From Candidatus Woesearchaeota archaeon (lineage in GTDB: Archaea > Nanobdellota > Nanobdellia > Woesearchaeales > WJKB01), in contig WJKB01000056.1 in NCBI GenBank assembly GCA_014729345.1, positions 71 through 64,070 on the forward strand: a DNA stretch of 64,000 bases. Reading direction: 5' to 3'. The notes beneath the pieces are model-generated. The model was not told where the DNA came from and did no database searches. It was given only the letters and a program-made list of their open reading frames with translations. The stretch's first letter is position 1. Each line of letters opens with the position of its first letter. Both the position numbers and the translations under genes were made by a program. Of the stretch, positions 1-64,000 are shown in pieces.

Positions 1-13
1 AAAAGGGGTAATA

Positions 14-241
14 ATGCTGAACAAGGCGATGTTCGTGTATTTCTCTTTCCTTTTTGTGGCTGTTATAGGCTTTGTAAACCACTATCTCAGCACACTGGTG
101 CTCAACGCACTCCTCATACTCGGATTTGCAGCCTTGCTGCTCGGAGCTGTGCCCTACACTGTTGTCATGATCAGGGAGGAGAAGAAGATCAAAGCCATGC
201 TGGATAAGTTTGAGAAGAAGAATGACCAGCCAGGTAGATAA
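14..241 (+). CDS. small hydrophobic membrane protein (75 aa), function unknown
   Basis: ORF with two predicted TM helices immediately upstream of the pilin gene. No recognisable motif. Confidence 0.3.
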   Translation: MLNKAMFVYFSFLFVAVIGFVNHYLSTLVLNALLILGFAALLLGAVPYTVVMIREEKKIKAMLDKFEKKNDQPGR

Positions 242-295
242 CAAAAAAGGTATCATGTTGAAGAAACGAAGTTACAAAAGACAATTTCAAAAGAG

Positions 296-832
296 GTGTA
301 TAATATGATGGACAAGAAAGGTGTATCACCGCTGATCGCGACTGTCCTGCTGATCGCTTTTGCTGTGGCTCTTGGAGCTGTTGTGATGAACTGGGGAAGG
401 GCATACGTAGAGCAGACAGCTGATGATGTCGAAGGTCAGTCAGAAACAGATATCAAATGCAGTTTTGACGTCAGCATGGAGGTTATCAGGATCGACGACG
501 TTCCCCAGCTGTGCTACTGCAACCTGAGCGATCCTGCGTATATCGAGTTTACACTGCAGAATATCGGGCGTGAGGACATAGAGGACCTTCAGCTTGTGAT
601 AATCGGGGAGTCGGGGATCGTATCTAACAGTTCCATACTCAACAAGAGTTTGGGGGCCGCTGATGTAATAAAACAGAAGCTGAAATATGACCTGGACAAG
701 GTAGGTACGATAAAGCAGATCCAGATGGTGCCTATGATAATGGAGGGGAGCAGTGTTGTGCCGTGCTCGCAGAGAAAGCTTGAGAAAGGGCTCAGGAACA
801 TCGTCAACTGCACTGGATGCGAAGCATCTTGA
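296..832 (+). CDS. archaeal type IV pilin / archaellin-like protein with class III signal peptide (DUF361-type N-terminus)
   Basis: N-terminus MMDKKGVSPLIATVLLIAFAVALGAVV is the canonical archaeal prepilin signal: basic residues, a KG cleavage site, then VSPLIATVLLI hydrophobic core. It sits directly upstream of the pilus assembly genes. Confidence 0.8.
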   Translation: MYNMMDKKGVSPLIATVLLIAFAVALGAVVMNWGRAYVEQTADDVEGQSETDIKCSFDVSMEVIRIDDVPQLCYCNLSDPAYIEFTLQNIGREDIEDLQLVIIGESGIVSNSSILNKSLGAADVIKQKLKYDLDKVGTIKQIQMVPMIMEGSSVVPCSQRKLEKGLRNIVNCTGCEAS

Positions 833-1254
833 GACGGCTCAAGATGCAAGCCAGAAAAATAACTCTTTTTTTGTTCTTGCTTAGTCTGTTTGTTTTCCTG
901 TCAGCATACATAGGGTTGCAGATAGTCCAGTACTACAGGTCAGCCACAAGCTACGCAGGCTCGCAGACCCCTGAATCAGTAAGATGCGTGGGCTTTTTTT
1001 TTGACGTTAAGGACGTCAGATATGCTGAAGGAGATCTCAGCTTAACTTTCAAGAACAAGCTCCTGAGCGAAGATGATATCAGGCAGATAACAGTAGAGAC
1101 TTCGGACAGCACAAGGACAGTCAATGTTACTGCGATCAGGGGGAATGAGGTCAGGGTCAGGCTCGAGGATTTTGAGATAACAGGCGGCAATATCACAGTA
1201 TATCCGTATTACTGCTCCATGTTTGCAGAAAGTTTTATGGTCCAGAGGGGATAA
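817..1254 (+). CDS. pilin-like / pilus-associated small membrane protein (possible minor pilin)
   Basis: N-terminal basic stretch followed by a hydrophobic helix (RKITLFLFLLSLFVFLSAYIGLQIV). Position inside the pilus locus. Probable start at an internal Met (MQARK...). Confidence 0.4.
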   Translation: MRSILRRLKMQARKITLFLFLLSLFVFLSAYIGLQIVQYYRSATSYAGSQTPESVRCVGFFFDVKDVRYAEGDLSLTFKNKLLSEDDIRQITVETSDSTRTVNVTAIRGNEVRVRLEDFEITGGNITVYPYYCSMFAESFMVQRG

Positions 1255-2026
1255 GAGGAAAGGTCAAAAGATGGGAAATATGTTCAGCAACCGCAGGAAG
1301 CCTGGAAAGATGAGGATGCAGAGGAAGGCGCAGATATGGATATCAGTGGTCCTTTACGTGCTTATTGCGGCAGTTGTGATGGTCATAGTGCTTGAAGCAG
1401 GCATCCCCCTGCTTGAGGGTATGAGGGACAGGGCAGTATTTGAGAAGACAAAGGACAGCATGATCACGCTTGACCAGCATGTAAGAGATGTAGCTGATGA
1501 AGGGCTTGGTAGCCAGAGGTCTGTGCCTGTAGAAATCCAGCAGGGAGAGTTCATTATCGAGGATGACCGGCTCAAATGGGAGATGGACTCCAAGTCAAAG
1601 ATACTTGAGCCTAGGACGCATGTCAGTTTCGGAAACGTGATTGTGGCGTCCAACGTCGATGTGCGTACAACAGACTACGGCAGCTTTTACACTCTGGAGA
1701 ACAGCAGGCTAAAGGCGAACATCTCATCGTTCGGCTCCCCTGAAAACCATACAAGCATAAGCCTCAGCTCTCTGATCAGGGGTATAAAGCTGAAGGAGAC
1801 AGGCACTACACTTACAGGCACTTTCAGTTTTGAGATAGGGAACTCATGCACTTCCGGCACAGGCTGGACAGAGCTTGTGCCGCATGGTAATAATTCCCTT
1901 CTCGGTGATGCAGAGGTGGTGGTGCATATGAACCCCAACAGCACGTCCTGCAGTTATGACCTTGAGCTCATACTTGAGAGCCAGGCTGATTTTTTGAGGG
2001 TGGATATCAGGAATTTCAGGCCATAG
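1223..2026 (+). CDS. pilin-like / pilus-associated membrane protein
   Basis: Basic N-terminus then a single hydrophobic helix (RKAQIWISVVLYVLIAAVVMVIV), and locus context. The true start is probably a downstream Met (MRMQRKAQ...). Confidence 0.4.
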   Translation: MQKVLWSRGDKRKGQKMGNMFSNRRKPGKMRMQRKAQIWISVVLYVLIAAVVMVIVLEAGIPLLEGMRDRAVFEKTKDSMITLDQHVRDVADEGLGSQRSVPVEIQQGEFIIEDDRLKWEMDSKSKILEPRTHVSFGNVIVASNVDVRTTDYGSFYTLENSRLKANISSFGSPENHTSISLSSLIRGIKLKETGTTLTGTFSFEIGNSCTSGTGWTELVPHGNNSLLGDAEVVVHMNPNSTSCSYDLELILESQADFLRVDIRNFRP

Positions 2027-2240
2027 GCATCATCCAGCCAGCATGCAGCAGACGCTCCCTGAAGGCGGTCGAGCAGCCTGGAACAGGATCTGCAGCAAAA
2101 AAGAAAAGTATATAAAAAGAGCAGACAAGCATACTGATATAAAGCATTGACAGGATAGTGCATGATGTAGTGCATAATGACACATCCAGGATAGCCCGGT
2201 CTGCAGTAATGCAGGCAGAAAAAACAAAAAAGAGGATAAG

Positions 2241-3980
2241 ATGGCGCTTATAGGCAAGAAAGATATAGACAGGACAAAGGCAGAGCCTGAGCCGACAAAA
2301 GACAAGGTGACAAGGTCAGCTGCGCCTTTAGCAAGTTCGCCCTTCGGAGCGCCTTCAGGCCCGGCTGAGTATCCTCGTGAGATAGGCACAGCCAGAGTGC
2401 CGGAAGCCGCTGCAAAACCTGCAGAGAACAAGGAAAAGCCCTCTTTCTATATCGACCTGAGGCCAAGGGTAATCACCCTGCCTGAGGTAGAAGACAAGAC
2501 AAAGATAAATATCAGATACCCTCTGATTCCTCCCTTCGCTTTCGCTCATATATTCTGGGACTCCAAGAACAAGGAGGTTGTCTATCTTGTAGAGGAGCCT
2601 TCCCTTGACGATACAGAGAAAGAGATCCTAAGGCTCGTGCAGCTCGGACTTGAGGAGATGATCAACATTAGTTTCGTAAGGGCTGCAAAAATGAACATCA
2701 TACTTGAGTATCTTGAGAAGAACGTACAGTCTATCCTCATAGAACTGGGCACAAAGGTCAGCAAAGAGACCTATCAAAAGCTCATGTATTATGTCTACAG
2801 GAACAGCGTGGGCTTCAACGAGATAGAGGCCATGCTCCAGGATTATTACATAGAGGATATAGAATGCAACGGCGTCGGCTTTCCGGTTTACATTGTGCAC
2901 AGGAAGTTCCAGAATCTCAGGACAAACATAATATACAATGAAGCTTCTGAGCTATCCAACTTCGTGGAGAAGCTTGCCCAGAAAGCAGGTAGGTATGTGA
3001 GTTATGCAAAGCCCCTGCTTGACGGCACCCTCCCCGACGGATCAAGGGTAAATGCCACTTTCACAGAGGACGTGACCACAAGAGGCCCTACATTCACCAT
3101 AAGGAAGTTCACAAAAGAGCCCTGGACCCCTATCCACCTGATAGGCTTCAAGACAGGATCACCCGAGCTTTTTGCCTATTTCTGGCTGGCCATAGAGAAC
3201 AAGTTCAATATCCTTGTCATCGGGGAAACAGCCTCAGGAAAGACCACTTTCCTGAACAGTATCGCCACTTTCATACCGCCTGAAGCAAGGGTAGTCAGCA
3301 TAGAAGACACCAGGGAACTCAACCTCACGCATATCAACTGGCTTCCTGCAGTCACCAGGTCAGGCTTTGGCATCCCAGGCCTTCTCGGCAAGAGCTATGG
3401 GGAGATAACCCTCTATGACCTCCTGAGGGAAACCTTCAGGCAGAATCCTGACTATGTCATAGTGGGAGAGACCAGAGGAAAAGAGGCCTATGTGATGTTT
3501 CAGGGTATGGCTTCAGGCCATCCAAGCTTCAGCACCTTCCACGCTGCCAACGTGGAGACAGTAATCAGGAGACTGGAGACTCCGCCTATCAATCTTCCGG
3601 CCTCCTTGATCGAATCCCTTGACATAGTGGTCTCTGTGACCCATATCAAGACCCTGGAGAAGAACATAAGGAGGATGAAAGAGTGCAGGGAGATCGTCAG
3701 TGTGTCCCAGCAGATAGGCAAGGTTGATGCAAGGATGGTTTTTGAGTGGGACGCATCAAAAGACAGTATAGTATTCAACGCAAACAGCTTGATCATGGAG
3801 AAGATAACCAAAAGGACAGGCATGAGACCTGAACATGTCAATACCGAGCTTCGCAGGAGGACAGAGATACTCAAAAAGATGTCTGACAAGGGGATCACAG
3901 GTTTCAAGCAGTTCAATTCGATCATAAACCAGTATTATAAGGATCCTACCTCGGTCCTTAAGAGGTTTGGGATAAGGTAA
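2241..3980 (+). CDS. type IV pilus / archaellum assembly ATPase (FlaI/ArlI-TadA-VirB11 family, type II/IV secretion NTPase)
   Basis: Walker A is VIGETASGKTTFLNSIA, Walker B-like is DYVIVGETRG, and conserved His and Asp boxes are present, on a secretion-ATPase scaffold. About 90 aa of N-terminal low complexity. Confidence 0.85.
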   Translation: MALIGKKDIDRTKAEPEPTKDKVTRSAAPLASSPFGAPSGPAEYPREIGTARVPEAAAKPAENKEKPSFYIDLRPRVITLPEVEDKTKINIRYPLIPPFAFAHIFWDSKNKEVVYLVEEPSLDDTEKEILRLVQLGLEEMINISFVRAAKMNIILEYLEKNVQSILIELGTKVSKETYQKLMYYVYRNSVGFNEIEAMLQDYYIEDIECNGVGFPVYIVHRKFQNLRTNIIYNEASELSNFVEKLAQKAGRYVSYAKPLLDGTLPDGSRVNATFTEDVTTRGPTFTIRKFTKEPWTPIHLIGFKTGSPELFAYFWLAIENKFNILVIGETASGKTTFLNSIATFIPPEARVVSIEDTRELNLTHINWLPAVTRSGFGIPGLLGKSYGEITLYDLLRETFRQNPDYVIVGETRGKEAYVMFQGMASGHPSFSTFHAANVETVIRRLETPPINLPASLIESLDIVVSVTHIKTLEKNIRRMKECREIVSVSQQIGKVDARMVFEWDASKDSIVFNANSLIMEKITKRTGMRPEHVNTELRRRTEILKKMSDKGITGFKQFNSIINQYYKDPTSVLKRFGIR

Positions 3981-3983
3981 GAT

Positions 3984-4202
3984 ATGATGAAATCAGAAAG
4001 CATAAGGCAGTCACTTGACAGGATAGAGGCAGCTGCAGAGTATCACGATCAGCTTGGGGAAAAAGGCTCCGAGTCAGAAGCAGAGGCTCAGAACCTCAGG
4101 CTCAAGATGAAGTATGCCAGAGAACAGGTGATGAAGCAGACTCTTGAGATAAGGGAAGAGGTCGAAAAGCTGGAAGAGAAGATCAGGGAAGAGATCCGGT
4201 GA
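3984..4202 (+). CDS. small coiled-coil protein (72 aa), function unknown
   Basis: Charged heptad-like sequence between the ATPase and the TadC-like gene. Possibly a pilus accessory protein. Confidence 0.3.
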   Translation: MMKSESIRQSLDRIEAAAEYHDQLGEKGSESEAEAQNLRLKMKYAREQVMKQTLEIREEVEKLEEKIREEIR

Positions 4203-4220
4203 TACATCTGAGGCTCTGAG

Positions 4221-6260
4221 GTGGGGATGAATCTCATGTTAAAGGATATCCAGCCTTTTATTTCAAAGATAGATGACCTTTTGGGAGAGATATCCACCTA
4301 TAAACGATACAAGGAAAAGCTCCTGAAAAGGCTGGACATGCTATACAGTGACTATCAGGCAGGAAAATATACATATATCCAGTACCAGAGGCTTGCTGAG
4401 AAGCTTCTCAAAGGCAAGACCAGGAAAGAATGGATAGAATACTATGACAGCTATATCTATTCCCTGCTCAAGAAGGTTGAGTACAGCAACAGCCAGATAT
4501 TCTACATAGCTTTCAAGGACAGGAGCTATCTTGAACTCTCAAAGATGAAAGTGCCTGAGAATATGCCTGTGCCTGAACCTGAAAAGGTTAGGGTTAGGAG
4601 GCCCAGGTTTGCCAGGCCAAAGAAGAAAGAGAAAAAAGAGAAACATGCAGAAAAAAGGAAAGACAAGAAACAAAAGCCTTTAGAGGTCTCAACAGAACCT
4701 GTAAGCATCAGCGCAGAGGAGGCAGAACCGATGGTTGAAGCGGCAAGGGCTGAGGAGCCTGTCGAGCCTGAAGAGATCCAGGCAGAGACCATGGAGGTAA
4801 AGCCTGAGCCCTCAAAAGCAGAAGAGCAAGCTCCTGCTGAGCCTACCCCTCCTTCTGAAGAGCCTGTCGAGATAGCTGCTGAGCAGGCAGGCAGGCCCGC
4901 AAAATCACGAAGAGTTCCATGGGAGAAAGAAGAAAAGCAGACCGCGCGCGCCGGAAAGCGCGGGGCAGAAGAGGCAGGCAGACAAGGAATGAAAAAAAAG
5001 AAGGCTGCAGGGGCTCCAAGATATACATTGTGGCAAAGGATAAGGTTCGCCTTCTCTCCCAGAGAAAAAGAGTCTGCTTTTGAGAGGATACTAACTGAAG
5101 AGGGAGAGAATGTCAAGCTCAAGAAGAAGCCTAAACTGATGAAGTTCGGGCCTGCAGATCTTGTGAAGAACATGATAGACAGGTTCAGGGCTGACAGAGA
5201 GGTTATAATCGCAGACAAGACCCTCGTCACCCATTCTGTACTTGAACTGGCCCAGATGGAAAAAGAGGAGATGAAGGCTCTCAAGGCCGCAAAGCTGGAT
5301 GTTGAAGAGCTTGCAGAAGAGGCCAAGAGGATGAGGAGGATCGCTGCTGAGAAAAAAGCCATCAAGGTCTACAAGCCTTCCCTTATAGGCACAGTATCTA
5401 ATCTCACAGTAAGGAGATTGACCCTGTTCTTTATCGACAAGTTTCCTGAATTCTTCAAGAATTTCTACACCCAGATGAGATATGCCAACATAAAGCTGCT
5501 TTCCAACACGTATATAAACATAATGTTCTTCATGACCATAGTGTCCTTCTTTGCAGCGCTTCCTCTGTGGTTCATATTCTTCTATCTAAGATTTTATCCC
5601 ATGATCATGATAATCATAAGAGGGGTGCTTATGTCATTGCTCACTTCTGCTGCAGTGGCGTTTGCCTTCTACTACTACCCTATCAGCAAGATAAACAGAA
5701 GGACAAGGGACATCAATACAAATCTTCCTTTTGCGATAGACCACATGTCAGCTGTGGCGAGCAGCGGTGTAAACCCCACTGCCATGTTCAAGCTGATCGC
5801 CATATCTGAGGAGTACGGCGATATATGCGGTGAGATACAGAAGATTGTGGATTTCATAGAGCTTTTCGGATATGATCTCATAACTGCGGTCAAGTCTATC
5901 TCATCCACCACTCCGAGCGCCAGGTTCAAGGAATTCCTTGAAGGGATAGTCAGCACCATAGAGACAGGAGGAGACATTCAGGGGTATCTTTCCCAGAAAA
6001 GCGGAGAAGCCATGCTGGCATACAGGCTTGAGAGGAAGAAGTACACAGACACTATCTCGACATATTCGGACGTCTACACAGGCATCCTCGTAGCGGCCCC
6101 GCTTTTCTTTGTGGCTGCGCTTTCGCTCGTCAGCGTGCTGGGAGGCACTATCGGAGGGTATGATGTGGACGTGCTTGTGGCTTTCGGGACATACGCGATC
6201 ATACCGCTGCTCAATATATTTTTCATAATATTCCTGGAGATAAACCAGCCCAAGGTATAG
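4221..6260 (+). CDS. TadB/TadC (FlaJ)-like pilus platform membrane protein with long Lys/Glu/Pro-rich N-terminal extension
   Basis: The C-terminal third has a T2SSF-like segment (LPFAIDHMSAVASSGVNPTAMFKLIA...GGDIQGYLSQKSGE) flanked by TM helices. About 400 aa of N-terminal low-complexity KEKK/PEPE region. Confidence 0.6.
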   Translation: MGMNLMLKDIQPFISKIDDLLGEISTYKRYKEKLLKRLDMLYSDYQAGKYTYIQYQRLAEKLLKGKTRKEWIEYYDSYIYSLLKKVEYSNSQIFYIAFKDRSYLELSKMKVPENMPVPEPEKVRVRRPRFARPKKKEKKEKHAEKRKDKKQKPLEVSTEPVSISAEEAEPMVEAARAEEPVEPEEIQAETMEVKPEPSKAEEQAPAEPTPPSEEPVEIAAEQAGRPAKSRRVPWEKEEKQTARAGKRGAEEAGRQGMKKKKAAGAPRYTLWQRIRFAFSPREKESAFERILTEEGENVKLKKKPKLMKFGPADLVKNMIDRFRADREVIIADKTLVTHSVLELAQMEKEEMKALKAAKLDVEELAEEAKRMRRIAAEKKAIKVYKPSLIGTVSNLTVRRLTLFFIDKFPEFFKNFYTQMRYANIKLLSNTYINIMFFMTIVSFFAALPLWFIFFYLRFYPMIMIIIRGVLMSLLTSAAVAFAFYYYPISKINRRTRDINTNLPFAIDHMSAVASSGVNPTAMFKLIAISEEYGDICGEIQKIVDFIELFGYDLITAVKSISSTTPSARFKEFLEGIVSTIETGGDIQGYLSQKSGEAMLAYRLERKKYTDTISTYSDVYTGILVAAPLFFVAALSLVSVLGGTIGGYDVDVLVAFGTYAIIPLLNIFFIIFLEINQPKV

Positions 6261-6264
6261 CAAG

Positions 6265-7176
6265 ATGGCAGGAAAAAAGATAAGATACATCGTTTCAGCG
6301 ATTCTCGCGCTGGCCATACTAGGTATAAATATCGCCTATTACAGAGAAACAAAGTGGTTCATACCTTTGATAGTAGTAGCTGTAACTGTAGCCTGGTTCC
6401 AGTACTGGATGAGTTACTTTCTTGAGACCAGAAGACAGAAAGAGATAGAGTCCAAGTTCCCTGAGTTTGTCAGGAATCTTGCAGGTGCTATTAAGTCAGG
6501 GATGCCTGTGGGCAAGGCTATGCTGCATGTCAGTAGTACAGACTACGGCGCCCTGACCCCTTATGTCACCAAGATGGCGCACCAGACCGAATGGGCGATC
6601 CCTATCCATAAGATACTCATCAATTTTGCGAATGAGACCAGGAACAAGATCATAAAAAGGGCTGTCTCTACTGTCATAGAGGCTGAGCAGAGCGGCGGAA
6701 GCATCGAGGACGTCCTTGAGTCCATAACCAACAGCCTTATCGAGATAAAGAAGATCAAGGAAGAGAGGAGGGCAAGCATCCACGGCCAGCTGATCCAGAG
6801 CTATATCATATTCTTCGTGTTCCTGGCAGTCATGATCGTGATCCAGAACATGCTTGTCCCTTACATAGTAGGCATGCAGGAAAGCGCATCCCAAGGGCTT
6901 TTTGGGACTGCGCCTGTTGGAGCGACAGGCCTTGAGGGCATGGTCAAGGATATTGATGTTGATTTCAGCTCAATACCTATGTTCATAGAGACGATGGGAC
7001 AGTGGCTCACGTCCTTGAACGGCATATTTCTGATGCTTGCGACCATACAGGGCTTTTTTGCAGGAGTGGTCATAGGCAAGCTGTCAGAGGGAGAGCTCCG
7101 CGCAGGGATCAAGCATTCACTGATCCTGATGACAGTGGCTTTCTTTGTCATAACCCTGGCCCAGGGAGCCATGTGA
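6265..7176 (+). CDS. TadB/TadC (FlaJ)-like pilus platform membrane protein, second copy
   Basis: A single T2SSF-like domain (LAGAIKSGMPVGKAMLHV...EAEQSGGSIEDVLESI) between TM helices. The start codon is 4 bp after the previous gene. Confidence 0.6.
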   Translation: MAGKKIRYIVSAILALAILGINIAYYRETKWFIPLIVVAVTVAWFQYWMSYFLETRRQKEIESKFPEFVRNLAGAIKSGMPVGKAMLHVSSTDYGALTPYVTKMAHQTEWAIPIHKILINFANETRNKIIKRAVSTVIEAEQSGGSIEDVLESITNSLIEIKKIKEERRASIHGQLIQSYIIFFVFLAVMIVIQNMLVPYIVGMQESASQGLFGTAPVGATGLEGMVKDIDVDFSSIPMFIETMGQWLTSLNGIFLMLATIQGFFAGVVIGKLSEGELRAGIKHSLILMTVAFFVITLAQGAM

Positions 7177-7470
7177 AATCAGTATACGGCCTGCTTTTGC
7201 AAGCGCAATGCAGAAAATCACCAGTACAGCAGTGTTTATGGTGTACACAAGCGTCAAAAGCAGCGTGCTGAGCATACCCTCCAAGCCTGTGTAGAAGAAA
7301 AGATACCTGTGGACATTTGGGAAAGTTTCTGAAACAGCCCAGAGCTGCAGCCTTAGAGGGAGCTGCAGCATGCCTGCTGTTGTGCCTTCGATGCCACGAT
7401 GATATGACACTGATGAGCCTATGCCCCATACCAGGCCTGTGAAAAGTGCTGTAAGATTGTTTTTTTTCAT
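7117..7470 (-). CDS. possible small membrane protein (117 aa), uncertain
   Basis: ORF with hydrophobic segments convergent on the TadC-like gene, overlapping its 3' end by 60 bp. No motif. It could be spurious. Confidence 0.2.
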   Translation of the reverse strand: MKKNNLTALFTGLVWGIGSSVSYHRGIEGTTAGMLQLPLRLQLWAVSETFPNVHRYLFFYTGLEGMLSTLLLTLVYTINTAVLVIFCIALAKAGRILISHGSLGQGYDKESHCHQDQ

Positions 7471-7587
7471 TGTTTCATGCTGTTACCCCTTAATGATAGG
7501 GACAGTAACCCCTGAGCTTTTATAAATCTATTGTTTTGAAACAGATAAAAATAAATACTTTCATCCATTGCAGCATGATGAGGCATA

Positions 7588-8427
7588 ATGACAAGGATAG
7601 TGCTTGATCTTACCAAGACCATCGATCAGAACGCTTCTGAATATTTTGAAAAGGCCAAGAAAGCAAGAAAAAAGATGAAAGGCGCTCAGGAAGCGCTGGA
7701 GAAGAGCAGGCAGAAACTTAAGAAGGCCAGGAAAAAGAGCATGAAGGCAGAGGCTGCTGCAGAGCAAATAACTTTCCAGAAGCCCAAGCCAGAGTGGTAC
7801 GAGAAGTTCAGATGGTTCATCAGCTCAGAGGGCTTTCTGGTCATAGGAGGAAGGGACGCTACCACCAACGAGATGATCATAAAGAAACACACAAAGAGCA
7901 AAGACCTGGTATTCCACACAGACATGTCAGGAAGCCCGTTTTTCGTGATACAATCAGACAGCCTGGAAGGTAAAAGTATAGGTAAGCCTACGATACAGCA
8001 GACTGCGGACGCCACCTGCACGTTCTCAAAAGCATTTAAGCTGGGGCTGGCAAGGCAGGACGTCTTCTATGTAAAGCCCGACCAGGTGACCAAAGAGGCA
8101 AAAGCAGGAGAATACCTGCAGAAAGGAGCTTTCATGATAAAAGGAAAGACAACATATGTGGACAACAGGATCAACTGTGCTGTGGGCATCACAGAAGAGG
8201 GCAGGATCATGGCAGGTCCTGTTGAGGCTGTCAGCAAAAACTGCACAAGTTATGTCCAGATAGGACAAGGAGACCAGAAGACCAGCAGGGTGGCAAAGCT
8301 CATACAGAAAAAGATAGGGGGAGACCTTGACGACATAATAAGAGCCATGCCTACTGGAGGGTGCAGGATAGAAAGATCAGGATCAGCCAAGACCCTAAGG
8401 CCCAAGAAAGAAAAAAAATCAGACTAA
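7588..8427 (+). CDS. NFACT-R (DUF814) domain protein, Rqc2/Tae2-related
   Basis: Segment FRWFISSEGFLVIGGRDATTNEMIIKKHTKSKDLVFHTDMSGSPFFVI matches the DUF814/NFACT-R core. An N-terminal basic coiled coil precedes it. Confidence 0.65.
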   Translation: MTRIVLDLTKTIDQNASEYFEKAKKARKKMKGAQEALEKSRQKLKKARKKSMKAEAAAEQITFQKPKPEWYEKFRWFISSEGFLVIGGRDATTNEMIIKKHTKSKDLVFHTDMSGSPFFVIQSDSLEGKSIGKPTIQQTADATCTFSKAFKLGLARQDVFYVKPDQVTKEAKAGEYLQKGAFMIKGKTTYVDNRINCAVGITEEGRIMAGPVEAVSKNCTSYVQIGQGDQKTSRVAKLIQKKIGGDLDDIIRAMPTGGCRIERSGSAKTLRPKKEKKSD

Positions 8428-8443
8428 AGCGCTAAAACCAAGG

Positions 8444-9271
8444 ATGGACGACCTCAAGCTTGTACTCAAGGAAAGGGAAAAAGACTCGCACAAGGGAGAG
8501 AACGGCACAGTCCTGGTGATTGGAGGCAGCAAGGATTTTGTCGGTGCTCCTGCGCTTGCAGGTCTGGCAGCTCTGCGGACAGGCATCGACCTTGTTGTGG
8601 TTGCGGCTCCTTACAGGACCGCCTGGACCATTAACACATATTCTCCTGACCTGATCACAAAAAAGCTGCACGGAGAGTTCTTTGTCAAGGCCCATGCAAG
8701 ACAGGTGTTTGACATGGTACCTAACTTTGACGTCATCTGCATAGGCAGCGGCATGGCCACCAGGCCTGAGACTGAATCATTTGTGAGGGAGGTCTGCAGC
8801 GAGGTGGTCACAAGGCCAAAGGTGATCGATGCAGACGCTATCAAGGCCCTGCATGGAATGCAAGTGGCTAACGCTGTCTTCACTCCGCATGCAAAGGAAT
8901 TCGAGATATACACTGGCCAGAAGCTTCCAGACAAGGAAAAGGAAAAGACAGATTTGCTCAAGTCTTATGCTAGCAGGGAAACGGTCTTTCTGCTGAAAGG
9001 CCCTGTTGACCTGATAACAGATGGTTCAAGGGTCAGGCGCAACACCACAGGCAATCCAGGCATGACAGTAGGAGGTACAGGCGACGTGCTCGCAGGCCTC
9101 TGCGCAGGATTGCTGGCCCACAATACAGGCGACAAGTTCCATGCAGCGTGCGCTGCTGCCTTCCTGAATGGGAAGATAGGAGATGAGCTTTACAGGAAGA
9201 TGGGTTATGGGTTTACTGCAGGGGACATGATACACGAGATACCTGCATCCATAAGCAGATGCCTGCGCTGA
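8444..9271 (+). CDS. ADP-dependent NAD(P)H-hydrate dehydratase (YjeF C-terminal / Nnr family)
   Basis: Motifs GTVLVIGGSKDFVGAPALAGLAALRTGIDLV and GGTGDVLAGLCAGLLA are typical of the carbohydrate-kinase-like YjeF_C fold. Confidence 0.8.
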   Translation: MDDLKLVLKEREKDSHKGENGTVLVIGGSKDFVGAPALAGLAALRTGIDLVVVAAPYRTAWTINTYSPDLITKKLHGEFFVKAHARQVFDMVPNFDVICIGSGMATRPETESFVREVCSEVVTRPKVIDADAIKALHGMQVANAVFTPHAKEFEIYTGQKLPDKEKEKTDLLKSYASRETVFLLKGPVDLITDGSRVRRNTTGNPGMTVGGTGDVLAGLCAGLLAHNTGDKFHAACAAAFLNGKIGDELYRKMGYGFTAGDMIHEIPASISRCLR

Positions 9272-9361
9272 CAGGGCAACATTTAAAAACCCTCAGTAGG
9301 AGTAACATTTAAAAAGCATCATCAACAGTATCTTACCAGACCACCAAAAAAGAGGAAAAAC

Positions 9362-11134
9362 ATGACCAATATACTGTTCTTTGACATAGGCATTGTCCTT
9401 ATAATCGCCACTGCCATAGCCTACCTGGCAAAGCTTATCAGGCAGCCGCTTATCCCTGCATACATACTCACAGGAGTCATACTTGGGCCTGTGCTGGGCC
9501 TGATAACCAACACTGAAGTGATCAACATCCTTTCTGAGATAGGCATCGCATTTCTCCTGTTCATAGTGGGCCTTGAGATAGATATCAAGAGGCTTACCAA
9601 TGTTGCCCTGATATCATCCCTTGGAGGCTTTATCAGGGCTGTGATGCTGTTTACTGCAGGTTTTGTGATAGCGCTTACCCTGGGTTTCATCCCTGTGGAA
9701 GCCATATACATAGGCTTAGTCCTGGCGTTCTCCTCGACAATGATAGTGGTCAAGCTTCTGTCTGACAAGAGGGAGCTTGACACCCTTCACGCAAGGATAA
9801 TAGTGGGTATCCTGCTTATGGAAGACTTTTTGGCCATCGTAGCGCTGGCCATGCTGTCGACCCCTGTGCTCTCGATTCTCAGCATATTCATGGCCTTGGT
9901 GAAGGTTGTGTTCATCATACTTATAGCCCTCGTCCTCAGCAAGTTCTTCTTCCCCTATGTGTTCAAGTATGCGGCAAAAGTCCAGGAACTGCTGTTCCTT
10001 GCGGCGATAAGCGTGCTTTTTTTCTTTTCAGTGCTCTCCAAGTATGTGGGAGTGATACTTGTCTTCTGCCTGGAAAGATTTGTCGACCCAAGCATAATTC
10101 ACATGCTTGAGCCAGGACTTTCCATAATCATAGGAGCGTTTGTGGGAGGGGTTGTGCTTGCGAACATGCCTTATTCCTATGAGATAATCGGCAGGGTTAC
10201 GCCTCTCAGGGATTTTTTTGCCACGATCTTCTTCGTGAGCCTGGGCATGGGGCTGCTGGTCAGTCATGTCAAGATAATCATTGTGCCCCTGGTCATATTC
10301 CTGCTTTTCGTATTCCTGCTCAAGCCTTTTGTGACCATGTTCCTGTGCTCGTTTTTCGGGTACAAGAAACGACCAAGCTTCCTTACATCCCTCAGTCTTG
10401 CGCAGGTCAGCGAGTTCTCCCTGATCATAGTGACACAAGGGTATATCATGGGCCAGGTAAGCGGTATCATCATGTCTTTCACAGTACTGCTCACTGTAAT
10501 AACCATGATCGTCACAGCCTATCTTATACAGTTTGATGAGAAGATCTATAATCTGCTGTCCAAGAAGCTGTCTATCTTCGAAAAGATAGGGAACACCTCC
10601 TCAAACCTTGAGTTCATGCCAAAGAGGATCAAAACAAAGGTCATCCTTGTGGGCTACAACAGGATAGGATACAGCATATACAACAAGCTCAAGAAGCTCA
10701 GGAAAAAGAGCCTGGTAGTGGACTTCAATCCAGAAGTGATCAAAGAACTTATCAAGAAAAAGATACCTTGCTTATACGGAGACATAGGCGACAGGGAGAT
10801 ACTTGAAAGGCTTGACTTCAGGGACGTAGAGATGGTCATATCCACTGTACCTGAAAAGATAGACAACCTCAGGCTGCTCAAGCTGGTAAAAGAGGTCAAC
10901 AAGAAGGCTTTGGTCGTGGTCACTGCAAACCATGTAGAGGATGCCCTGGACCTGTATGATGAAGGAGCTGATTACGTCGTCCTGCCGCACTTCCTCGGAG
11001 GGGAGCACGTGTCGCTGCTCATAGAGGAGACCAGCGCAGACCTGAACCGGATGATCGAGAAGAAGCTGAGCCATATAAAAGAACTCAAGAAAAGGAAGGC
11101 AATGGGCCACAGGCACCCAAGCCACCATGATTAG
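9362..11134 (+). CDS. Kef-type monovalent cation:proton antiporter (CPA2) with C-terminal TrkA-N/RCK domain
   Basis: Twelve or more TM helices with the Na+/H+ exchanger signature (ILGPVLGLI..IGIAFLLFIVGLEID). The C-terminus has a Rossmann-type RCK motif (VILVGYNRIGYSIY...DFNPE...YGD). Confidence 0.85.
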   Translation: MTNILFFDIGIVLIIATAIAYLAKLIRQPLIPAYILTGVILGPVLGLITNTEVINILSEIGIAFLLFIVGLEIDIKRLTNVALISSLGGFIRAVMLFTAGFVIALTLGFIPVEAIYIGLVLAFSSTMIVVKLLSDKRELDTLHARIIVGILLMEDFLAIVALAMLSTPVLSILSIFMALVKVVFIILIALVLSKFFFPYVFKYAAKVQELLFLAAISVLFFFSVLSKYVGVILVFCLERFVDPSIIHMLEPGLSIIIGAFVGGVVLANMPYSYEIIGRVTPLRDFFATIFFVSLGMGLLVSHVKIIIVPLVIFLLFVFLLKPFVTMFLCSFFGYKKRPSFLTSLSLAQVSEFSLIIVTQGYIMGQVSGIIMSFTVLLTVITMIVTAYLIQFDEKIYNLLSKKLSIFEKIGNTSSNLEFMPKRIKTKVILVGYNRIGYSIYNKLKKLRKKSLVVDFNPEVIKELIKKKIPCLYGDIGDREILERLDFRDVEMVISTVPEKIDNLRLLKLVKEVNKKALVVVTANHVEDALDLYDEGADYVVLPHFLGGEHVSLLIEETSADLNRMIEKKLSHIKELKKRKAMGHRHPSHHD

Positions 11135-11405
11135 GATGTCTCAAACCACCAAAGAGCTGAAAAAGAAGGCAAAACTGCTGGAACCATTAGTAAGGATAGG
11201 CAGGGAAGGGCTTTCGCCTGGCCAGATATCTGAGATAATGCGTCAGCTCAGGCAGAAAGGCCTTGTCAAGGTAAAGATGCTCAAGGTTTACTACGCAGAC
11301 AAGGGGAGGAAACAGGCAGGCAAAGAGATCGCCAGCAAGACCGGTTCAGAGCTTGTCGATGTGGTAGGAGGCATCATAGTCCTGTCAAAAGAGACTGAGT
11401 CATAA
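11127..11405 (+). CDS. CRM-domain / YhbY-like RNA-binding protein
   Basis: LVRIGREGLSPGQISEIMRQLRQKGLVKVK... follows the YhbY/CRS1 pattern, and the size of about 90 aa fits. Confidence 0.7.
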   Translation: MIRMSQTTKELKKKAKLLEPLVRIGREGLSPGQISEIMRQLRQKGLVKVKMLKVYYADKGRKQAGKEIASKTGSELVDVVGGIIVLSKETES

Positions 11406-11500
11406 GGTTTATAAGCAAAAATAATATAAATGACAGGCGTATAGAGGAACATGACGAACATAAAGAAAAGATATGCTGTAGGGGCATAAGGTAAAAAAAG

Positions 11501-12922
11501 ATGGCAGATGATGAGTTACTTTTCATCAAAAAAGAGGACTATTTTGACAAGTATGATGAGGAAGTGATAGAAGAAGGACCCACAGACAGAGCCCAGATCA
11601 TCTCGACAGGATATCCCAAGCCTGTCCATAGATACAGGCTGGTACATGAGTCATTCCAGGCAAGCATTGAAGAGTCATATTTTTGGATACTGAATTACCT
11701 AAGGCATGACATGGGTTATGTCATGATAGACAAGATCATGGATGTGTTTGCAGCTTCTGAGCACAGCGCTTTCTTCGGCGTAGCCCAGCAAAGGGTTGGA
11801 CTGCAGCAGGACAAGGTTTCCCAGTTCCTGGCCACTATAGGAAAGATGGTCAAGGAGCTTTTTCAGCTGGTTAGGGAGTTGAGGATCCTTGACGAAAGGC
11901 TGCATTACTATTCAGACAGCTTTGACACTTCCAGCCCGAGCAGGCAGAGCGCTGAAATCACCCTGAAAGGGATATTTATCGATATGGTCGAGGGAGGTTC
12001 AAAGAATGCCGCCTCAGTGTATGGGATGGCAAGGGAGCTGCAGTTTGTAACCCTCCCTGACCTTTTCTTTTCCACAAACCCCCCCACTATAGAAGCTATC
12101 GACAAGTACGTGGATGAGCTTGACTTCAACGAGATGGTAAAACGTGTACTCAAGAGGAAGCTGAGGGCATTCATGGAATGGAAGTTCAGCACATACAAGG
12201 AGCTCAAGACCAGGAGGCTGTTCACGCTCAAGTACCTGAGGCAGCATTATGAGATCATCAGGCTTTACATGAACTGGGTCAAGCCTTATCTTAGGAACAT
12301 AGCCAGGCTCCAGTCTGAGAAGATGGAGCTCAGGAAATCCTCAACACCTGATCTCATAAGCGCTTTTGAGGGCAGCCTTGTCGAGATAGAGCTTATGGCA
12401 AGGGCAAAGGAGATGAATGTGGATGAGTGGTGGTCAACAGTGCTTGCCACGTTCGAATACAGGACAAGGCCGAGCATGAGCTTCCAGCAGGAAGGTTACC
12501 AGAGAGGACCCCTGCATGTCGGAGAGGTAAAGATAACTCTCAGGGGCTATGCCTGGAACGATGATGACGTAGACAACTACATAGCTTACAGGTCTGCTGA
12601 GGATTTTGAGCTTATAGGGCTTGTTGACGCGTCTGTCAAGGCAGCGCTGGAGGCTCTTGGAGACGAGCTGCTCAACTATCTCAAGGAAGCAGGGAGCACA
12701 TTCACTTCAGAAGGCAAGCTAAAGAAGCCTGTGGAGAAGCCAACATTGGGCCCAAAGGGGCTGATGAGAGAGATATTCGGAGCGAAAAAAGAGAGCAAGG
12801 GGAAAAAGGTATCGCCTTTCAGCCTTGAAAAACAGAAAAAGGCAGCATCATCGTTCGTAAAGAACAGTGTCTGGTACTGCTACAAGAACTACAAGAAGGC
12901 TCATAAGATGATGAGCTGGTAA
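11501..12922 (+). CDS. hypothetical protein (473 aa)
   Basis: Long ORF with coding-like composition. No motif recognised. Confidence 0.5.
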   Translation: MADDELLFIKKEDYFDKYDEEVIEEGPTDRAQIISTGYPKPVHRYRLVHESFQASIEESYFWILNYLRHDMGYVMIDKIMDVFAASEHSAFFGVAQQRVGLQQDKVSQFLATIGKMVKELFQLVRELRILDERLHYYSDSFDTSSPSRQSAEITLKGIFIDMVEGGSKNAASVYGMARELQFVTLPDLFFSTNPPTIEAIDKYVDELDFNEMVKRVLKRKLRAFMEWKFSTYKELKTRRLFTLKYLRQHYEIIRLYMNWVKPYLRNIARLQSEKMELRKSSTPDLISAFEGSLVEIELMARAKEMNVDEWWSTVLATFEYRTRPSMSFQQEGYQRGPLHVGEVKITLRGYAWNDDDVDNYIAYRSAEDFELIGLVDASVKAALEALGDELLNYLKEAGSTFTSEGKLKKPVEKPTLGPKGLMREIFGAKKESKGKKVSPFSLEKQKKAASSFVKNSVWYCYKNYKKAHKMMSW

Positions 12923-12923
12923 G

Positions 12924-13535
12924 ATGGCTGACCCGTTTGATGAACTAACAGAGCTTTCACCAGAAGAAAGGATAAGGAAGCTCAAAGAGATTGAAGATAA
13001 GAACAAGGCTGAGATAGAGAAGGCAGAAGAGCTGATAAAAGAGAGCAAACAGGAGATCAAAAGGGAGCATGAGAAGCTTGAGAAGATTCCCATACCCCAG
13101 CTCAAGGCTGTGGATGTAGACTCCCTCTTCAGCGCAGAAGAGAAGCAGATATTTGAGACAAAACGGTTTGCCAGGACGCGCAGGCCTGCAGGAGTCCAAG
13201 GTCAAAAGCCCGGGAAAGATGGGCAGAAGAGGCTGGAGGAAATGGCCAGGGAGGCGCCTGTCCTGAGCGAGGAGCAGATCAATGCCCAGAAAGAGTATTT
13301 TTCCAAACAGCCCACCAAGGTCCTTTATGAGACCGTGGCAGGCATCTATAATGAGGTGAAGGCCCAGGAGAGGGAGATGACTGAGGAGGAGAAAGCAGCT
13401 GCCTACCAGATCGACCAGGAGATGGACAAGAGGGCTGAGATGATCGAAACCGGCACCTACAAAGGCACAGGCGAGGACGTGCAGGATATGCTTGATATCG
13501 GCAAGAACATCATCAAAACATTGTATAGAAAATGA
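12924..13535 (+). CDS. hypothetical coiled-coil protein (203 aa)
   Basis: Start 2 bp after the previous stop (operon-like). Highly charged E/K-rich heptad composition. Confidence 0.45.
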   Translation: MADPFDELTELSPEERIRKLKEIEDKNKAEIEKAEELIKESKQEIKREHEKLEKIPIPQLKAVDVDSLFSAEEKQIFETKRFARTRRPAGVQGQKPGKDGQKRLEEMAREAPVLSEEQINAQKEYFSKQPTKVLYETVAGIYNEVKAQEREMTEEEKAAAYQIDQEMDKRAEMIETGTYKGTGEDVQDMLDIGKNIIKTLYRK

Positions 13536-13607
13536 CAGCCAAAGTGATAGGGCAGGAAAACTATGCCAAAGGTACAGAAGATATGATGACATGACCAGGA
13601 GCAGAAG

Positions 13608-15641
13608 ATGATATTTGATACAGCATACTATCACCCGATGGACAGGGATTACCACCCTGAACCCATAGAAGGGGCAGGCGTGAAGGATGTAGGTATGAGT
13701 GTCCCTCTTGGCATAGCAGCAGGCGATGTCCACGGTGTCGCTGCAAAGATAAGGAGCGGAGCGGGCAGCCTTGAGATAGGTTTTCCAGGAGCTGTGCGAG
13801 GACAGAGGCAGCAGCAGACCCCTGGGATGTGGGGGTTTGAGCAGAGACAGGCCCTTAGAGAGATGGCTGATGTCAACAAGGTTAACCTCACCACCCATGC
13901 AAGCTATGGGATAGGAGGCATGGCTGGTCAGGACCAGCAGGGAAATTTCTCAGATGAGTACAGGAAGACAGCTGTTGATGAGATCAAGCGGGCTATCGAG
14001 TTTGCAGCAGACGTGGCAAAAGGAGGAAGCGTTGTCGTCCACACAGGAGAGTATATCAGGCCCATCAGCGAGGAACCCTGGGCTGCGCAGGGAAAGCTTT
14101 TCAAGCAGTATGAGGAAGAGCCTGAAAGGGCTATTGTAAGGCTGGTGGACGACAGGACAGGACAGGTGCTTCAGCAGATAAGGAAGAACCAGATAGTTGC
14201 AAGGGCTGTCTGGAACAAGTCTGACAGGGATTTTACCTATGTTTCAGAGGTTGACAATCCGGAGATAGGAGTCAGGAAAGGCGATAATGTCCATGTACGA
14301 AAGGGGGACTATATCGATTATGAGAACAAGAAAGTCTCTTTTGACCAGAGGGTCCCTGAGTACAATCCAGAGACCAATTCTTTCAATATCACCCGTCAGA
14401 CATGGGATGATTTTGTCGAGGAAGCAAGGATCAGGAACGAGCAGCTTGCAAGAGAGAGAAAGGTCACGGTCAGCCAGCTGAGAAGCCTTTATCCTGATGA
14501 GTACAGGACTCCTGAAGAGGCTTTCATGGCAGCTACGACCGAATCGCAGGAAAGGGTGGCTCTGGGCTGGGCTGGGCAGTACTCGCGGACGCTGAAGGAC
14601 AACTTCAAGAACCTTGAGATGGTGAAAAAGGCGAAAGATTATTGGGATAAGCTGGAAGCCAGCATACCTGAGGATGAGAAATGGAAGATTATGGAAAGGG
14701 ACCAGCCAATGCTGTACGGAGCATTGGGCAAGGTCGCAGAGTTTCTTCCCAAGTCAAAGGGCGCAAAGACGCCTTCTGAGCTTCTGGATAACGCTATGGA
14801 AGAGCTTCGGAACGAGATAAAGAACGAGAGGGAGATGGTCACAGGCCAGTTGGAAAATGCTGAGACACAGAGGATACTGCGTGACCATGCTGTGAGCGCG
14901 AGAAAGTACGCACTTAAGAGGTCATATGAGAGCTATGCTGATGCAGGCATGCACGCCTTTTACCAGACGCAGGCAAAACGTACTGAGAAGCCCCTGATTA
15001 TCACCATGGAAAATATATTTCCCGAGCAGTATGGAGGCCATCCTGAAGAGCTGAGGGATCTTATCTATGGAGCTAGAAAGCAGATGGCAAACAAGCTTGC
15101 GAAAAAAGGGTATTCTGAACAGGAGGCTGAGAAGATCGCTGCCAACCATATCAAATGCACCATAGACACAGGCCACATGAACATGTGGAGGAAATACTGG
15201 CAGGGCTCTGACAAGGAATTTGACAAGTGGTTCCTTAAAGAGTCAGAAGAGCTGGCAAAAGAGGGGCTGATAGGCAATGTCCACCTCACTGACAACTACG
15301 GATATCAGGACGACCATCTTGCTCCCGGCCAGGGGAACACGCCTGTCAGGGCATTTGTTAAGGTCCTCAAGAAGCATGGCTATGACGGCGCTATGACAGT
15401 GGAGCCAGGAGCAGACGCCTCAACAGACCTGGGAGATTTCCACGGCCTTGCAAAGACCTGGAGATATTTTGGCAGCCCTGTCTACGGCCTGGCCTCTCCC
15501 CACAGGGTAGGGGCTCCTGCAAGGAACTGGACAGACGTCCAGTACGGTTATTTCGGGCGGACCTATCCGCCGTATTTCATATTCGGCGCATACAGCCCAT
15601 CAAACGACTGGCAGCTGTGGTCAGGAACCCCTATGGAATAA
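13608..15641 (+). CDS. xylose isomerase-like / AP endonuclease 2 (Endo IV-like) TIM-barrel protein with about 350-aa insertion
   Basis: Metal-site motifs of the AP endonuclease 2 family: CTIDTGHMNMW and NVHLTDNYG...DDHLAPGQG...VLKKHGYDGAMTVEPG. The N-terminal barrel part (LEIGFPG...THASYG) is separated from the C-terminal part by a long charged insertion. Confidence 0.55.
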   Translation: MIFDTAYYHPMDRDYHPEPIEGAGVKDVGMSVPLGIAAGDVHGVAAKIRSGAGSLEIGFPGAVRGQRQQQTPGMWGFEQRQALREMADVNKVNLTTHASYGIGGMAGQDQQGNFSDEYRKTAVDEIKRAIEFAADVAKGGSVVVHTGEYIRPISEEPWAAQGKLFKQYEEEPERAIVRLVDDRTGQVLQQIRKNQIVARAVWNKSDRDFTYVSEVDNPEIGVRKGDNVHVRKGDYIDYENKKVSFDQRVPEYNPETNSFNITRQTWDDFVEEARIRNEQLARERKVTVSQLRSLYPDEYRTPEEAFMAATTESQERVALGWAGQYSRTLKDNFKNLEMVKKAKDYWDKLEASIPEDEKWKIMERDQPMLYGALGKVAEFLPKSKGAKTPSELLDNAMEELRNEIKNEREMVTGQLENAETQRILRDHAVSARKYALKRSYESYADAGMHAFYQTQAKRTEKPLIITMENIFPEQYGGHPEELRDLIYGARKQMANKLAKKGYSEQEAEKIAANHIKCTIDTGHMNMWRKYWQGSDKEFDKWFLKESEELAKEGLIGNVHLTDNYGYQDDHLAPGQGNTPVRAFVKVLKKHGYDGAMTVEPGADASTDLGDFHGLAKTWRYFGSPVYGLASPHRVGAPARNWTDVQYGYFGRTYPPYFIFGAYSPSNDWQLWSGTPME

Positions 15642-15645
15642 GAAG

Positions 15646-16188
15646 GTGAATATCAAGATGCTGAAATCAAGACTAAACGTGATAAAGCAGGAATATGACA
15701 GTTTTTACAAGGCTCTTTTGAGCAGAGGGAAGCTTCCTGCCAAAGACACTGGAAAAGGTTACTGGGGAACTGCAGACCCTGAGGAAGTATTTACGCTTTT
15801 CCAGGAGTTGAAGCTGCAAAGTTACAGGAGCTTCCTGGACCTGGGAAGCGGCGATGGAAAGGTTGTCATGATAGCCTCGCTTTTTACCAGGGCAGCAGGC
15901 ATCGAATATGACCAGGAGCTCCACGAAAAGGCTGAAGAGATAAGGAAAAGGCTTTCTTTAAAGGCAAAACTGATAAGAGGGGATTTTTTTGGGCATGACC
16001 TCTCAAAGTATGATATCATATTCATATTCCCTGACAAGCCGATGAACAGGGGGCTGGAGAAGAAGCTCAAGAAGGAGTTTAAGGGCAAACTTGTGCATTA
16101 CGGCTTTCATTTCCATCCCAGGAAACTTAAGCTTGAGAAAAGGCTGCAGGTAAAGGGAAATCTTGTCAGCGTCTACTGCAACAGTTAG
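15646..16188 (+). CDS. small SAM-dependent methyltransferase-like protein
   Basis: Glycine-rich motif LDLGSGDGKVVMIASLF resembles SAM-binding motif I. Confidence 0.4.
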   Translation: MNIKMLKSRLNVIKQEYDSFYKALLSRGKLPAKDTGKGYWGTADPEEVFTLFQELKLQSYRSFLDLGSGDGKVVMIASLFTRAAGIEYDQELHEKAEEIRKRLSLKAKLIRGDFFGHDLSKYDIIFIFPDKPMNRGLEKKLKKEFKGKLVHYGFHFHPRKLKLEKRLQVKGNLVSVYCNS

Positions 16189-16280
16189 TTCTGTTTTTTT
16201 GATATTATTGTTTCTTTTGACAGCTTGTTTCTGTAACAGTGTACCTGTTCAGGGGGTGCGCTTTTGTCGTATTTTTGATC

Positions 16281-16890
16281 TTAGTTTCTGCTGTATAGCG
16301 CTGCAGGGTCAGCCAGTCCAGGCCTTATCCTATATTCCATGTCCAGAGCAGGATCATCCCTTCCAAAGCTTTTGGCCGACAACACAGAATCCTGACAAAC
16401 ATTATCCTGAGCCAGCTGCATGTGGCGGCTCTTCTGCTGAGAAACTGCTTTCTGATGCTTCAGATAATCTGAACCAGGGCTGTAGCCTATGGAGGTGGAA
16501 CTGACAAGAGCATCGGTATTGTATGTTTGGGAAGCCCCGTACATCCTTGATACTGCCTGCGCTGCAAATGCTGCGTATGTCATCCTTGTCATCCTCCGGC
16601 TTACATCCTCATGGGCTGCATGCTTGTATCATAAGTATATTCCTCAGGCTGCATCTTCTTTTTCTCATATATTCTATAGGGTTCCTGCTTCCAGGTATGC
16701 CTACATTTCCCATGTTATGATTCAGCACGTTATGGTACATCTTAAGTACAGGTACCAACAGGTTGCGCAGCTGGTCCAAACATGGTTGGTACTGTTTCAG
16801 GATTCCGTGCCCTGTATCCATCATCCCTGGTTTTTGTGCCGTCATAATCACCTCATCAGTCACAGTAATGCGCCAAAACATTCCTGTCAA
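16281..16890 (-). pseudogene. possible degraded or frameshifted gene remnant (two adjacent minus-strand ORFs 16281-16592 and 16609-16890)
   Basis: A 650-bp region between two good genes, with only short overlapping ORFs on both strands and no motif. Confidence 0.15.
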
Positions 16891-17881
16891 TGCTCAGCTC
16901 GCATGAAGCTATCTCTCTGAAAGCCTGCATAGCCTCTTTTCCCCCTGCTATGACCTCCTGCACAAAATCAGATGCCTTGTCATGGATGTTGTTCTTTGCA
17001 GGCCTGTGCTTCAGCCTGATGCTTTTGCCTATGCCTGCTATGTCATGCTCTTTTATTGTTTTCATCCATGCTTCTGCAAAGGCGAACGCTTTTGCCTCCT
17101 CATCCTTCTTGTTTTTCAGTGTAGGGCTTATGCAATGCCCTATCTCATGCCCTATGGTCAGCAGAAGACTGTCAAGATCATCCTCAAGGACGAAAATATC
17201 TGAAGGCCTGGGCATCCTGTTAACAGCAAAACCCCTGATGCTTGGGTGAAAACTGCCTCCGCATGCTTCATGCGCCTTTTCAAGCTCTTGCATTCCAAGG
17301 ACATGTATGCTTATGAACGCTTCTGGAAGCTCCCTTCCGGTGGTAAGCCTGAATACCTCTTTGACATGCTCCATAATCTCGCTTGAGTCTTTCACAAATT
17401 CTGAGTATTCTCTTTCAGGTGCAAGAAAGTTACCTGCATTGAAGTAGGCTTTTCCAGAAGAATCTCTCCTGCTGCGAAGATACAGGCCCTGAGAATAGTT
17501 TTCTTGGGGATCAGGACCATAGTCTCGGATAGGGGTGGGCTCTGCAGCCATCTGTACAGGCGCTGTATCTGCGGCATAAGTGTTGACAGCAGGACTTAAA
17601 GAGTAACCTGATGCTGATGCAGCCAGCGTGTCGATGCTATAGGTGTCTGCTCTGGAGTTGGTGTCTGCTCTGGAGTTGGTGTCTGCTCTGGAGTTGGTGT
17701 CTGCTCTGGAGTTATCTCCTGAAATATAACCCTCTGGACCGGACGTAAGGGTGTAATCAGCAGAGCCAGAGCTGCCATAACCTCCTTCAGCTGCAGCTCC
17801 TGTTATTCCGCCTGCCCCTGTGCAGAACTCTGCGCTTGCGCTTGGGCAATTGTAATGGTCTCCTCCGCACATTTTTATCAA
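16856..17881 (-). CDS. putative Zn-dependent metallopeptidase (HExxH) with N-terminal Gly/Ser-rich region and SRADTN x4 tandem repeat
   Basis: HEIGH motif inside TIGHEIGHCISP. Four perfect SRADTN repeats are encoded by a perfect 18-bp x4 DNA repeat at 17642-17713. Confidence 0.55.
   Translation of the reverse strand: MIKMCGGDHYNCPSASAEFCTGAGGITGAAAEGGYGSSGSADYTLTSGPEGYISGDNSRADTNSRADTNSRADTNSRADTYSIDTLAASASGYSLSPAVNTYAADTAPVQMAAEPTPIRDYGPDPQENYSQGLYLRSRRDSSGKAYFNAGNFLAPEREYSEFVKDSSEIMEHVKEVFRLTTGRELPEAFISIHVLGMQELEKAHEACGGSFHPSIRGFAVNRMPRPSDIFVLEDDLDSLLLTIGHEIGHCISPTLKNKKDEEAKAFAFAEAWMKTIKEHDIAGIGKSIRLKHRPAKNNIHDKASDFVQEVIAGGKEAMQAFREIASCELSIDRNVLAHYCD
17642..17713. repeat. perfect 18-bp direct repeat x4 (ggtgtctgctctggagtt) inside coding sequence
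   Basis: Read directly from the sequence. Encodes the SRADTN hexapeptide repeats. Confidence 0.9.
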
Positions 17882-18220
17882 GCCTATATTTTCCCAGATA
17901 TGACATAAATATCAACATACACTTCTATAAGACTCAGAGGTATTTAAATAAATCGAGGAAAGGGTAAACAGTTGTGGGACAAAAATGTCATAGGAAGAGA
18001 AAAAAAATCTTTCATGTTCTAATATCTTTCATAATCTCATCTACTCTAATCCTCTTTTAAGTTTCTCGAAATCTGCAATCATTGGAGACTTTTGGAGTTC
18101 GTAACGACCTCTACTAATCTTTTTTATTACGCCTAACCTAACGAGTCTGCTGATGCACACTGTTTGTATTCCCAAAAGTTATTCTGATTTATTAGAGGAA
18201 AAAAGATCCTGATTGATCTG

Positions 18221-18868
18221 TCATACCCCTAACTCTTTCAGCTTCCTGTGCAGTGTCTCGTATCTCAGCCCTATCTTCCTGGCTGTCTTTGAGACATTGC
18301 CGTTGTTTTCTTCAAGCGCTTTTGAGATATAGTTCTTCTCAAATCTCCTTTCTGCCTGTTTTAGAGTCAGAGGTGATTCAGGCAGCTCTTTCACTATATC
18401 CCTTGAAAGGTCAGGCACCTGCTTGTAGACCTCTTCCAGCTTCTTGGGGTTAAGTACAGACCTGTACTCATCCAAAGTGTGCTCGATCATGGAGGAGACT
18501 GCTTCCTGCCTCACGTACTCAGGTTTCTGCAGATGCTTCCTGAACCTTTCTGCATCTATGTTAAGTCCTTTTATAAGCCGATGTATGCTTCTTCTGTCAA
18601 GGCCGCTTATCTTTGCCACTGCTGAGATATTTCCGTAATGCGTTCGGAGCAGCCTAACGATATACTGCCTCCTGAACATATCCTTAGCTTTCCGGAAAGG
18701 CAGCGACGTGTCGATCTCAAAGTCAAGCAGAGGGCTCCTTTTGAGGCTGTCTGAGATATCCCCGGATATCTCCCTGATTGTCACCCCAAGGAACTTGTGC
18801 ATAGCCTCATCTACCATAGGCTTAACCTTCTCTTTTATTACCTTGTCAAGCGATACCTTGTCTGCCAT
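18221..18868 (-). CDS. DNA-binding protein with two tandem Fis-type helix-turn-helix motifs
   Basis: Two segments match the NtrC/Fis HTH consensus: HYGNISAVAKISGLDRRSIHRLIKGLNI and NNGNVSKTARKIGLRYETLHRKLKELGV. No receiver or AAA domain. Confidence 0.6.
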   Translation of the reverse strand: MADKVSLDKVIKEKVKPMVDEAMHKFLGVTIREISGDISDSLKRSPLLDFEIDTSLPFRKAKDMFRRQYIVRLLRTHYGNISAVAKISGLDRRSIHRLIKGLNIDAERFRKHLQKPEYVRQEAVSSMIEHTLDEYRSVLNPKKLEEVYKQVPDLSRDIVKELPESPLTLKQAERRFEKNYISKALEENNGNVSKTARKIGLRYETLHRKLKELGV

Positions 18869-18985
18869 ATGATCACATGCTATGACATAAAAGTCGCACT
18901 CATATATAAAGATTATATATTATTGTCCCCATTCAACAATAGTCAACAAAGTATTTATAGCTGATTACCACTTTTCAACACCAGA

Positions 18986-19807
18986 ATGGAGTTCAAGATA
19001 GAGAAAGAAGTCAATCCAAATGTCCATAATTACCCTAAAGAAGAGATTGACATAGCTTATGCATTCTCCAAGAAAGCTTACAAGGAATTTGGGGATTTTG
19101 TCAAGGCGATAGTGCTTTTCGGAAGCTCTGCCAGGCATGAGCGCAAGAAGAGTGGGGACATTGACATCCTTGTGATAATCAACGACCTCAGTGTGAAGCT
19201 CAGCGAGGAGCTTGTGGAAGCTTACAGGATAATCACAGAAAGGATAGTCCTGGACGTGAACAAGAAGATACATGTGACCACCCTAAAGATGACAGCTTTC
19301 TGGGAGTACATAAAGAATGGCGATCCCATAGGCATCAACATGCTCAGGGATGGGGTGGCCATGATAGACACAGGTTTTTTCGATCCTCTCCAGGCCATGC
19401 TCAGGCAGGGACGTATACGGCCCACGCCTGAAAGCATATATGCGTATTTTGACAAGGCTCCTGCGACCCTGCATAATAGCCGGTGGCATCTTCTCCAGGC
19501 TACACTTGACATTTACTGGGCAGTTATCGATGCTGCTCATGCTGCTCTTATGAAGATTGATGTCATACCTCCAACTCCCAGTCATGTCGCTGACCTGCTT
19601 GACGAGAAGCTGGCAAAGAAAGGCATGATCTCAAAGGCAGATGTGGAGACCATGAGAAAGTTCTATTCGCTCTCCAAAGACATTGTCCACAGGGAGATCA
19701 AAAGAGTGTCTGGCGAGGAGTATGACAGTTATCTTGAGGAAGCCGAGGGTTTTGTCGAGACCATGAGAAAGATCATAGAGAAGCCGGACAAGACAGGCAG
19801 ACCATAA
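18986..19807 (+). CDS. nucleotidyltransferase-domain protein (Pol-beta-like minimal NTase) with C-terminal helical domain
   Basis: VLFGSSARHERKKSGDIDILVII is the GS...D.D minimal nucleotidyltransferase signature. Confidence 0.65.
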   Translation: MEFKIEKEVNPNVHNYPKEEIDIAYAFSKKAYKEFGDFVKAIVLFGSSARHERKKSGDIDILVIINDLSVKLSEELVEAYRIITERIVLDVNKKIHVTTLKMTAFWEYIKNGDPIGINMLRDGVAMIDTGFFDPLQAMLRQGRIRPTPESIYAYFDKAPATLHNSRWHLLQATLDIYWAVIDAAHAALMKIDVIPPTPSHVADLLDEKLAKKGMISKADVETMRKFYSLSKDIVHREIKRVSGEEYDSYLEEAEGFVETMRKIIEKPDKTGRP

Positions 19808-20169
19808 GCTTTGAGACTGAAAAGAATTTTTTTCTGGCAAAGACTGACAAGAACAGGAAAGGTAGAATCGACAGCAGATACGTTCTCTCAGCTATTATGA
19901 ACAGTCTTAAAGTGTTCTGCATGACCTCTTCATGCTCAGGCAGGACAGGATTTGTATCTGTTTCTCCATCCGGCAAGAAGAACAGACCAGATGATCAGCA
20001 GCACTGACAGTGTAAACACTATCTTTGCCTGAAAAGGCAGATCCTTGTTCCTGAAGAGTATATGGGTAAGCTTGTCAGCATGCCAACAGGAATATAGACA
20101 TGAGTAACAGGAAGATAAGAGCCTTCAGACAGGTATTAGAAAAAAAAGATACTGAAAAGAAAAAAAGTA

Positions 20170-22344
20170 TCAATAAGTAGTCGTTTTCTTATGCTTTTTC
20201 TTGGGCTTCCTAAGCAGAAGTGCAATCGCCACCACGATAAGTATGACCACGAACAGGTTTCCCAGCATGAGCAGTATCATGTACAGCGGGTGGCTTCTTA
20301 GGTCTGCCCTTGTGGTGTCTGTGACCGTGACTTCAGGAGCCACTCCTGAGGATGTAGCCGGGCTTGTGCCTGAAGTGGAATGCTCAACCTCAACATCTGT
20401 GGATGAGCTGCCTGACGTCCCAGAGCTTCCAGTGCCTGAGCTTCCGGAATCTCCTGATGTGTCTTCTCCTGACGAGCCGTCATCTGCGCTGCTGTCCCCC
20501 TCGACCGTCAACCTGACTATCTTCGAGTCTGCCAGCTCGTCCTCGTCATGGTAGACCTTTATGATTATGTCGTATGTTCCTGCCTTGTCTCCGTCTATGC
20601 TTACAAACCTGTCATATTCTGCCTCATCGTCAAAAGGCTCTGACTCAAGCTCTATGCCCTGGTTCCTTATGTCCAGCCCAAGGTCTGAGTTCTTGATCTC
20701 AAGGACAACCTCATCCTCATCCTCTTTACCTATGTTCAGGATAGTGACATGCAGTGTCGTTGAGTCTCCCTCATCGATGGTTGAGTCTCCGAGGCTTGCC
20801 TTTGTGATGATTATGTCATGGCTTTCCTTCTCTACCTCAAGGTAGACGGTCCATTCCACCTCATGATCCTTGCCGTTCTCATCTTCTCCTCTTACCTTTA
20901 TCTCAACCTCATAGGTGCCTTCTTTTATCTCATTATCAAGCTCAAACTCGATGGTGACATCCTCTTCTTTTGAGTCCTCTTTGATGTCAAACTCGTCTGA
21001 CTCCTCTTCAAGATCGTCAGCATCATCGCCGTCGATGCCGAAGATGGTGATCTCTACAATGACATCCTCTATCTCGATGTCTTCATCATCAGTATAGGTG
21101 TTCTCTATGTCCAGCTCAAACTTCACCTTGTCTCCAGGTCCTGCTTCCTTGTCTATGGTCTGGCTGTCCTCAACATCCTTGTCACTGCTTCCGCCCACAG
21201 TGACATCCAGCCTGTCAAGGTTAAGCTTTCCCCTGACATCAAGTTTCAGCGGCAGGATGTTGGATATTGTGGTAAGGTCATGCCTTGTGCCGTTCACGAA
21301 AAGACTGCCGATGATCTGCTTTCCTGAAGCCTCGTCAGCAGGGATGTCAGCTGATACCATCACGTCTGCGCTCTCTCCTGCTGCCAGTGTCCCAAGATTG
21401 CTCTGGTTCAGTGTCAGCGAGTACTGCGAGCCTGCTGTATGTGTCATTTGCACATTGTTTATGGGTACGTTTCCGTTGTTCTGGACTGTGATTACCTTGC
21501 TCACTGAACTATTCTGGCTCTGAGCTGGAAAGTCCACGCTTGAAGGTGTATTAAGGTCATAGTTGGGCTCGTTGACAGTCATCTGCATGGTGCAGCTCCT
21601 TGTCTCTGTGCCTGTTCCGTTGTCATAAGTAGCGTTGACAACTGAGGAGTATGTTCCTGTGCTGGTGTTTCCAGCAAGGCCCACTACCTGGAAAGATATA
21701 GTTTCTGTGTCTCCGTATCCTATAGGTGTGGATGAGGGTAATGGGTTTACATTGTAGGACTCTGAGCCGCTCTGAAGGTCGCTTGCTGCAAAATTGACTG
21801 CTCCGATATCTGTATTTCCGATATTTTCAGCATCCACCTCTATGTTTACAGCTCCTGTCACGCCTCTTATATAGGTTGCAGAGCCGCATGACATGGATAC
21901 TTCAGGAGATGTTGCAGTAGGATCGACTGTCACGCTTACATGGACAGTGTCTGAAGCGCTCCCGCCTGTTGCCTTTAGGTCGCCGTCATATGTACCTGCC
22001 TTCTGGTCAGGAGGTATGGTTATGCTCAGCGAAAGCAGCTGGTCATCTCCGGTGTTAAGGTCAAACCCTGTGATTGAGGTAATGCTGAAGGTTTCACTTC
22101 CAAGAGTCAACGTATAGTCGCTGAAAGAAGCGGTATAGTTTGTCGTACCTGTGTTCTGCACAAGTATCATGGATGAGAGCGTGCTTCCAGGACTCCCTGT
22201 CATGGATACGGATCCGTTGAATATGTTTATGCTGTCAGCAGCACTGACTCCTGCAGCTAATGCGAACAAGATGATCATTGGTATGATAAGTTTTTTCAGC
22301 ATTTTTGTTACCTCCTGTAAAATAGGCTCAGTCCCCCTTAACAT
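20170..22344 (-). CDS. secreted acidic surface protein (S-layer / cell-surface adhesin candidate) with C-terminal membrane anchor
   Basis: N-terminal signal peptide, then Thr/Ser-rich beta-domain-like regions and a very Asp/Glu-rich segment. A Gly/Ser/Thr linker leads to a C-terminal TM helix with a KKKHKK tail. Confidence 0.55.
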   Translation of the reverse strand: MLRGTEPILQEVTKMLKKLIIPMIILFALAAGVSAADSINIFNGSVSMTGSPGSTLSSMILVQNTGTTNYTASFSDYTLTLGSETFSITSITGFDLNTGDDQLLSLSITIPPDQKAGTYDGDLKATGGSASDTVHVSVTVDPTATSPEVSMSCGSATYIRGVTGAVNIEVDAENIGNTDIGAVNFAASDLQSGSESYNVNPLPSSTPIGYGDTETISFQVVGLAGNTSTGTYSSVVNATYDNGTGTETRSCTMQMTVNEPNYDLNTPSSVDFPAQSQNSSVSKVITVQNNGNVPINNVQMTHTAGSQYSLTLNQSNLGTLAAGESADVMVSADIPADEASGKQIIGSLFVNGTRHDLTTISNILPLKLDVRGKLNLDRLDVTVGGSSDKDVEDSQTIDKEAGPGDKVKFELDIENTYTDDEDIEIEDVIVEITIFGIDGDDADDLEEESDEFDIKEDSKEEDVTIEFELDNEIKEGTYEVEIKVRGEDENGKDHEVEWTVYLEVEKESHDIIITKASLGDSTIDEGDSTTLHVTILNIGKEDEDEVVLEIKNSDLGLDIRNQGIELESEPFDDEAEYDRFVSIDGDKAGTYDIIIKVYHDEDELADSKIVRLTVEGDSSADDGSSGEDTSGDSGSSGTGSSGTSGSSSTDVEVEHSTSGTSPATSSGVAPEVTVTDTTRADLRSHPLYMILLMLGNLFVVILIVVAIALLLRKPKKKHKKTTTY

Positions 22345-22384
22345 CAGCTTCTAAGTAATCGTTATTCAAAAGTAGTATCAAAGG

Positions 22385-22394
22385 TATTTAAATA
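22385..22394 (-). promoter_or_regulatory. TATA box (tatttaaata) about 40 bp upstream of the surface-protein gene
   Basis: Shared aaggtatttaaata motif. Confidence 0.4.
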
Positions 22395-22454
22395 TTTATA
22401 TACTGTAATATATATGTTGGATTATTGTCTGTATCCAGGAGAAATCCAAGCGGA

Positions 22455-23009
22455 TCAGGTCTCATCCAGACACTTCAAGGCCTTTTTGTACATGGGCTCA
22501 GCGATCTGTTTTGCTTCCGACATAGCCATCCTGTCATACATATAGTCAAACTTGTCTTTTATCTTCTGCTTTCCAAGCTTAGGGACCAAACCGAGGAAAG
22601 TCTGCACATTGCATTCAAAAAAGCTTATGCTGTCTGCATCCATCACAGCGTCTGCATCAGGATCTCCTCCCTCCTCATGATGCAGGACAAGCCCGTACAC
22701 TTTTTCGGTCTTGCCAGGATCATAATCCTGTTTCTGGAGAAATTCTCTTATCGTTTCTGCTCCTCTACGCTGGTGAGGGACAAGGTGCCCTGGATCATCA
22801 AATGCCATTGTCCTGAATCTTTCAACAGAAGCTTCCTTCCTTAAACCCCTCTCAAGGTCATGCGCATAAGCAGCTATCTGTGTAGGCTCATCAGCATCAG
22901 GCCTGATCTGCATGAGCCAGTAAAGCGCCCTCTTGAAATGAGGTATGTTGGATTCTTTTCCTGCATCACCAAAAACCTGATCCACGTACTGTATGACTTT
23001 TTCGAGCAT
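22455..23009 (-). CDS. HD-domain metal-dependent phosphohydrolase (probable start at internal Met, coordinate 23009)
   Basis: AAYAHDLERG matches the HD-type motif. The listed ORF start at 23051 overlaps the rbcL stop. A TATA-like atttaaatat at 23031-23040 suggests leaderless initiation at the Met at 23009. Confidence 0.5.
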   Translation of the reverse strand: MLEKVIQYVDQVFGDAGKESNIPHFKRALYWLMQIRPDADEPTQIAAYAHDLERGLRKEASVERFRTMAFDDPGHLVPHQRRGAETIREFLQKQDYDPGKTEKVYGLVLHHEEGGDPDADAVMDADSISFFECNVQTFLGLVPKLGKQKIKDKFDYMYDRMAMSEAKQIAEPMYKKALKCLDET

Positions 23010-23041
23010 CCCCTTAGGAAACAGGCAGTGATTTAAATATC

Positions 23042-24307
23042 TTATCCCCATTTATGCAAGGCCTTCAGAAGTTCAAGGTGCGTCCTTGCATATTCTGGAA
23101 GAGGTATGCCTTTCAGCTCTGCGTCGACCGCCTGCCTTATAGCCATGGCCCCTTTTCTTGTGCCGTCTGGATGGCCGTGGCAGCCTCCCCCGAACTGTGC
23201 GATTATGTTTGTCCCAAGTATGTCGATAAGTTCTGGCACAAGACCTGGATGAAGGCCGCCTGAAGCCACTGCAAAGACAGGCTTTACCCCTTGCCATCTT
23301 TGCTCCAGGACATGCTGGGACTTGTTTGGATGTATGAGGTCATCCTCTATCTCATCCTCTATAGCCTCTATCTCAGCAGGGCTGCCTTCCATCTTTCCTA
23401 CAGCAGTGCCTATATGGAGCTGGTCCACTCCTATCAGCCTGGCAATCTTCGCTATGGTGAGCATGCTGATACCATGTTTGGGATTCTTGGTGATGGCTCC
23501 GTGCATCGCCCTGTGGGCGTGTATTACCATGCCGAGATCCATCTCTCTCATGGTCTGCAGCGCAGCCCAGCCAACAGTGAGTATATCTATCATCATATAT
23601 TCGCCGCCAAGAGACTTCACATATTCTGCCCGTCTGATCATCTCGTTTGTCTCAGCAGTCACGTTTGGCATGTAGATCTTCTTCTCACCAGTCCATTTCT
23701 CAGCCTTATCCCTGAGCTCAAGGGTCTTATCCACCCGTTTCTCGAACTGGTTGAACCTCTGGGAAGTCAGGTTCTCATCATCCTTGACTATATCAAGGCC
23801 TCCCATCCATGCTTCATATGCGACCTGGGCATGCTGTTCAGGATCAAGGCCTACTTTTGGCTTCACTATCGTACCCAAGAGAGGGCTTTTTCTCTTCTTG
23901 ACAAGTTTTCGTATGCCGTTGACGCCGAACCCAGGGCCTTTGAAGGATCTGATCATGGCTTTTGGGAAGCTTATGTCTTCTAATCTCAGATTTTTCAGTA
24001 TCTTCATCCCGAATATGTTGCCTGCGATGCTGGAAAGTATATCAGGCATGTTGCCAAACTCAAAAAGTTCAGAGGGGTACGCGATCTTTATGATCCCTGA
24101 TTTCTTGTCCATGTAGAAAACATGAGGCTTGAGCCTTTTTGCTATCTTCTCGTTCATGGTGGATATGGCGGTCCACGTGCCTATGGATGACTCGCCTGCT
24201 ATCTGTTCGCATGCTTTCTCAAAGCTGACGCCGTCAGGCTCTGCATAGTACTGCGTGACTACATCATCCTTTCCTGGTCTGTATCTAAGATCTATGTACT
24301 CAAGCAA
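23042..24307 (-). CDS. rbcL: ribulose-1,5-bisphosphate carboxylase/oxygenase large subunit, archaeal type III
   Basis: Signature segments are GESSIGTWT, LLGTIVKPKVGL, GGLDIVKDDENLTSQRF and HAHRAMHGAIT, plus C-terminal GGGCHGHPDG. No small-subunit gene, consistent with form III. Confidence 0.95.
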   Translation of the reverse strand: MLEYIDLRYRPGKDDVVTQYYAEPDGVSFEKACEQIAGESSIGTWTAISTMNEKIAKRLKPHVFYMDKKSGIIKIAYPSELFEFGNMPDILSSIAGNIFGMKILKNLRLEDISFPKAMIRSFKGPGFGVNGIRKLVKKRKSPLLGTIVKPKVGLDPEQHAQVAYEAWMGGLDIVKDDENLTSQRFNQFEKRVDKTLELRDKAEKWTGEKKIYMPNVTAETNEMIRRAEYVKSLGGEYMMIDILTVGWAALQTMREMDLGMVIHAHRAMHGAITKNPKHGISMLTIAKIARLIGVDQLHIGTAVGKMEGSPAEIEAIEDEIEDDLIHPNKSQHVLEQRWQGVKPVFAVASGGLHPGLVPELIDILGTNIIAQFGGGCHGHPDGTRKGAMAIRQAVDAELKGIPLPEYARTHLELLKALHKWG

Positions 24308-24366
24308 CAGGATTCACCTCTTGTGTTTTTGCTCGCTGGTCCCTTACTGCCTTGCATAGCGCAGGA

Positions 24367-24936
24367 TCACTTGTTGACATCAAAGATCTCTGTGAGGTTT
24401 GTCATCTCTTTTTCTTTTTGCGTAAGCTCCGGCTTCTGATCCTCATCACCCGACTTTTGCTCGCCTGTGCCTGGCTCTGGGTTAGGCGTAGGCTCTGGAT
24501 CCGGACCTGGCTCTGGCTGGGGCTCAGGCTCTGGAGTAGGCTCCGGAGGCTCGGGGTTGGGCTGGGGTTCTGGAACGCTTTCAACAGTGGCTGTTTCCTG
24601 CTTTTCTGGCAGCTTCTCTGAGGGTCCAGGGCTTTTCTCCCCTTTATCTTCAGACTCTGCAATGCCTATCTGGCCTGTTTGGGCAGCAGCTTCACCGATC
24701 TCTGTCCCCTGCTCAACAGCCTTATCCTCATCCTCAGAGTTTTTAGAACTTATCTCTTCCCCTGCATGCTTTCCCAGCATTATCTGCTTGGCTCTCTCGA
24801 TGCCTTCTTCCATGTTAGCCACAAGCCCGTTGTTCTTGAGGTTCTCAGCGAGCTGGTTTACCTTTTCTACCTGTTCTGGACTTATCTGCATCTTAACATC
24901 CACCTCAGATTGTTTCTTAAGCTTTGTCTTCCTCAA
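24367..24936 (-). CDS. hypothetical protein with Pro/Glu (PEPxP) low-complexity region
   Basis: The ORF encodes a 189-aa protein with a globular N-terminus and a PEPEPQPEPGPDPEPTPNPEP tail. The DNA shows ggctctgg-type repeats. Confidence 0.4.
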   Translation of the reverse strand: MRKTKLKKQSEVDVKMQISPEQVEKVNQLAENLKNNGLVANMEEGIERAKQIMLGKHAGEEISSKNSEDEDKAVEQGTEIGEAAAQTGQIGIAESEDKGEKSPGPSEKLPEKQETATVESVPEPQPNPEPPEPTPEPEPQPEPGPDPEPTPNPEPGTGEQKSGDEDQKPELTQKEKEMTNLTEIFDVNK

Positions 24937-24949
24937 GCTTTGCTGTCAT

Positions 24950-25423
24950 TCAGTCTTTTGTTGTCGTAAAATCATCTTTTCCTGTATGGAAAAGCCTTTT
25001 TCCAGTGTCATTCCAGTCCTTGTGCAGGACATTTCCTACAAATATGATATGGTCGCCTGTCTCTATCTCCTTGACCACCTCGCACTCAAGGAAAGCGAGC
25101 GCTTCACTTATCCTTGGACAATCCACTTTTTCTCCCTCAACCCTGTGAAAACCTGTCTCTTTGAACTTGTCCACGTGCTCTCCTGGGTTCCTGCCGCAGA
25201 AAAGCACCTCTTTCTCTGTATGTATGGGCATGAAATTGACCACAAATACCTTAGCCTGCTCTATCAGCTTCCTGCTGTACCTTGTCTTTCCTACTGAGAT
25301 CGCGTACATCAGGGGCTTGAAAGACGTGGGCATGTGCCAGTCAAGGGTGATTATGTCATCCTTGCTGTCAGAACTGCTCGTGACAAGTACTGTCTGCCTT
25401 GGATTTGCGATATCTGATACCAT
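24950..25423 (-). CDS. flavin reductase-like FMN-binding (split-barrel) domain protein
   Basis: Size and pattern (TVLVTSSS...DIITLDWHMPTSFKPLMYAISVGK...) resemble the flavin reductase-like domain. Confidence 0.45.
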   Translation of the reverse strand: MVSDIANPRQTVLVTSSSDSKDDIITLDWHMPTSFKPLMYAISVGKTRYSRKLIEQAKVFVVNFMPIHTEKEVLFCGRNPGEHVDKFKETGFHRVEGEKVDCPRISEALAFLECEVVKEIETGDHIIFVGNVLHKDWNDTGKRLFHTGKDDFTTTKD

Positions 25424-25457
25424 GATTATCCTCTCCTAAACCTAAGACACGAAATAC

Positions 25458-26252
25458 CTACCTGCTCTCACGCTTGTGGTAGGATATCTCTCGCTGGCCT
25501 ACGATTGCTGTGCCGATTATAAGATAGATGACATAAAGGGCTATAGGTACTATGATAAGGTCTATACCCATCCCTATAGGGACTGTTATCAGCCATTTTC
25601 CTATTCCCAAAGGCTTTGCCAGGACCTCCACAAGCATCATGATCGTCGAGGCATAGACCGCCACTATCAGAAGCCTCTTGAAAGTTATCTCATTTTTTGC
25701 TATCCTTGCAATAACGAAAGCTATAAGCGCTGTTATGATGATGATAGCTGCAAACTTGACGAAAAATATCAGGTACATGAGTATCATCAGTGAGGGTATC
25801 ATAAATATGAATATCACTGTGATCAGGTCGACGACATTGCCCTTGTATTCGGTTGCGTCTATCTCGCTGCTTGTCTTTATCTCCTGCACGCTTACAAGGG
25901 GCTTGTACTGTATTTTTCCGCTTGTTACCAGCACAGATTCCTCGTCAAGCTCTGTGTGTTCACCTGAAGTATCTACGATGATGAAAGGATCCTCCTTGGG
26001 TATCATCAAAGCTTCGGGTATATCATGCTCTACAGTGAACTTCAGGAGCTCTATCTTTGAGAATTCCTCATCCAGAAGTCCTGGCAGCCCTGCAACAGCA
26101 GGTATGTACATCAGGCACATAACAGCGAAGAAAAGCAGCAGCGCAAGAGGAAAATACCTGAGGGCATGCGTAAACCTGTTCTCTGAGAGCTCCTTATAAG
26201 AATCAGGATAAAGTGATCTTATGATAGTCATGAAAAAGTCTTTCCAGCCCAT
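25458..26252 (-). CDS. integral membrane protein, function unknown
   Basis: Five to six predicted TM helices. No motif recognised. Confidence 0.45.
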   Translation of the reverse strand: MGWKDFFMTIIRSLYPDSYKELSENRFTHALRYFPLALLLFFAVMCLMYIPAVAGLPGLLDEEFSKIELLKFTVEHDIPEALMIPKEDPFIIVDTSGEHTELDEESVLVTSGKIQYKPLVSVQEIKTSSEIDATEYKGNVVDLITVIFIFMIPSLMILMYLIFFVKFAAIIIITALIAFVIARIAKNEITFKRLLIVAVYASTIMMLVEVLAKPLGIGKWLITVPIGMGIDLIIVPIALYVIYLIIGTAIVGQREISYHKRESR

Positions 26253-26433
26253 TTTTTATCAACCTCTTTGCAAGTGATCGGATCAGCCGATCCCGATCAT
26301 CCCATGATCAGCAATATCCGACTATTATGGTTATGCTGTTGCTTTACTGATATATAAATCTTAAGGTTTTAGGCGGTTTTAAGCGTCTTCTGTTCCAAAA
26401 TAGTGACAGAAAAATTTTTTATAGGATGAAACA

Positions 26434-28020
26434 GTGCAGTCTTTCGGGGAAAAGATGTACAGGGACATAACGTACGATTGGAGCTATCATCATGACCTGG
26501 TGCTTACTGGAAACGGAGGCATCTCTGCAGACCTTATCCCCTCTGTAGCCCGTGTTCTGGTGGATGTTTTCGGTTTTGAGGGCCTTTCAACCATCATCAA
26601 CAATGACATCGACAACATAAAGCCTTTTACTGACCAGGAGCCCAGGCAGAACATAGATAAGAACGATGTGGAGAAGGGCTACGGCGGAAAGCATGTTGTG
26701 ATACTTGAGTATCTAAAGGCCATAGATAACAGGCTCACGCACACTGTCAGGGATCTACAGCAGCTCGCTTCCAAAGCGGTCTTTGAGGACCGCCAGGATG
26801 CTGATAGGCTTGCAAGGATAGTTGACCGTCTTGCATACCATACCATGCCTGATCTTGAACATAATGTGGCGCCCAGGTTTGACAACGGACGTATAAACCC
26901 AAGCACAATGGAAAAACAGCTTGCAGGGCAGATAAGGGCATGCACAGAAAGGTTCGGGGCTGCAAAGCACGTCACTTTTGCCATGCCCATGTCCATATTC
27001 GAATGGTCCCACAACTATCTCAAGAAATGGGATCCTGAAAAGCCCAAGAGGCCCGGAGATCCTGATAAAAAGCCAAGATATGAGATGCCTGCATGGCAGG
27101 ATTTTCTTGAGCATATGTCCCATTGCGGAGCTGATTCAGCAGTTATGCTGCATCCACATGCCCCCACAGAAAGCCTTGAGGTCTCAGCCCTCCAGAACCT
27201 GAATCTTGTCATGGCATATCCGCAGACCTATACTCTCAGCTCAAACGGTTTCGTGTTCTCTATAGATGACCTTTTCAGCGAGTTCACCCTTGATCCCCAA
27301 AACTTCGATCCTGTTGGGGTGAAGATGTCTGCCGAGATAGAGGCTATAGGAGAAGAACAGAAGTACAGGCACCTTCTGATGTATGTCTCATCCGTCGACA
27401 GGGGAAGCAGGGTCAATGCCAAGCTTGTCGGAAAAAGGTTCGGCCTGGGGTATGTGGAGTCACTCAAGGACAGGCAGGGTGAGGGCAGGTCCAGGATCAG
27501 CGAATCCGAAGATCTCGGCAAGTACCTGAAGCAGTTGAAGGAGTACAGGAAAGACGGCACTATAAAGGTGTTCATCTTTGACGACATGATGAACTCAGGA
27601 AGCACTGCAGATGAGGAGGCTAAGCTGAGAAAAGAGCAGGTGAGCAGGTTCAACAAGGACCACAACACCTCTTATGACGTGGAATGTGAACTGGTAGTGA
27701 CCCATTTCAGGTACAGGTGTTTGGAAGAGGTCCAACATGCCCACCTTGACAAGGTGATGCTTTTCAACACAGTCCCCTACCTCCCCCCTCTGCAGCAGCA
27801 GATAATTGATCTTGGACTTCAGGATAAGTTCGAGGTGGTGGAAAAAGCGCATTATCAGCTTGCCATGGGCATAGCCCTGGACTATTTCTTCAGGAGAATC
27901 CATAGGCAGATGGGAAACGCCACTGCTACAGGAAGGTACAGGGAGAACACTGATCATGCCCTGTCCAAGCATACTTCTTTCGGCACAAGACTTGAGAACC
28001 TCAGGTGGAGCAACCGATAG
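26434..28020 (+). CDS. PRTase-fold domain protein (PRPP-binding motif), possibly a PRPP synthetase/phosphoribosyltransferase-like enzyme
   Basis: KVFIFDDMMNSGSTADEE approximates the type I phosphoribosyltransferase PRPP-binding signature. At 528 aa it has extra N-terminal sequence. Confidence 0.35.
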   Translation: MQSFGEKMYRDITYDWSYHHDLVLTGNGGISADLIPSVARVLVDVFGFEGLSTIINNDIDNIKPFTDQEPRQNIDKNDVEKGYGGKHVVILEYLKAIDNRLTHTVRDLQQLASKAVFEDRQDADRLARIVDRLAYHTMPDLEHNVAPRFDNGRINPSTMEKQLAGQIRACTERFGAAKHVTFAMPMSIFEWSHNYLKKWDPEKPKRPGDPDKKPRYEMPAWQDFLEHMSHCGADSAVMLHPHAPTESLEVSALQNLNLVMAYPQTYTLSSNGFVFSIDDLFSEFTLDPQNFDPVGVKMSAEIEAIGEEQKYRHLLMYVSSVDRGSRVNAKLVGKRFGLGYVESLKDRQGEGRSRISESEDLGKYLKQLKEYRKDGTIKVFIFDDMMNSGSTADEEAKLRKEQVSRFNKDHNTSYDVECELVVTHFRYRCLEEVQHAHLDKVMLFNTVPYLPPLQQQIIDLGLQDKFEVVEKAHYQLAMGIALDYFFRRIHRQMGNATATGRYRENTDHALSKHTSFGTRLENLRWSNR

Positions 28021-28121
28021 CCGGCATATACAGCGCGAGATACGGCACGAGTGATCATATTGCAGGATATAGCTCCTAAACAACCCTTGAACCCTTTCGC
28101 CATCTGCAGGTCAGCAGGACC

Positions 28122-28643
28122 TTACCTGCAGAAGAGTATCAGGTCTTTTTCTTCCTGGACAGTCTTCTGCACCTCAAAACCCTGCCTTATGCCTGCAGAT
28201 ATCCTGATTAGGTTTACAGACCTCTTAAGCACAGAAAAGGCATATCTGCACCCTTTCTTCCCCACCCTTCTGATCTCTTCCAGCGCCTTATCCATGTCCT
28301 TGAAATTGTGCATGGCTGTGACAGAGATCACCACATCAAATCGGTTGTCAGGAAAAGGAAGCGACTCAGCACTTCCCACCCTGAACATCTCTCCCAGGGG
28401 ATCATCCTTTTTTTCTGAAGATTCCTGGGCGTGCTTCTGTACAGCCATGCCTATCATCTCTTCAGAAGGGTCTATCCCGAAATACCTGCAGTTGAAGAAT
28501 CTTGACGCAAAACCTGTCCCGCATCCTATGTCAAGAAGCCTGTCTTCAGGCTCCACCTCGATATTATCTGAGATAATCCTGAGCTTCTTTTCCTGCTCTT
28601 CCCTGTGCAGCCTGTCATATCCTTTGGCTGTCTGGTCGTACAT
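28122..28643 (-). CDS. class I SAM-dependent methyltransferase
   Basis: Motif I is LLDIGCGTGFASRFF, with acidic and aromatic downstream motifs. Confidence 0.7.
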   Translation of the reverse strand: MYDQTAKGYDRLHREEQEKKLRIISDNIEVEPEDRLLDIGCGTGFASRFFNCRYFGIDPSEEMIGMAVQKHAQESSEKKDDPLGEMFRVGSAESLPFPDNRFDVVISVTAMHNFKDMDKALEEIRRVGKKGCRYAFSVLKRSVNLIRISAGIRQGFEVQKTVQEEKDLILFCR

Positions 28644-28705
28644 GTTGCATGGATATCTTTAGAGATATATATAGTTATCCAAACACAGAGAGGTTTATGG
28701 AAAAG

Positions 28706-29203
28706 TTATCCATAAGTAAGCTCTGCCAGCCGCAGGTCATCGATACTGTCAGCAAGCTCTCCAGAGCAGTAATCTGTGCTTGCCAGCACTGTCACCATGT
28801 CTTCTGTTAACCTGTCTTCAGGATAGATGCATGTCATCTCAGCTCCCTGGAATAAGGTCCTCACCTCTTCAGGCTCATCTGGATCCAGCTCTTCTATCCT
28901 CTTGCTGATGGTGCAGTCATCCTGCACCGCAACAACTGCAGTAGTACCTTCGATATTCTCTTCAAGGTATGCAGGCTCGCAGTCAGCATATGCCTGCACT
29001 ATGCATGCCTCATCCCTGCATCTTTTGCCCTGGCCTGCTCCAGGTAGAAGATACAATGCCCCGAATGTCACCAGCAAGCCGACGATCACGACACCAGCCA
29101 CTATACCGAGCCATCTCATGCGTCTTTTTCTTGAAATGATCTTCCTGCTTCCAGGGACGATCGATCTGCCGGTGTTCAAGGATGTAGGTTTCATGTTTGC
29201 CAT
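28706..29203 (-). CDS. small membrane-anchored protein (165 aa), last gene of the giant-protein cluster
   Basis: Basic N-terminus then a single TM helix (WLGIVAGVVIVGLLVTFGALYLL), and a C-terminal domain with 4 Cys. Confidence 0.45.
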   Translation of the reverse strand: MANMKPTSLNTGRSIVPGSRKIISRKRRMRWLGIVAGVVIVGLLVTFGALYLLPGAGQGKRCRDEACIVQAYADCEPAYLEENIEGTTAVVAVQDDCTISKRIEELDPDEPEEVRTLFQGAEMTCIYPEDRLTEDMVTVLASTDYCSGELADSIDDLRLAELTYG

Positions 29204-29382
29204 CTGTCTTCACCCTTTTTTTCTATCATCTTTCAATCATCTACCTCTCAATCATCTACCTCTCAATTCATCTTTCAATCATCTTTCTTCTTTAAATAGT
29301 TTTATCTCAACTCTTCAGTCAGGAACCTGCTTCTGCAGCTCCTCCATCTTCTCCAGAGCCTGCAGTACTGCCTGAAGCGCTT

Positions 29383-32300
29383 TCAGCCGGCTGCAGGACA
29401 AAGCATCACAGCATCTGCGTTTGTCGCGCCGTACGGATGCGCCTGGGATGGGTCTATGACTACCTTCTCCTCTTCCCTGCCGTCGAAATAGAAGGTTCCC
29501 AGGGGCTTCCAGGTAAACCTTGCGCAGTTTGCCTGGCCTGCAGTTACCCTTGTCTTCTGGCCCGCATGATGTATCCAGTAGTTCACGCAGCAGCTGGGCC
29601 TGTTGTAGGTGCCGTCATAGCTTGCGCATACAAGGTACTCACCAGGCTCAAATTCAGCTATCCTTCCGAAAAAGTATGTGGCTCTCTGGTCAGATACTCT
29701 TCCGTATCCTTTTGCCTTGCTTGTGTAATAGTCATGGCCTTCATAGTCAAACCCTCCATCATCCATCCAAGGAGCGCTGCCGTTGATGACTGCAAGGCCT
29801 TCATCAAGCTCATCAATAACATAGCATCCTGTCATAGATGTGCACTGTGCCATCTCCTCTTCCCATCTGGCCTCATCCTCCTCAGACCATTCGCAGTCAG
29901 GAACCACCTCTTCTTTCTCCTTTTCAGCGATGTCCATGACGCAGCATTTCTGGTACCTGTCGCATGAGTATTCTGCTTCAGTAAAAGGCATCTCCTCTGT
30001 GTCCTCGCATTCGTCCAGGCATGTCCCTCCATGCGCTGTGCAATCCTGGAGAAGGACCTCTGACATGAACCTGCCTTCCAGTTCCCCTTTTTTCAGCTTG
30101 TCCTTGATCTCTTCTTCTCCTTGCTCATCCAGATATTGGCTGGCCTCTATCTCCTGTACATATGATTCCCAGTTTATGAGGTTCTGGATCGCAGTCACAG
30201 CGTTTTCAGGAGGAATGAGACCATACTCATAATCATCGATAAACTCCTGTGCAAGCGGAACAGGGACGGATGCGATCTCATTTTCGCTGAAAGGCGCTGC
30301 TGGCGGTGGTCGCGCAGCTTCACCAGGGCCTCCTGTCCTGAGCCTCCACAACAACAGGCCCCCTGTAATCCCTCCAAGCAGCAGGAGCAGCGCAAGCCAG
30401 TTCCTCCTTCTGCCCCTTTCCTGTTCAGCTGCAGGCTCCTGGGCAAGCACAGCTTCCTCTCTGGCCGCTTTCTCTGCTGCCTCATGGGGCATGAGCCTGC
30501 CGTCAGGTCTTGTATACTGTCTTCTTCCGCGTCTGTCAACTTGTCCTATGATGTTCTGGCTCCTCAGGTTGTTGACAGCTTCCCTTCCTCTCTGGACAGC
30601 CTCGTCAGGGGTCAGTGTGTTCCCCTCATTGTCCCTGTAGATGACATCTCCCTGCTGGTCGACCTCAGGAGTGATGCCAAGGGCTTCCCTGTCTGCGATA
30701 AGCTCGTCAGTCTCTTTGCGCGCATCTTCTCTGCTTATCCATATCCCTGGCTCGTCTTCCGCAAGCTTCTGTCTCTGCTGTATCCTTCGGTTCACAAGAT
30801 TATAGGTTATTCCCATCGCTTTCCTGGCGTCTCTTGTCTCCTGCACTTGCCTCTTGACATCATCGTCAGACATGAACCTTCCCTGGGAATCACGCCAGCG
30901 ACCTACACCAGGGTCATATGAATAGCCAAGGTCTTTCCTTATCCTCTGCCTTGTCAGCTCGTCCCTTGCCGCCTCATCAGCCTGCTGCTGGGAAGCGAAC
31001 CTTCCCAGAGGGTCACGCCAGCGGCCGACACCAGGGTCATAAGAGAATCCTGCCTGTTCCAGCGCATTCCTGTATCCTGCTCTTGAGATGTAATCAGCAG
31101 CCTCCTGGTCGATCGCCTCTTTTGAGGCAAACCTTCCCTGGGAATCACGCCAGCGACCTACATTAAGGTCATAACTGTACCCAAGCTGCTGGATTGAGTA
31201 TGAATGGACAAGATCCTGCATCTGCTGTCCTGTGACAAACCTGCCGTCAGGACCGCGGTAGCGCCCATCAGCATCCACAGTTATCCCTGCTTCTGCCCTC
31301 ATGTACTGCATATTCTCTTCAGGCGTCACCAGCTGGTTGATGTCTTCCTCAACCGCAAGGTCCTGCTGTATCAGCGGCTTTCTCAGCTCCCTGACAGGCT
31401 CTGTACTGGCTTCTGCTGCAGGCTCTGCTCCGATGATTGCCTCCTCTTCAGCCAGCCATGGTTCGGCAGCCAGTTCCTCTTCCTGCTCCTGGGCAGTCTC
31501 CAGGCTTTCAAGAGCCTCTTCTCCCTGCCTTATCTGGTCCATATATATGGTATGTACATCATCTATAGGTCCTGTCTGCAGTTTGTAGTACCTCTGCGCC
31601 GTGGTCCATGCTCTCTGCCTGAGCCTTTCTGTTTCCTGGCTGGATCTGACATATCTTTCTCTAAGCCCTTGCAGTTCCTGCTCCAGCTCGCGCAGCTCTC
31701 CTCTTGCTGAATTGACCAGCTCCATGTTTTCCCTTTCCTGTTGGGTTCCGAAAGGCATGGCTATGACATCCCCTTTCAGCTGCAGGGCCCTCTGCTCTGC
31801 ATCCCTTATCCACTCGTTTTCTATGCCTATGTCCTTGTCCACATCTGCAGTACCAGGGTGCTCCTGCACAGCTTTCACTGCCAGCGCAAACATCCATTTT
31901 TGGGACTGGTCAGAAAGATCCAGCTCCTGGACAGAAGCCTCGCCTCCCTCCACTGACACCTTTTTTACGCGATAGGTACCTTCTGACCTGTAGACCTCAT
32001 AATAGTCGCCGCTTACGATGCTGCCGTCATCACCCCATACAAGGGGATTATCATCAAAGAACTTTTGAAGGTGTATCTCTACTGCAAAGGCTCCGTCAGA
32101 AAGCCTGTGTATGGTCACCTGCTGCATAGTCTCAAGTGTCTCTCCCAGCTGTCCTTTCCTGAAACCTATGAACTGCTTCACAAGCTCCTCTGCGTTCCCT
32201 GGCTTCTCGGCAGTGTAGGGTTCTGTTGCAGCTGCAACAGCCTGTTCAAGCCTTGACTCTGCAGCTGCAAGAGCCTGTTCAGCCTGTGCAATGTCTGCCG

Positions 32301-33024
32301 ATATCGTGTCCAGCGCTTCCTGCGCCTGGTTTAGGGTTAGCCTGGCCTGTTCTGCGCTCAGCCGAGCATCATCTATCTTTTCTGCATCTGTCCTCTGCCT
32401 GGCTGCTCGCAGGTCCTGCAGCACTTCCTGCAGTGACATCCCCTGCTCTTCCAGGGTCTTTTCCATGATCCTTTCGACATACTGAAACTCTTGCTCTCTC
32501 AACTTCAGGTATGCATCGTAAAGCTCCTGATCATCAACAGCTGCCAGGTAATCATCTACTAATCCCTGGCTGTTCAGCTCCACGTACTTCTGGCTGAACA
32601 CACTTCTGATGTTATCCCTGATATTCTGCTCCATCACTGCAATGGCCTCAGCATCGCTCCGGCCTTTCATATTTAGCCACTCTTCATAAGCTCCTTCTGC
32701 GCTTCCAAGAGAATAGGCATAATCCAGCTGGAGAAGTTCTGGAGCATATCTGAACTTCTGTCCTGTATCCTGCCTAAAGGCATATCCGAGGCTGTCGACG
32801 CCTGCAGCATCATAGTCTCCTGAAAGGATATCAGCCCTGATATTCTGCTGCTGCTCTTGTGAAAGATCTTCGAAATGTCTGTTATGGCGCTGCAGAGAAA
32901 GCGCCTCTGCCTGCCAGCCCTCAAAGCCCGTAGGGCAGTTTGCCTGAGCAAAACAGAAAGGAAGCATGACAGTAAGGACTATCATGAAGGTTGCCATGGT
33001 CTTGAGGTTTTTTGTGTGTCTCAT
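29383..33024 (-). CDS. large secreted/membrane protein (1213 aa) with three tandem about 42-aa repeats and Cys-rich C-terminal domain
   Basis: N-terminal signal peptide ending FAQA. Three repeats centred on GYSYDPGVGRWRDSQGRF, with DNA repeat period about 130 bp at 30880-31200. An internal TM helix reads WLALLLLLGGITGGLLLW. The C-terminal about 330 aa contain at least 19 Cys. Confidence 0.7.
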   Translation of the reverse strand: MRHTKNLKTMATFMIVLTVMLPFCFAQANCPTGFEGWQAEALSLQRHNRHFEDLSQEQQQNIRADILSGDYDAAGVDSLGYAFRQDTGQKFRYAPELLQLDYAYSLGSAEGAYEEWLNMKGRSDAEAIAVMEQNIRDNIRSVFSQKYVELNSQGLVDDYLAAVDDQELYDAYLKLREQEFQYVERIMEKTLEEQGMSLQEVLQDLRAARQRTDAEKIDDARLSAEQARLTLNQAQEALDTISADIAQAEQALAAAESRLEQAVAAATEPYTAEKPGNAEELVKQFIGFRKGQLGETLETMQQVTIHRLSDGAFAVEIHLQKFFDDNPLVWGDDGSIVSGDYYEVYRSEGTYRVKKVSVEGGEASVQELDLSDQSQKWMFALAVKAVQEHPGTADVDKDIGIENEWIRDAEQRALQLKGDVIAMPFGTQQERENMELVNSARGELRELEQELQGLRERYVRSSQETERLRQRAWTTAQRYYKLQTGPIDDVHTIYMDQIRQGEEALESLETAQEQEEELAAEPWLAEEEAIIGAEPAAEASTEPVRELRKPLIQQDLAVEEDINQLVTPEENMQYMRAEAGITVDADGRYRGPDGRFVTGQQMQDLVHSYSIQQLGYSYDLNVGRWRDSQGRFASKEAIDQEAADYISRAGYRNALEQAGFSYDPGVGRWRDPLGRFASQQQADEAARDELTRQRIRKDLGYSYDPGVGRWRDSQGRFMSDDDVKRQVQETRDARKAMGITYNLVNRRIQQRQKLAEDEPGIWISREDARKETDELIADREALGITPEVDQQGDVIYRDNEGNTLTPDEAVQRGREAVNNLRSQNIIGQVDRRGRRQYTRPDGRLMPHEAAEKAAREEAVLAQEPAAEQERGRRRNWLALLLLLGGITGGLLLWRLRTGGPGEAARPPPAAPFSENEIASVPVPLAQEFIDDYEYGLIPPENAVTAIQNLINWESYVQEIEASQYLDEQGEEEIKDKLKKGELEGRFMSEVLLQDCTAHGGTCLDECEDTEEMPFTEAEYSCDRYQKCCVMDIAEKEKEEVVPDCEWSEEDEARWEEEMAQCTSMTGCYVIDELDEGLAVINGSAPWMDDGGFDYEGHDYYTSKAKGYGRVSDQRATYFFGRIAEFEPGEYLVCASYDGTYNRPSCCVNYWIHHAGQKTRVTAGQANCARFTWKPLGTFYFDGREEEKVVIDPSQAHPYGATNADAVMLCPAAG

Positions 33025-33115
33025 GATATCACCGTCCGTATTTGCATTATCTTCCCATCTTTCCTGGAATCTGCAATATCCTTCTCACTGCGCTTTTTTC
33101 TTTCTGCAGGCGTCA

Positions 33116-36100
33116 TCAGGTACATGCCTCTACCCTGCCTGTAGATTCTGGCATCAGAGCTTCATATTCTGGAATGACCTGCTGCTGTTGTTCAAACAGC
33201 TTGTAATTGTTGTATATTATCTGGGATGCGAAGTCTCTGAGTACAAATGATGCATGTACAAAGTCAACCTCTTCAAAGGAATCATAATAAGCCCTTGTCT
33301 GAGAGATGTCCATCATTGCAGGTTGAACTCCTGGTATCCTCACCATCCGCTCACTTGCCCTTAGTTCCTGTATCACTTTGTCAACATATTCCTGATTTCC
33401 GTCGAAAAGGGCAAGCAGCATTGACTGGAATTCAGGGCTTTCAAGGCCTTTTTCAGTAAGCAGATGCTGGTTGTTATTGTAAGCCATGTAGACCTTGTTC
33501 ATATGGTTGTACAGCCGAGCCACCACATTCTGCGTCATCTCTCTGTCTCTTTCTGCACCCTGGGACTGCACCCTGTATGGCTCTCCAGGATCTGTCTCCC
33601 TCATAAGGGGGTCAACATCCTTGCCGATCCTATATTCAGGCCTGTAAGCGAGTCCTGCCTGGATATGCGACCCGATAAGGGCGCCTGCGTTTGAAAACGC
33701 TGTAATTGTCTGGTAAGCTGGCCCGAACTGTTCTCTTATACTAGAGATATCCTCCAGGCTGGCTGCATAATCAACAACATCAGATCTTTCGCTGGAATCT
33801 ACAAGGAATATCCTGAATGTTACTCCATTTCCAGCTTGATCCAGTCTTGTGAATGCGAAACTTCTTGCAAGTGCTGGATGACCTTTTGCGACAAGGTCTT
33901 CCTCATTCTGCTGTGCTTCTATATCATACCTGTAGTCTGTCATCCCTATACTTGTTGTTGATATCTCCTGATATTCATGCTCAAATCCTATGCCTGTCTT
34001 AAAGGTGTACTCAGGAGCAGATACCCGTGTTTGGCCGTCATAGTAATAACCCTGGAAATTCGGGGTCCCTATGCCTTTCAAACCTATCCTGTAACCGTAC
34101 TGCACCTTATGGGTGGATGGGTCATACTCGATAGCAGACTCGGTAAGATGCTCAAAGAAGATCTCATCCACCTCTCCGGTCTGCTTGTTGACTACAATGG
34201 TAGTGGGCTGTTTGACATGGAACTCTCTTCCTCCCTGCGCAAAGACAGGTATATCATTACCTGTGTATTCAAGTCCGAACAGGACCTCTATCTCATCTTT
34301 GCTAAGATCATTGAAGTTCCTGTCCCAGACATCTCCGGCTATAGGCACAGGCATGCCCACCTCATCAGGATTCCGGTCTTCTCCCTCAGACTTGATCTCT
34401 GCTATTCCATCCTGGTATTCTTCTTCTGTTATCTGTCCTTGTTGTCTCTGCCGGACCAGAGATCTGACTTGCTCAAGCTTTTCCCTGCTTCCCAGCTTTT
34501 CAGAAGCCGTATACAGTCCTGCGACAACAGCAAACTCCTTGTATTGATGGTCTGCGCGAGCTACCCTACTGATCGGAAGTGCTTCAGCCATCTGTTCCCT
34601 AAATTCATCATTTCTCTCAGCTTCTGTCTGTCCAGGGATATTGCCCTGCCTCATATCTTCGACTATTGCCATAGCAGCATCGTATCTTTCCTCAGTCCCT
34701 GCTATCTTCCACAGATGTACCCTGAACTGATCTTCGGTGAGCCTTCCGGCTTCTGCCTGCCTGAACCTTGTGACTGCCGCCAGACCAGGATTTCTTTTGT
34801 TATAGATATCTCTTTTTGAGATTTCTGATTGCTCCATGATTCTTTCTCTTTGCTGTTCATCCAATGCCTGGGCATCCAGGATGTTGTTCAGGTTTTCCCT
34901 GATCCTGGTTTCCATAGACACCTCTGGAACAACAGGTTCTGCCGCAGGCTCTTCCTCCACAGCAGGCTCCTCTGCCTCAACCATTTCCTCTACTTCTGAA
35001 AGCTGTGCAATCAATCCCCTTTCAGTTTCAGCCTGGATCTCCAGTGCATATGCCGCTCTCTGGGCCTGCCTGACAGTCTCTGCTCCATCTGCAGGAGGGG
35101 CCAGCCTGCTGTCTATGTCTGTTACAGCAGTCACAGGTACATCCACCATGTCCTGCAGACCGTTCTTGACTGCCCTTACAAAGGAATCCTGCCTCACATC
35201 GCTTTGATAGCTGTTGATGATGTATACATCGTCCCCTTGCACAAACACCTGAAGATCTGCAACACCTGTAATCTCTGCTGCTCTTCCGGCGATCGCTGCA
35301 GCAGCATCAGCCTCGATCCCAGGCGCGTTCAGGACAGTAACTGAAGGGGAGGATATGGATTCCAGCTGCTGAGACCTGCTCTGGATATTCTGCATGATAT
35401 CCATCGCTGCTTTTGCTGCACTTGAGCCAAGACTAAGCTCGGTCTCCACTGCAAGCTGTTCTCCCTGCTCCTGCCTGATCTCTTCAGCCAAATCCTGTAT
35501 AGCGCTCTCATACTCCTGTAGTGCCTGCTCGTATGCAGCCAGCCTCCTTTCATAAGCTATGCTCCCTTCCTGAGGCATGGTGGGCCTTGTGATACCCCTT
35601 TGCTGTGCCTGCTGCTCTGCAAGCCTCTGGATCTCAGCGGCAACTCCATTTTCAACATCCTGCTGCATTAAAAGGTATATCTCATTAAATGTATCCTGGA
35701 ATTCCCTGCCTGCAAACCTTGTTTCTTCAAGCGCAGAGCGGGTTGTTGCAGCATATTGCGGAAGAGCCTCATCTATGATCCTGTTCTTCTCATGGGTCAG
35801 GCCTCTCTCAACAAACCTTTGGGCTGGATTCAGCCCTACCATCCCCATTATTTCAGCATTATCCACCAGGTCTGCAGCTTCAGGGATCCCCTGCAGACGC
35901 TCATAGAGCAGTGCTGCCCTATGGTTCTTTCCCAGCCCAACCAGGCTGTTGAAGTAGCTCTCTGCTTCCTGAGCTGACATGCCTGCGATCACCTCTGCCT
36001 CCGTGCTAAGAGCAATGATCTCTCCAAAAGGGCTTTCCACAGCCTGGACTGCTGATGCTTTCAGGCCGATGATATCTGTCCTTACCTGCTGCTCCATACC

Positions 36101-39100
36101 CTCAGGCACCTGCTCCTGCACAGCCAGGTATATCTCTTCAGCTGTATTCTCTCTGACCATATCGACTGTAAGCGCGTCCCTTATCCCAGGCATGTCCTGG
36201 AACCTGAGCCCGATCTCCCCTCTGACCTGTTTTTCCAGCGCAAGCTCTTCGACTATGATGCCTTCTCCCAGAAGCTCCCGCACATCTATCCCGATATTTT
36301 CCTGCCTGTACAGGAGGGCTGCAAACTGGTCTGCTACGTCTGAGTCCGCCCTCAGGAGCTGCAGGTACTGTCTTGCTGCTGCCGTTTTCATATCCCTGTC
36401 CATCCCAGGGTCCATAATCGTGTCAAGCAGGGTGCTGAACCTTTCCTCAAGTATAATATCAATCCTTTCAAGAGAAAGTTCCTTGAGCGCAGAATCAGGC
36501 TGCTGGTCTGTCAGTCTCTTCCGCTGCACGAGGTTGTTGGTGATCACAGGCCCGTATTGCAGTTCTATTATCTCTCTTTGCGCATCCAGGGCCTGACCAA
36601 ATCCGGACTCATGGGCGCTGATATATGCTCTTGCCGCCTCATCATTGACCTCTGAAGCCCTGCGCACATCATCATAGTACTGTTCACCAAGCAGTCTCTT
36701 CAAGAATTCTTCACTCCTTTCATTGTTCCTGTTCTGTGCCAGCCTCAGTATTGCGTTCTCCACACTGGACTCGTCTGTATAGTAATACCTCTCCCCTCCA
36801 CTGATAGCTGTGATAGTGTCTACTGCGCTCATCACCTGTATAAGATCCTCTTTTCCTTCCAGTAGCGCAGGCAGCTCTCCAGGAGTCCTTGGATATCCCC
36901 TGTACTCCTGCCCTGGCTCAACACCCATGTGTACATGGTGCGATGCCGCAAGCGCAGCCACAGTGGCCTGGTCCCTCACTTCAGCAGATATGTCTGTCCT
37001 GGAAGCTATCTGTGCATAAATGGCATCTATCCTAGCCTGCACATCCTCATGAACTCCTGTATCAAGCCTGCCCTGTGCATCATACATCTGGACAGTGTTG
37101 CCCTGCTCATCAACATAAAGCGCATCGATCTCTGCTATCAGATCAGCAGGCATATCAGGATTATCCCTGGCCATGAGGTAAAGCAGCGCCCTTTCTGTAT
37201 TTGTGGGATGGACTGTCATGTAATCCTGGAAGAAGTTTTCAGTCATTCCGACTCCTGTGATTCCGCTCTGCTCTATCTGCTCTTCTGTAAGCCCCCTTGC
37301 CCTTAGTTCATCCACAGCTGCAGCCTTTGCATCGCTGCTGAAAATTGTCTCAAGGTTCTGCGCAGGCCATTCGAGCTTGCCAAGGTCATGCACAGCCATG
37401 GCTCTCCTCAGCAGATCCATGTCATCATCTGATAATCCGAGCTGTCCTGCAACCGCAGCTGCAGCCTCAAGATTCCTCATGCTCATAAGAGTATGGACCA
37501 TGGTCGGGGAGGGGTTATGGGTGGCAAGGGCCTCAAGCGCAGCGATCTGGTTCTGGGTTAGGCTGTCTTCAGGCAGCATGTCTCTAAGTTCTCCTGTAAG
37601 CTGCACTCCCCATGCGATCCTCTGGGACTCATATTCTTCATCATATGTTATTCCGTCTACAGTGCTTGGAGCTCCGAAAGCCTCCCTCTCAAGCCTTTCG
37701 ATAGGGATTTCCACCTCACCGATTATCTGCACTTGAAGCGGCCTTGATTCCTGTGCAAGCGCACGTATCTCCTGCATCTGCTGGTCAGCGGCAAGATTGA
37801 CCTGGAAGACCCCCATGCCCGCAGACTCAAACAGCGCCTCTGCATTAATTATCCATGCATCTGTCACTGTCCATACGCCCTCCTGATCCTGCTCAAGATA
37901 TCTTACCTCCCCTGTGTTCACGTTTGAATATCCTGCAAACAGGCTCTCAAGACTTTCCTGCTCTGAAAGCAGCTCCTCCCTGTAAGCTTCTTCTTCAACA
38001 GTCAGGCCCTCAGCTGCTTCCTGCTTATCAAGCATTCCGATCTCATCACCCGCCTCGCTTAGACGGTTTTCTATATTTGTCTCAAGAGCCCTCATCCTTG
38101 CACTCGGCCCTCTCAGTCCGAGCGCTGCCATGGCAAACTCATTTGCAAGCTCTTCTCTTGCATCTTCCATGGTCTCGTCAGCTGTCATCTGAGCAGCATC
38201 CACAGCCATGTCTGTGAGGTCCTGCGTCCTAAGGAGCAGCTGCTCGTGCCTTTCATGCATGAATATGAATGACCTTACCATGATGTCTGGCTGCCCTTGC
38301 AGCTCAGGGAAGGCATCCCTGACAGCGTCGACTGTCTGCGGAGAAGGATCCACAAAGATATCTGACTCTGTCGAAAGTCCTGCAAGTATGTAGGTGCCTG
38401 TAGGTGTCTGGATCTCGAGAGGTGAGGCAGGCGCAGTTATCTCAAAGTCTATCAGGCCCATCTCAGCAAGATTGGAAAGAGGGGTCGCAAGCATGTCTGC
38501 TGTAGGTCCGCCCTGCGAGTAATAGATGTTCTTGAGCCTGTCTGAGTACGCCATCACCCTGTTGACTGAAGGAACTGCTGCAATCTGTCTTGCCATAAGG
38601 AATTTGGCAGCTTCTCCGTACTGTTCTGATTCGATTGCGCTCACAAACGCCCCTATGACCTCGTTCGGATTGCTCCTGGCCAACTCCAGCGCTGTCGATT
38701 CAATGTTCCTTAGAGCGTTGATGTCACCCCCATATGCCTCATAGCCTGCAGCAAGCGCAGCTGCAGCATCATAAGCGTCCTGGCTGCTTTGGGATGCTGT
38801 CTCGAGCAGCTGGGCTGCAGAAGCTCTTGAGACGTCGTCATTCCTGCTCTGCAGCGACCTCACCATCTGTTCGGGAGTGGCAGTATCCCTTGCAGCCTGC
38901 AGCAGCTGCTGGTCCATGAGGTTCTGCACTGCCTGCAGATATATGCTTTCCATGGCAATTGTCTCATCTGTCCTTCCCTGCTGTTCTATCTCCATAAGCC
39001 TCATGAATTCAGCCCTTATCTCTCCTGAACTGATAGCTTCAGCATAAGCTGCAGCAGTTACATCAGGATCCACTCCGTACTCCTGTCCTGCGGTGTAGAC

Positions 39101-42100
39101 CACTTTGTCGATATTCATGGCCTGCAGTCTTTCAGACGCTATCTGTTCTTCTGTCTTCTGCTTCATCTGCTGTCCGTACAGCTGGGCTTTTGCGTCTTTA
39201 GCATAATTTTCCTGGTGCCTCTGCTCAATTGCTTCGAAATCAGTCACACCTTCTCTTGCAGCCAGGTGCCTTGCAGTAGCTTCCACCTCAGTCCTGACTG
39301 TCTGCGCTATGGATTCCAGCCTTATCTGTTCACTGACCGATGTCTTTACTTTCTCCTCGAACATGTCCTGCCTTACCCGCTCATCCACTATCCGGGCAGT
39401 CTCTGCCTGATCATATCCGTTTGCCTGTGCAGCCTGCCTTATCTGCTCAACCTTGTCATAAAGCGTCTGTTCCACCCTCTGCTTGTATCTCTCTTCAGCC
39501 TGCTCCATGTAAGAGCCCTCTGCATCTGTAAGCCCCAGATTATGCAGGGCTTCCACAGCCTCGATCTGCTGTGCAGCGACAGTATTGCCTTCCTCAGCAG
39601 TCTGGGCTATGTCTGTAGCTATCTGCTCAGAGGACCTGAAGGACAGCTCGTCAGCCAGGGCCTGATCCTCTGCTGTGAGCTCTTCGCCTGCTGAAACCTT
39701 TTCGTCGATATCTGCCTGTCTTGCATCGATAGATTCTCTGACAGCGTCTTCTATGGTCTTTACCTGCTGCATATTGCCTTCAGAGTCTACCATGGTCTCG
39801 ACAGCTACACCTTCAGCAGCTGCGACCACAGTGTTTCCTTCTTGTCTGTACACTACTTTTTGGGCTGTGGCCTCGACCATCTCAACTCCTGCTATCTCGG
39901 ATATGAAACTTGCAAAGTCCTGCACATCTCTTCTGTTGTGCAGGGTCAATCTCTTGTAGTTGGTGTTGCCTGCCTCGTCCACAAGTGTCTGCTCGCGCTG
40001 GAAGTTGGGTGCATCCACCCCTGCTGCTGTCAAAACCTGGCCGTCGATCTCCATGCTTTGGCCTTCACTGATGCTTCTTTGGTTGGTGTTGATGAACACG
40101 ATATTTGAGGGGCCTCCTGTGTTCACTGTCTCAGCCCTGACTATGCTGTTGTCTGAACTTACCGAAGTCCTGTATCCCCTGCTTTGCAGTGACGCCTGTA
40201 TATCATCTGTCCTTATACCTTTCACCATGATCTCCTGAGAGATGACGTTGTCAGCGCTGTCAAATGTTATCACTCCGCCTCTTGACACTTCTGCTGCAGG
40301 ATTGGCGGTCCTTATCGCGTTTTCAGCTGCCTGTGTCACAGTGGTGTCCATCTTGGCTTTTGTCACATCAGAAGCATCGACTCTTGTGCTTATCCTAGAT
40401 ACGCTTGAAGCAGAGGTGTCGCCTCTTGCAAGGCCTGCTGCTATCTGTGCGCCGGTCTTTCTTATGGTGACATCCTGCTGGCTGACGTCTACTCCCTTCT
40501 CATGCAATACCACTGCTCCTGTATTGTCCCCTATCTCACTCTGGAAAGTGATGATACCGTCAGTGTCTGTGTTGAGTGTCCGAGCATTGAAGCCGGCTGT
40601 CTGCGACAGTCCTGTCTGCAGTGTCTGCATTGCCTCAGCATCCTGCATAACACCGTCAGCCACCTCAAGCTCCATGATCTTCTGTCCTCCTTCAAGTATG
40701 GCGGTGTGGGCTATGGTCTCTACAGCTATCTCGCCGACGTCAAATTTTGCATCAACATTGAGCCCGATGTTTGATAGTCCTGCTTCGCTTATGTCTGGAG
40801 TCAGGAGTACTGTATCTCCAAGGCTGCTCTGGTAAGAGAAAGCAGCGATCTCTCCTGCAGCATCCCTTATCTCCTGCCTGTTTGTCAGCTCAAGTGCTCT
40901 TTCGATGTTTTCAAGGTTGGAGGGATCCTGTCTGGCTGCTTCAAACTGGTTTTGGGAGAGCTGGCCTGTAGTTGTCACTCCTGAGGCTGTGACAAAAGTC
41001 CTGACATTGCTTCTTCCCAGGGAATTAAGGTAAGAGTTATACATCTCGCCGTGTCCTGCAATCTGCTCAAATGTGTCTGGCAGGGCTGAGAACTGTCTGG
41101 CAAGCGCCTCTCCTCCTAGCTTCTCTCCGAACTTGCCCAGGGCAGAGCCCAGCTTGTCTGCATAGAAATACTCTTCAAGGGCGATCTCGCCGACCCAATG
41201 CTCAACATTATTCCCGACAAATTTCACGACAGAATTCATTACCTTGCCTGACGGTCTGGTGCCGCCCAAAAGGCTTTTGGTGAAAGAGGAAGCATAGTTA
41301 CCCACCTTGTTGGATACAGAATACATGCCTTTTGCAGTTTTCTGTATCCCTGAGCCTACCTTTCCCACCCCTCTCACCACTGTCCCCAGGGCTTTATAGG
41401 CTCTGCCTGCATCGTCTGCATATGAGGTGGCTTTGGCTGCCGCAGAATACGCTGTTTTGATCTTTCCCATGACAGCTCCGCTCAAATGTGATATGGCCTT
41501 TGACTGGAGTTTCATCATTGCAAAAGACTGGCCGGTTGTCATCTTGTCCCCAAACCCATCCTCATACCTGTCCAGATCTTCCATCTCAAGCTTGATAGGT
41601 ACAGCGCCGTCCTCTGTCTGGAAAGTGTAGGAAGTCTCAAGCTCTATCTCATCCGAGTCCAAATCGATCCCTGAATACTCAGCTATGTCTCTGGCATGCG
41701 TCCTGGTATTCTGGACAGCGTTCTCATAAAGTTTGATCGTCGATTCAGCCCCTAGGCCAAGCCTTTCAAGTCCGTTCTCATGATAAACTCCTTCAGCATC
41801 TGTACCTCCGTATGCTATGTTCAGAGCTTTTTCTATAGCATTCTCTCCATCAGTGGTTCTGCCTTTGAGGATCTCTTCTGTAGTCACTATATTCTCCATA
41901 TCGCCGTTATATGTTGCGATCGAGAGTTCTGCCGCTTGCCTGATGCCTTCAGCTCCCTGCAAAGCATCATCATATTCTGCAAGCGAGTCCTCGATATGGT
42001 TTCCTGTGCCAAGATTGATCCCAAGAATGTCGCCCCATTCATCCCAAACTTCCCAGGCAGGTATAGCTTTTGTCACTCCCAGGCTGGTCACATCCTCCCA

Positions 42101-45100
42101 TCCATAGTCCACAAAACTTTTTATCTTGTCAAGCCCTTCATCATGGAATATCTCCTTGAGGACTGCTCCCATCACTATTTTTTTTGACTGCACATAGTTT
42201 ACGTATGCTTGGCTTCCCTCAACTGTACTGGGAGTGCTGTATACCCGCAGTGTCTCTCTTGCCTGTTCAGAAAATTCCTGGTCAGTATCCTGCGCTTCAT
42301 ACTCTGTCTCCTGGTGCTCGACATCCTTGTTCATCCATTCCTGGGCGATCTGCCGGCCTTCACTGGTCCAGTACCCTCCTTTAAGAAAATAGTCCAGGAG
42401 CATCCTGTTCTTCTCAGAAGATGTCTTGTCAGCCTTTAACTGGAATGCGTTTCTTTCATCCTTGATAGCAAGCGTCTCATCTATCATGGCCTCGACTCTT
42501 CCGCTATCCTCGAGATAATTATCATATGTATCACCCCAAAGCTCAGTGTCTGACCTTTGGATGCCAAATTTCTCAGTTAGCGCGCTGATGGTCTTGAGAT
42601 GACCGTTCATGTCCACTTTCAGGTCAATCATGTCCTTCTCAACTGCTGCAAGGTCGTATTCTTCTTCCACTATAGGATCTCCTGTAATAGTTGACCTTGC
42701 TGCGTTCCAGGCTCCGGTAACTGCATCCTGCACATTCTCTCCAAATCCTGTGGCTGCGCCTGACCATGCATCAACATATGATGAGAAAGCATACCAGGGA
42801 GCAGAAGGGTCCCTTGCCTGGATCTTCCTGTCAAGATAGTTCTGCGCCTGGACATCGCCTATCCTTGCCTTAAGGTCAGCAGCCAGGCCAGAGATACCCT
42901 GGATGGTCTGCGTGCTCAGGTCTCCCTGCTGAGCATCTATGATCTCTCTTGAGGCAAGCTCTTTTGAGTAGGCATCTGCCATTATCTTAAGGTCATTGAC
43001 CTGCTCCTTCAGCGCCTCATTGGCCCTGCCTGAGATCTCAACCACTTCAGCAGCGTCCTCTAGAAGGCCCATCACCCGCTTCCCTCGAGCAAGGAGTTCT
43101 TGATCATCTATGCTGCTGAAAGTCTGGATATACTTTTCCTCTTTCACCTGGTCCTCAAAGCCCTGCAGGGTATTTTTAAGAGACTGGATATAAGCTACAT
43201 CAAGACCCTCTTCCCTTGCCTGTCTTATCTGGATCTCAAGGTCTGACATGACCTGCTCCCTGTCAGCTTCTCCCAAAGCAGCAGCCCTTGCATCAATACC
43301 AGCCATCAGATTCGTAAGCGTACTGATATCCTGCCTTGCAGCTTGCCTGGCTGCATTGTCCCTGACTTCAAGACTGGCCTTGTCACCCACGTAACTTACA
43401 TACTCCACTGTCTCAAAGTATTCATTTTCCTCAAGCTTGTCACTATAGGCTCTTATCTTGAATTCGAGCATTGTTTTTGCCCTTTGCTGGGCCTCAAGAG
43501 GCAGCTGCCTGATAGATTCTTCCAGCTGCTCCATCTCCTCATGCGTAAGGTCCTCCTCCTTTCTTGCAAGCTGGGATATCCTCTGCAGGGTTTGGGGCAC
43601 CTGTTCGATCTGGTCTTCAAGCTCGCTTTTTTCTTTGTCAACAAGAGTCTTTATGCTCTCATCCTCTGTTTTGACCCTGTCCAGCACATTGATTGCATCC
43701 TCCAAGCGTCCCAGGTTTGTATAAGCGGTCGTCAGGGCGTTCTGGACAGCAAAATTGTCCTCCTTGCCTTGAGCATATTCCTCAAGCGATTCAGTGTTTC
43801 CGGTCCTTAGCAGCAGGTTTGCATAATATGACTGCACACCATCGATATCACTGGAATCCTCATCTTTCGCAAGCTGCTCAAGCTTACCGTAGTCTTCAGC
43901 CTCAAGATAGGCTCTTGCCAGATTGGTAGCCAGCTTCTCGTACTCCTCGCTTGAAGAGTCAGCTTCCCGCAGTTCTGTCTCAAACCTCTCAATCATCTCA
44001 GAATAGGTTCCTTCACCCCTTGCTTGCTGGAAATCTGCTTCTGTCTCAACATTTGCGATCAGAGCCTGCGCATAATCTCTTTGCTGAACAGTCGTCGCCA
44101 GCTCTTTAGCCTTTGAAAAAAACCCTTCAGCTTTCTCGTAATCTGTATCCTCCCTGCTGAGCTCTGCAAGGCCCACCATGATATTCTGCTGTGCGTCCAG
44201 GAAACCGACCATCTCTTCAGAAACCTCTCCATATACTCCCTGCCTGGCTGCCTCAAGTGTGCTGGAAAGGATTCTTGAGGCCTCCTCATAATCTTCTGCC
44301 TGCTGCTGGATGTTCGCAAGCTCTGAATTGGCCTGTGCCCTTATATCACCTGGAGCTGCCTCTTCATCTGCTAATGCGGCAAGCTGCTCCTTTCTACTTT
44401 CAACATCCTCTTCCTGCTTGATGGCGCTGAGCTTAGCGCTGTAAAACTCAAGATTGATCCTGTCAGCCTCTTCTGACCTGCCCTCCTCGTTAAGTTGATC
44501 TATGGCAGCCTGGTAGGCATCAAACATTTCCTGTTTCTGCTCATCATCAAGGGAATCCTGGGCCTGCAATATCCTTGCCAGGTTCACTTTAGAGTCAGCG
44601 CTGCCGACAGCATCCACATAATCTTTTGCTGTCTGCAGGGCTTCTGTTTCTGCTCCCTGCTGCATATGCGCGCTTGTAAGTATCTTCCAGGCATCCTCCC
44701 TCTTTGCATCCAGTCCTAACACATACTCAGCAGCCCTTTCTGCTCCTGCTGCATCCTCCATCTGCAGCCTTGCTGAGGCTTTCTGGAGCGACAGCTGTGT
44801 GGTCTTTTCAAAATAATCATTCAGGGAATCAAACCCTGCCTGCTCCAGGTCATAGCCAGCTCCTCTGACCTTTTCTGCAAGCGCCCTTTCAGCAGCTTCT
44901 GAATACACTGTGGCCAGCTCAGCATTTCCGAGCTGGGAATATATGCTGCTCACAGCTGCATAGACATCTGGATTGGTGGTGTCTATGTCAAGATAGCTCT
45001 GGTATTTCTCCAGGGCTTCAAGGATATCACCCTGACTCCGCAACTCCTCCGCATCCTTAAGCAGTTGTGCATTTTCAAAGATCTCCACCAGCTGCTCCTT

Positions 45101-48019
45101 GAGTCCGCTGCTTACCTGGCCTGCAAGGCCGTACCTATATTGACTCAGGAGAATGTCCAAAAGATCCTCATCAAGCCTCTGGCCCTCTGCAGCCTGTATC
45201 AGAAGGTTTCCGAGCAGGTCGATATTGTCCTTACTGACACCCATATCCTTTATCTGCTGTACAGCTTGGTCGTAATCTCCCTGAGCTGCATAGAACTGCG
45301 CCTTTGCCCCGGCTATCTGTCCCTTTTCAAGTTGGTCTCCATATTCCTGCTCCATCTGGTCAAGTTTCTGTATAGCCTGGTCATACTCCCCTTCCGAGGC
45401 ATAGCTGTTAGCGATCTGAAAGTCAAGATATATGCTGAAAGCGGGCATTTCCTCTTTTAGGGCTTCATACTGCTCTCTTGCACCTTCATAGTTACCCTGA
45501 AGCTCGAGTTCAGCTGCTTTGAACATGCTTTCGATAAGCTGTTGCTTTACACCTGCATCAGAGAGGTAGTTCCTGTAATCTTCAAGCGTCCTTATCTCCC
45601 CAAGCTCAAGCTCTTTCCCTGTCATCTTTTCAAGGACTTCCTCAAAGCCTTCCAGCCTTTCGCTCACCTTTGCAAAGACCGCAGCATCCTGCGCTATATC
45701 AAGCATCTTTTCTCCGCCAAGCCAGCCTTCCTTGACATTTCCAAAGGTTCCTTCTTTTGCGAAAACCGCTGCCATGTATCCGAGAGAGCCTTCATTCAGC
45801 TGGAAATAGTTCAGCTTGTTGTCCCTTGATACAGGGGTGAGCCTGATCTCTCCTGCTGCCAGCCCTACCCCTTTTCGAAGCGTAGAGCCTTCAGCAGACA
45901 GGAAGATGATATCTTCCTGCTGGGTGAACCTGAAATTGACGTCAAGGCCGTCTTCTGTCTTCATGCTTAACAGGGCAAGCTCTCTCTGAGCCTCGTCTGG
46001 TCCAGGACCTTCTGCAGTGCTGTAGACTATGAACTCATCAGTAGCCATCGCTGTTCCTGTTGTGTCCTGTATATAGTTGATGTAATCATAGATACCTTCT
46101 GCATGCCTTCCCTTGATCACTGCCTCTTCATTGGAATACGTGAACTGTCCTTTTCCTATCATGTATCCTATGTCAAATTCCTGATCTTCAAACTTCCTTT
46201 CTGAGATTGAACTCCATGCCAGGTTTTCTGAAGCATCATCAAGCGATAGATCGTCTGTATCCCCAAAAGCGTCTGTCACTCTGGCCTGTGCATCTCCTAT
46301 AAGGTCATCCACACTCTGGTCCAGGAACTCCATGGCTTTTTGGATGCTAATATCTTTCTCAATCACTTCCTCATCTTCCAGAAGCTGGATAGTTATGGTC
46401 TCACCTACCCTGGCATTCTTGTCTCCCTCTGCATCTATAAGCTTCTGCTGCAGGCCCTTCAGCTGGGTCAGGTAAGCGTTAAGGTCATGCGCCTCTGCTT
46501 TCAGTGTCTCCTGCACAAAAAGCACCATGCCTCCGCTTCCTTCTGTTCCGAGGAACTTCTCTGTTGACAGCACTGTACCGTCAGGCTGATACCTTGTGAT
46601 CTCAGCATTTCCTTCCTCACTTAGCCAGATCATGTCTGTCTGGACATCGCCTGTGATAGGGCTCCTCTCGAATGTTATGCCCTTGAATGAATCCGCCTTG
46701 ATACTGTTTCCGGTTCCCATCTCTGTGTATTCAAGGTGCGCTTGGTCTCCAAGTATCCTGCTTATGCTTCCGTCATCATCGAACTCAAACTGGATGCTGC
46801 CTTGTGCCTGGCCTCCTGTTATCTTTATCCCGAGAGTGTTTTCCCAGCCTGGCCTGGACCTGATCGAGGCATAGTTCTCGACCTTGAAACCTACCTGGTT
46901 GCCCTGCTCATCCCTGACAAAAGAGACTGTTGTGGTGTCGTCATGCGCAGTCACCTCTATGCCGTTGTTGAAGAACACAGCCCCTGATGATGTCAAGGCT
47001 ATGATATTCCCCTGCTCATCCCTGGCAAACTCTATCTGGCCTTGCGCCAGCTGCAGACTCTCGCCCCCAGGTCCGTTGATGTTGAAGTTTGCCTGGTCGC
47101 CCACCAGCTCGATGGTGATCGTCTCTATCTCACCGTTGATTATAAGGTTCTCCAGGTCTTCTTCCCTGAGCACCACAAAGCCGTTCTCAGCGTCAGGAAA
47201 CTCTTCAGAAGGGCCTACTGCCCCTATAAAGATGATGTCCTCCACCCCTTCGCCTTTGAGAGACAGGCTCCCGCCCTCCGGGTTGGTAAGTTCTCCTGTA
47301 TTCGTGTCAAGACTGACTCCAGGAGCAGCTGTTATGGTAAGTCCTTGGTTGTATGAAACTTTAGGTTTCTGGGTGTCCATCCACCCTTTCAGCCCATCAT
47401 TCAGCGCAGTCGGGCTCAGTCTGCTGAGGTCAGGTATATTATCAAGATTGGCTGCGACCTGATCGCCGGTAAGCCCCTGCCACTGCTCATCTGTCAGCTG
47501 CTGCGACATTGCTGTCCCTGCGTCAGTCTCTGAACCCAGGATATATCCGACCTGCTCACTGCTCAGCCTGCCCATGGTCTTCCCGTCCATGCCTGAGATC
47601 GCGGATCCCAGCTTGTCTCCTTGAAGTTCAGAAAAGTCTATGTCCTGGAGCTGTCCCTGGTTGAGGTCGTTGAACCTGGAGCTCAGGGATGCAAGCTCTC
47701 CTTCAGACATCCCACCTATGTTATTGTTGAGCTGCGCTATCCCATCTTCTGTGACGGTGATCTGATCCCAGTTATTTGCCACGTTGCTGCCTGTCCACTC
47801 AAAATCACCGCTGTAATCTGGGTTGAAGTTTGACGAGTAGAAATCCTGCTGGCTTATGCCTCCTTCCGTGTCTGTCCAGGTTGGGTATTCCACGACCTCC
47901 TGAGCCGCAGCTTGCGGGCTTATGCCTGTTGTCATGAAGAGGAATATCACAAGGACAGCGCATACCCTGCGCAGTACATGCCATCTTTTGCTTTTTCCCT
48001 TTTCAGCAACGCTTCTCAT
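33116..48019 (-). CDS. giant secreted/surface protein (4967 aa) with N-terminal signal peptide, TPR-like region and internal HD-GYP-like domain
   Basis: Uninterrupted 14.9-kb ORF with coding-like composition throughout. All plus-strand ORFs across it are short antisense artefacts. N-terminal hydrophobic signal (CAVLVIFLFMTTGISPQAAAQ). A 4-bp ATGA overlap with the upstream gene. Confidence 0.85.
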   Translation of the reverse strand: MRSVAEKGKSKRWHVLRRVCAVLVIFLFMTTGISPQAAAQEVVEYPTWTDTEGGISQQDFYSSNFNPDYSGDFEWTGSNVANNWDQITVTEDGIAQLNNNIGGMSEGELASLSSRFNDLNQGQLQDIDFSELQGDKLGSAISGMDGKTMGRLSSEQVGYILGSETDAGTAMSQQLTDEQWQGLTGDQVAANLDNIPDLSRLSPTALNDGLKGWMDTQKPKVSYNQGLTITAAPGVSLDTNTGELTNPEGGSLSLKGEGVEDIIFIGAVGPSEEFPDAENGFVVLREEDLENLIINGEIETITIELVGDQANFNINGPGGESLQLAQGQIEFARDEQGNIIALTSSGAVFFNNGIEVTAHDDTTTVSFVRDEQGNQVGFKVENYASIRSRPGWENTLGIKITGGQAQGSIQFEFDDDGSISRILGDQAHLEYTEMGTGNSIKADSFKGITFERSPITGDVQTDMIWLSEEGNAEITRYQPDGTVLSTEKFLGTEGSGGMVLFVQETLKAEAHDLNAYLTQLKGLQQKLIDAEGDKNARVGETITIQLLEDEEVIEKDISIQKAMEFLDQSVDDLIGDAQARVTDAFGDTDDLSLDDASENLAWSSISERKFEDQEFDIGYMIGKGQFTYSNEEAVIKGRHAEGIYDYINYIQDTTGTAMATDEFIVYSTAEGPGPDEAQRELALLSMKTEDGLDVNFRFTQQEDIIFLSAEGSTLRKGVGLAAGEIRLTPVSRDNKLNYFQLNEGSLGYMAAVFAKEGTFGNVKEGWLGGEKMLDIAQDAAVFAKVSERLEGFEEVLEKMTGKELELGEIRTLEDYRNYLSDAGVKQQLIESMFKAAELELQGNYEGAREQYEALKEEMPAFSIYLDFQIANSYASEGEYDQAIQKLDQMEQEYGDQLEKGQIAGAKAQFYAAQGDYDQAVQQIKDMGVSKDNIDLLGNLLIQAAEGQRLDEDLLDILLSQYRYGLAGQVSSGLKEQLVEIFENAQLLKDAEELRSQGDILEALEKYQSYLDIDTTNPDVYAAVSSIYSQLGNAELATVYSEAAERALAEKVRGAGYDLEQAGFDSLNDYFEKTTQLSLQKASARLQMEDAAGAERAAEYVLGLDAKREDAWKILTSAHMQQGAETEALQTAKDYVDAVGSADSKVNLARILQAQDSLDDEQKQEMFDAYQAAIDQLNEEGRSEEADRINLEFYSAKLSAIKQEEDVESRKEQLAALADEEAAPGDIRAQANSELANIQQQAEDYEEASRILSSTLEAARQGVYGEVSEEMVGFLDAQQNIMVGLAELSREDTDYEKAEGFFSKAKELATTVQQRDYAQALIANVETEADFQQARGEGTYSEMIERFETELREADSSSEEYEKLATNLARAYLEAEDYGKLEQLAKDEDSSDIDGVQSYYANLLLRTGNTESLEEYAQGKEDNFAVQNALTTAYTNLGRLEDAINVLDRVKTEDESIKTLVDKEKSELEDQIEQVPQTLQRISQLARKEEDLTHEEMEQLEESIRQLPLEAQQRAKTMLEFKIRAYSDKLEENEYFETVEYVSYVGDKASLEVRDNAARQAARQDISTLTNLMAGIDARAAALGEADREQVMSDLEIQIRQAREEGLDVAYIQSLKNTLQGFEDQVKEEKYIQTFSSIDDQELLARGKRVMGLLEDAAEVVEISGRANEALKEQVNDLKIMADAYSKELASREIIDAQQGDLSTQTIQGISGLAADLKARIGDVQAQNYLDRKIQARDPSAPWYAFSSYVDAWSGAATGFGENVQDAVTGAWNAARSTITGDPIVEEEYDLAAVEKDMIDLKVDMNGHLKTISALTEKFGIQRSDTELWGDTYDNYLEDSGRVEAMIDETLAIKDERNAFQLKADKTSSEKNRMLLDYFLKGGYWTSEGRQIAQEWMNKDVEHQETEYEAQDTDQEFSEQARETLRVYSTPSTVEGSQAYVNYVQSKKIVMGAVLKEIFHDEGLDKIKSFVDYGWEDVTSLGVTKAIPAWEVWDEWGDILGINLGTGNHIEDSLAEYDDALQGAEGIRQAAELSIATYNGDMENIVTTEEILKGRTTDGENAIEKALNIAYGGTDAEGVYHENGLERLGLGAESTIKLYENAVQNTRTHARDIAEYSGIDLDSDEIELETSYTFQTEDGAVPIKLEMEDLDRYEDGFGDKMTTGQSFAMMKLQSKAISHLSGAVMGKIKTAYSAAAKATSYADDAGRAYKALGTVVRGVGKVGSGIQKTAKGMYSVSNKVGNYASSFTKSLLGGTRPSGKVMNSVVKFVGNNVEHWVGEIALEEYFYADKLGSALGKFGEKLGGEALARQFSALPDTFEQIAGHGEMYNSYLNSLGRSNVRTFVTASGVTTTGQLSQNQFEAARQDPSNLENIERALELTNRQEIRDAAGEIAAFSYQSSLGDTVLLTPDISEAGLSNIGLNVDAKFDVGEIAVETIAHTAILEGGQKIMELEVADGVMQDAEAMQTLQTGLSQTAGFNARTLNTDTDGIITFQSEIGDNTGAVVLHEKGVDVSQQDVTIRKTGAQIAAGLARGDTSASSVSRISTRVDASDVTKAKMDTTVTQAAENAIRTANPAAEVSRGGVITFDSADNVISQEIMVKGIRTDDIQASLQSRGYRTSVSSDNSIVRAETVNTGGPSNIVFINTNQRSISEGQSMEIDGQVLTAAGVDAPNFQREQTLVDEAGNTNYKRLTLHNRRDVQDFASFISEIAGVEMVEATAQKVVYRQEGNTVVAAAEGVAVETMVDSEGNMQQVKTIEDAVRESIDARQADIDEKVSAGEELTAEDQALADELSFRSSEQIATDIAQTAEEGNTVAAQQIEAVEALHNLGLTDAEGSYMEQAEERYKQRVEQTLYDKVEQIRQAAQANGYDQAETARIVDERVRQDMFEEKVKTSVSEQIRLESIAQTVRTEVEATARHLAAREGVTDFEAIEQRHQENYAKDAKAQLYGQQMKQKTEEQIASERLQAMNIDKVVYTAGQEYGVDPDVTAAAYAEAISSGEIRAEFMRLMEIEQQGRTDETIAMESIYLQAVQNLMDQQLLQAARDTATPEQMVRSLQSRNDDVSRASAAQLLETASQSSQDAYDAAAALAAGYEAYGGDINALRNIESTALELARSNPNEVIGAFVSAIESEQYGEAAKFLMARQIAAVPSVNRVMAYSDRLKNIYYSQGGPTADMLATPLSNLAEMGLIDFEITAPASPLEIQTPTGTYILAGLSTESDIFVDPSPQTVDAVRDAFPELQGQPDIMVRSFIFMHERHEQLLLRTQDLTDMAVDAAQMTADETMEDAREELANEFAMAALGLRGPSARMRALETNIENRLSEAGDEIGMLDKQEAAEGLTVEEEAYREELLSEQESLESLFAGYSNVNTGEVRYLEQDQEGVWTVTDAWIINAEALFESAGMGVFQVNLAADQQMQEIRALAQESRPLQVQIIGEVEIPIERLEREAFGAPSTVDGITYDEEYESQRIAWGVQLTGELRDMLPEDSLTQNQIAALEALATHNPSPTMVHTLMSMRNLEAAAAVAGQLGLSDDDMDLLRRAMAVHDLGKLEWPAQNLETIFSSDAKAAAVDELRARGLTEEQIEQSGITGVGMTENFFQDYMTVHPTNTERALLYLMARDNPDMPADLIAEIDALYVDEQGNTVQMYDAQGRLDTGVHEDVQARIDAIYAQIASRTDISAEVRDQATVAALAASHHVHMGVEPGQEYRGYPRTPGELPALLEGKEDLIQVMSAVDTITAISGGERYYYTDESSVENAILRLAQNRNNERSEEFLKRLLGEQYYDDVRRASEVNDEAARAYISAHESGFGQALDAQREIIELQYGPVITNNLVQRKRLTDQQPDSALKELSLERIDIILEERFSTLLDTIMDPGMDRDMKTAAARQYLQLLRADSDVADQFAALLYRQENIGIDVRELLGEGIIVEELALEKQVRGEIGLRFQDMPGIRDALTVDMVRENTAEEIYLAVQEQVPEGMEQQVRTDIIGLKASAVQAVESPFGEIIALSTEAEVIAGMSAQEAESYFNSLVGLGKNHRAALLYERLQGIPEAADLVDNAEIMGMVGLNPAQRFVERGLTHEKNRIIDEALPQYAATTRSALEETRFAGREFQDTFNEIYLLMQQDVENGVAAEIQRLAEQQAQQRGITRPTMPQEGSIAYERRLAAYEQALQEYESAIQDLAEEIRQEQGEQLAVETELSLGSSAAKAAMDIMQNIQSRSQQLESISSPSVTVLNAPGIEADAAAAIAGRAAEITGVADLQVFVQGDDVYIINSYQSDVRQDSFVRAVKNGLQDMVDVPVTAVTDIDSRLAPPADGAETVRQAQRAAYALEIQAETERGLIAQLSEVEEMVEAEEPAVEEEPAAEPVVPEVSMETRIRENLNNILDAQALDEQQRERIMEQSEISKRDIYNKRNPGLAAVTRFRQAEAGRLTEDQFRVHLWKIAGTEERYDAAMAIVEDMRQGNIPGQTEAERNDEFREQMAEALPISRVARADHQYKEFAVVAGLYTASEKLGSREKLEQVRSLVRQRQQGQITEEEYQDGIAEIKSEGEDRNPDEVGMPVPIAGDVWDRNFNDLSKDEIEVLFGLEYTGNDIPVFAQGGREFHVKQPTTIVVNKQTGEVDEIFFEHLTESAIEYDPSTHKVQYGYRIGLKGIGTPNFQGYYYDGQTRVSAPEYTFKTGIGFEHEYQEISTTSIGMTDYRYDIEAQQNEEDLVAKGHPALARSFAFTRLDQAGNGVTFRIFLVDSSERSDVVDYAASLEDISSIREQFGPAYQTITAFSNAGALIGSHIQAGLAYRPEYRIGKDVDPLMRETDPGEPYRVQSQGAERDREMTQNVVARLYNHMNKVYMAYNNNQHLLTEKGLESPEFQSMLLALFDGNQEYVDKVIQELRASERMVRIPGVQPAMMDISQTRAYYDSFEEVDFVHASFVLRDFASQIIYNNYKLFEQQQQVIPEYEALMPESTGRVEACT

Positions 48020-49059
48020 TCAAGCACCAGCCATTCAAAGTTTGCCTCATCAGTGTACCCTGAACCGTCTGTAACCTCAACTGTCACGTTGAAGCTGCCG
48101 GTGATCCTGGGCACGAAGTCCACGCTTCCGTCCTTTTCCACATCGAACATGATGTGGTCTGACCTGAAGGTGAGCTCGTCTCCGTCAGGGTCTGTGGCCT
48201 GTATCTGATACACAAATCTCTCATTGTCCACCCCTACCAGCCTTTCAGGCATGGTGATCACAGGGTACTTGTTCACAGGGACCGTGGTTCCGAACATAAA
48301 AAGGTAAGGCTCTCCTGGCCTCATGGCAGAGCGATTGTCCTGAAAAGCGTATATTATAGTGTCCTCGCTTACAGGCATCACTATGATGTCAAGGTCATAC
48401 TCGAGCAGTGGGGTGAACTGCACCCAGCCCGGATCCTCAACCACAAGATCATTCACCTCGTTTGCTGTGTTGAGTATGTAGCTGAGCCTGTGTGGGATGA
48501 TCACCCTGAACCTTTCAAGCCTTCCCTCGCTTTCCTCAATCGCTGCATCTACAGGGTACTCCATCTCAAACACCAGCTCATTGACAGCTATGGTCACAGT
48601 GGTGTTGGGTTCGCCCGCTTCCACAGACCATCCCTGCTGCTCAAAAGAGCTGAAGTTTGTGCATTCCTCAAGCATCTGGTCCACATACAGGGCAAGCTGG
48701 CTCTCTATCTCTGGCTGCGTGGGCCTGAGATCCCCCAGCTCGTCATCATACCACAGGCTTACTGCTGAGAATTCTGTGACAACTGAAGTGTTTGGAGGAT
48801 ATGCATATCCTCCCTGAACCCCGTTAAGGTAAGCTCCGTCGATCGCTGTCTCCCTCAGGCAGCCGGTGATATAGTTATGCAGGGGCCTGAGCTCTGTGGG
48901 CACCTCTATCAGCTCCCTTTCCACTTCTGGCCTGTAGATTCCGAAAAGATACCATATTGTTGCCGCGAGTATCAGGATGACCAGGCCTATTATGACAAAC
49001 AGCGTCACCTGTCCCCTGCTTCCTTTCTTACGCATTTGCCAGCCTCCAGAAGCTTTCAA
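48016..49059 (-). CDS. prepilin-like (class III signal peptide-like) membrane protein, 347 aa
   Basis: N-terminus is KKGSRGQVTLFVIIGLVILILAATIW: a basic region, RG, then a long hydrophobic helix as in type IV pilins. Translationally coupled to the giant gene. Confidence 0.45.
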   Translation of the reverse strand: MKASGGWQMRKKGSRGQVTLFVIIGLVILILAATIWYLFGIYRPEVERELIEVPTELRPLHNYITGCLRETAIDGAYLNGVQGGYAYPPNTSVVTEFSAVSLWYDDELGDLRPTQPEIESQLALYVDQMLEECTNFSSFEQQGWSVEAGEPNTTVTIAVNELVFEMEYPVDAAIEESEGRLERFRVIIPHRLSYILNTANEVNDLVVEDPGWVQFTPLLEYDLDIIVMPVSEDTIIYAFQDNRSAMRPGEPYLFMFGTTVPVNKYPVITMPERLVGVDNERFVYQIQATDPDGDELTFRSDHIMFDVEKDGSVDFVPRITGSFNVTVEVTDGSGYTDEANFEWLVLE

Positions 49060-49555
49060 ATCCGTGGACTATTATGATCTCTTCCTCAGGCCTCGTAAAC
49101 CCTGATCTTGGAACAACCTCAAATTTGATGCCTGTCATGGATGATACCAGGCCCCTGACCTTCATCTCATCCTCGCACACAAGCGTGAGGCTATTCTGCC
49201 TCTTCTTTGCGAAAAAGGCAGAATAGACCGCAGCCTGTGATGCCAGTTTCCTGGCTATGTCTTCAAGTTTCTGCAGAACAGCCTTGTTCTGCAAGCCAAA
49301 ACCCTCTTTTTCCTCAGCAGAGATGTAAGATAAGAGCAGTATGGTCTTGTCGCTTTGTAGGTTGAGCGAGCATACTATGCTGGGGCCTATTATCTTCTTG
49401 TTCAGTATGTTTTCAGAGAGAAGCTTCCTGACCTCTTTGTTTGTGTAAGCATAGCTCTTTTTCAGCTCTTTGGATATCTGGTTGATGGTCAGCTCCCTGC
49501 TTATATCCCTGAAAAAAAGCCTTATTATCGAAAGCTCTGAGTTCATTCTGGCCAC
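49028..49555 (-). CDS. winged-helix (HTH) transcription regulator-like protein
   Basis: N-terminal 70 aa (SRELTINQISKELKKSYAYTNKEVRKLLSENIL) has HTH/wH character. First gene of the cluster, next to the repeat-rich intergenic region. Confidence 0.45.
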   Translation of the reverse strand: MARMNSELSIIRLFFRDISRELTINQISKELKKSYAYTNKEVRKLLSENILNKKIIGPSIVCSLNLQSDKTILLLSYISAEEKEGFGLQNKAVLQKLEDIARKLASQAAVYSAFFAKKRQNSLTLVCEDEMKVRGLVSSMTGIKFEVVPRSGFTRPEEEIIIVHGFESFWRLANA

Positions 49556-49565
49556 AGTGATAGTT

Positions 49566-49598
49566 TAGTACTTGATTAGTATTTGATTAGTACTTGAT
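49566..49598. repeat. three 11-bp direct repeats (ttgattagtac/t) just upstream of the regulator gene start
   Basis: Direct reading. Lies 10-45 bp upstream of the minus-strand start at 49555. Confidence 0.8.
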
Positions 49599-49803
49599 AT
49601 TTATTTTAATAATAGATTAATACTCATCTTAATTAAGATACATATATATAAAGATTTATATTCTACAGTGGTTATAATATCAATAAATTTGGTGTAAGAG
49701 TATTAAATATCTATAGTTATTAGCTATGAAATTGATTATATTAGTAGAATTATGACTAAAATTATAAAAAAATATGATAACAAGAATGTCTGCAACCCTT
49801 GCC

Positions 49804-49892
49804 AGTGACCAGTAGTCAATGAATCAGTAGCCAATGACCAGTAGCCAATGACCAGTAGCCAATGACCAGTAGCCAATGAATCAGTACTCAAT
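49804..49892. repeat. tandem array of about six 14-bp direct repeats (consensus accagtagccaatg) in intergenic region
   Basis: Direct reading of the sequence. Units are contiguous (no spacers), so this is not CRISPR. Confidence 0.85.
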
Positions 49893-49951
49893 GTCATCTC
49901 GCCTAAGCATCATCTCCTCGAGGACCATTAAAGAGTAGTATACTCAAAAAA

Positions 49952-49961
49952 TTTAAATATA
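49952..49961 (+). promoter_or_regulatory. TATA box (tttaaatata) about 33 bp upstream of the acyl-CoA ligase start
   Basis: Archaeal TATA consensus TTTAWATA. A purine-rich BRE-like aaaaaa lies immediately upstream. Confidence 0.5.
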
Positions 49962-49993
49962 AGCCAGCCCTAGACGCAGTTTAGGAGATCCGG

Positions 49994-51853
49994 ATGATGA
50001 TAGAGAGATTCACAATCGCTGGAAAAGAGTATGAGGAGATGGACCCAGAAAGTCTTGAAGATGCGGTTCTGCAGCATAGGTCGCTGTATGATATCTTTTC
50101 AATGTCAGCAGAAGCAAACGCTGGCCATCCTGCAGTCACTTTCAGAGAACCTGGAAGTGAAGACTTCAGCAACACCTGGAGTTACAGGGAATTTCATGAC
50201 ACTGTCCAGCGACTGGGACAGGGCCTTATCGATATCGGCCTCCAGGATGCATGGTCAAATGAGACTGAATCGGGGGACAGGTTTGCGGTCTTCTCGCCCA
50301 ACAGCCCCTGGTTCATGGCAGCTGAGTTTGCAGTCAACAGCGCAGGAGGAATATTTACCCCTATGTCCACTATCAGCACGCCTGCAGAAGCAGGGTTTGT
50401 CATAAGGGATTCTGGCGCAAAGATCCTTATGGTCGACGGTGAGGAGCAGCTGGAGGTCATCAGACAATGCAGCCCTGAAGATCTGCAGACATTAGACACC
50501 ATCCTGACCGCTCAGAGGGCTGATCCTGGAGCGCTATCAGGTATAGGGGTAGACCAGATCATGCCCATACAGTTTATCATGTCAGCACCAGCGTTCGGTT
50601 TTGAGGAACGCGCTTCCCAAAGGAGCATAGATGATGTCGCAAACATGATCTACAGCTCAGGCACCACAGGAAATCCAAAAGGTGTCATGCTCACGAACAG
50701 GAACCAGGCATCCAATATCTACCAGTGCCAGGAAAGGTTCAGGCTTCCAGCAAGGTCAAAAAGCCTTAACATACTTCCGATGTACCATTCATACGCGATG
50801 ATGACAGACCTGCTCATGAGCATGGCTACAGGCATGCATGTGTACGTCTCAGACAAGGACCATTTCCAGAAAGACATGAGGGAATGTCCTATAGACTACA
50901 TGTGCGCTGTCCCTCTTCTGCAGAAAAGGGTTTATGACGGCATCTGCGATAAGCTTGAGCAGGCAGGGGGACTGAAAAAGCTGATAGGAAGGACAAAGGC
51001 ATTCCAGTATATCCCGCTGATAGCAAAAAAGATCCAGAAAGAGCTTGTCCACGATGACTTCCAGTTCTTCATAAACGGAGGCGGAGGGCTGCCTGTCGAG
51101 GTCGCCAAGGCACTAAAGCACATCGTGGCAGTGTATGCAGGGTACGGCCTTACAGAGACATCTCCAGTCGTCTCTGCAAACATGCCTGATGATGACAGGA
51201 GCCTGCAGGGATCGAGCGGAAGGCCTCTTGTGGGCATGGATGCCACGATAAAGGAAGGAGAGATATGCCTTAGGGGACCTAACGTGATGAAAGGGTACTG
51301 GAACAGGCCTGAGGAAACAGCCAGCATGTTTGATGATGAGGGCTGGCTGCACACAGGCGATCTGGGACACATAGATGACTATGACCATCTGCACATCACA
51401 GGCAGGATAAAGGAGACCATCGTCCTTGCCACAGGCAAGAACATCAACCCGACAGAGGTTGAGCAGCACTTCCAGACCGACGAATATATTAACCAGATAT
51501 ACTTGATAGGTACGCTTCCTGACGGAAAGGATGAGAGCTATGTGATAGCGATCGGAAATGCGCATGAGCATACGCTGCCTGAAGGCGTCAAAGACGATGA
51601 TGCGCAAAAGTCAGGCTTCCTTCTCCAGAGGGTCAGAGATGTCTGCAGTGAGCAGGGACTACCGAAATACAAGATACCAAAGGCATTCGGGGTCATCCCT
51701 GAGATCACCCCTGACACCAGCATCATACAGGACGGGCAGGAGATACCTGTCATGACCGGGCTCATGAAGCTTAAGAGGAGATACCTGCTTCACTGGGCTG
51801 CAGATGTCATAGAACAGACGTATGATAAGTCCAGAAAGCAGCCCTCAAGATGA
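49994..51853 (+). CDS. long-chain fatty-acid-CoA ligase / AMP-dependent synthetase
   Basis: AMP-binding motif YSSGTTGNPKGVMLTNRN and the TGD motif (WLHTGDLG) are present. Confidence 0.85.
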   Translation: MMIERFTIAGKEYEEMDPESLEDAVLQHRSLYDIFSMSAEANAGHPAVTFREPGSEDFSNTWSYREFHDTVQRLGQGLIDIGLQDAWSNETESGDRFAVFSPNSPWFMAAEFAVNSAGGIFTPMSTISTPAEAGFVIRDSGAKILMVDGEEQLEVIRQCSPEDLQTLDTILTAQRADPGALSGIGVDQIMPIQFIMSAPAFGFEERASQRSIDDVANMIYSSGTTGNPKGVMLTNRNQASNIYQCQERFRLPARSKSLNILPMYHSYAMMTDLLMSMATGMHVYVSDKDHFQKDMRECPIDYMCAVPLLQKRVYDGICDKLEQAGGLKKLIGRTKAFQYIPLIAKKIQKELVHDDFQFFINGGGGLPVEVAKALKHIVAVYAGYGLTETSPVVSANMPDDDRSLQGSSGRPLVGMDATIKEGEICLRGPNVMKGYWNRPEETASMFDDEGWLHTGDLGHIDDYDHLHITGRIKETIVLATGKNINPTEVEQHFQTDEYINQIYLIGTLPDGKDESYVIAIGNAHEHTLPEGVKDDDAQKSGFLLQRVRDVCSEQGLPKYKIPKAFGVIPEITPDTSIIQDGQEIPVMTGLMKLKRRYLLHWAADVIEQTYDKSRKQPSR

Positions 51854-51948
51854 AAGTCAGGCTAAGGATATGTAAAGATAAATATCTCTAAGAGCATGCA
51901 AATACACCATCTCTCTGATCCATATCCTTTCTGCGACACACAAGCAGG

Positions 51949-53649
51949 CTATAGCTTCCTGACCATATAAACCCCTTCTTTCCTATAGCCTAACTTCCTG
52001 TAATACTCCCTTGCGCCTATTCCAGATATCACAACGAGCTTGTCCCTGTTGTATGTCCTTGCTATCTCTTCAGCAGCCTTAAGCAGCTTCTTTCCCAAGC
52101 CTGAATGCTGGACATTTCCTTTTCTTCCCAGCCTCGCAGCCTCTCCATAGACATGCAGCTCCCTGACAAGCACAGCATCCTCGGTTATCTCTTTCCTGAG
52201 GCTTTGCGCCGGAAACCTCAGCCTGCAGAAGCCCATCACATATCCCTTGTATTGCGCCTCTATGTAGAACTCTCTGCCGAAAGATGCGTTGTAATACAGG
52301 ATGATTATCTCAGGCTTTCCTATCTTCCCCCTGAAGTTTCCTATCTCCCTGCACCTTATGCACTGGCATCTGATATCGTCCTTTTTCATCTCTTCCTTTA
52401 TGTACTGTCTTAGGTTTGTCTTGTCCACCCCTGCAGATATCATCTTTGAGGGGATGTCTCTCTGCACCCTCATTATCCTGCAGTAGGGAGGCACGTATCT
52501 CTTGAACTCTGCGATAAGCTTTGCTGCCTTCTTTGTTGTGAGGGGCTTATATTTTCCCTTTTTCCATAAGTCATACAGTTTTGTCCCCCTGACCACCATA
52601 CAGGGATACAGCTTCAGCATGTCCGGCCTGTAACGCTCGTCCTCAAACAGGGATATCATGCCCGTGAGGTCTTTCTCATAGTCAACCCCTGGCAGCCCGG
52701 GCATGTAATGGACATTCACCTTGAACCCAAGGTCCTTCAGCACAGCCATGGCCTCTTCATTGTCAGCTGCCCTGTAACCTCTTTTTATCCTTTTCAGCAC
52801 ATCATCATAGACCGACTGCACTCCCAGCTCGACCCTTGTACAGCCCAGCTTCAGCATGCGGTTCGCATGCTTCAGTTTTGCATGATCTGCCCTTGTCTCT
52901 ATGGTCATGCCTACGCACCTGATCACAGCTTTCTCGTTCTTCTTCTGGATGTTTTCAAGCTTCTGGCTGCCTTTTCTCTTCAGACTGAGCGCCTTTGAAT
53001 GTATCCTGCTGGTCCTTTCAGGGTCATCTATTGCTCCTGGAAGCTCGAAGAAGTCGCAGAACTTTCTGAAGCTGAGCCTTCTCCTGCTGAAGAACTGCTC
53101 TGAGAAATCGTTCATGGCCTTTAGCGCGTGCTTGACAAAGTTTTCCTGATAATTCCTGCTGAAGGAGGGAAACGTGCCTCCCATGATGATAAGCTCGACC
53201 TTCTGGGGGTTCTTGTTCATGGCCACGTACTGCTCAAGCCTGTTAAAAACCTGCAGGTAAGGATCATATCTGTTCCTTATCGCCCTTCTTGTGGCAGGCT
53301 CTTTTCCAGTATAGCTCTGCGGCACATTCCCAAATGCGCTGCCAGGGCCTCCAGGGCACATCACGCATCTTCCATGAGGGCATCTGATGGGCTTTGTCAT
53401 TATGGCCACCACAGCCACGCCGCTCATGGTCCTTGTGGGCTTGATCGTAAGAAGCTGGCTGAACCTTTCCCTTTCAGAAGCAGTGGCTGCTGCAGCAAGA
53501 TCCACATTTGTAGGGATAGTGCTGATGTCCTGGTATTCCTTCCTTTTAAGGACCTGGAGCTTAAGCTGGTTCAGTCTGCGCTGGTCTTTTATCTTCTTTT
53601 TCTTCATCTCTGAGATTATATCCCTGCAGAGGCGCCTGAACATTTGCAT
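51949..53649 (-). CDS. elp3: Elp3-family radical SAM / GNAT tRNA modification enzyme (tRNA uridine(34) carboxymethyltransferase homolog)
   Basis: Radical-SAM Cys cluster CPHGRCVMCPGG in an Elp3-type N-terminus, and a C-terminal GNAT acetyltransferase fold (GIGAREYYRKLGY). Length 566 aa. Confidence 0.9.
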   Translation of the reverse strand: MQMFRRLCRDIISEMKKKKIKDQRRLNQLKLQVLKRKEYQDISTIPTNVDLAAAATASERERFSQLLTIKPTRTMSGVAVVAIMTKPIRCPHGRCVMCPGGPGSAFGNVPQSYTGKEPATRRAIRNRYDPYLQVFNRLEQYVAMNKNPQKVELIIMGGTFPSFSRNYQENFVKHALKAMNDFSEQFFSRRRLSFRKFCDFFELPGAIDDPERTSRIHSKALSLKRKGSQKLENIQKKNEKAVIRCVGMTIETRADHAKLKHANRMLKLGCTRVELGVQSVYDDVLKRIKRGYRAADNEEAMAVLKDLGFKVNVHYMPGLPGVDYEKDLTGMISLFEDERYRPDMLKLYPCMVVRGTKLYDLWKKGKYKPLTTKKAAKLIAEFKRYVPPYCRIMRVQRDIPSKMISAGVDKTNLRQYIKEEMKKDDIRCQCIRCREIGNFRGKIGKPEIIILYYNASFGREFYIEAQYKGYVMGFCRLRFPAQSLRKEITEDAVLVRELHVYGEAARLGRKGNVQHSGLGKKLLKAAEEIARTYNRDKLVVISGIGAREYYRKLGYRKEGVYMVRKL

Positions 53650-53714
53650 AGCAGCGTCTAATAGAGCCCCTTTTATAAAACTACGCTTTAGACAGGCTCC
53701 TCCATCCCAGGTGT

Positions 53715-54731
53715 TCAGCTTCCGATAAGTAGCTCAACTGAGACAAAGGCCACGAAAAGCATCAGGAGAACAAGCCCTTTCTTCCAGTCGATCTCTTTCT
53801 CCCTCACAAATATCAGGGTCAGGCCCAGGCTCGCCATGGTGAACACCATGCTGTTGTAGATTATGCTCGGGTCGAACCTTATCGGCCTTACGACTGCAAT
53901 AATTCCCAGGAACAGCAGCGCCTTGGTCACTGCGCTTCCGAGTATATCCCCGAAGCCTACGTCAGAGTGGCCTCTTATGATGCTTCTGATGCCTATCATT
54001 ATGTCAGGCATCTGGGCTCCCAGCGCTATCACCAGCAGTGCTATGAGAAAAGGCCTTATCCCCAGCTCATGCGAGATGTTCAGGGAGGCGAACACCAGCC
54101 ATCTTGAGCTCAGGAGCAGAGCCACCAGAGCTCCGAGGAAAAGTATCGAATCCTTCCAGATCTTCTTCACCTTCACATCCTTCTTTATCCTTCCGATCTC
54201 ACCCTCTTTCTTCCAAAGCAGGGCAATATAGCTGAAGAACCCTATAAGAAGCACGACCCCATCCAGCCTTGACAGCACCCCATCCCATATCAGGATAAAA
54301 GGAATACCCATGAGTATGAATATGTCTATCTTGGTCTTCTGAAGTATCCTGGCTTCCATTCTCATCTTCCTGCCAAACACTGCCAGGAAGCCCAGCACAA
54401 AAGTGAAACCTATCACATTGGATCCGAACAGGGTTCCCAGGATGATCCCGCTAGCGTCAAGGGTCGATCCTGTTATGGATGCTACCAGCTCAGGCATGCT
54501 GCCTGCAAGCGCTACGACAAGTATCCCCACAAGATAGTCGCTCAGCCCCAGCCTTTTGGCGTACCTGCAGATGCTGTACACAGCCATGTCCGCTGACTTG
54601 ACCATTATCACCAGGCTCAGGATCCCGACTATCAGGTTGAATACAAGAGGGCTGTTCCATATGAGATCTATCATCAGCAACCATCCTCCAGGCAGCTCCT
54701 GCAGCAGCAGGGTCTTTTCTTGGTGCTGCAC
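53715..54731 (-). CDS. CaCA-family cation/Ca2+ exchanger-like membrane protein
   Basis: About ten TM helices with two alpha-repeat-like segments (ALAGSMPELVASITG, ALGAQMPDIMIGIRS). Confidence 0.55.
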   Translation of the reverse strand: MQHQEKTLLLQELPGGWLLMIDLIWNSPLVFNLIVGILSLVIMVKSADMAVYSICRYAKRLGLSDYLVGILVVALAGSMPELVASITGSTLDASGIILGTLFGSNVIGFTFVLGFLAVFGRKMRMEARILQKTKIDIFILMGIPFILIWDGVLSRLDGVVLLIGFFSYIALLWKKEGEIGRIKKDVKVKKIWKDSILFLGALVALLLSSRWLVFASLNISHELGIRPFLIALLVIALGAQMPDIMIGIRSIIRGHSDVGFGDILGSAVTKALLFLGIIAVVRPIRFDPSIIYNSMVFTMASLGLTLIFVREKEIDWKKGLVLLMLFVAFVSVELLIGS

Positions 54732-54744
54732 GCTGTCTTGCTTC

Positions 54745-55131
54745 TCATCCTAGTATCCCCCTTGCTGCGACCGCTACACCCATAGTCACCAGCACCACAA
54801 GGAATGCGAGTATCAGGGGCGCAAGCAGATACTCGCCCAGAGGGTTTGCCAGTCCGGGTATCAGGTAGCTCAGGGGCTTTGAGATCACTGCAAAAGCATA
54901 GCATCCTGCAAATACCATGCAAAGAGAAACTACGAGGCCGCTGTTCTTCTTCAGATGGGCCGGATGCAGGCTGTGTCTTGCTGCTCCATGAGCAGTCATC
55001 ACTGCCTTTACAGCGTCATGCACCTTTTGCTCAGGCCATCCCCTCTCCACAAGAGCGTCCCTCACAGTATCTATCCTGAAGCCTGCAGCCCTTGTCTCCC
55101 TGATATACCTAACAAGCCTAGGGTCTGCCAT
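54745..55131 (-). CDS. small membrane protein with N-terminal cytoplasmic helical domain
   Basis: The ORF encodes 128 aa with two TM helices. No motif. Confidence 0.35.
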   Translation of the reverse strand: MADPRLVRYIRETRAAGFRIDTVRDALVERGWPEQKVHDAVKAVMTAHGAARHSLHPAHLKKNSGLVVSLCMVFAGCYAFAVISKPLSYLIPGLANPLGEYLLAPLILAFLVVLVTMGVAVAARGILG

Positions 55132-56056
55132 CCTGCTTCAGCCTCACAAAATATCCTTTGATCCTCTGGACCGTGTCTTCTCTTATGATAGCAGTGCTCA
55201 TGTTGACGTCGACGCTTATGTCTGACTCGCCGACAACAGCCTGTGTGTGCGGATCAGAGACCTTTATCTCATATCCCTGACTTTCAAACCGTTCGAGCTT
55301 GATACATTGGGGAAGGTTCTCGTCCACATGCTGCTCTATCTCCCTTTCCAGCTCCCTCGCTTCATCATCCAGGAGCAAAAACACGCTTATGTCTGTCTTT
55401 TCTTCTGCAAGTTCCCTGATGCATGATTCTATATGGTCCCTGACCAGCACGGTTCCGGAATCCTCCAAAGTCTCGTGCAGCTCTGTCTCTACAGGCCAGG
55501 CATAGGTCTGGACAGCATAGTCCACCAGCACTGAACTTGTGAGCAGGAGGATGGGAGCTACAAGATAGAGTCCTATATAGTGCTTGTGCTTGTGGTGGTC
55601 AAAGTATTCCATCACAAACCTTATGTTGAAAGATACGTAAAAGACAAGGCCTGCTGTTATAGGGCTGGCCACAGAAGTATCCATCCCTGTCTCCATGAAC
55701 ATCCTGAGGAAGGCGGTGAGAAGGATGACCGAAGGCAGGGGTATGACCATGCCTGCCAGCAGCTCGTTCTTCTCCCTGTGCATGACATTTTTCACTGCCA
55801 GCATGGCAAGGTAGCCGTATATGAGGCCTGACATAACATAAAGGCCGTAGGCTGTCCCTGCTCCGACATACCTGAAGACAGTCAGCCATATTACAGGCAG
55901 GAACAGCAGGGTGGATGCAAGCATGAGAAGTACAAGGTATATCAGGTAATACCCATGCCTGACAGGATGACTTTTCTTTGCTGCCTCTGCAGCATCCTCT
56001 GCAACAGTTTCTCCGGCTTTCTTGGCTCGGCCATTGCTTCCTTCAGCATCTTTCAT
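55118..56056 (-). CDS. integral membrane protein, function unknown
   Basis: Six or more TM helices. Start overlaps the downstream gene by 14 bp. Confidence 0.45.
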   Translation of the reverse strand: MKDAEGSNGRAKKAGETVAEDAAEAAKKSHPVRHGYYLIYLVLLMLASTLLFLPVIWLTVFRYVGAGTAYGLYVMSGLIYGYLAMLAVKNVMHREKNELLAGMVIPLPSVILLTAFLRMFMETGMDTSVASPITAGLVFYVSFNIRFVMEYFDHHKHKHYIGLYLVAPILLLTSSVLVDYAVQTYAWPVETELHETLEDSGTVLVRDHIESCIRELAEEKTDISVFLLLDDEARELEREIEQHVDENLPQCIKLERFESQGYEIKVSDPHTQAVVGESDISVDVNMSTAIIREDTVQRIKGYFVRLKQDGRP

Positions 56057-56369
56057 TCTCTATCTCCTCTTTTTGTATGTCCTTGAGTATTTGGGTGAAA
56101 TATTCAAGACAGTCAAGTCCGCAGAAGGACATCTTTTTCCTAACATCCTTGTCCCCGAACTCAAGGGTGTAGAACGTGCCCTCCTTGTGCAGCGGAGCGG
56201 TGCATACAGCGCACTTCCTGTTCAGTATCTCCTCTTTCTTCCTTATCTTTGATTCCACCAGCGTTCTTGTAGCCATGCCTCCTTTCTCCAGGTCGTTTCT
56301 CAAGGTCATGAGGTCAAGGTAGGTCAGGCTTTCCATCAGATTTTTCAGGTTTTGGTTTTTCATGCTCAT
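56043..56369 (-). CDS. small zinc-ribbon protein (CxxC...CxxxC)
   Basis: Contains CAVCTAPLHKEG...CGLDCLEYF with four Cys arranged like a Zn ribbon or TRASH-type domain. Confidence 0.4.
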   Translation of the reverse strand: MSMKNQNLKNLMESLTYLDLMTLRNDLEKGGMATRTLVESKIRKKEEILNRKCAVCTAPLHKEGTFYTLEFGDKDVRKKMSFCGLDCLEYFTQILKDIQKEEIENERC

Positions 56370-56373
56370 AAAA

Positions 56374-56556
56374 TCACCCTATGCCCTCTTCTTCGCGCTC
56401 TTCAAACTTCACATACCATCTGTTGGCTTTCGGATCGAACTTGAAGACCACGTTGTGCTTTTTTTTCTTGTCCAGCGCAAAAAGGAGCTGTATAGGTATA
56501 GTGGTCTCATAGCTTCCCCCTCTTTTGTAGAGTTTTCTCCTGAACTCGATCGCCAT
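56374..56556 (-). CDS. small AbrB/MazE-like swapped-hairpin DNA-binding protein candidate (60 aa)
   Basis: RKLYKRGGSYETTIPIQL resembles the AbrB/SpoVT loop-hinge motif. Directly upstream of the zinc-ribbon gene. Confidence 0.25.
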   Translation of the reverse strand: MAIEFRRKLYKRGGSYETTIPIQLLFALDKKKKHNVVFKFDPKANRWYVKFEEREEEGIG

Positions 56557-56929
56557 TTTGATTTAGCTTACTTATTTTATATTACTTGCTTATTTTATAA
56601 GTTACTTACTTTCTTACTTATTTGTAACCATATATTTTACTTATATTCTTACTTATTTATAAATCTTTTGGTATCGTTGTCAAATTGACCATCGTTAAGA
56701 TCATACTATCACGAGGAAGGAAGGCATGATGAGAAAAAGGAAAGGCCATGATGAAAAGGCAGGATCATGATGAAAAAAGGGCAGGACCAGCAAGGTTCAG
56801 CACTTGTTTCGCATCTTTGGTTGTGGTGGAGACATTTGCCCAAAACCATAGATTCCAGCAATTAAATCATGACTTATTAGTAATAACATAACAAAAGTTT
56901 TATATACAATTAGCTATATTCTGATTCAT

Positions 56930-57778
56930 ATGGCACAGATGCACCTGCTGGTAGGCGTTATGGAACCGGAAAAAGAGATCTCACCTTCGGATAGGAAAGT
57001 CTCTGTAAAGATGATGGAGGAGAGGGATGAGCTTATGAAAAATCTGGACAAAGAGGGTATCCCCTACACCAGAGTTTGGTCCAAATGGCCCCAGGATGAC
57101 TTTGTTTCCCACAAAGGAGAGGTATTTCTCAGGAAGGACTATGGTTTTTATGCAGATGGAGGATATGTTTTCGCGCTAGACAGCATGATCATAGTCGGGG
57201 AGCATGCAAGCAGGAGGCAAAAGGGCTATAATCACACACCAGAACAGAGAGGAAGGATCCTGAAGATGATTTTCGGAGAAACCGATTATGTGGTACTCCC
57301 TTCCCCGGACTGCAGATGGCATCCTGATATGGTTCCCCACATAGACCTTGTGTCGCTGCCTGTCCCTCAGAAAGCAAAAATGTATGTGGATAAACGCTAT
57401 CTGGACATGACAAAGAACAGTTGCAAAGACGATGCACAGAGGATCCTGGGCAGAAGAGGCAATGTATTGGAAGAGATTACAGAAAGGCTTGGGATGGAAC
57501 TGAAGGCAGTCAGACACGATTACAGCAGACCATCATATCCATGCAACACGCAGGTAGTTGAGCATGAAGGAGATCTCTATGCGATCACAAACAGTGATTC
57601 AAAAGAGTTTGTACATATGCTCAGGAAAGATGGTTTCAGGGTCATAGCAGTTCCGTTTTCAGCAAACTGCAGCAGAGGAGGCAGCGTACACTGCGCAACC
57701 AACCTCTGCCCAGCTGACAAGGTCGAAGAGATTGCCGGATTCCTGCCTGCAAGACAGAAAGATATATATGACAGGTAA
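56930..57778 (+). CDS. amidinotransferase-superfamily (pentein fold) guanidino-group-modifying enzyme, DDAH/arginine-agmatine deiminase-like
   Basis: C-terminal GGSVHCATN matches the catalytic-Cys motif (GGGxxHC[IA]T) of agmatine/arginine deiminase-type enzymes. Length 282 aa fits DDAH-like members. Confidence 0.45.
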   Translation: MAQMHLLVGVMEPEKEISPSDRKVSVKMMEERDELMKNLDKEGIPYTRVWSKWPQDDFVSHKGEVFLRKDYGFYADGGYVFALDSMIIVGEHASRRQKGYNHTPEQRGRILKMIFGETDYVVLPSPDCRWHPDMVPHIDLVSLPVPQKAKMYVDKRYLDMTKNSCKDDAQRILGRRGNVLEEITERLGMELKAVRHDYSRPSYPCNTQVVEHEGDLYAITNSDSKEFVHMLRKDGFRVIAVPFSANCSRGGSVHCATNLCPADKVEEIAGFLPARQKDIYDR

Positions 57779-57862
57779 GTTCAGTTAAGTAAACGACCAT
57801 AAGTATATGACTCCAAATAGTTCATGACCAGAGAGATATAAGATTCCAGGATTATCTCATGT

Positions 57863-58717
57863 GTGCGTATGCTGTCAGAAGATTTTTCAGAAGACAATTT
57901 ATCAAAATTTATATACGATGACATATTCTTGCATATCATGAAATCCGCGATAATCATATCAAAACAGGATCCTGCCTTTGAAACCTTTGAAAAGGCTTTC
58001 TCTGATGCAGGGCTTCCTCTAGAAGCATCCATCTATCCTGTACAGGAAACGGCTGTTTTCCAGGAAGACATCGACAGGAAGATAGATGCAGATGTGTTCA
58101 TATTCGCCTCAAGGCATTCAGGCAAAGGGGAGATAAGGTCACTCTGCGTACATACGCCTGGAAACTGGGACAAAGCCCTGCTGGGAGGCAGGCATGGGGA
58201 GCTGTGCACAGCGTACCCTTCATTGGTGAAGCTTGTATACCAACAGTTCTGCAAGGCTGCACAGGGTTCCGGCTACCAGCCCACGTTGGAAGTCACGCAT
58301 CACGGCCCTCTGATAGACAAGCCCTGCCTTTTTGTGGAGACAGGGCCTTCTGAAAAGGAATGGAAAGACCAACAGGCAGCAGATATGGTCGCATCCTCTG
58401 TCTCAGAAGTGCTCAACAAGAATATCAGCAGGATAGCAGGCAGCCACAGGATCGCCTTTGGGATCGGAGGCACCCATTACTGCTCCAACTTCAACAAGGT
58501 AGAGCTGGACACAGATATTGCCCTTTCTCATATCTGCCCCAAGCATATGCTTGAGCACCTTGATGAAAGTATGGTCCTTAAGGCTTTTGAAAGGTCATTC
58601 CAGAAACCGGGTTTTGCAATCCTTGACTGGAAAGGCATGGGAAAGGAAAAACAGAGGATCATCAGCCTTCTTGAAAGCATGGACATCCCTTTCATGCGCA
58701 GTGACAGGGTACGATGA
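57863..58717 (+). CDS. possible archaeal D-aminoacyl-tRNA deacylase (DtdA-like)
   Basis: Size and segments (IFASRHSGKGEIRSLCVHTPGNW, FGIGGTHY) recall the archaeal DtdA family. The call is tentative. Confidence 0.3.
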   Translation: MRMLSEDFSEDNLSKFIYDDIFLHIMKSAIIISKQDPAFETFEKAFSDAGLPLEASIYPVQETAVFQEDIDRKIDADVFIFASRHSGKGEIRSLCVHTPGNWDKALLGGRHGELCTAYPSLVKLVYQQFCKAAQGSGYQPTLEVTHHGPLIDKPCLFVETGPSEKEWKDQQAADMVASSVSEVLNKNISRIAGSHRIAFGIGGTHYCSNFNKVELDTDIALSHICPKHMLEHLDESMVLKAFERSFQKPGFAILDWKGMGKEKQRIISLLESMDIPFMRSDRVR

Positions 58718-58807
58718 TGTCCATAGGATAGAACTGGTCGCGATCCTGCACGACACGCCGCAACATCATGCCGCAACATAAGCTATAGAAGATATCTCGT
58801 CCCTTGA

Positions 58808-59725
58808 TCATAGAAGATCGCAGTCACACCTGCAGTCCCCGCTTGAGCTGCAGTATACGTCCACAAGGACGCCGTCAGCAGTCTCGCAATGGTCTTCGCA
58901 TTCGTCCTCTTTCCATTCGCAGTGGCTGTCATCCAGGCATTCTGTCATGTAACAGCTGTTATCCAAACAGTAGGGTATGGATGTAGGGCAGTCATCATCA
59001 TCCTTGCATTGGTCTTTTTTGCAGTATCCGTCCCTGCAGTAAGGCTGCTCATCAGGGCAGTCAGCATTCTTTGAGCAGGGGATATCTTCAAGGCATACAT
59101 AGTCATAGCAGATCTTGTCCCCCCCGCAGTCAGTGTCCTCATAACATTCCACGACCAGGCAGCTTCCGTCGATGCAGTCCATATCCTCGCCGCAGTCCGC
59201 GCTGATGTTGCATGAATCTCCCTCATGCGCGCAGCCGGGTATAGGCCTGTGCTCGCAGAGGTATTCTGTGCTGGCGTCGCAGACCTCTTCTGTGCATTCA
59301 TCGCCGTCGTCAGAGCAGTTCTCCATACAGGACTGTTCGAAAAAATCCTTGAAACCGTCTATCCTCCATCTGTCCTCAGCCCACACCATCTTCACAGGAG
59401 GTATGTTTTCTCCGCTTTCTGAATCTTTGTAATATGCGTAAGCAGTGGTGTCTGTATCCATGACCACCTTGTCAAATATAGGGTAAGAATCAGGTTCAAG
59501 TGTCTCGAGATAGGTCACGAACTCTGCAGAATCCTTCTTATCCTTCAGATCCTGGGTGAAAAGAACATAAGCATCTCCGTATTCCTTGTTCTGGAAAGAT
59601 AGCCCAAGCTTCTGCGCCGTTCTTTCAGCTTCTTCCTCTGAGCCTGCTTGTTTGCAGCCTGACATGAACACAAGGACAAGCAGCGCGATCCCGATAAACA
59701 CAGTGACGTTCTTCATTGTCTGCAC
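58808..59725 (-). CDS. cysteine-rich secreted lipoprotein with CxxDxDC-type repeats
   Basis: Lipobox-like signal (LLVLVFMSGC). The C-terminal half has at least 40 Cys in Asp-rich repeats (CPDEQPYCRDGYCKKDQCKDDDDCPTSIPYC...). Confidence 0.6.
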   Translation of the reverse strand: MQTMKNVTVFIGIALLVLVFMSGCKQAGSEEEAERTAQKLGLSFQNKEYGDAYVLFTQDLKDKKDSAEFVTYLETLEPDSYPIFDKVVMDTDTTAYAYYKDSESGENIPPVKMVWAEDRWRIDGFKDFFEQSCMENCSDDGDECTEEVCDASTEYLCEHRPIPGCAHEGDSCNISADCGEDMDCIDGSCLVVECYEDTDCGGDKICYDYVCLEDIPCSKNADCPDEQPYCRDGYCKKDQCKDDDDCPTSIPYCLDNSCYMTECLDDSHCEWKEDECEDHCETADGVLVDVYCSSSGDCRCDCDLL

Positions 59726-59855
59726 TTCCTGAACAGTGCCTGTCGATAGCGCTTATATGCAGCACCAATATCTTCAGGCGGAATGGTTATCCAGGCAAAT
59801 TTGTCGATTATGGATATATCCATGGACATGTATTATATAAATATTCCTGACAGGA

Positions 59856-60653
59856 TCACTCTTTTTTCTCCTCTTTTGCAGCGCCGCCCTCAGCAGGGGC
59901 AGCTCCGCCAGCTGGAGCTCCTTCTTTTGGCGCAGCTGCTCCTTCAGCAGAAGCAGCGCCCTCAGCAGGCATAAACTCGCTTATGATCTCTTCGGGTATC
60001 TTTGCCTCATGCAGCTTGGACTTTATCTCTCCTCTTTCCTTGCCTTCCATCTTTGCTATTATGGACTTTGCTGTAGCCTCGAACTCAGCTCTTCTCTCTT
60101 CCATCTCAGCTGCGAGCTTCTTCTTCTCAGCCTCAAGTTTCTTGAGCTCTTCGGCAGTAAGCTCTGTCTTTTCAGTCCTGATCTCCTCGTCAAACTTGCC
60201 CAGTTCGATATCTTTAAGCGTCTCTGTTGCAGGCTTCCCTTCCACCAGGATCCCCATGCTGTTGCATGTGCCCACTATCTCCCTGACCTCCTCTTTGAGA
60301 GATTTTCCCAGCAGGTTGTCTTCTTTCATCTTTGCGACCTTGATCATCTGCTCGATCAGCACGTCCGCAACCTTGTCAGTGTTGGGGTTGCCGCTGCCTT
60401 TGTCGATGCCTGCCTCTTTCTTTATGAGCGCAGAAGCAGGAGGCGTTCCTACCTCTATGGAAAACTCTTTAGTATCAGAATTAACAGTGACTTTTACAGG
60501 CACTTGCATGCCTTTGAAAGACTCTGTCTTCTTGTTTATCTCAGCCACAACCTGGCCTATATTGACTCCTGTGGGGCCAAGAGCAGGCCCTAACGGAGGC
60601 GCAGCCGTGGCTTTTCCTCCTTCAATGAGAGATTCCACTGTCTGTTCTGCCAT
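59856..60653 (-). CDS. rpl11: ribosomal protein uL11 with about 110-aa C-terminal extension (charged coiled-coil plus Ala/Pro/Gly-rich tail ending KEEKKE)
   Basis: GGKATAAPPLGPALGPTGVNIGQVVAEIN is the uL11 signature. The true start is probably Met MAEQT at 60653 (the listed ORF extends to 60695). The C-terminal tail resembles a P-stalk (aP1/P0) hinge and acidic region. Confidence 0.85.
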   Translation of the reverse strand: MAEQTVESLIEGGKATAAPPLGPALGPTGVNIGQVVAEINKKTESFKGMQVPVKVTVNSDTKEFSIEVGTPPASALIKKEAGIDKGSGNPNTDKVADVLIEQMIKVAKMKEDNLLGKSLKEEVREIVGTCNSMGILVEGKPATETLKDIELGKFDEEIRTEKTELTAEELKKLEAEKKKLAAEMEERRAEFEATAKSIIAKMEGKERGEIKSKLHEAKIPEEIISEFMPAEGAASAEGAAAPKEGAPAGGAAPAEGGAAKEEKKE

Positions 60654-60689
60654 GTTTAAAACCGCTATCTTTGATGATTTACATGTTTC

Positions 60690-60713
60690 AACCACTTGGT
60701 ATATAAAGTGGTT
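60690..60713. promoter_or_regulatory. TATA-like element embedded in an 8-bp perfect inverted repeat (aaccactt-ggtatata-aagtggtt) about 45 bp upstream of the uL11 start
   Basis: Inverted repeat read directly from the sequence. On the minus strand the loop reads tttatata. Confidence 0.4.
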
Positions 60714-60805
60714 TTGAACATGTCCAGAAACCTGGATTTATTCAAGTTTCAGGCATTTTACACTGAAAATAAAGGTCTTATTTAAATGCTTTTCGATTTA
60801 AGTAT

Positions 60806-61399
60806 TCATTTCTTCGGAGGTATGCCAAGAGGCCCTTGGGCCATGCCTCCCTTATTCCCGCCTGCAGCCTCCTCCTCTTCATCATTGGAATCTCTTCTGA
60901 TGACCTTGACTGCATCCATCTTGACAGTGATAGGGATAGGGACAGCTGCCTCAAGCAGCTCTACCACTACCTCTTCCTTGGCCTTGTCTATCCTGGTGAT
61001 CTTGGCGTTCTCCCTCTTGAAAGGCCCTGATATGATCTCTACGATATCGTTCTTCTTGATATTCACTTCGCGCTTGACCTGCTCAAGCATGTGCTCGATC
61101 TCTTTGTAGTCTATCTCTGCAGGCAGTATCCCTCTTGCATAGGGGACATTAAAGGCTGCCTGCTCTGCATCTGTCTTTGAGGCTGATTCAAGGAATATAT
61201 ATCCCCTCATGCCATGCGGCCTTATGACTGCATAAACCTCAAGGCCTTTTTTCCTGGCATTGGATGTGACAAAATCCATGACCTGGTCTTCCCTGTTTGC
61301 TGTTGTCCTCAAAGCATAGATGTTTGATTTAACTTCTGCTTCAGCCATTTTGCACAAAGTCCTACTATTATCAGAACCTTTTTTCACCTCTTTTATCAA
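60806..61399 (-). CDS. spt5: transcription elongation factor Spt5 (NusG homolog)
   Basis: NGN-domain start IYALRTTANREDQV and a KOW-like region (IVEIISGPFKRENAKITRIDK). Conserved position between secE and uL11. Confidence 0.8.
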   Translation of the reverse strand: MIKEVKKGSDNSRTLCKMAEAEVKSNIYALRTTANREDQVMDFVTSNARKKGLEVYAVIRPHGMRGYIFLESASKTDAEQAAFNVPYARGILPAEIDYKEIEHMLEQVKREVNIKKNDIVEIISGPFKRENAKITRIDKAKEEVVVELLEAAVPIPITVKMDAVKVIRRDSNDEEEEAAGGNKGGMAQGPLGIPPKK

Positions 61400-61599
61400 A
61401 ACAATAACTGTTTGCCCATGTTTATGATGAACCCCACCAGCCCGATGATCATTATCCCCAAGCCTGAGACCTTAACGATGGTCTTGAACTCCTCTTTGGA
61501 GGGCTTTTTGGTTACCTTAAGCACTCTTCTGCACTCCTTTGCAAAGCTCTTTATCCTCGTAAACATGCTTGTATTATGCTCATCCATCTTAATCCACAA
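61396..61599 (-). CDS. secE: protein translocase subunit SecE / Sec61-gamma
   Basis: The 67-aa ORF has a single C-terminal TM helix (VSGLGIMIIGLVGFIINM) and sits at the conserved position upstream of spt5. Confidence 0.7.
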   Translation of the reverse strand: MWIKMDEHNTSMFTRIKSFAKECRRVLKVTKKPSKEEFKTIVKVSGLGIMIIGLVGFIINMGKQLLF

Positions 61600-62905
61600 A
61601 CTCTATCCCCAGTTCGGATTCGATCTCCTTTTTCTTTTTTTCGCTTACCTGCGCTCCAGGCCCGAATATCTGTGATGATTTCACGCCTGTAACTATCAGC
61701 ATAACCCTAAGATTCTTGTCAAAATCATCATATATCTGTGCTCCCCATATCACTGTCGCGTCGTCATTCAGCCTTTCTGACACAGCTTCCACAACCCTCC
61801 TTGCCTCATCCAGGGTCATGTCGGATCCTCCTGCAACATTGATCAGCGCCCCGTTGGCGCCCGCTATGTCCACGTCAAGCAGAGGGTTTGAGATGGCTTT
61901 CTCCACAGATTCTGTAGCCCTGTTCTCTGTATCTGACTCTCCGACACCGATGAGGGCTACCCCTCCGTTGCTCATGACTGTCCTTATGTCAGCGAAGTCA
62001 AGGTTGACCAGGCCTGCTTTTGTGACAAGCTCAGCGATCCCCTTGACAGCGTTTGTGAGTATCTCGTCCGCAACCTTGAAGGCTGTGTGCAGCGGCAGGT
62101 CCGGAGCAAGCTCCAGCAGCTTGTCATTGGGTATGACTATCAGGGTGTCCACCATGCTCTCAAGCTTTTCCAGGCCTATGACAGCGTTCTCGTACCTCCT
62201 CCTACCCTCCATGGCAAAAGGTATGGTCACCACTCCCACTGTGAGAGCTCCCATCTTTTTCGCCACTTCAGCTATCACAGGAGCTGAGCCTGTACCTGTG
62301 CCTCCTCCCAGGCCGCAGGTTATGAAGACCATGTCAGATCCTGTCAGTGATTTCTTGATATCATGCTCATTTTCTCTCGCCGCCTCTTCCCCTATCTTTG
62401 GGTTTGAGCCTGCTCCCATCCCTTTGGTGACATCCTTGCCTACAAGCAGTTTCTTGTCAGCGGACGTATACAGCAGGTCCTGGGCATCTGTGTTCACAGC
62501 GATGGTCTCTGTACCGAGGATCCCCACTTCAGTGATCCTGTTGATGGTATTGTTTCCGCCTCCTCCTGATCCGACCACCTTTATGGTGGCTTTCTGCTGG
62601 GAGAGCAGGTCCTGCAGCTCCTTGTCAGCCATGTTTGCAGGCGGAGCTTCTGCAGCGCCAGGGCTTTCCCTGGATTCCTGTTTTACGCTTATCTCAGACT
62701 CTTTTGATGCTGAGCTGCTGCTTGATCCCTGTTCCTCGGTGCTGACTGATGTTTCTGAGACAGTTGCACTGTCATCCTGTCCTGACTGCTGACTGTAAGT
62801 CTGCGACTCGTCAGTCCTATCCTCATACGAAGGCTGAGAATTTTCCGAGCTGCCTTCTTCTGTTTTCATATAATTATTTTGCTCCTCCACCTTGTTCCAC
62901 CTCAA
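61589..62905 (-). CDS. ftsZ: cell division GTPase FtsZ with about 100-aa Ser/Glu/Gln-rich N-terminal extension
   Basis: Tubulin signature GGGTGTGSAPVIAEVAKKMGALTVGVVTIPFAMEGRRR, plus the T7 loop and a C-terminal conserved peptide. A TATA-like tatttaaata at 62935-62944 supports the upstream start. Confidence 0.9.
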   Translation of the reverse strand: MRWNKVEEQNNYMKTEEGSSENSQPSYEDRTDESQTYSQQSGQDDSATVSETSVSTEEQGSSSSSASKESEISVKQESRESPGAAEAPPANMADKELQDLLSQQKATIKVVGSGGGGNNTINRITEVGILGTETIAVNTDAQDLLYTSADKKLLVGKDVTKGMGAGSNPKIGEEAARENEHDIKKSLTGSDMVFITCGLGGGTGTGSAPVIAEVAKKMGALTVGVVTIPFAMEGRRRYENAVIGLEKLESMVDTLIVIPNDKLLELAPDLPLHTAFKVADEILTNAVKGIAELVTKAGLVNLDFADIRTVMSNGGVALIGVGESDTENRATESVEKAISNPLLDVDIAGANGALINVAGGSDMTLDEARRVVEAVSERLNDDATVIWGAQIYDDFDKNLRVMLIVTGVKSSQIFGPGAQVSEKKKKEIESELGIEFVD

Positions 62906-62934
62906 CAGTCCTAAAAAATAATAACCACAACAGG

Positions 62935-62944
62935 TATTTAAATA
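62935..62944 (-). promoter_or_regulatory. TATA box (palindromic tatttaaata) about 30 bp upstream of the ftsZ start
   Basis: Same aggtatttaaata motif recurs upstream of the genes starting at 22344 and 17881. Confidence 0.45.
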
Positions 62945-62950
62945 TTGTGA

Positions 62951-63682
62951 TTATTTTTCCTTTTTCTCAGCCTCTTTTTCTGTATTGTTTTTGGTGAAAG
63001 TGATTTTCTTGATATCAGTCAGCCTTGCTATCTCTTCCTGGAGCTTTTCAGCGATCTCTTGGGGTATCTCCTTCCCTGTGCTTATCACAGCCACGGAATC
63101 CTTTATATCCACATCAAGATCCTTAAGTCCAAGAGCCAGGCTGACAAATGCCTTGACCTTCTCCTTGTCATCTTTTACGACCCTTTTCAGGTCTATGTCA
63201 TATACAACCTCTTTGCCTGAAAGCGGATGGTTGAAGTCCACCACAGTCCTTCCTCCTGTAACAGTCCTTATGGTGCCCATCGCTCCGTCGATGTTCACCT
63301 GCAGTCCTGGCACAGGATCGATCTTCTGCTGCCTGAAGATGTTTGTAGGCACTATCCTGAGCAGTTTTGCGTCTTTTTTTCCGAAACCTTCTTCAGGCGC
63401 CAGCTCAATCGTGTGCTTTCCAACACTCTTTCCCACCAGCTTCTGGTCAAGGCCTGAGAGCAGCTGACCTTCCCCCAGGCACACTATGGCAGGTCCGTAT
63501 TTCATGTTCTTGTCCCAGATACCTTCTTCTTTAGCTGTCTTTTCTGAAGTGGTGTCAAAGACCATACCTTCATCTTTTAGCCTTCCAGTATATTCCAGTT
63601 CTATGAATTCTCCTTTTTCTGCCATCTTATCATTCCTTATTAGGTCCTGCAACCTGTTTCCATCACTGCAATCTGTTTCCAT
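62951..63682 (-). CDS. FKBP-type peptidyl-prolyl cis-trans isomerase (archaeal long-type)
   Basis: FKBP core IELEYTGRLKDEGMVFDTT...YGPAIVCLGEGQLLSGLDQKLVGKSVGKHTIELAPEEGFG, followed by an insert/C-terminal domain. Confidence 0.75.
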   Translation of the reverse strand: METDCSDGNRLQDLIRNDKMAEKGEFIELEYTGRLKDEGMVFDTTSEKTAKEEGIWDKNMKYGPAIVCLGEGQLLSGLDQKLVGKSVGKHTIELAPEEGFGKKDAKLLRIVPTNIFRQQKIDPVPGLQVNIDGAMGTIRTVTGGRTVVDFNHPLSGKEVVYDIDLKRVVKDDKEKVKAFVSLALGLKDLDVDIKDSVAVISTGKEIPQEIAEKLQEEIARLTDIKKITFTKNNTEKEAEKKEK

Positions 63683-64000
63683 ACCTGCACATCACTCAGC
63701 TCATCCCTAAAATATGTCAGCTATGATTGTTAGCTCCCTCTAGCTTGTAACAGTGCCAGAAGCAATATATTCTTAAAAAAACAAGGCTTGTATATAAATG
63801 TTATGCTTATGATGCTTATGGCAGCTTAAGCAGCATCCAGCCGAAGTTGAATTCATCGATGATCAGCCTCTCTGAAAAAAAGGGCTTTTCTGCAGGTCTC
63901 TCCAGCCCACCTGAGGCCCTGTACATACCACCTGCCTTCTTCCTGCACCAGCTTCAGGCTTTTCACCCTGTCAGGAGGATTGTCCTGCGCAGGCACGGTC

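Follow-up and report, generated by a model that had tools for sequence, protein, structure and literature searches.

A palindrome abutting the TATA box of a regulator's own operon is the classical layout of archaeal autorepression, the archaeal TATA box being centred ~26 nt upstream of the transcription start. Short tandem repeats of non-coding DNA include the short tandemly repeated repetitive (STRR) heptamers of heterocystous cyanobacteria, reportedly the subject of Mazel et al. 1990. The function of STRR heptamers is unknown (PMC2670836). In the Thermococcales, TrmBL1/Tgr, which are among the archaeal wHTH repressors with a palindromic operator at or just past the TATA box or the transcription start, act on the glycolytic motif TATCAC-N5-GTGATA (PMC4158304), and in Haemophilus influenzae the expression of hmw1A is tuned by 7-bp repeats in the promoter/leader (PMC8262952, PMC12721329). 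We compared these systems, and plasmid iterons, with an archaeal intergenic region in which a first-pass annotation had described two tandem direct-repeat arrays beside a regulator gene and proposed both as operators through which that gene would control itself and a cluster of giant proteins. Our analysis places the likely operator elsewhere in the same region.

The region lies in a 64-kb stretch of DNA (the window) from Candidatus Woesearchaeota (DPANN archaea), on a contig that is chromosomal, as it bears ribosomal protein L11, Spt5/NusG, FtsZ, D-aminoacyl-tRNA deacylase and ELP3. On one side is a small minus-strand wHTH gene (49028-49546, 172 aa), supported by its open reading frame and translation, a homologue match, AF2 and Foldseek results, and synteny; its product is 100% identical to NCBI GF351_02720. 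Homologue alignment and the NCBI model favour the ATG at 49546 as its start over a GTG at 49555, so that the regulator earlier annotated as 175 aa keeps its wHTH assignment and loses three residues. Because the ATG at 49546 is supported by homologues, the non-coding DNA separating the two genes is 49547-49993 (447 bp). On the other side, a plus-strand gene (49994-51853, 619 aa) encodes an AMP-binding, long-chain fatty-acid-CoA-ligase-like protein (Pfam PF00501, E 1.7e-66), with a Shine-Dalgarno-like AGGAG at 49983-49987 (plus strand), 6 nt ahead of the ATG. Hence the flanks are those first described, a regulator gene on the minus strand and an acyl-CoA ligase gene on the plus strand. The AT-rich core at 49600-49790 likewise stands as annotated; it encloses the regulator promoter and both operator-like palindromes described below, and its GC content is 17.3%, versus 45-54% for the window and ~48% for the genome. 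Palindromes are common in AT-rich DNA. The region as a whole is a divergent (two-way) archaeal promoter region.

An AF2 model of the 172-aa protein, built from a four-sequence alignment (pLDDT 91), begins with a winged helix (residues 1-62), from which two long helices lead to an alpha/beta domain at the C-terminus. Residues 1-62 have the H-H-H-E-E topology of a winged helix with a MarR/ArsR-like fold, and Foldseek against the PDB returned MarR/ZitR, Sso10a-2, AspA-DNA, HpaR-DNA and ArsR/SmtB (probability 1.0, E ~1e-3). The combination of a wHTH, long helices and a C-terminal globular domain is shared with TrmBL1/Tgr. However, the two systems differ in family assignment: the window protein has no Pfam match, some of its relatives match ArsR, HTH_24 or MarR models weakly, and 0 of 40 family members match Pfam TrmB (PF01978) at E<=0.1. 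They also differ in the C-terminal domain, which is sugar-binding in TrmBL1/Tgr and nucleotidyltransferase-like here. Distant members of the family match NTP_transf_2/Polbeta (PF01909, PF18765); in the window protein the G-S of the Pol-beta-type catalytic motif (G-S ... D-x-D) is seemingly absent from our reading of the alignment (FFAKK...LTLVCEDE), and its C-terminal domain is probably a degenerate nucleotidyltransferase-like one.

An exhaustive profile search placed 395 clusters in this wHTH family at E<=1e-3, with the named members almost all from Woesearchaeota. No homologue is closer to the regulator than 49% identity, each of the two flanking proteins is alone in its 90%-identity cluster, and exact-protein look-up found no strain variants of either. 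A metagenome scan with the four-sequence family alignment gave no confirmed relatives; one with a 12-sequence alignment added 37 more distant loci. A 165-aa protein encoded downstream of the cluster, behind a similar leader array, was considered as a paralogue of the regulator and rejected (hhalign probability 0.2).

In the window, the wHTH gene is followed by a 347-aa Big_9 gene and a 4967-aa giant gene, and possibly by a 1213-aa gene as a further operon member. The same order, with a small gene, a gene of ~326-358 aa and a giant gene joined by overlapping stop and start codons, recurs at related loci (L001, L003, L047-49, L050 and L051), and at L052 an 8788-aa gene comes immediately after the small one. 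A second family context is within che/KaiC-like clusters. The conserved operon synteny and the AF2 and Foldseek results agree with the original assignment of a wHTH regulator to the giant-protein cluster, and "cluster regulator" is a reasonable label for the small gene. No ligase orthologue was found near any member of the wHTH family, which places the ligase outside the conserved module. Its closest homologues are bacterial ligases with at most 36% identity, none of which qualifies as an orthologue for a comparison of upstream regions.

Upstream regions of the family carry a shared cis-signature, the palindrome TTATC-N8/9-GATAA, often doubled with a 20-21-bp period. Among close relatives, TTATC-N8-GATAA with at most one mismatch is present in 7 of 11 loci, versus 0.27 expected, and none of 2000 shuffles reached as high a count; among the spacers of 2-14 tried in these loci, only N8 was enriched. 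The palindrome also has a fixed position. A TATA box, 3 nt and TTATC-N8-GATAA follow one another in full in the window and in L044, L045 and L051, and one half-site occupies the same register relative to the TATA box in L002, L003 and L042. In several relatives a second copy of the operator ends at, or overlaps, the start codon. In the distant subfamily, the N9 form TATCAC-N5-GTGATA is found in 21 of 32 non-redundant upstream regions, usually as two copies spaced by a 20-21-bp period, which lie downstream of the TATA box and end at the ATG.

This distant-subfamily operator is letter-for-letter the TGM consensus of TrmBL1/Tgr, and in both systems a palindrome sits past the TATA box and short of the start, in front of the regulator's own operon. 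They differ in that the close subfamily here uses N8 spacing, and in that the predicted binding would be at Woesearchaeota giant-protein operons. Because no family member matches Pfam TrmB, we limit the likeness to the level of the operator.

Alignment with the L002 and L003 promoters identified the BRE/TATA of the regulator operon in the window (aatataaatcTTTATATA; 49645-49660, minus strand, TATA at 49645-49652). The TATA-to-start distance of archaeal promoters gives predicted transcription starts at ~49620 (minus) and ~49982 (plus). The best operator candidate, TCATC-ttaattaa-GATAC (on the minus strand GTATC-ttaattaa-GATGA), lies at 49624-49641, 3 nt past the TATA box. These 18 bp enclose a perfect 14-bp palindrome (ATCTTAATTAAGAT) and have two mismatches to the TTATC/GATAA consensus. 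They have the same register as L051 (TTATCttaaataaGATAA) and L002 (TTATCttaaataaGATAC) and a near-identical spacer, with 7 of 8 positions matching (ttaattaa in the window, ttaaataa in both relatives).

Two further sites resemble the family signature. A weaker one, TTATA-aaaaaatat-GATAA at 49762-49780, has N9 spacing and one mismatch and includes cttgTTATCatat, which at a score of 10.6 outranks every other single half-site in the region; we regard it as tentative, since such a site occurs in a fraction of ~0.11 (11%) of shuffled intergenic regions. A possible, degenerate start-proximal operator lies at 49546-49563 on the minus strand (sense CTATC-actgtggc-CAGAA, three mismatches). Its CTATCAC includes a perfect, partnerless TATCAC half-site and abuts the ATG, where relatives have their second operator, a weak indication that it may be the remnant of a proximal operator.

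The ligase promoter is different. A TATA-anchored comparison placed its BRE/TATA at 49943-49959 (plus strand, ctcaaaaaaTTTAAATA), and no operator follows this TATA box, the sequence there being GCCAG...GCAGT. Neither tandem array holds an inverted repeat TTATC-N8/9-GATAA at up to three mismatches, and neither occupies one of the two positions typical of family operators, 3 nt past a TATA box or abutting a start codon; the palindrome at 49624-49641 lies at the first of these. We conclude from these sequence comparisons that the likely operator of the 172-aa protein is the palindrome at 49624-49641, within the AT-rich core, and not the arrays. Autoregulation as first proposed thus gains from a family signature of tandemly doubled operators upstream of the regulator's own gene; the part that it assigned to the arrays is not supported.

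The smaller array, described in the first-pass annotation as three 11-bp copies at 49566-49598, was found again by Tandem Repeats Finder (TRF), which reported 3.1 copies at 49565-49598 with a score of 61 (alternative reading 22 bp x 1.9). With its degenerate end copies it extends over 49561-49604, as ~4 units of TTGATTAGTAC (sense strand GTACTAATCAA). As a control for significance we ran TRF on 40 block-shuffled windows, where arrays scoring at least 60 arose at 0.12 per window and the top score was 76. By this measure the 11-bp array exceeds chance by only a modest margin. It begins 20 nt past the palindrome at 49624-49641 and sits downstream of where transcription of the regulator operon is predicted to start (~49620), ahead of the ATG. 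RNA from it has no predicted structure relative to shuffles (z +0.77) and no Rfam match.

The position of this array raises the question of whether it might be an auxiliary operator, on which the wHTH protein would bind cooperatively to four boxes of the same orientation and extend repression from the palindrome to the start codon. The boxes ATATCAA, TAATCAA, TAATCAA and CTATCAC lie about one helical turn apart on one face of the helix, and share an ATCA core with the family half-site (TTATCA/TATCAC), to which the proximal CTATCAC is a perfect match. The array also lies where relatives have their second operator, and the Foldseek neighbours AspA and Sso10a bind DNA; both proteins spread along it. 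However, the units are direct and not inverted, yet every well-supported site of the family is a palindrome. Although TAATC equals the half-site at 4 of 5 positions, it mismatches a highly conserved one, and the units (TAATCAA) score low on the half-site matrix, outside the top 20. The TRF score adds little above chance, and no relative has such an array. We therefore consider an auxiliary operator unlikely, if well short of negligible. The leader between the two operators also varies in length, from ~2 to ~45 nt in relatives versus ~60 nt in the window, and the relatives' spacers bear small repeats of their own.

The larger array is far above chance. Originally given as about six contiguous 14-bp copies at 49804-49892, it was recovered by TRF as 5.6 copies at 49801-49879 with a score of 128, versus a maximum of 76 in the shuffled windows; degenerate end copies extend it to 49801-49893. 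The 14-mer (CCAGTAGCCAATGA) is itself built, as a higher-order repeat, from the related heptamers ACCAGTA and GCCAATG; of their seven positions, four are the same in both and three show transitions (p~0.004). The array can therefore be read as 13 NNCARTR units, or ~6.5 copies of ACCAGTA-GCCAATG, running head to tail with a spacing of 7 except for two of 8. Its GC content is 46%. The three middle 14-mers are perfect and the copies at the edges degenerate, as is usual where slippage has recently expanded an array. The 14-mer has no further occurrence in the 64-kb window. We agree with the original judgement that neither array is a CRISPR: the units are contiguous, 7-14 bp long and without spacers, whereas CRISPR repeats are 23-50 bp and alternate with unique spacers of similar length.

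The distance of the heptamer array from the regulator TATA box is 150-250 bp. The ligase TATA box is ~60 bp downstream of it, and relative to the predicted start of the ligase transcript the array spans ~-181 to -89. At ~90-180 bp upstream of that start it would suit an activator site, and one might read it as a protein-binding array, either an operator of the wHTH protein or an upstream activating site through which another factor acts on the ligase gene. Its high regularity would fit this, as would a strong lone half-site, GATAAC, at 49776-49781, ~20 bp to the left of the array. The array itself has no GATA/TATC half-site, however, and a period of 14 bp does not keep step with the helix. Uninterrupted runs of perfect copies typify slippage more than they do iteron or operator arrays; the array occurs once in 64 kb with nothing comparable in relatives, and the conserved module does not include the ligase. 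A binding function for this array is improbable.

The array might instead be expressed, as a protein or as a structured or small RNA. Its plus strand has stops in every frame and its minus strand is open, giving a 53-aa minus-strand frame at 49736-49897 in the ORF list. We judged this frame spurious and rejected it as a gene, as a by-product of a stop-free repeat strand and an AT-rich tail; there is no conserved counterpart. RNA from the array has no structure beyond that of shuffles (z +1.06) and no Rfam match at E<=1. Expression of the array in either form is thus extremely improbable.

As a head-to-tail series of 7-bp units in non-coding DNA, 49801-49893 is STRR-like, and ACCAGTA/GCCAATG resemble arrays in Nostoc, Calothrix and many other bacteria. 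We scanned 185,579 genomes, plus a viral collection, for the heptamer dimer pattern. The genome scan gave 35 loci; a rough estimate of the number to be expected by chance is ~9. Nearly all 35 are within NNCARTR arrays, in Nostoc, Calothrix, Bacteroidota, Planctomycetota, Chloroflexota, Acidobacteriota and others. Of the 35, 22 fall outside long open frames. The three viral matches are one repeated, non-tandem sequence, and neither scan returned any relative. The window differs from the STRR case in its archaeal host, in having one array in 64 kb and not a dispersed family, and in the 14-bp higher-order alternation; common descent of its heptamers with STRRs is very unlikely. We also rejected the idea that the array came into this genome together with a bacterial ligase gene, since the ligase has only 36% identity to its bacterial homologues and host-like GC, whereas the perfect copies must be recent.

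Direct repeats around a 17%-GC core are superficially iteron-like, and as in plasmid iterons they lie beside an AT-rich stretch and a gene for a winged-helix protein. Taken at face value, this could make the region a replication origin, with the core as the unwinding element. However, plasmid iterons differ in several respects, since the DNA here is chromosomal, the repeats are contiguous and, at 7-14 bp, much shorter than ORB or iteron units. There is no Orc1/Cdc6 or Rep among the annotated neighbours (the wHTH gene, the ligase, ELP3, a Na/Ca exchanger and giant proteins), and cumulative GC skew is monotonic across 49-50 kb, with no turning point, and tracks gene orientation. Moreover, the core holds a promoter and an operator conserved with relatives. 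An origin here has next to no likelihood.

Neither type of array recurs in the family: TRF on ~45 related upstream regions found no arrays like TTGATTAGTAC (11-bp) or CCAGTAGCCAATGA (14-bp), and instead found the 20-21-bp doubled palindromic operator. Absence from relatives had been named in advance as the finding that would count against operators and in favour of slippage, and the result falls on the slippage side. Together with the palindrome in the core, which carries the family signature, it leads us to set aside the claim that both arrays are operators. Several unrelated short tandem arrays occupy other intergenic parts of the window; one of them, AGATGATTGAA x5, belongs to the gene at 28706-29203 and lies past its TATA box and ahead of its ATG. 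The simplest reading is that this genome is prone to form such repeats where the spacer tolerates them, the two arrays being examples. Both are most likely lineage-specific slippage repeats.

Slippage products could still matter if copy number changes the length of a leader or the spacing of a promoter, so that expression of the giant operon or of the ligase varies within the population, as at contingency loci. The structure of the arrays is slippage-prone, the central 14-bp copies are perfect, and other leader or promoter arrays, such as AGATGATTGAA x5, are present in the window. The 7-bp repeats of hmw1A provide a precedent, being likewise slippage-prone heptanucleotide repeats that have a start codon on one side and divergent or upstream promoter elements on the other. 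They differ from the arrays here in that the promoter here is archaeal, the 14-bp array is upstream of the core promoter and not between promoter and start, and copy polymorphism is known for neither array. Since the compact archaeal core promoter does not take in the 14-bp array, changes in the copy number of the array need not affect initiation, and we know of no demonstration of contingency-type switching by repeat copy number in an archaeon. Population-level variation of this kind is distinctly unlikely. A stronger version, in which the heptamer array, and perhaps the 11-bp one, is a slippage-driven contingency element in a DPANN archaeon, or in which NNCARTR arrays form one functional class of cis-element, is very improbable. 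If it held, copy changes would re-space the giant-protein and ligase promoters and give heritable, reversible expression states, and NNCARTR arrays across bacterial phyla and in this archaeon would be one cis-element class and not independent junk.

We favour, as moderately probable when taken as a whole, an explanation that combines autorepression through the palindrome with arrays that arose by slippage. In the regulator operon, comparison with relatives establishes a conserved BRE/TATA (49645-49660) and, 3 nt on, a family-type palindrome (49624-49641). A dimer of the 172-aa wHTH protein would occupy this palindrome, past the TATA box and ahead of the start, and would thereby block recruitment of TFB and RNA polymerase, leaving the giant-protein operon autorepressed. 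The nucleotidyltransferase-like C-terminal domain may serve as a sensor or as a dimerisation module. The ligase is probably outside this control, since it has a strong BRE/TATA of its own (49943-49959) with no operator. Both arrays would have arisen recently, in this lineage, by slippage in spacer DNA that tolerates it, the 11-bp array in the length-variable leader from operator to start codon and the heptamer array in the spacer from the AT-rich core to the ligase core promoter. Any effects of the arrays would be indirect, through leader length, promoter spacing or, possibly, copy-number-dependent tuning.

The repeats are thus real and yet, most simply, ordinary: short tandem repeats, or microsatellites, of a promoter region. 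The system is made of known kinds, an archaeal autorepressor with a palindromic operator and the short tandem repeats of promoter regions. The regulatory idea of the first-pass annotation is partly supported, right in spirit, with a wHTH autoregulator and tandem operators in the family, and probably wrong about which DNA carries it; pursuing the arrays as operators would probably waste bench time. The by-product of the analysis is a testable regulatory model for an uncharacterised family of ~400 sequence clusters, mostly from Woesearchaeota, in which proteins with a wHTH and a nucleotidyltransferase-like domain head operons for giant proteins of 5,000-9,000 aa, with a palindrome by their own TATA box. 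A defined DNA probe and a 172-aa protein offer a handle on how DPANN archaea control these enigmatic giant genes.

Genes of a distant subfamily of the wHTH regulator family (loci L054-L089), whose proteins begin MKLELKIVDLL..., carry the palindrome TATCAC-N5-GTGATA upstream, doubled in tandem with a period of 20-21 bp and placed after the TATA box and ahead of the ATG (for example L078 2940-2988, L064 and L081). This consensus is the same as that of the Thermococcales glycolytic motif bound by TrmBL1/Tgr (PMC4158304). However, none of the 40 wHTH family proteins compared matched Pfam TrmB at E≤0.1. At the loci associated with che clusters, the distal, TATA-side operator starts with a conserved ATATGATAAY just past the TATA box (L042 5936-5953, L044 4580-4630 and L045 5936-5980). 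The ATG within this sequence opens a short frame of 5-16 codons; hence, a leaderless upstream mini-ORF is possible at these operators. The decamer of the che-cluster distal operators, ATATGATAAC, also occurs in the window at 49772-49781 (+), directly left of the array of NNCARTR heptamers at 49801-49893.

Arrays of NNCARTR heptamers, with 4-16 units each, are present in genome contigs across many unrelated bacterial phyla (L004-L038), where they are built from unit pairs such as ACCAGTA/ACCAATG, GTCAGTA/GTCAATG and CCCAGTA/CCCAATG, and the majority fall outside long ORFs. NNCARTR arrays may be a widespread repeat type that resembles the cyanobacterial STRR heptamers but is not confined to cyanobacteria.

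Other repeats lie elsewhere in the window. At 29220-29287, AGATGATTGAA (read in minus-strand sense) is repeated about five times. This array separates a TATA-like box from the start codon (ATG) of the gene at 28706-29203, which encodes a 165-aa membrane-anchored protein and is the first gene downstream of the giant-gene cluster. Its arrangement is the same as that of the 11-bp leader array of the regulator operon (49561-49604); the 165-aa protein was also compared with the regulator itself, and the two are unrelated. A second very AT-rich promoter region, with a GC minimum of 0.16, contains irregularly spaced TTACTTAT repeats at 56556-56670, and ~80 bp further on a ~19-bp unit that includes CATGATGAAAA is present three times (56735-56776); unannotated small ORFs (-) lie at 56057-56555. 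The top TRF score in the window, 144, belongs to an array of four perfect tandem copies of an 18-bp unit at 17642-17713, which would be translated as an in-frame 6-aa repeat in the product of the 341-aa ORF at 16856-17881 (-).

A search of 5.8 billion proteins identified no close archaeal homologue of the ligase at 49994-51853, and the top matches were bacterial long-chain fatty-acid-CoA ligases with ≤36% identity; judged by these matches, this Woesearchaeote therefore seems either to have acquired the ligase laterally long ago or to carry an orphan lineage of it.

Three independent assemblies of one relative's locus (L047-L049) all break off in extremely AT-rich DNA, 43-64 bp ahead of the small gene. 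One of these contigs, from ERZ27227320, opens with AGATGTGTATAAGAGACAG (L049 1-19), which we take to be the Nextera transposase adapter. An artefact of coverage or assembly, and not biology, probably explains the common contig ends.

We compared the giant proteins encoded downstream of the wHTH gene (window 33116-48019 and 29383-33024; L052 5573-10576+; L048 1537+) and observed great variety among relatives: the giant protein has 4967 aa and TPR in the window, 3374 aa and a protein kinase domain in one relative, 6818-7989 aa and DEAD, Metallophos and HEAT domains in three assemblies, and 8788 aa in another relative. Since the small gene and the ~330-aa gene are conserved ahead of these differing giant genes, this head module appears to be portable.
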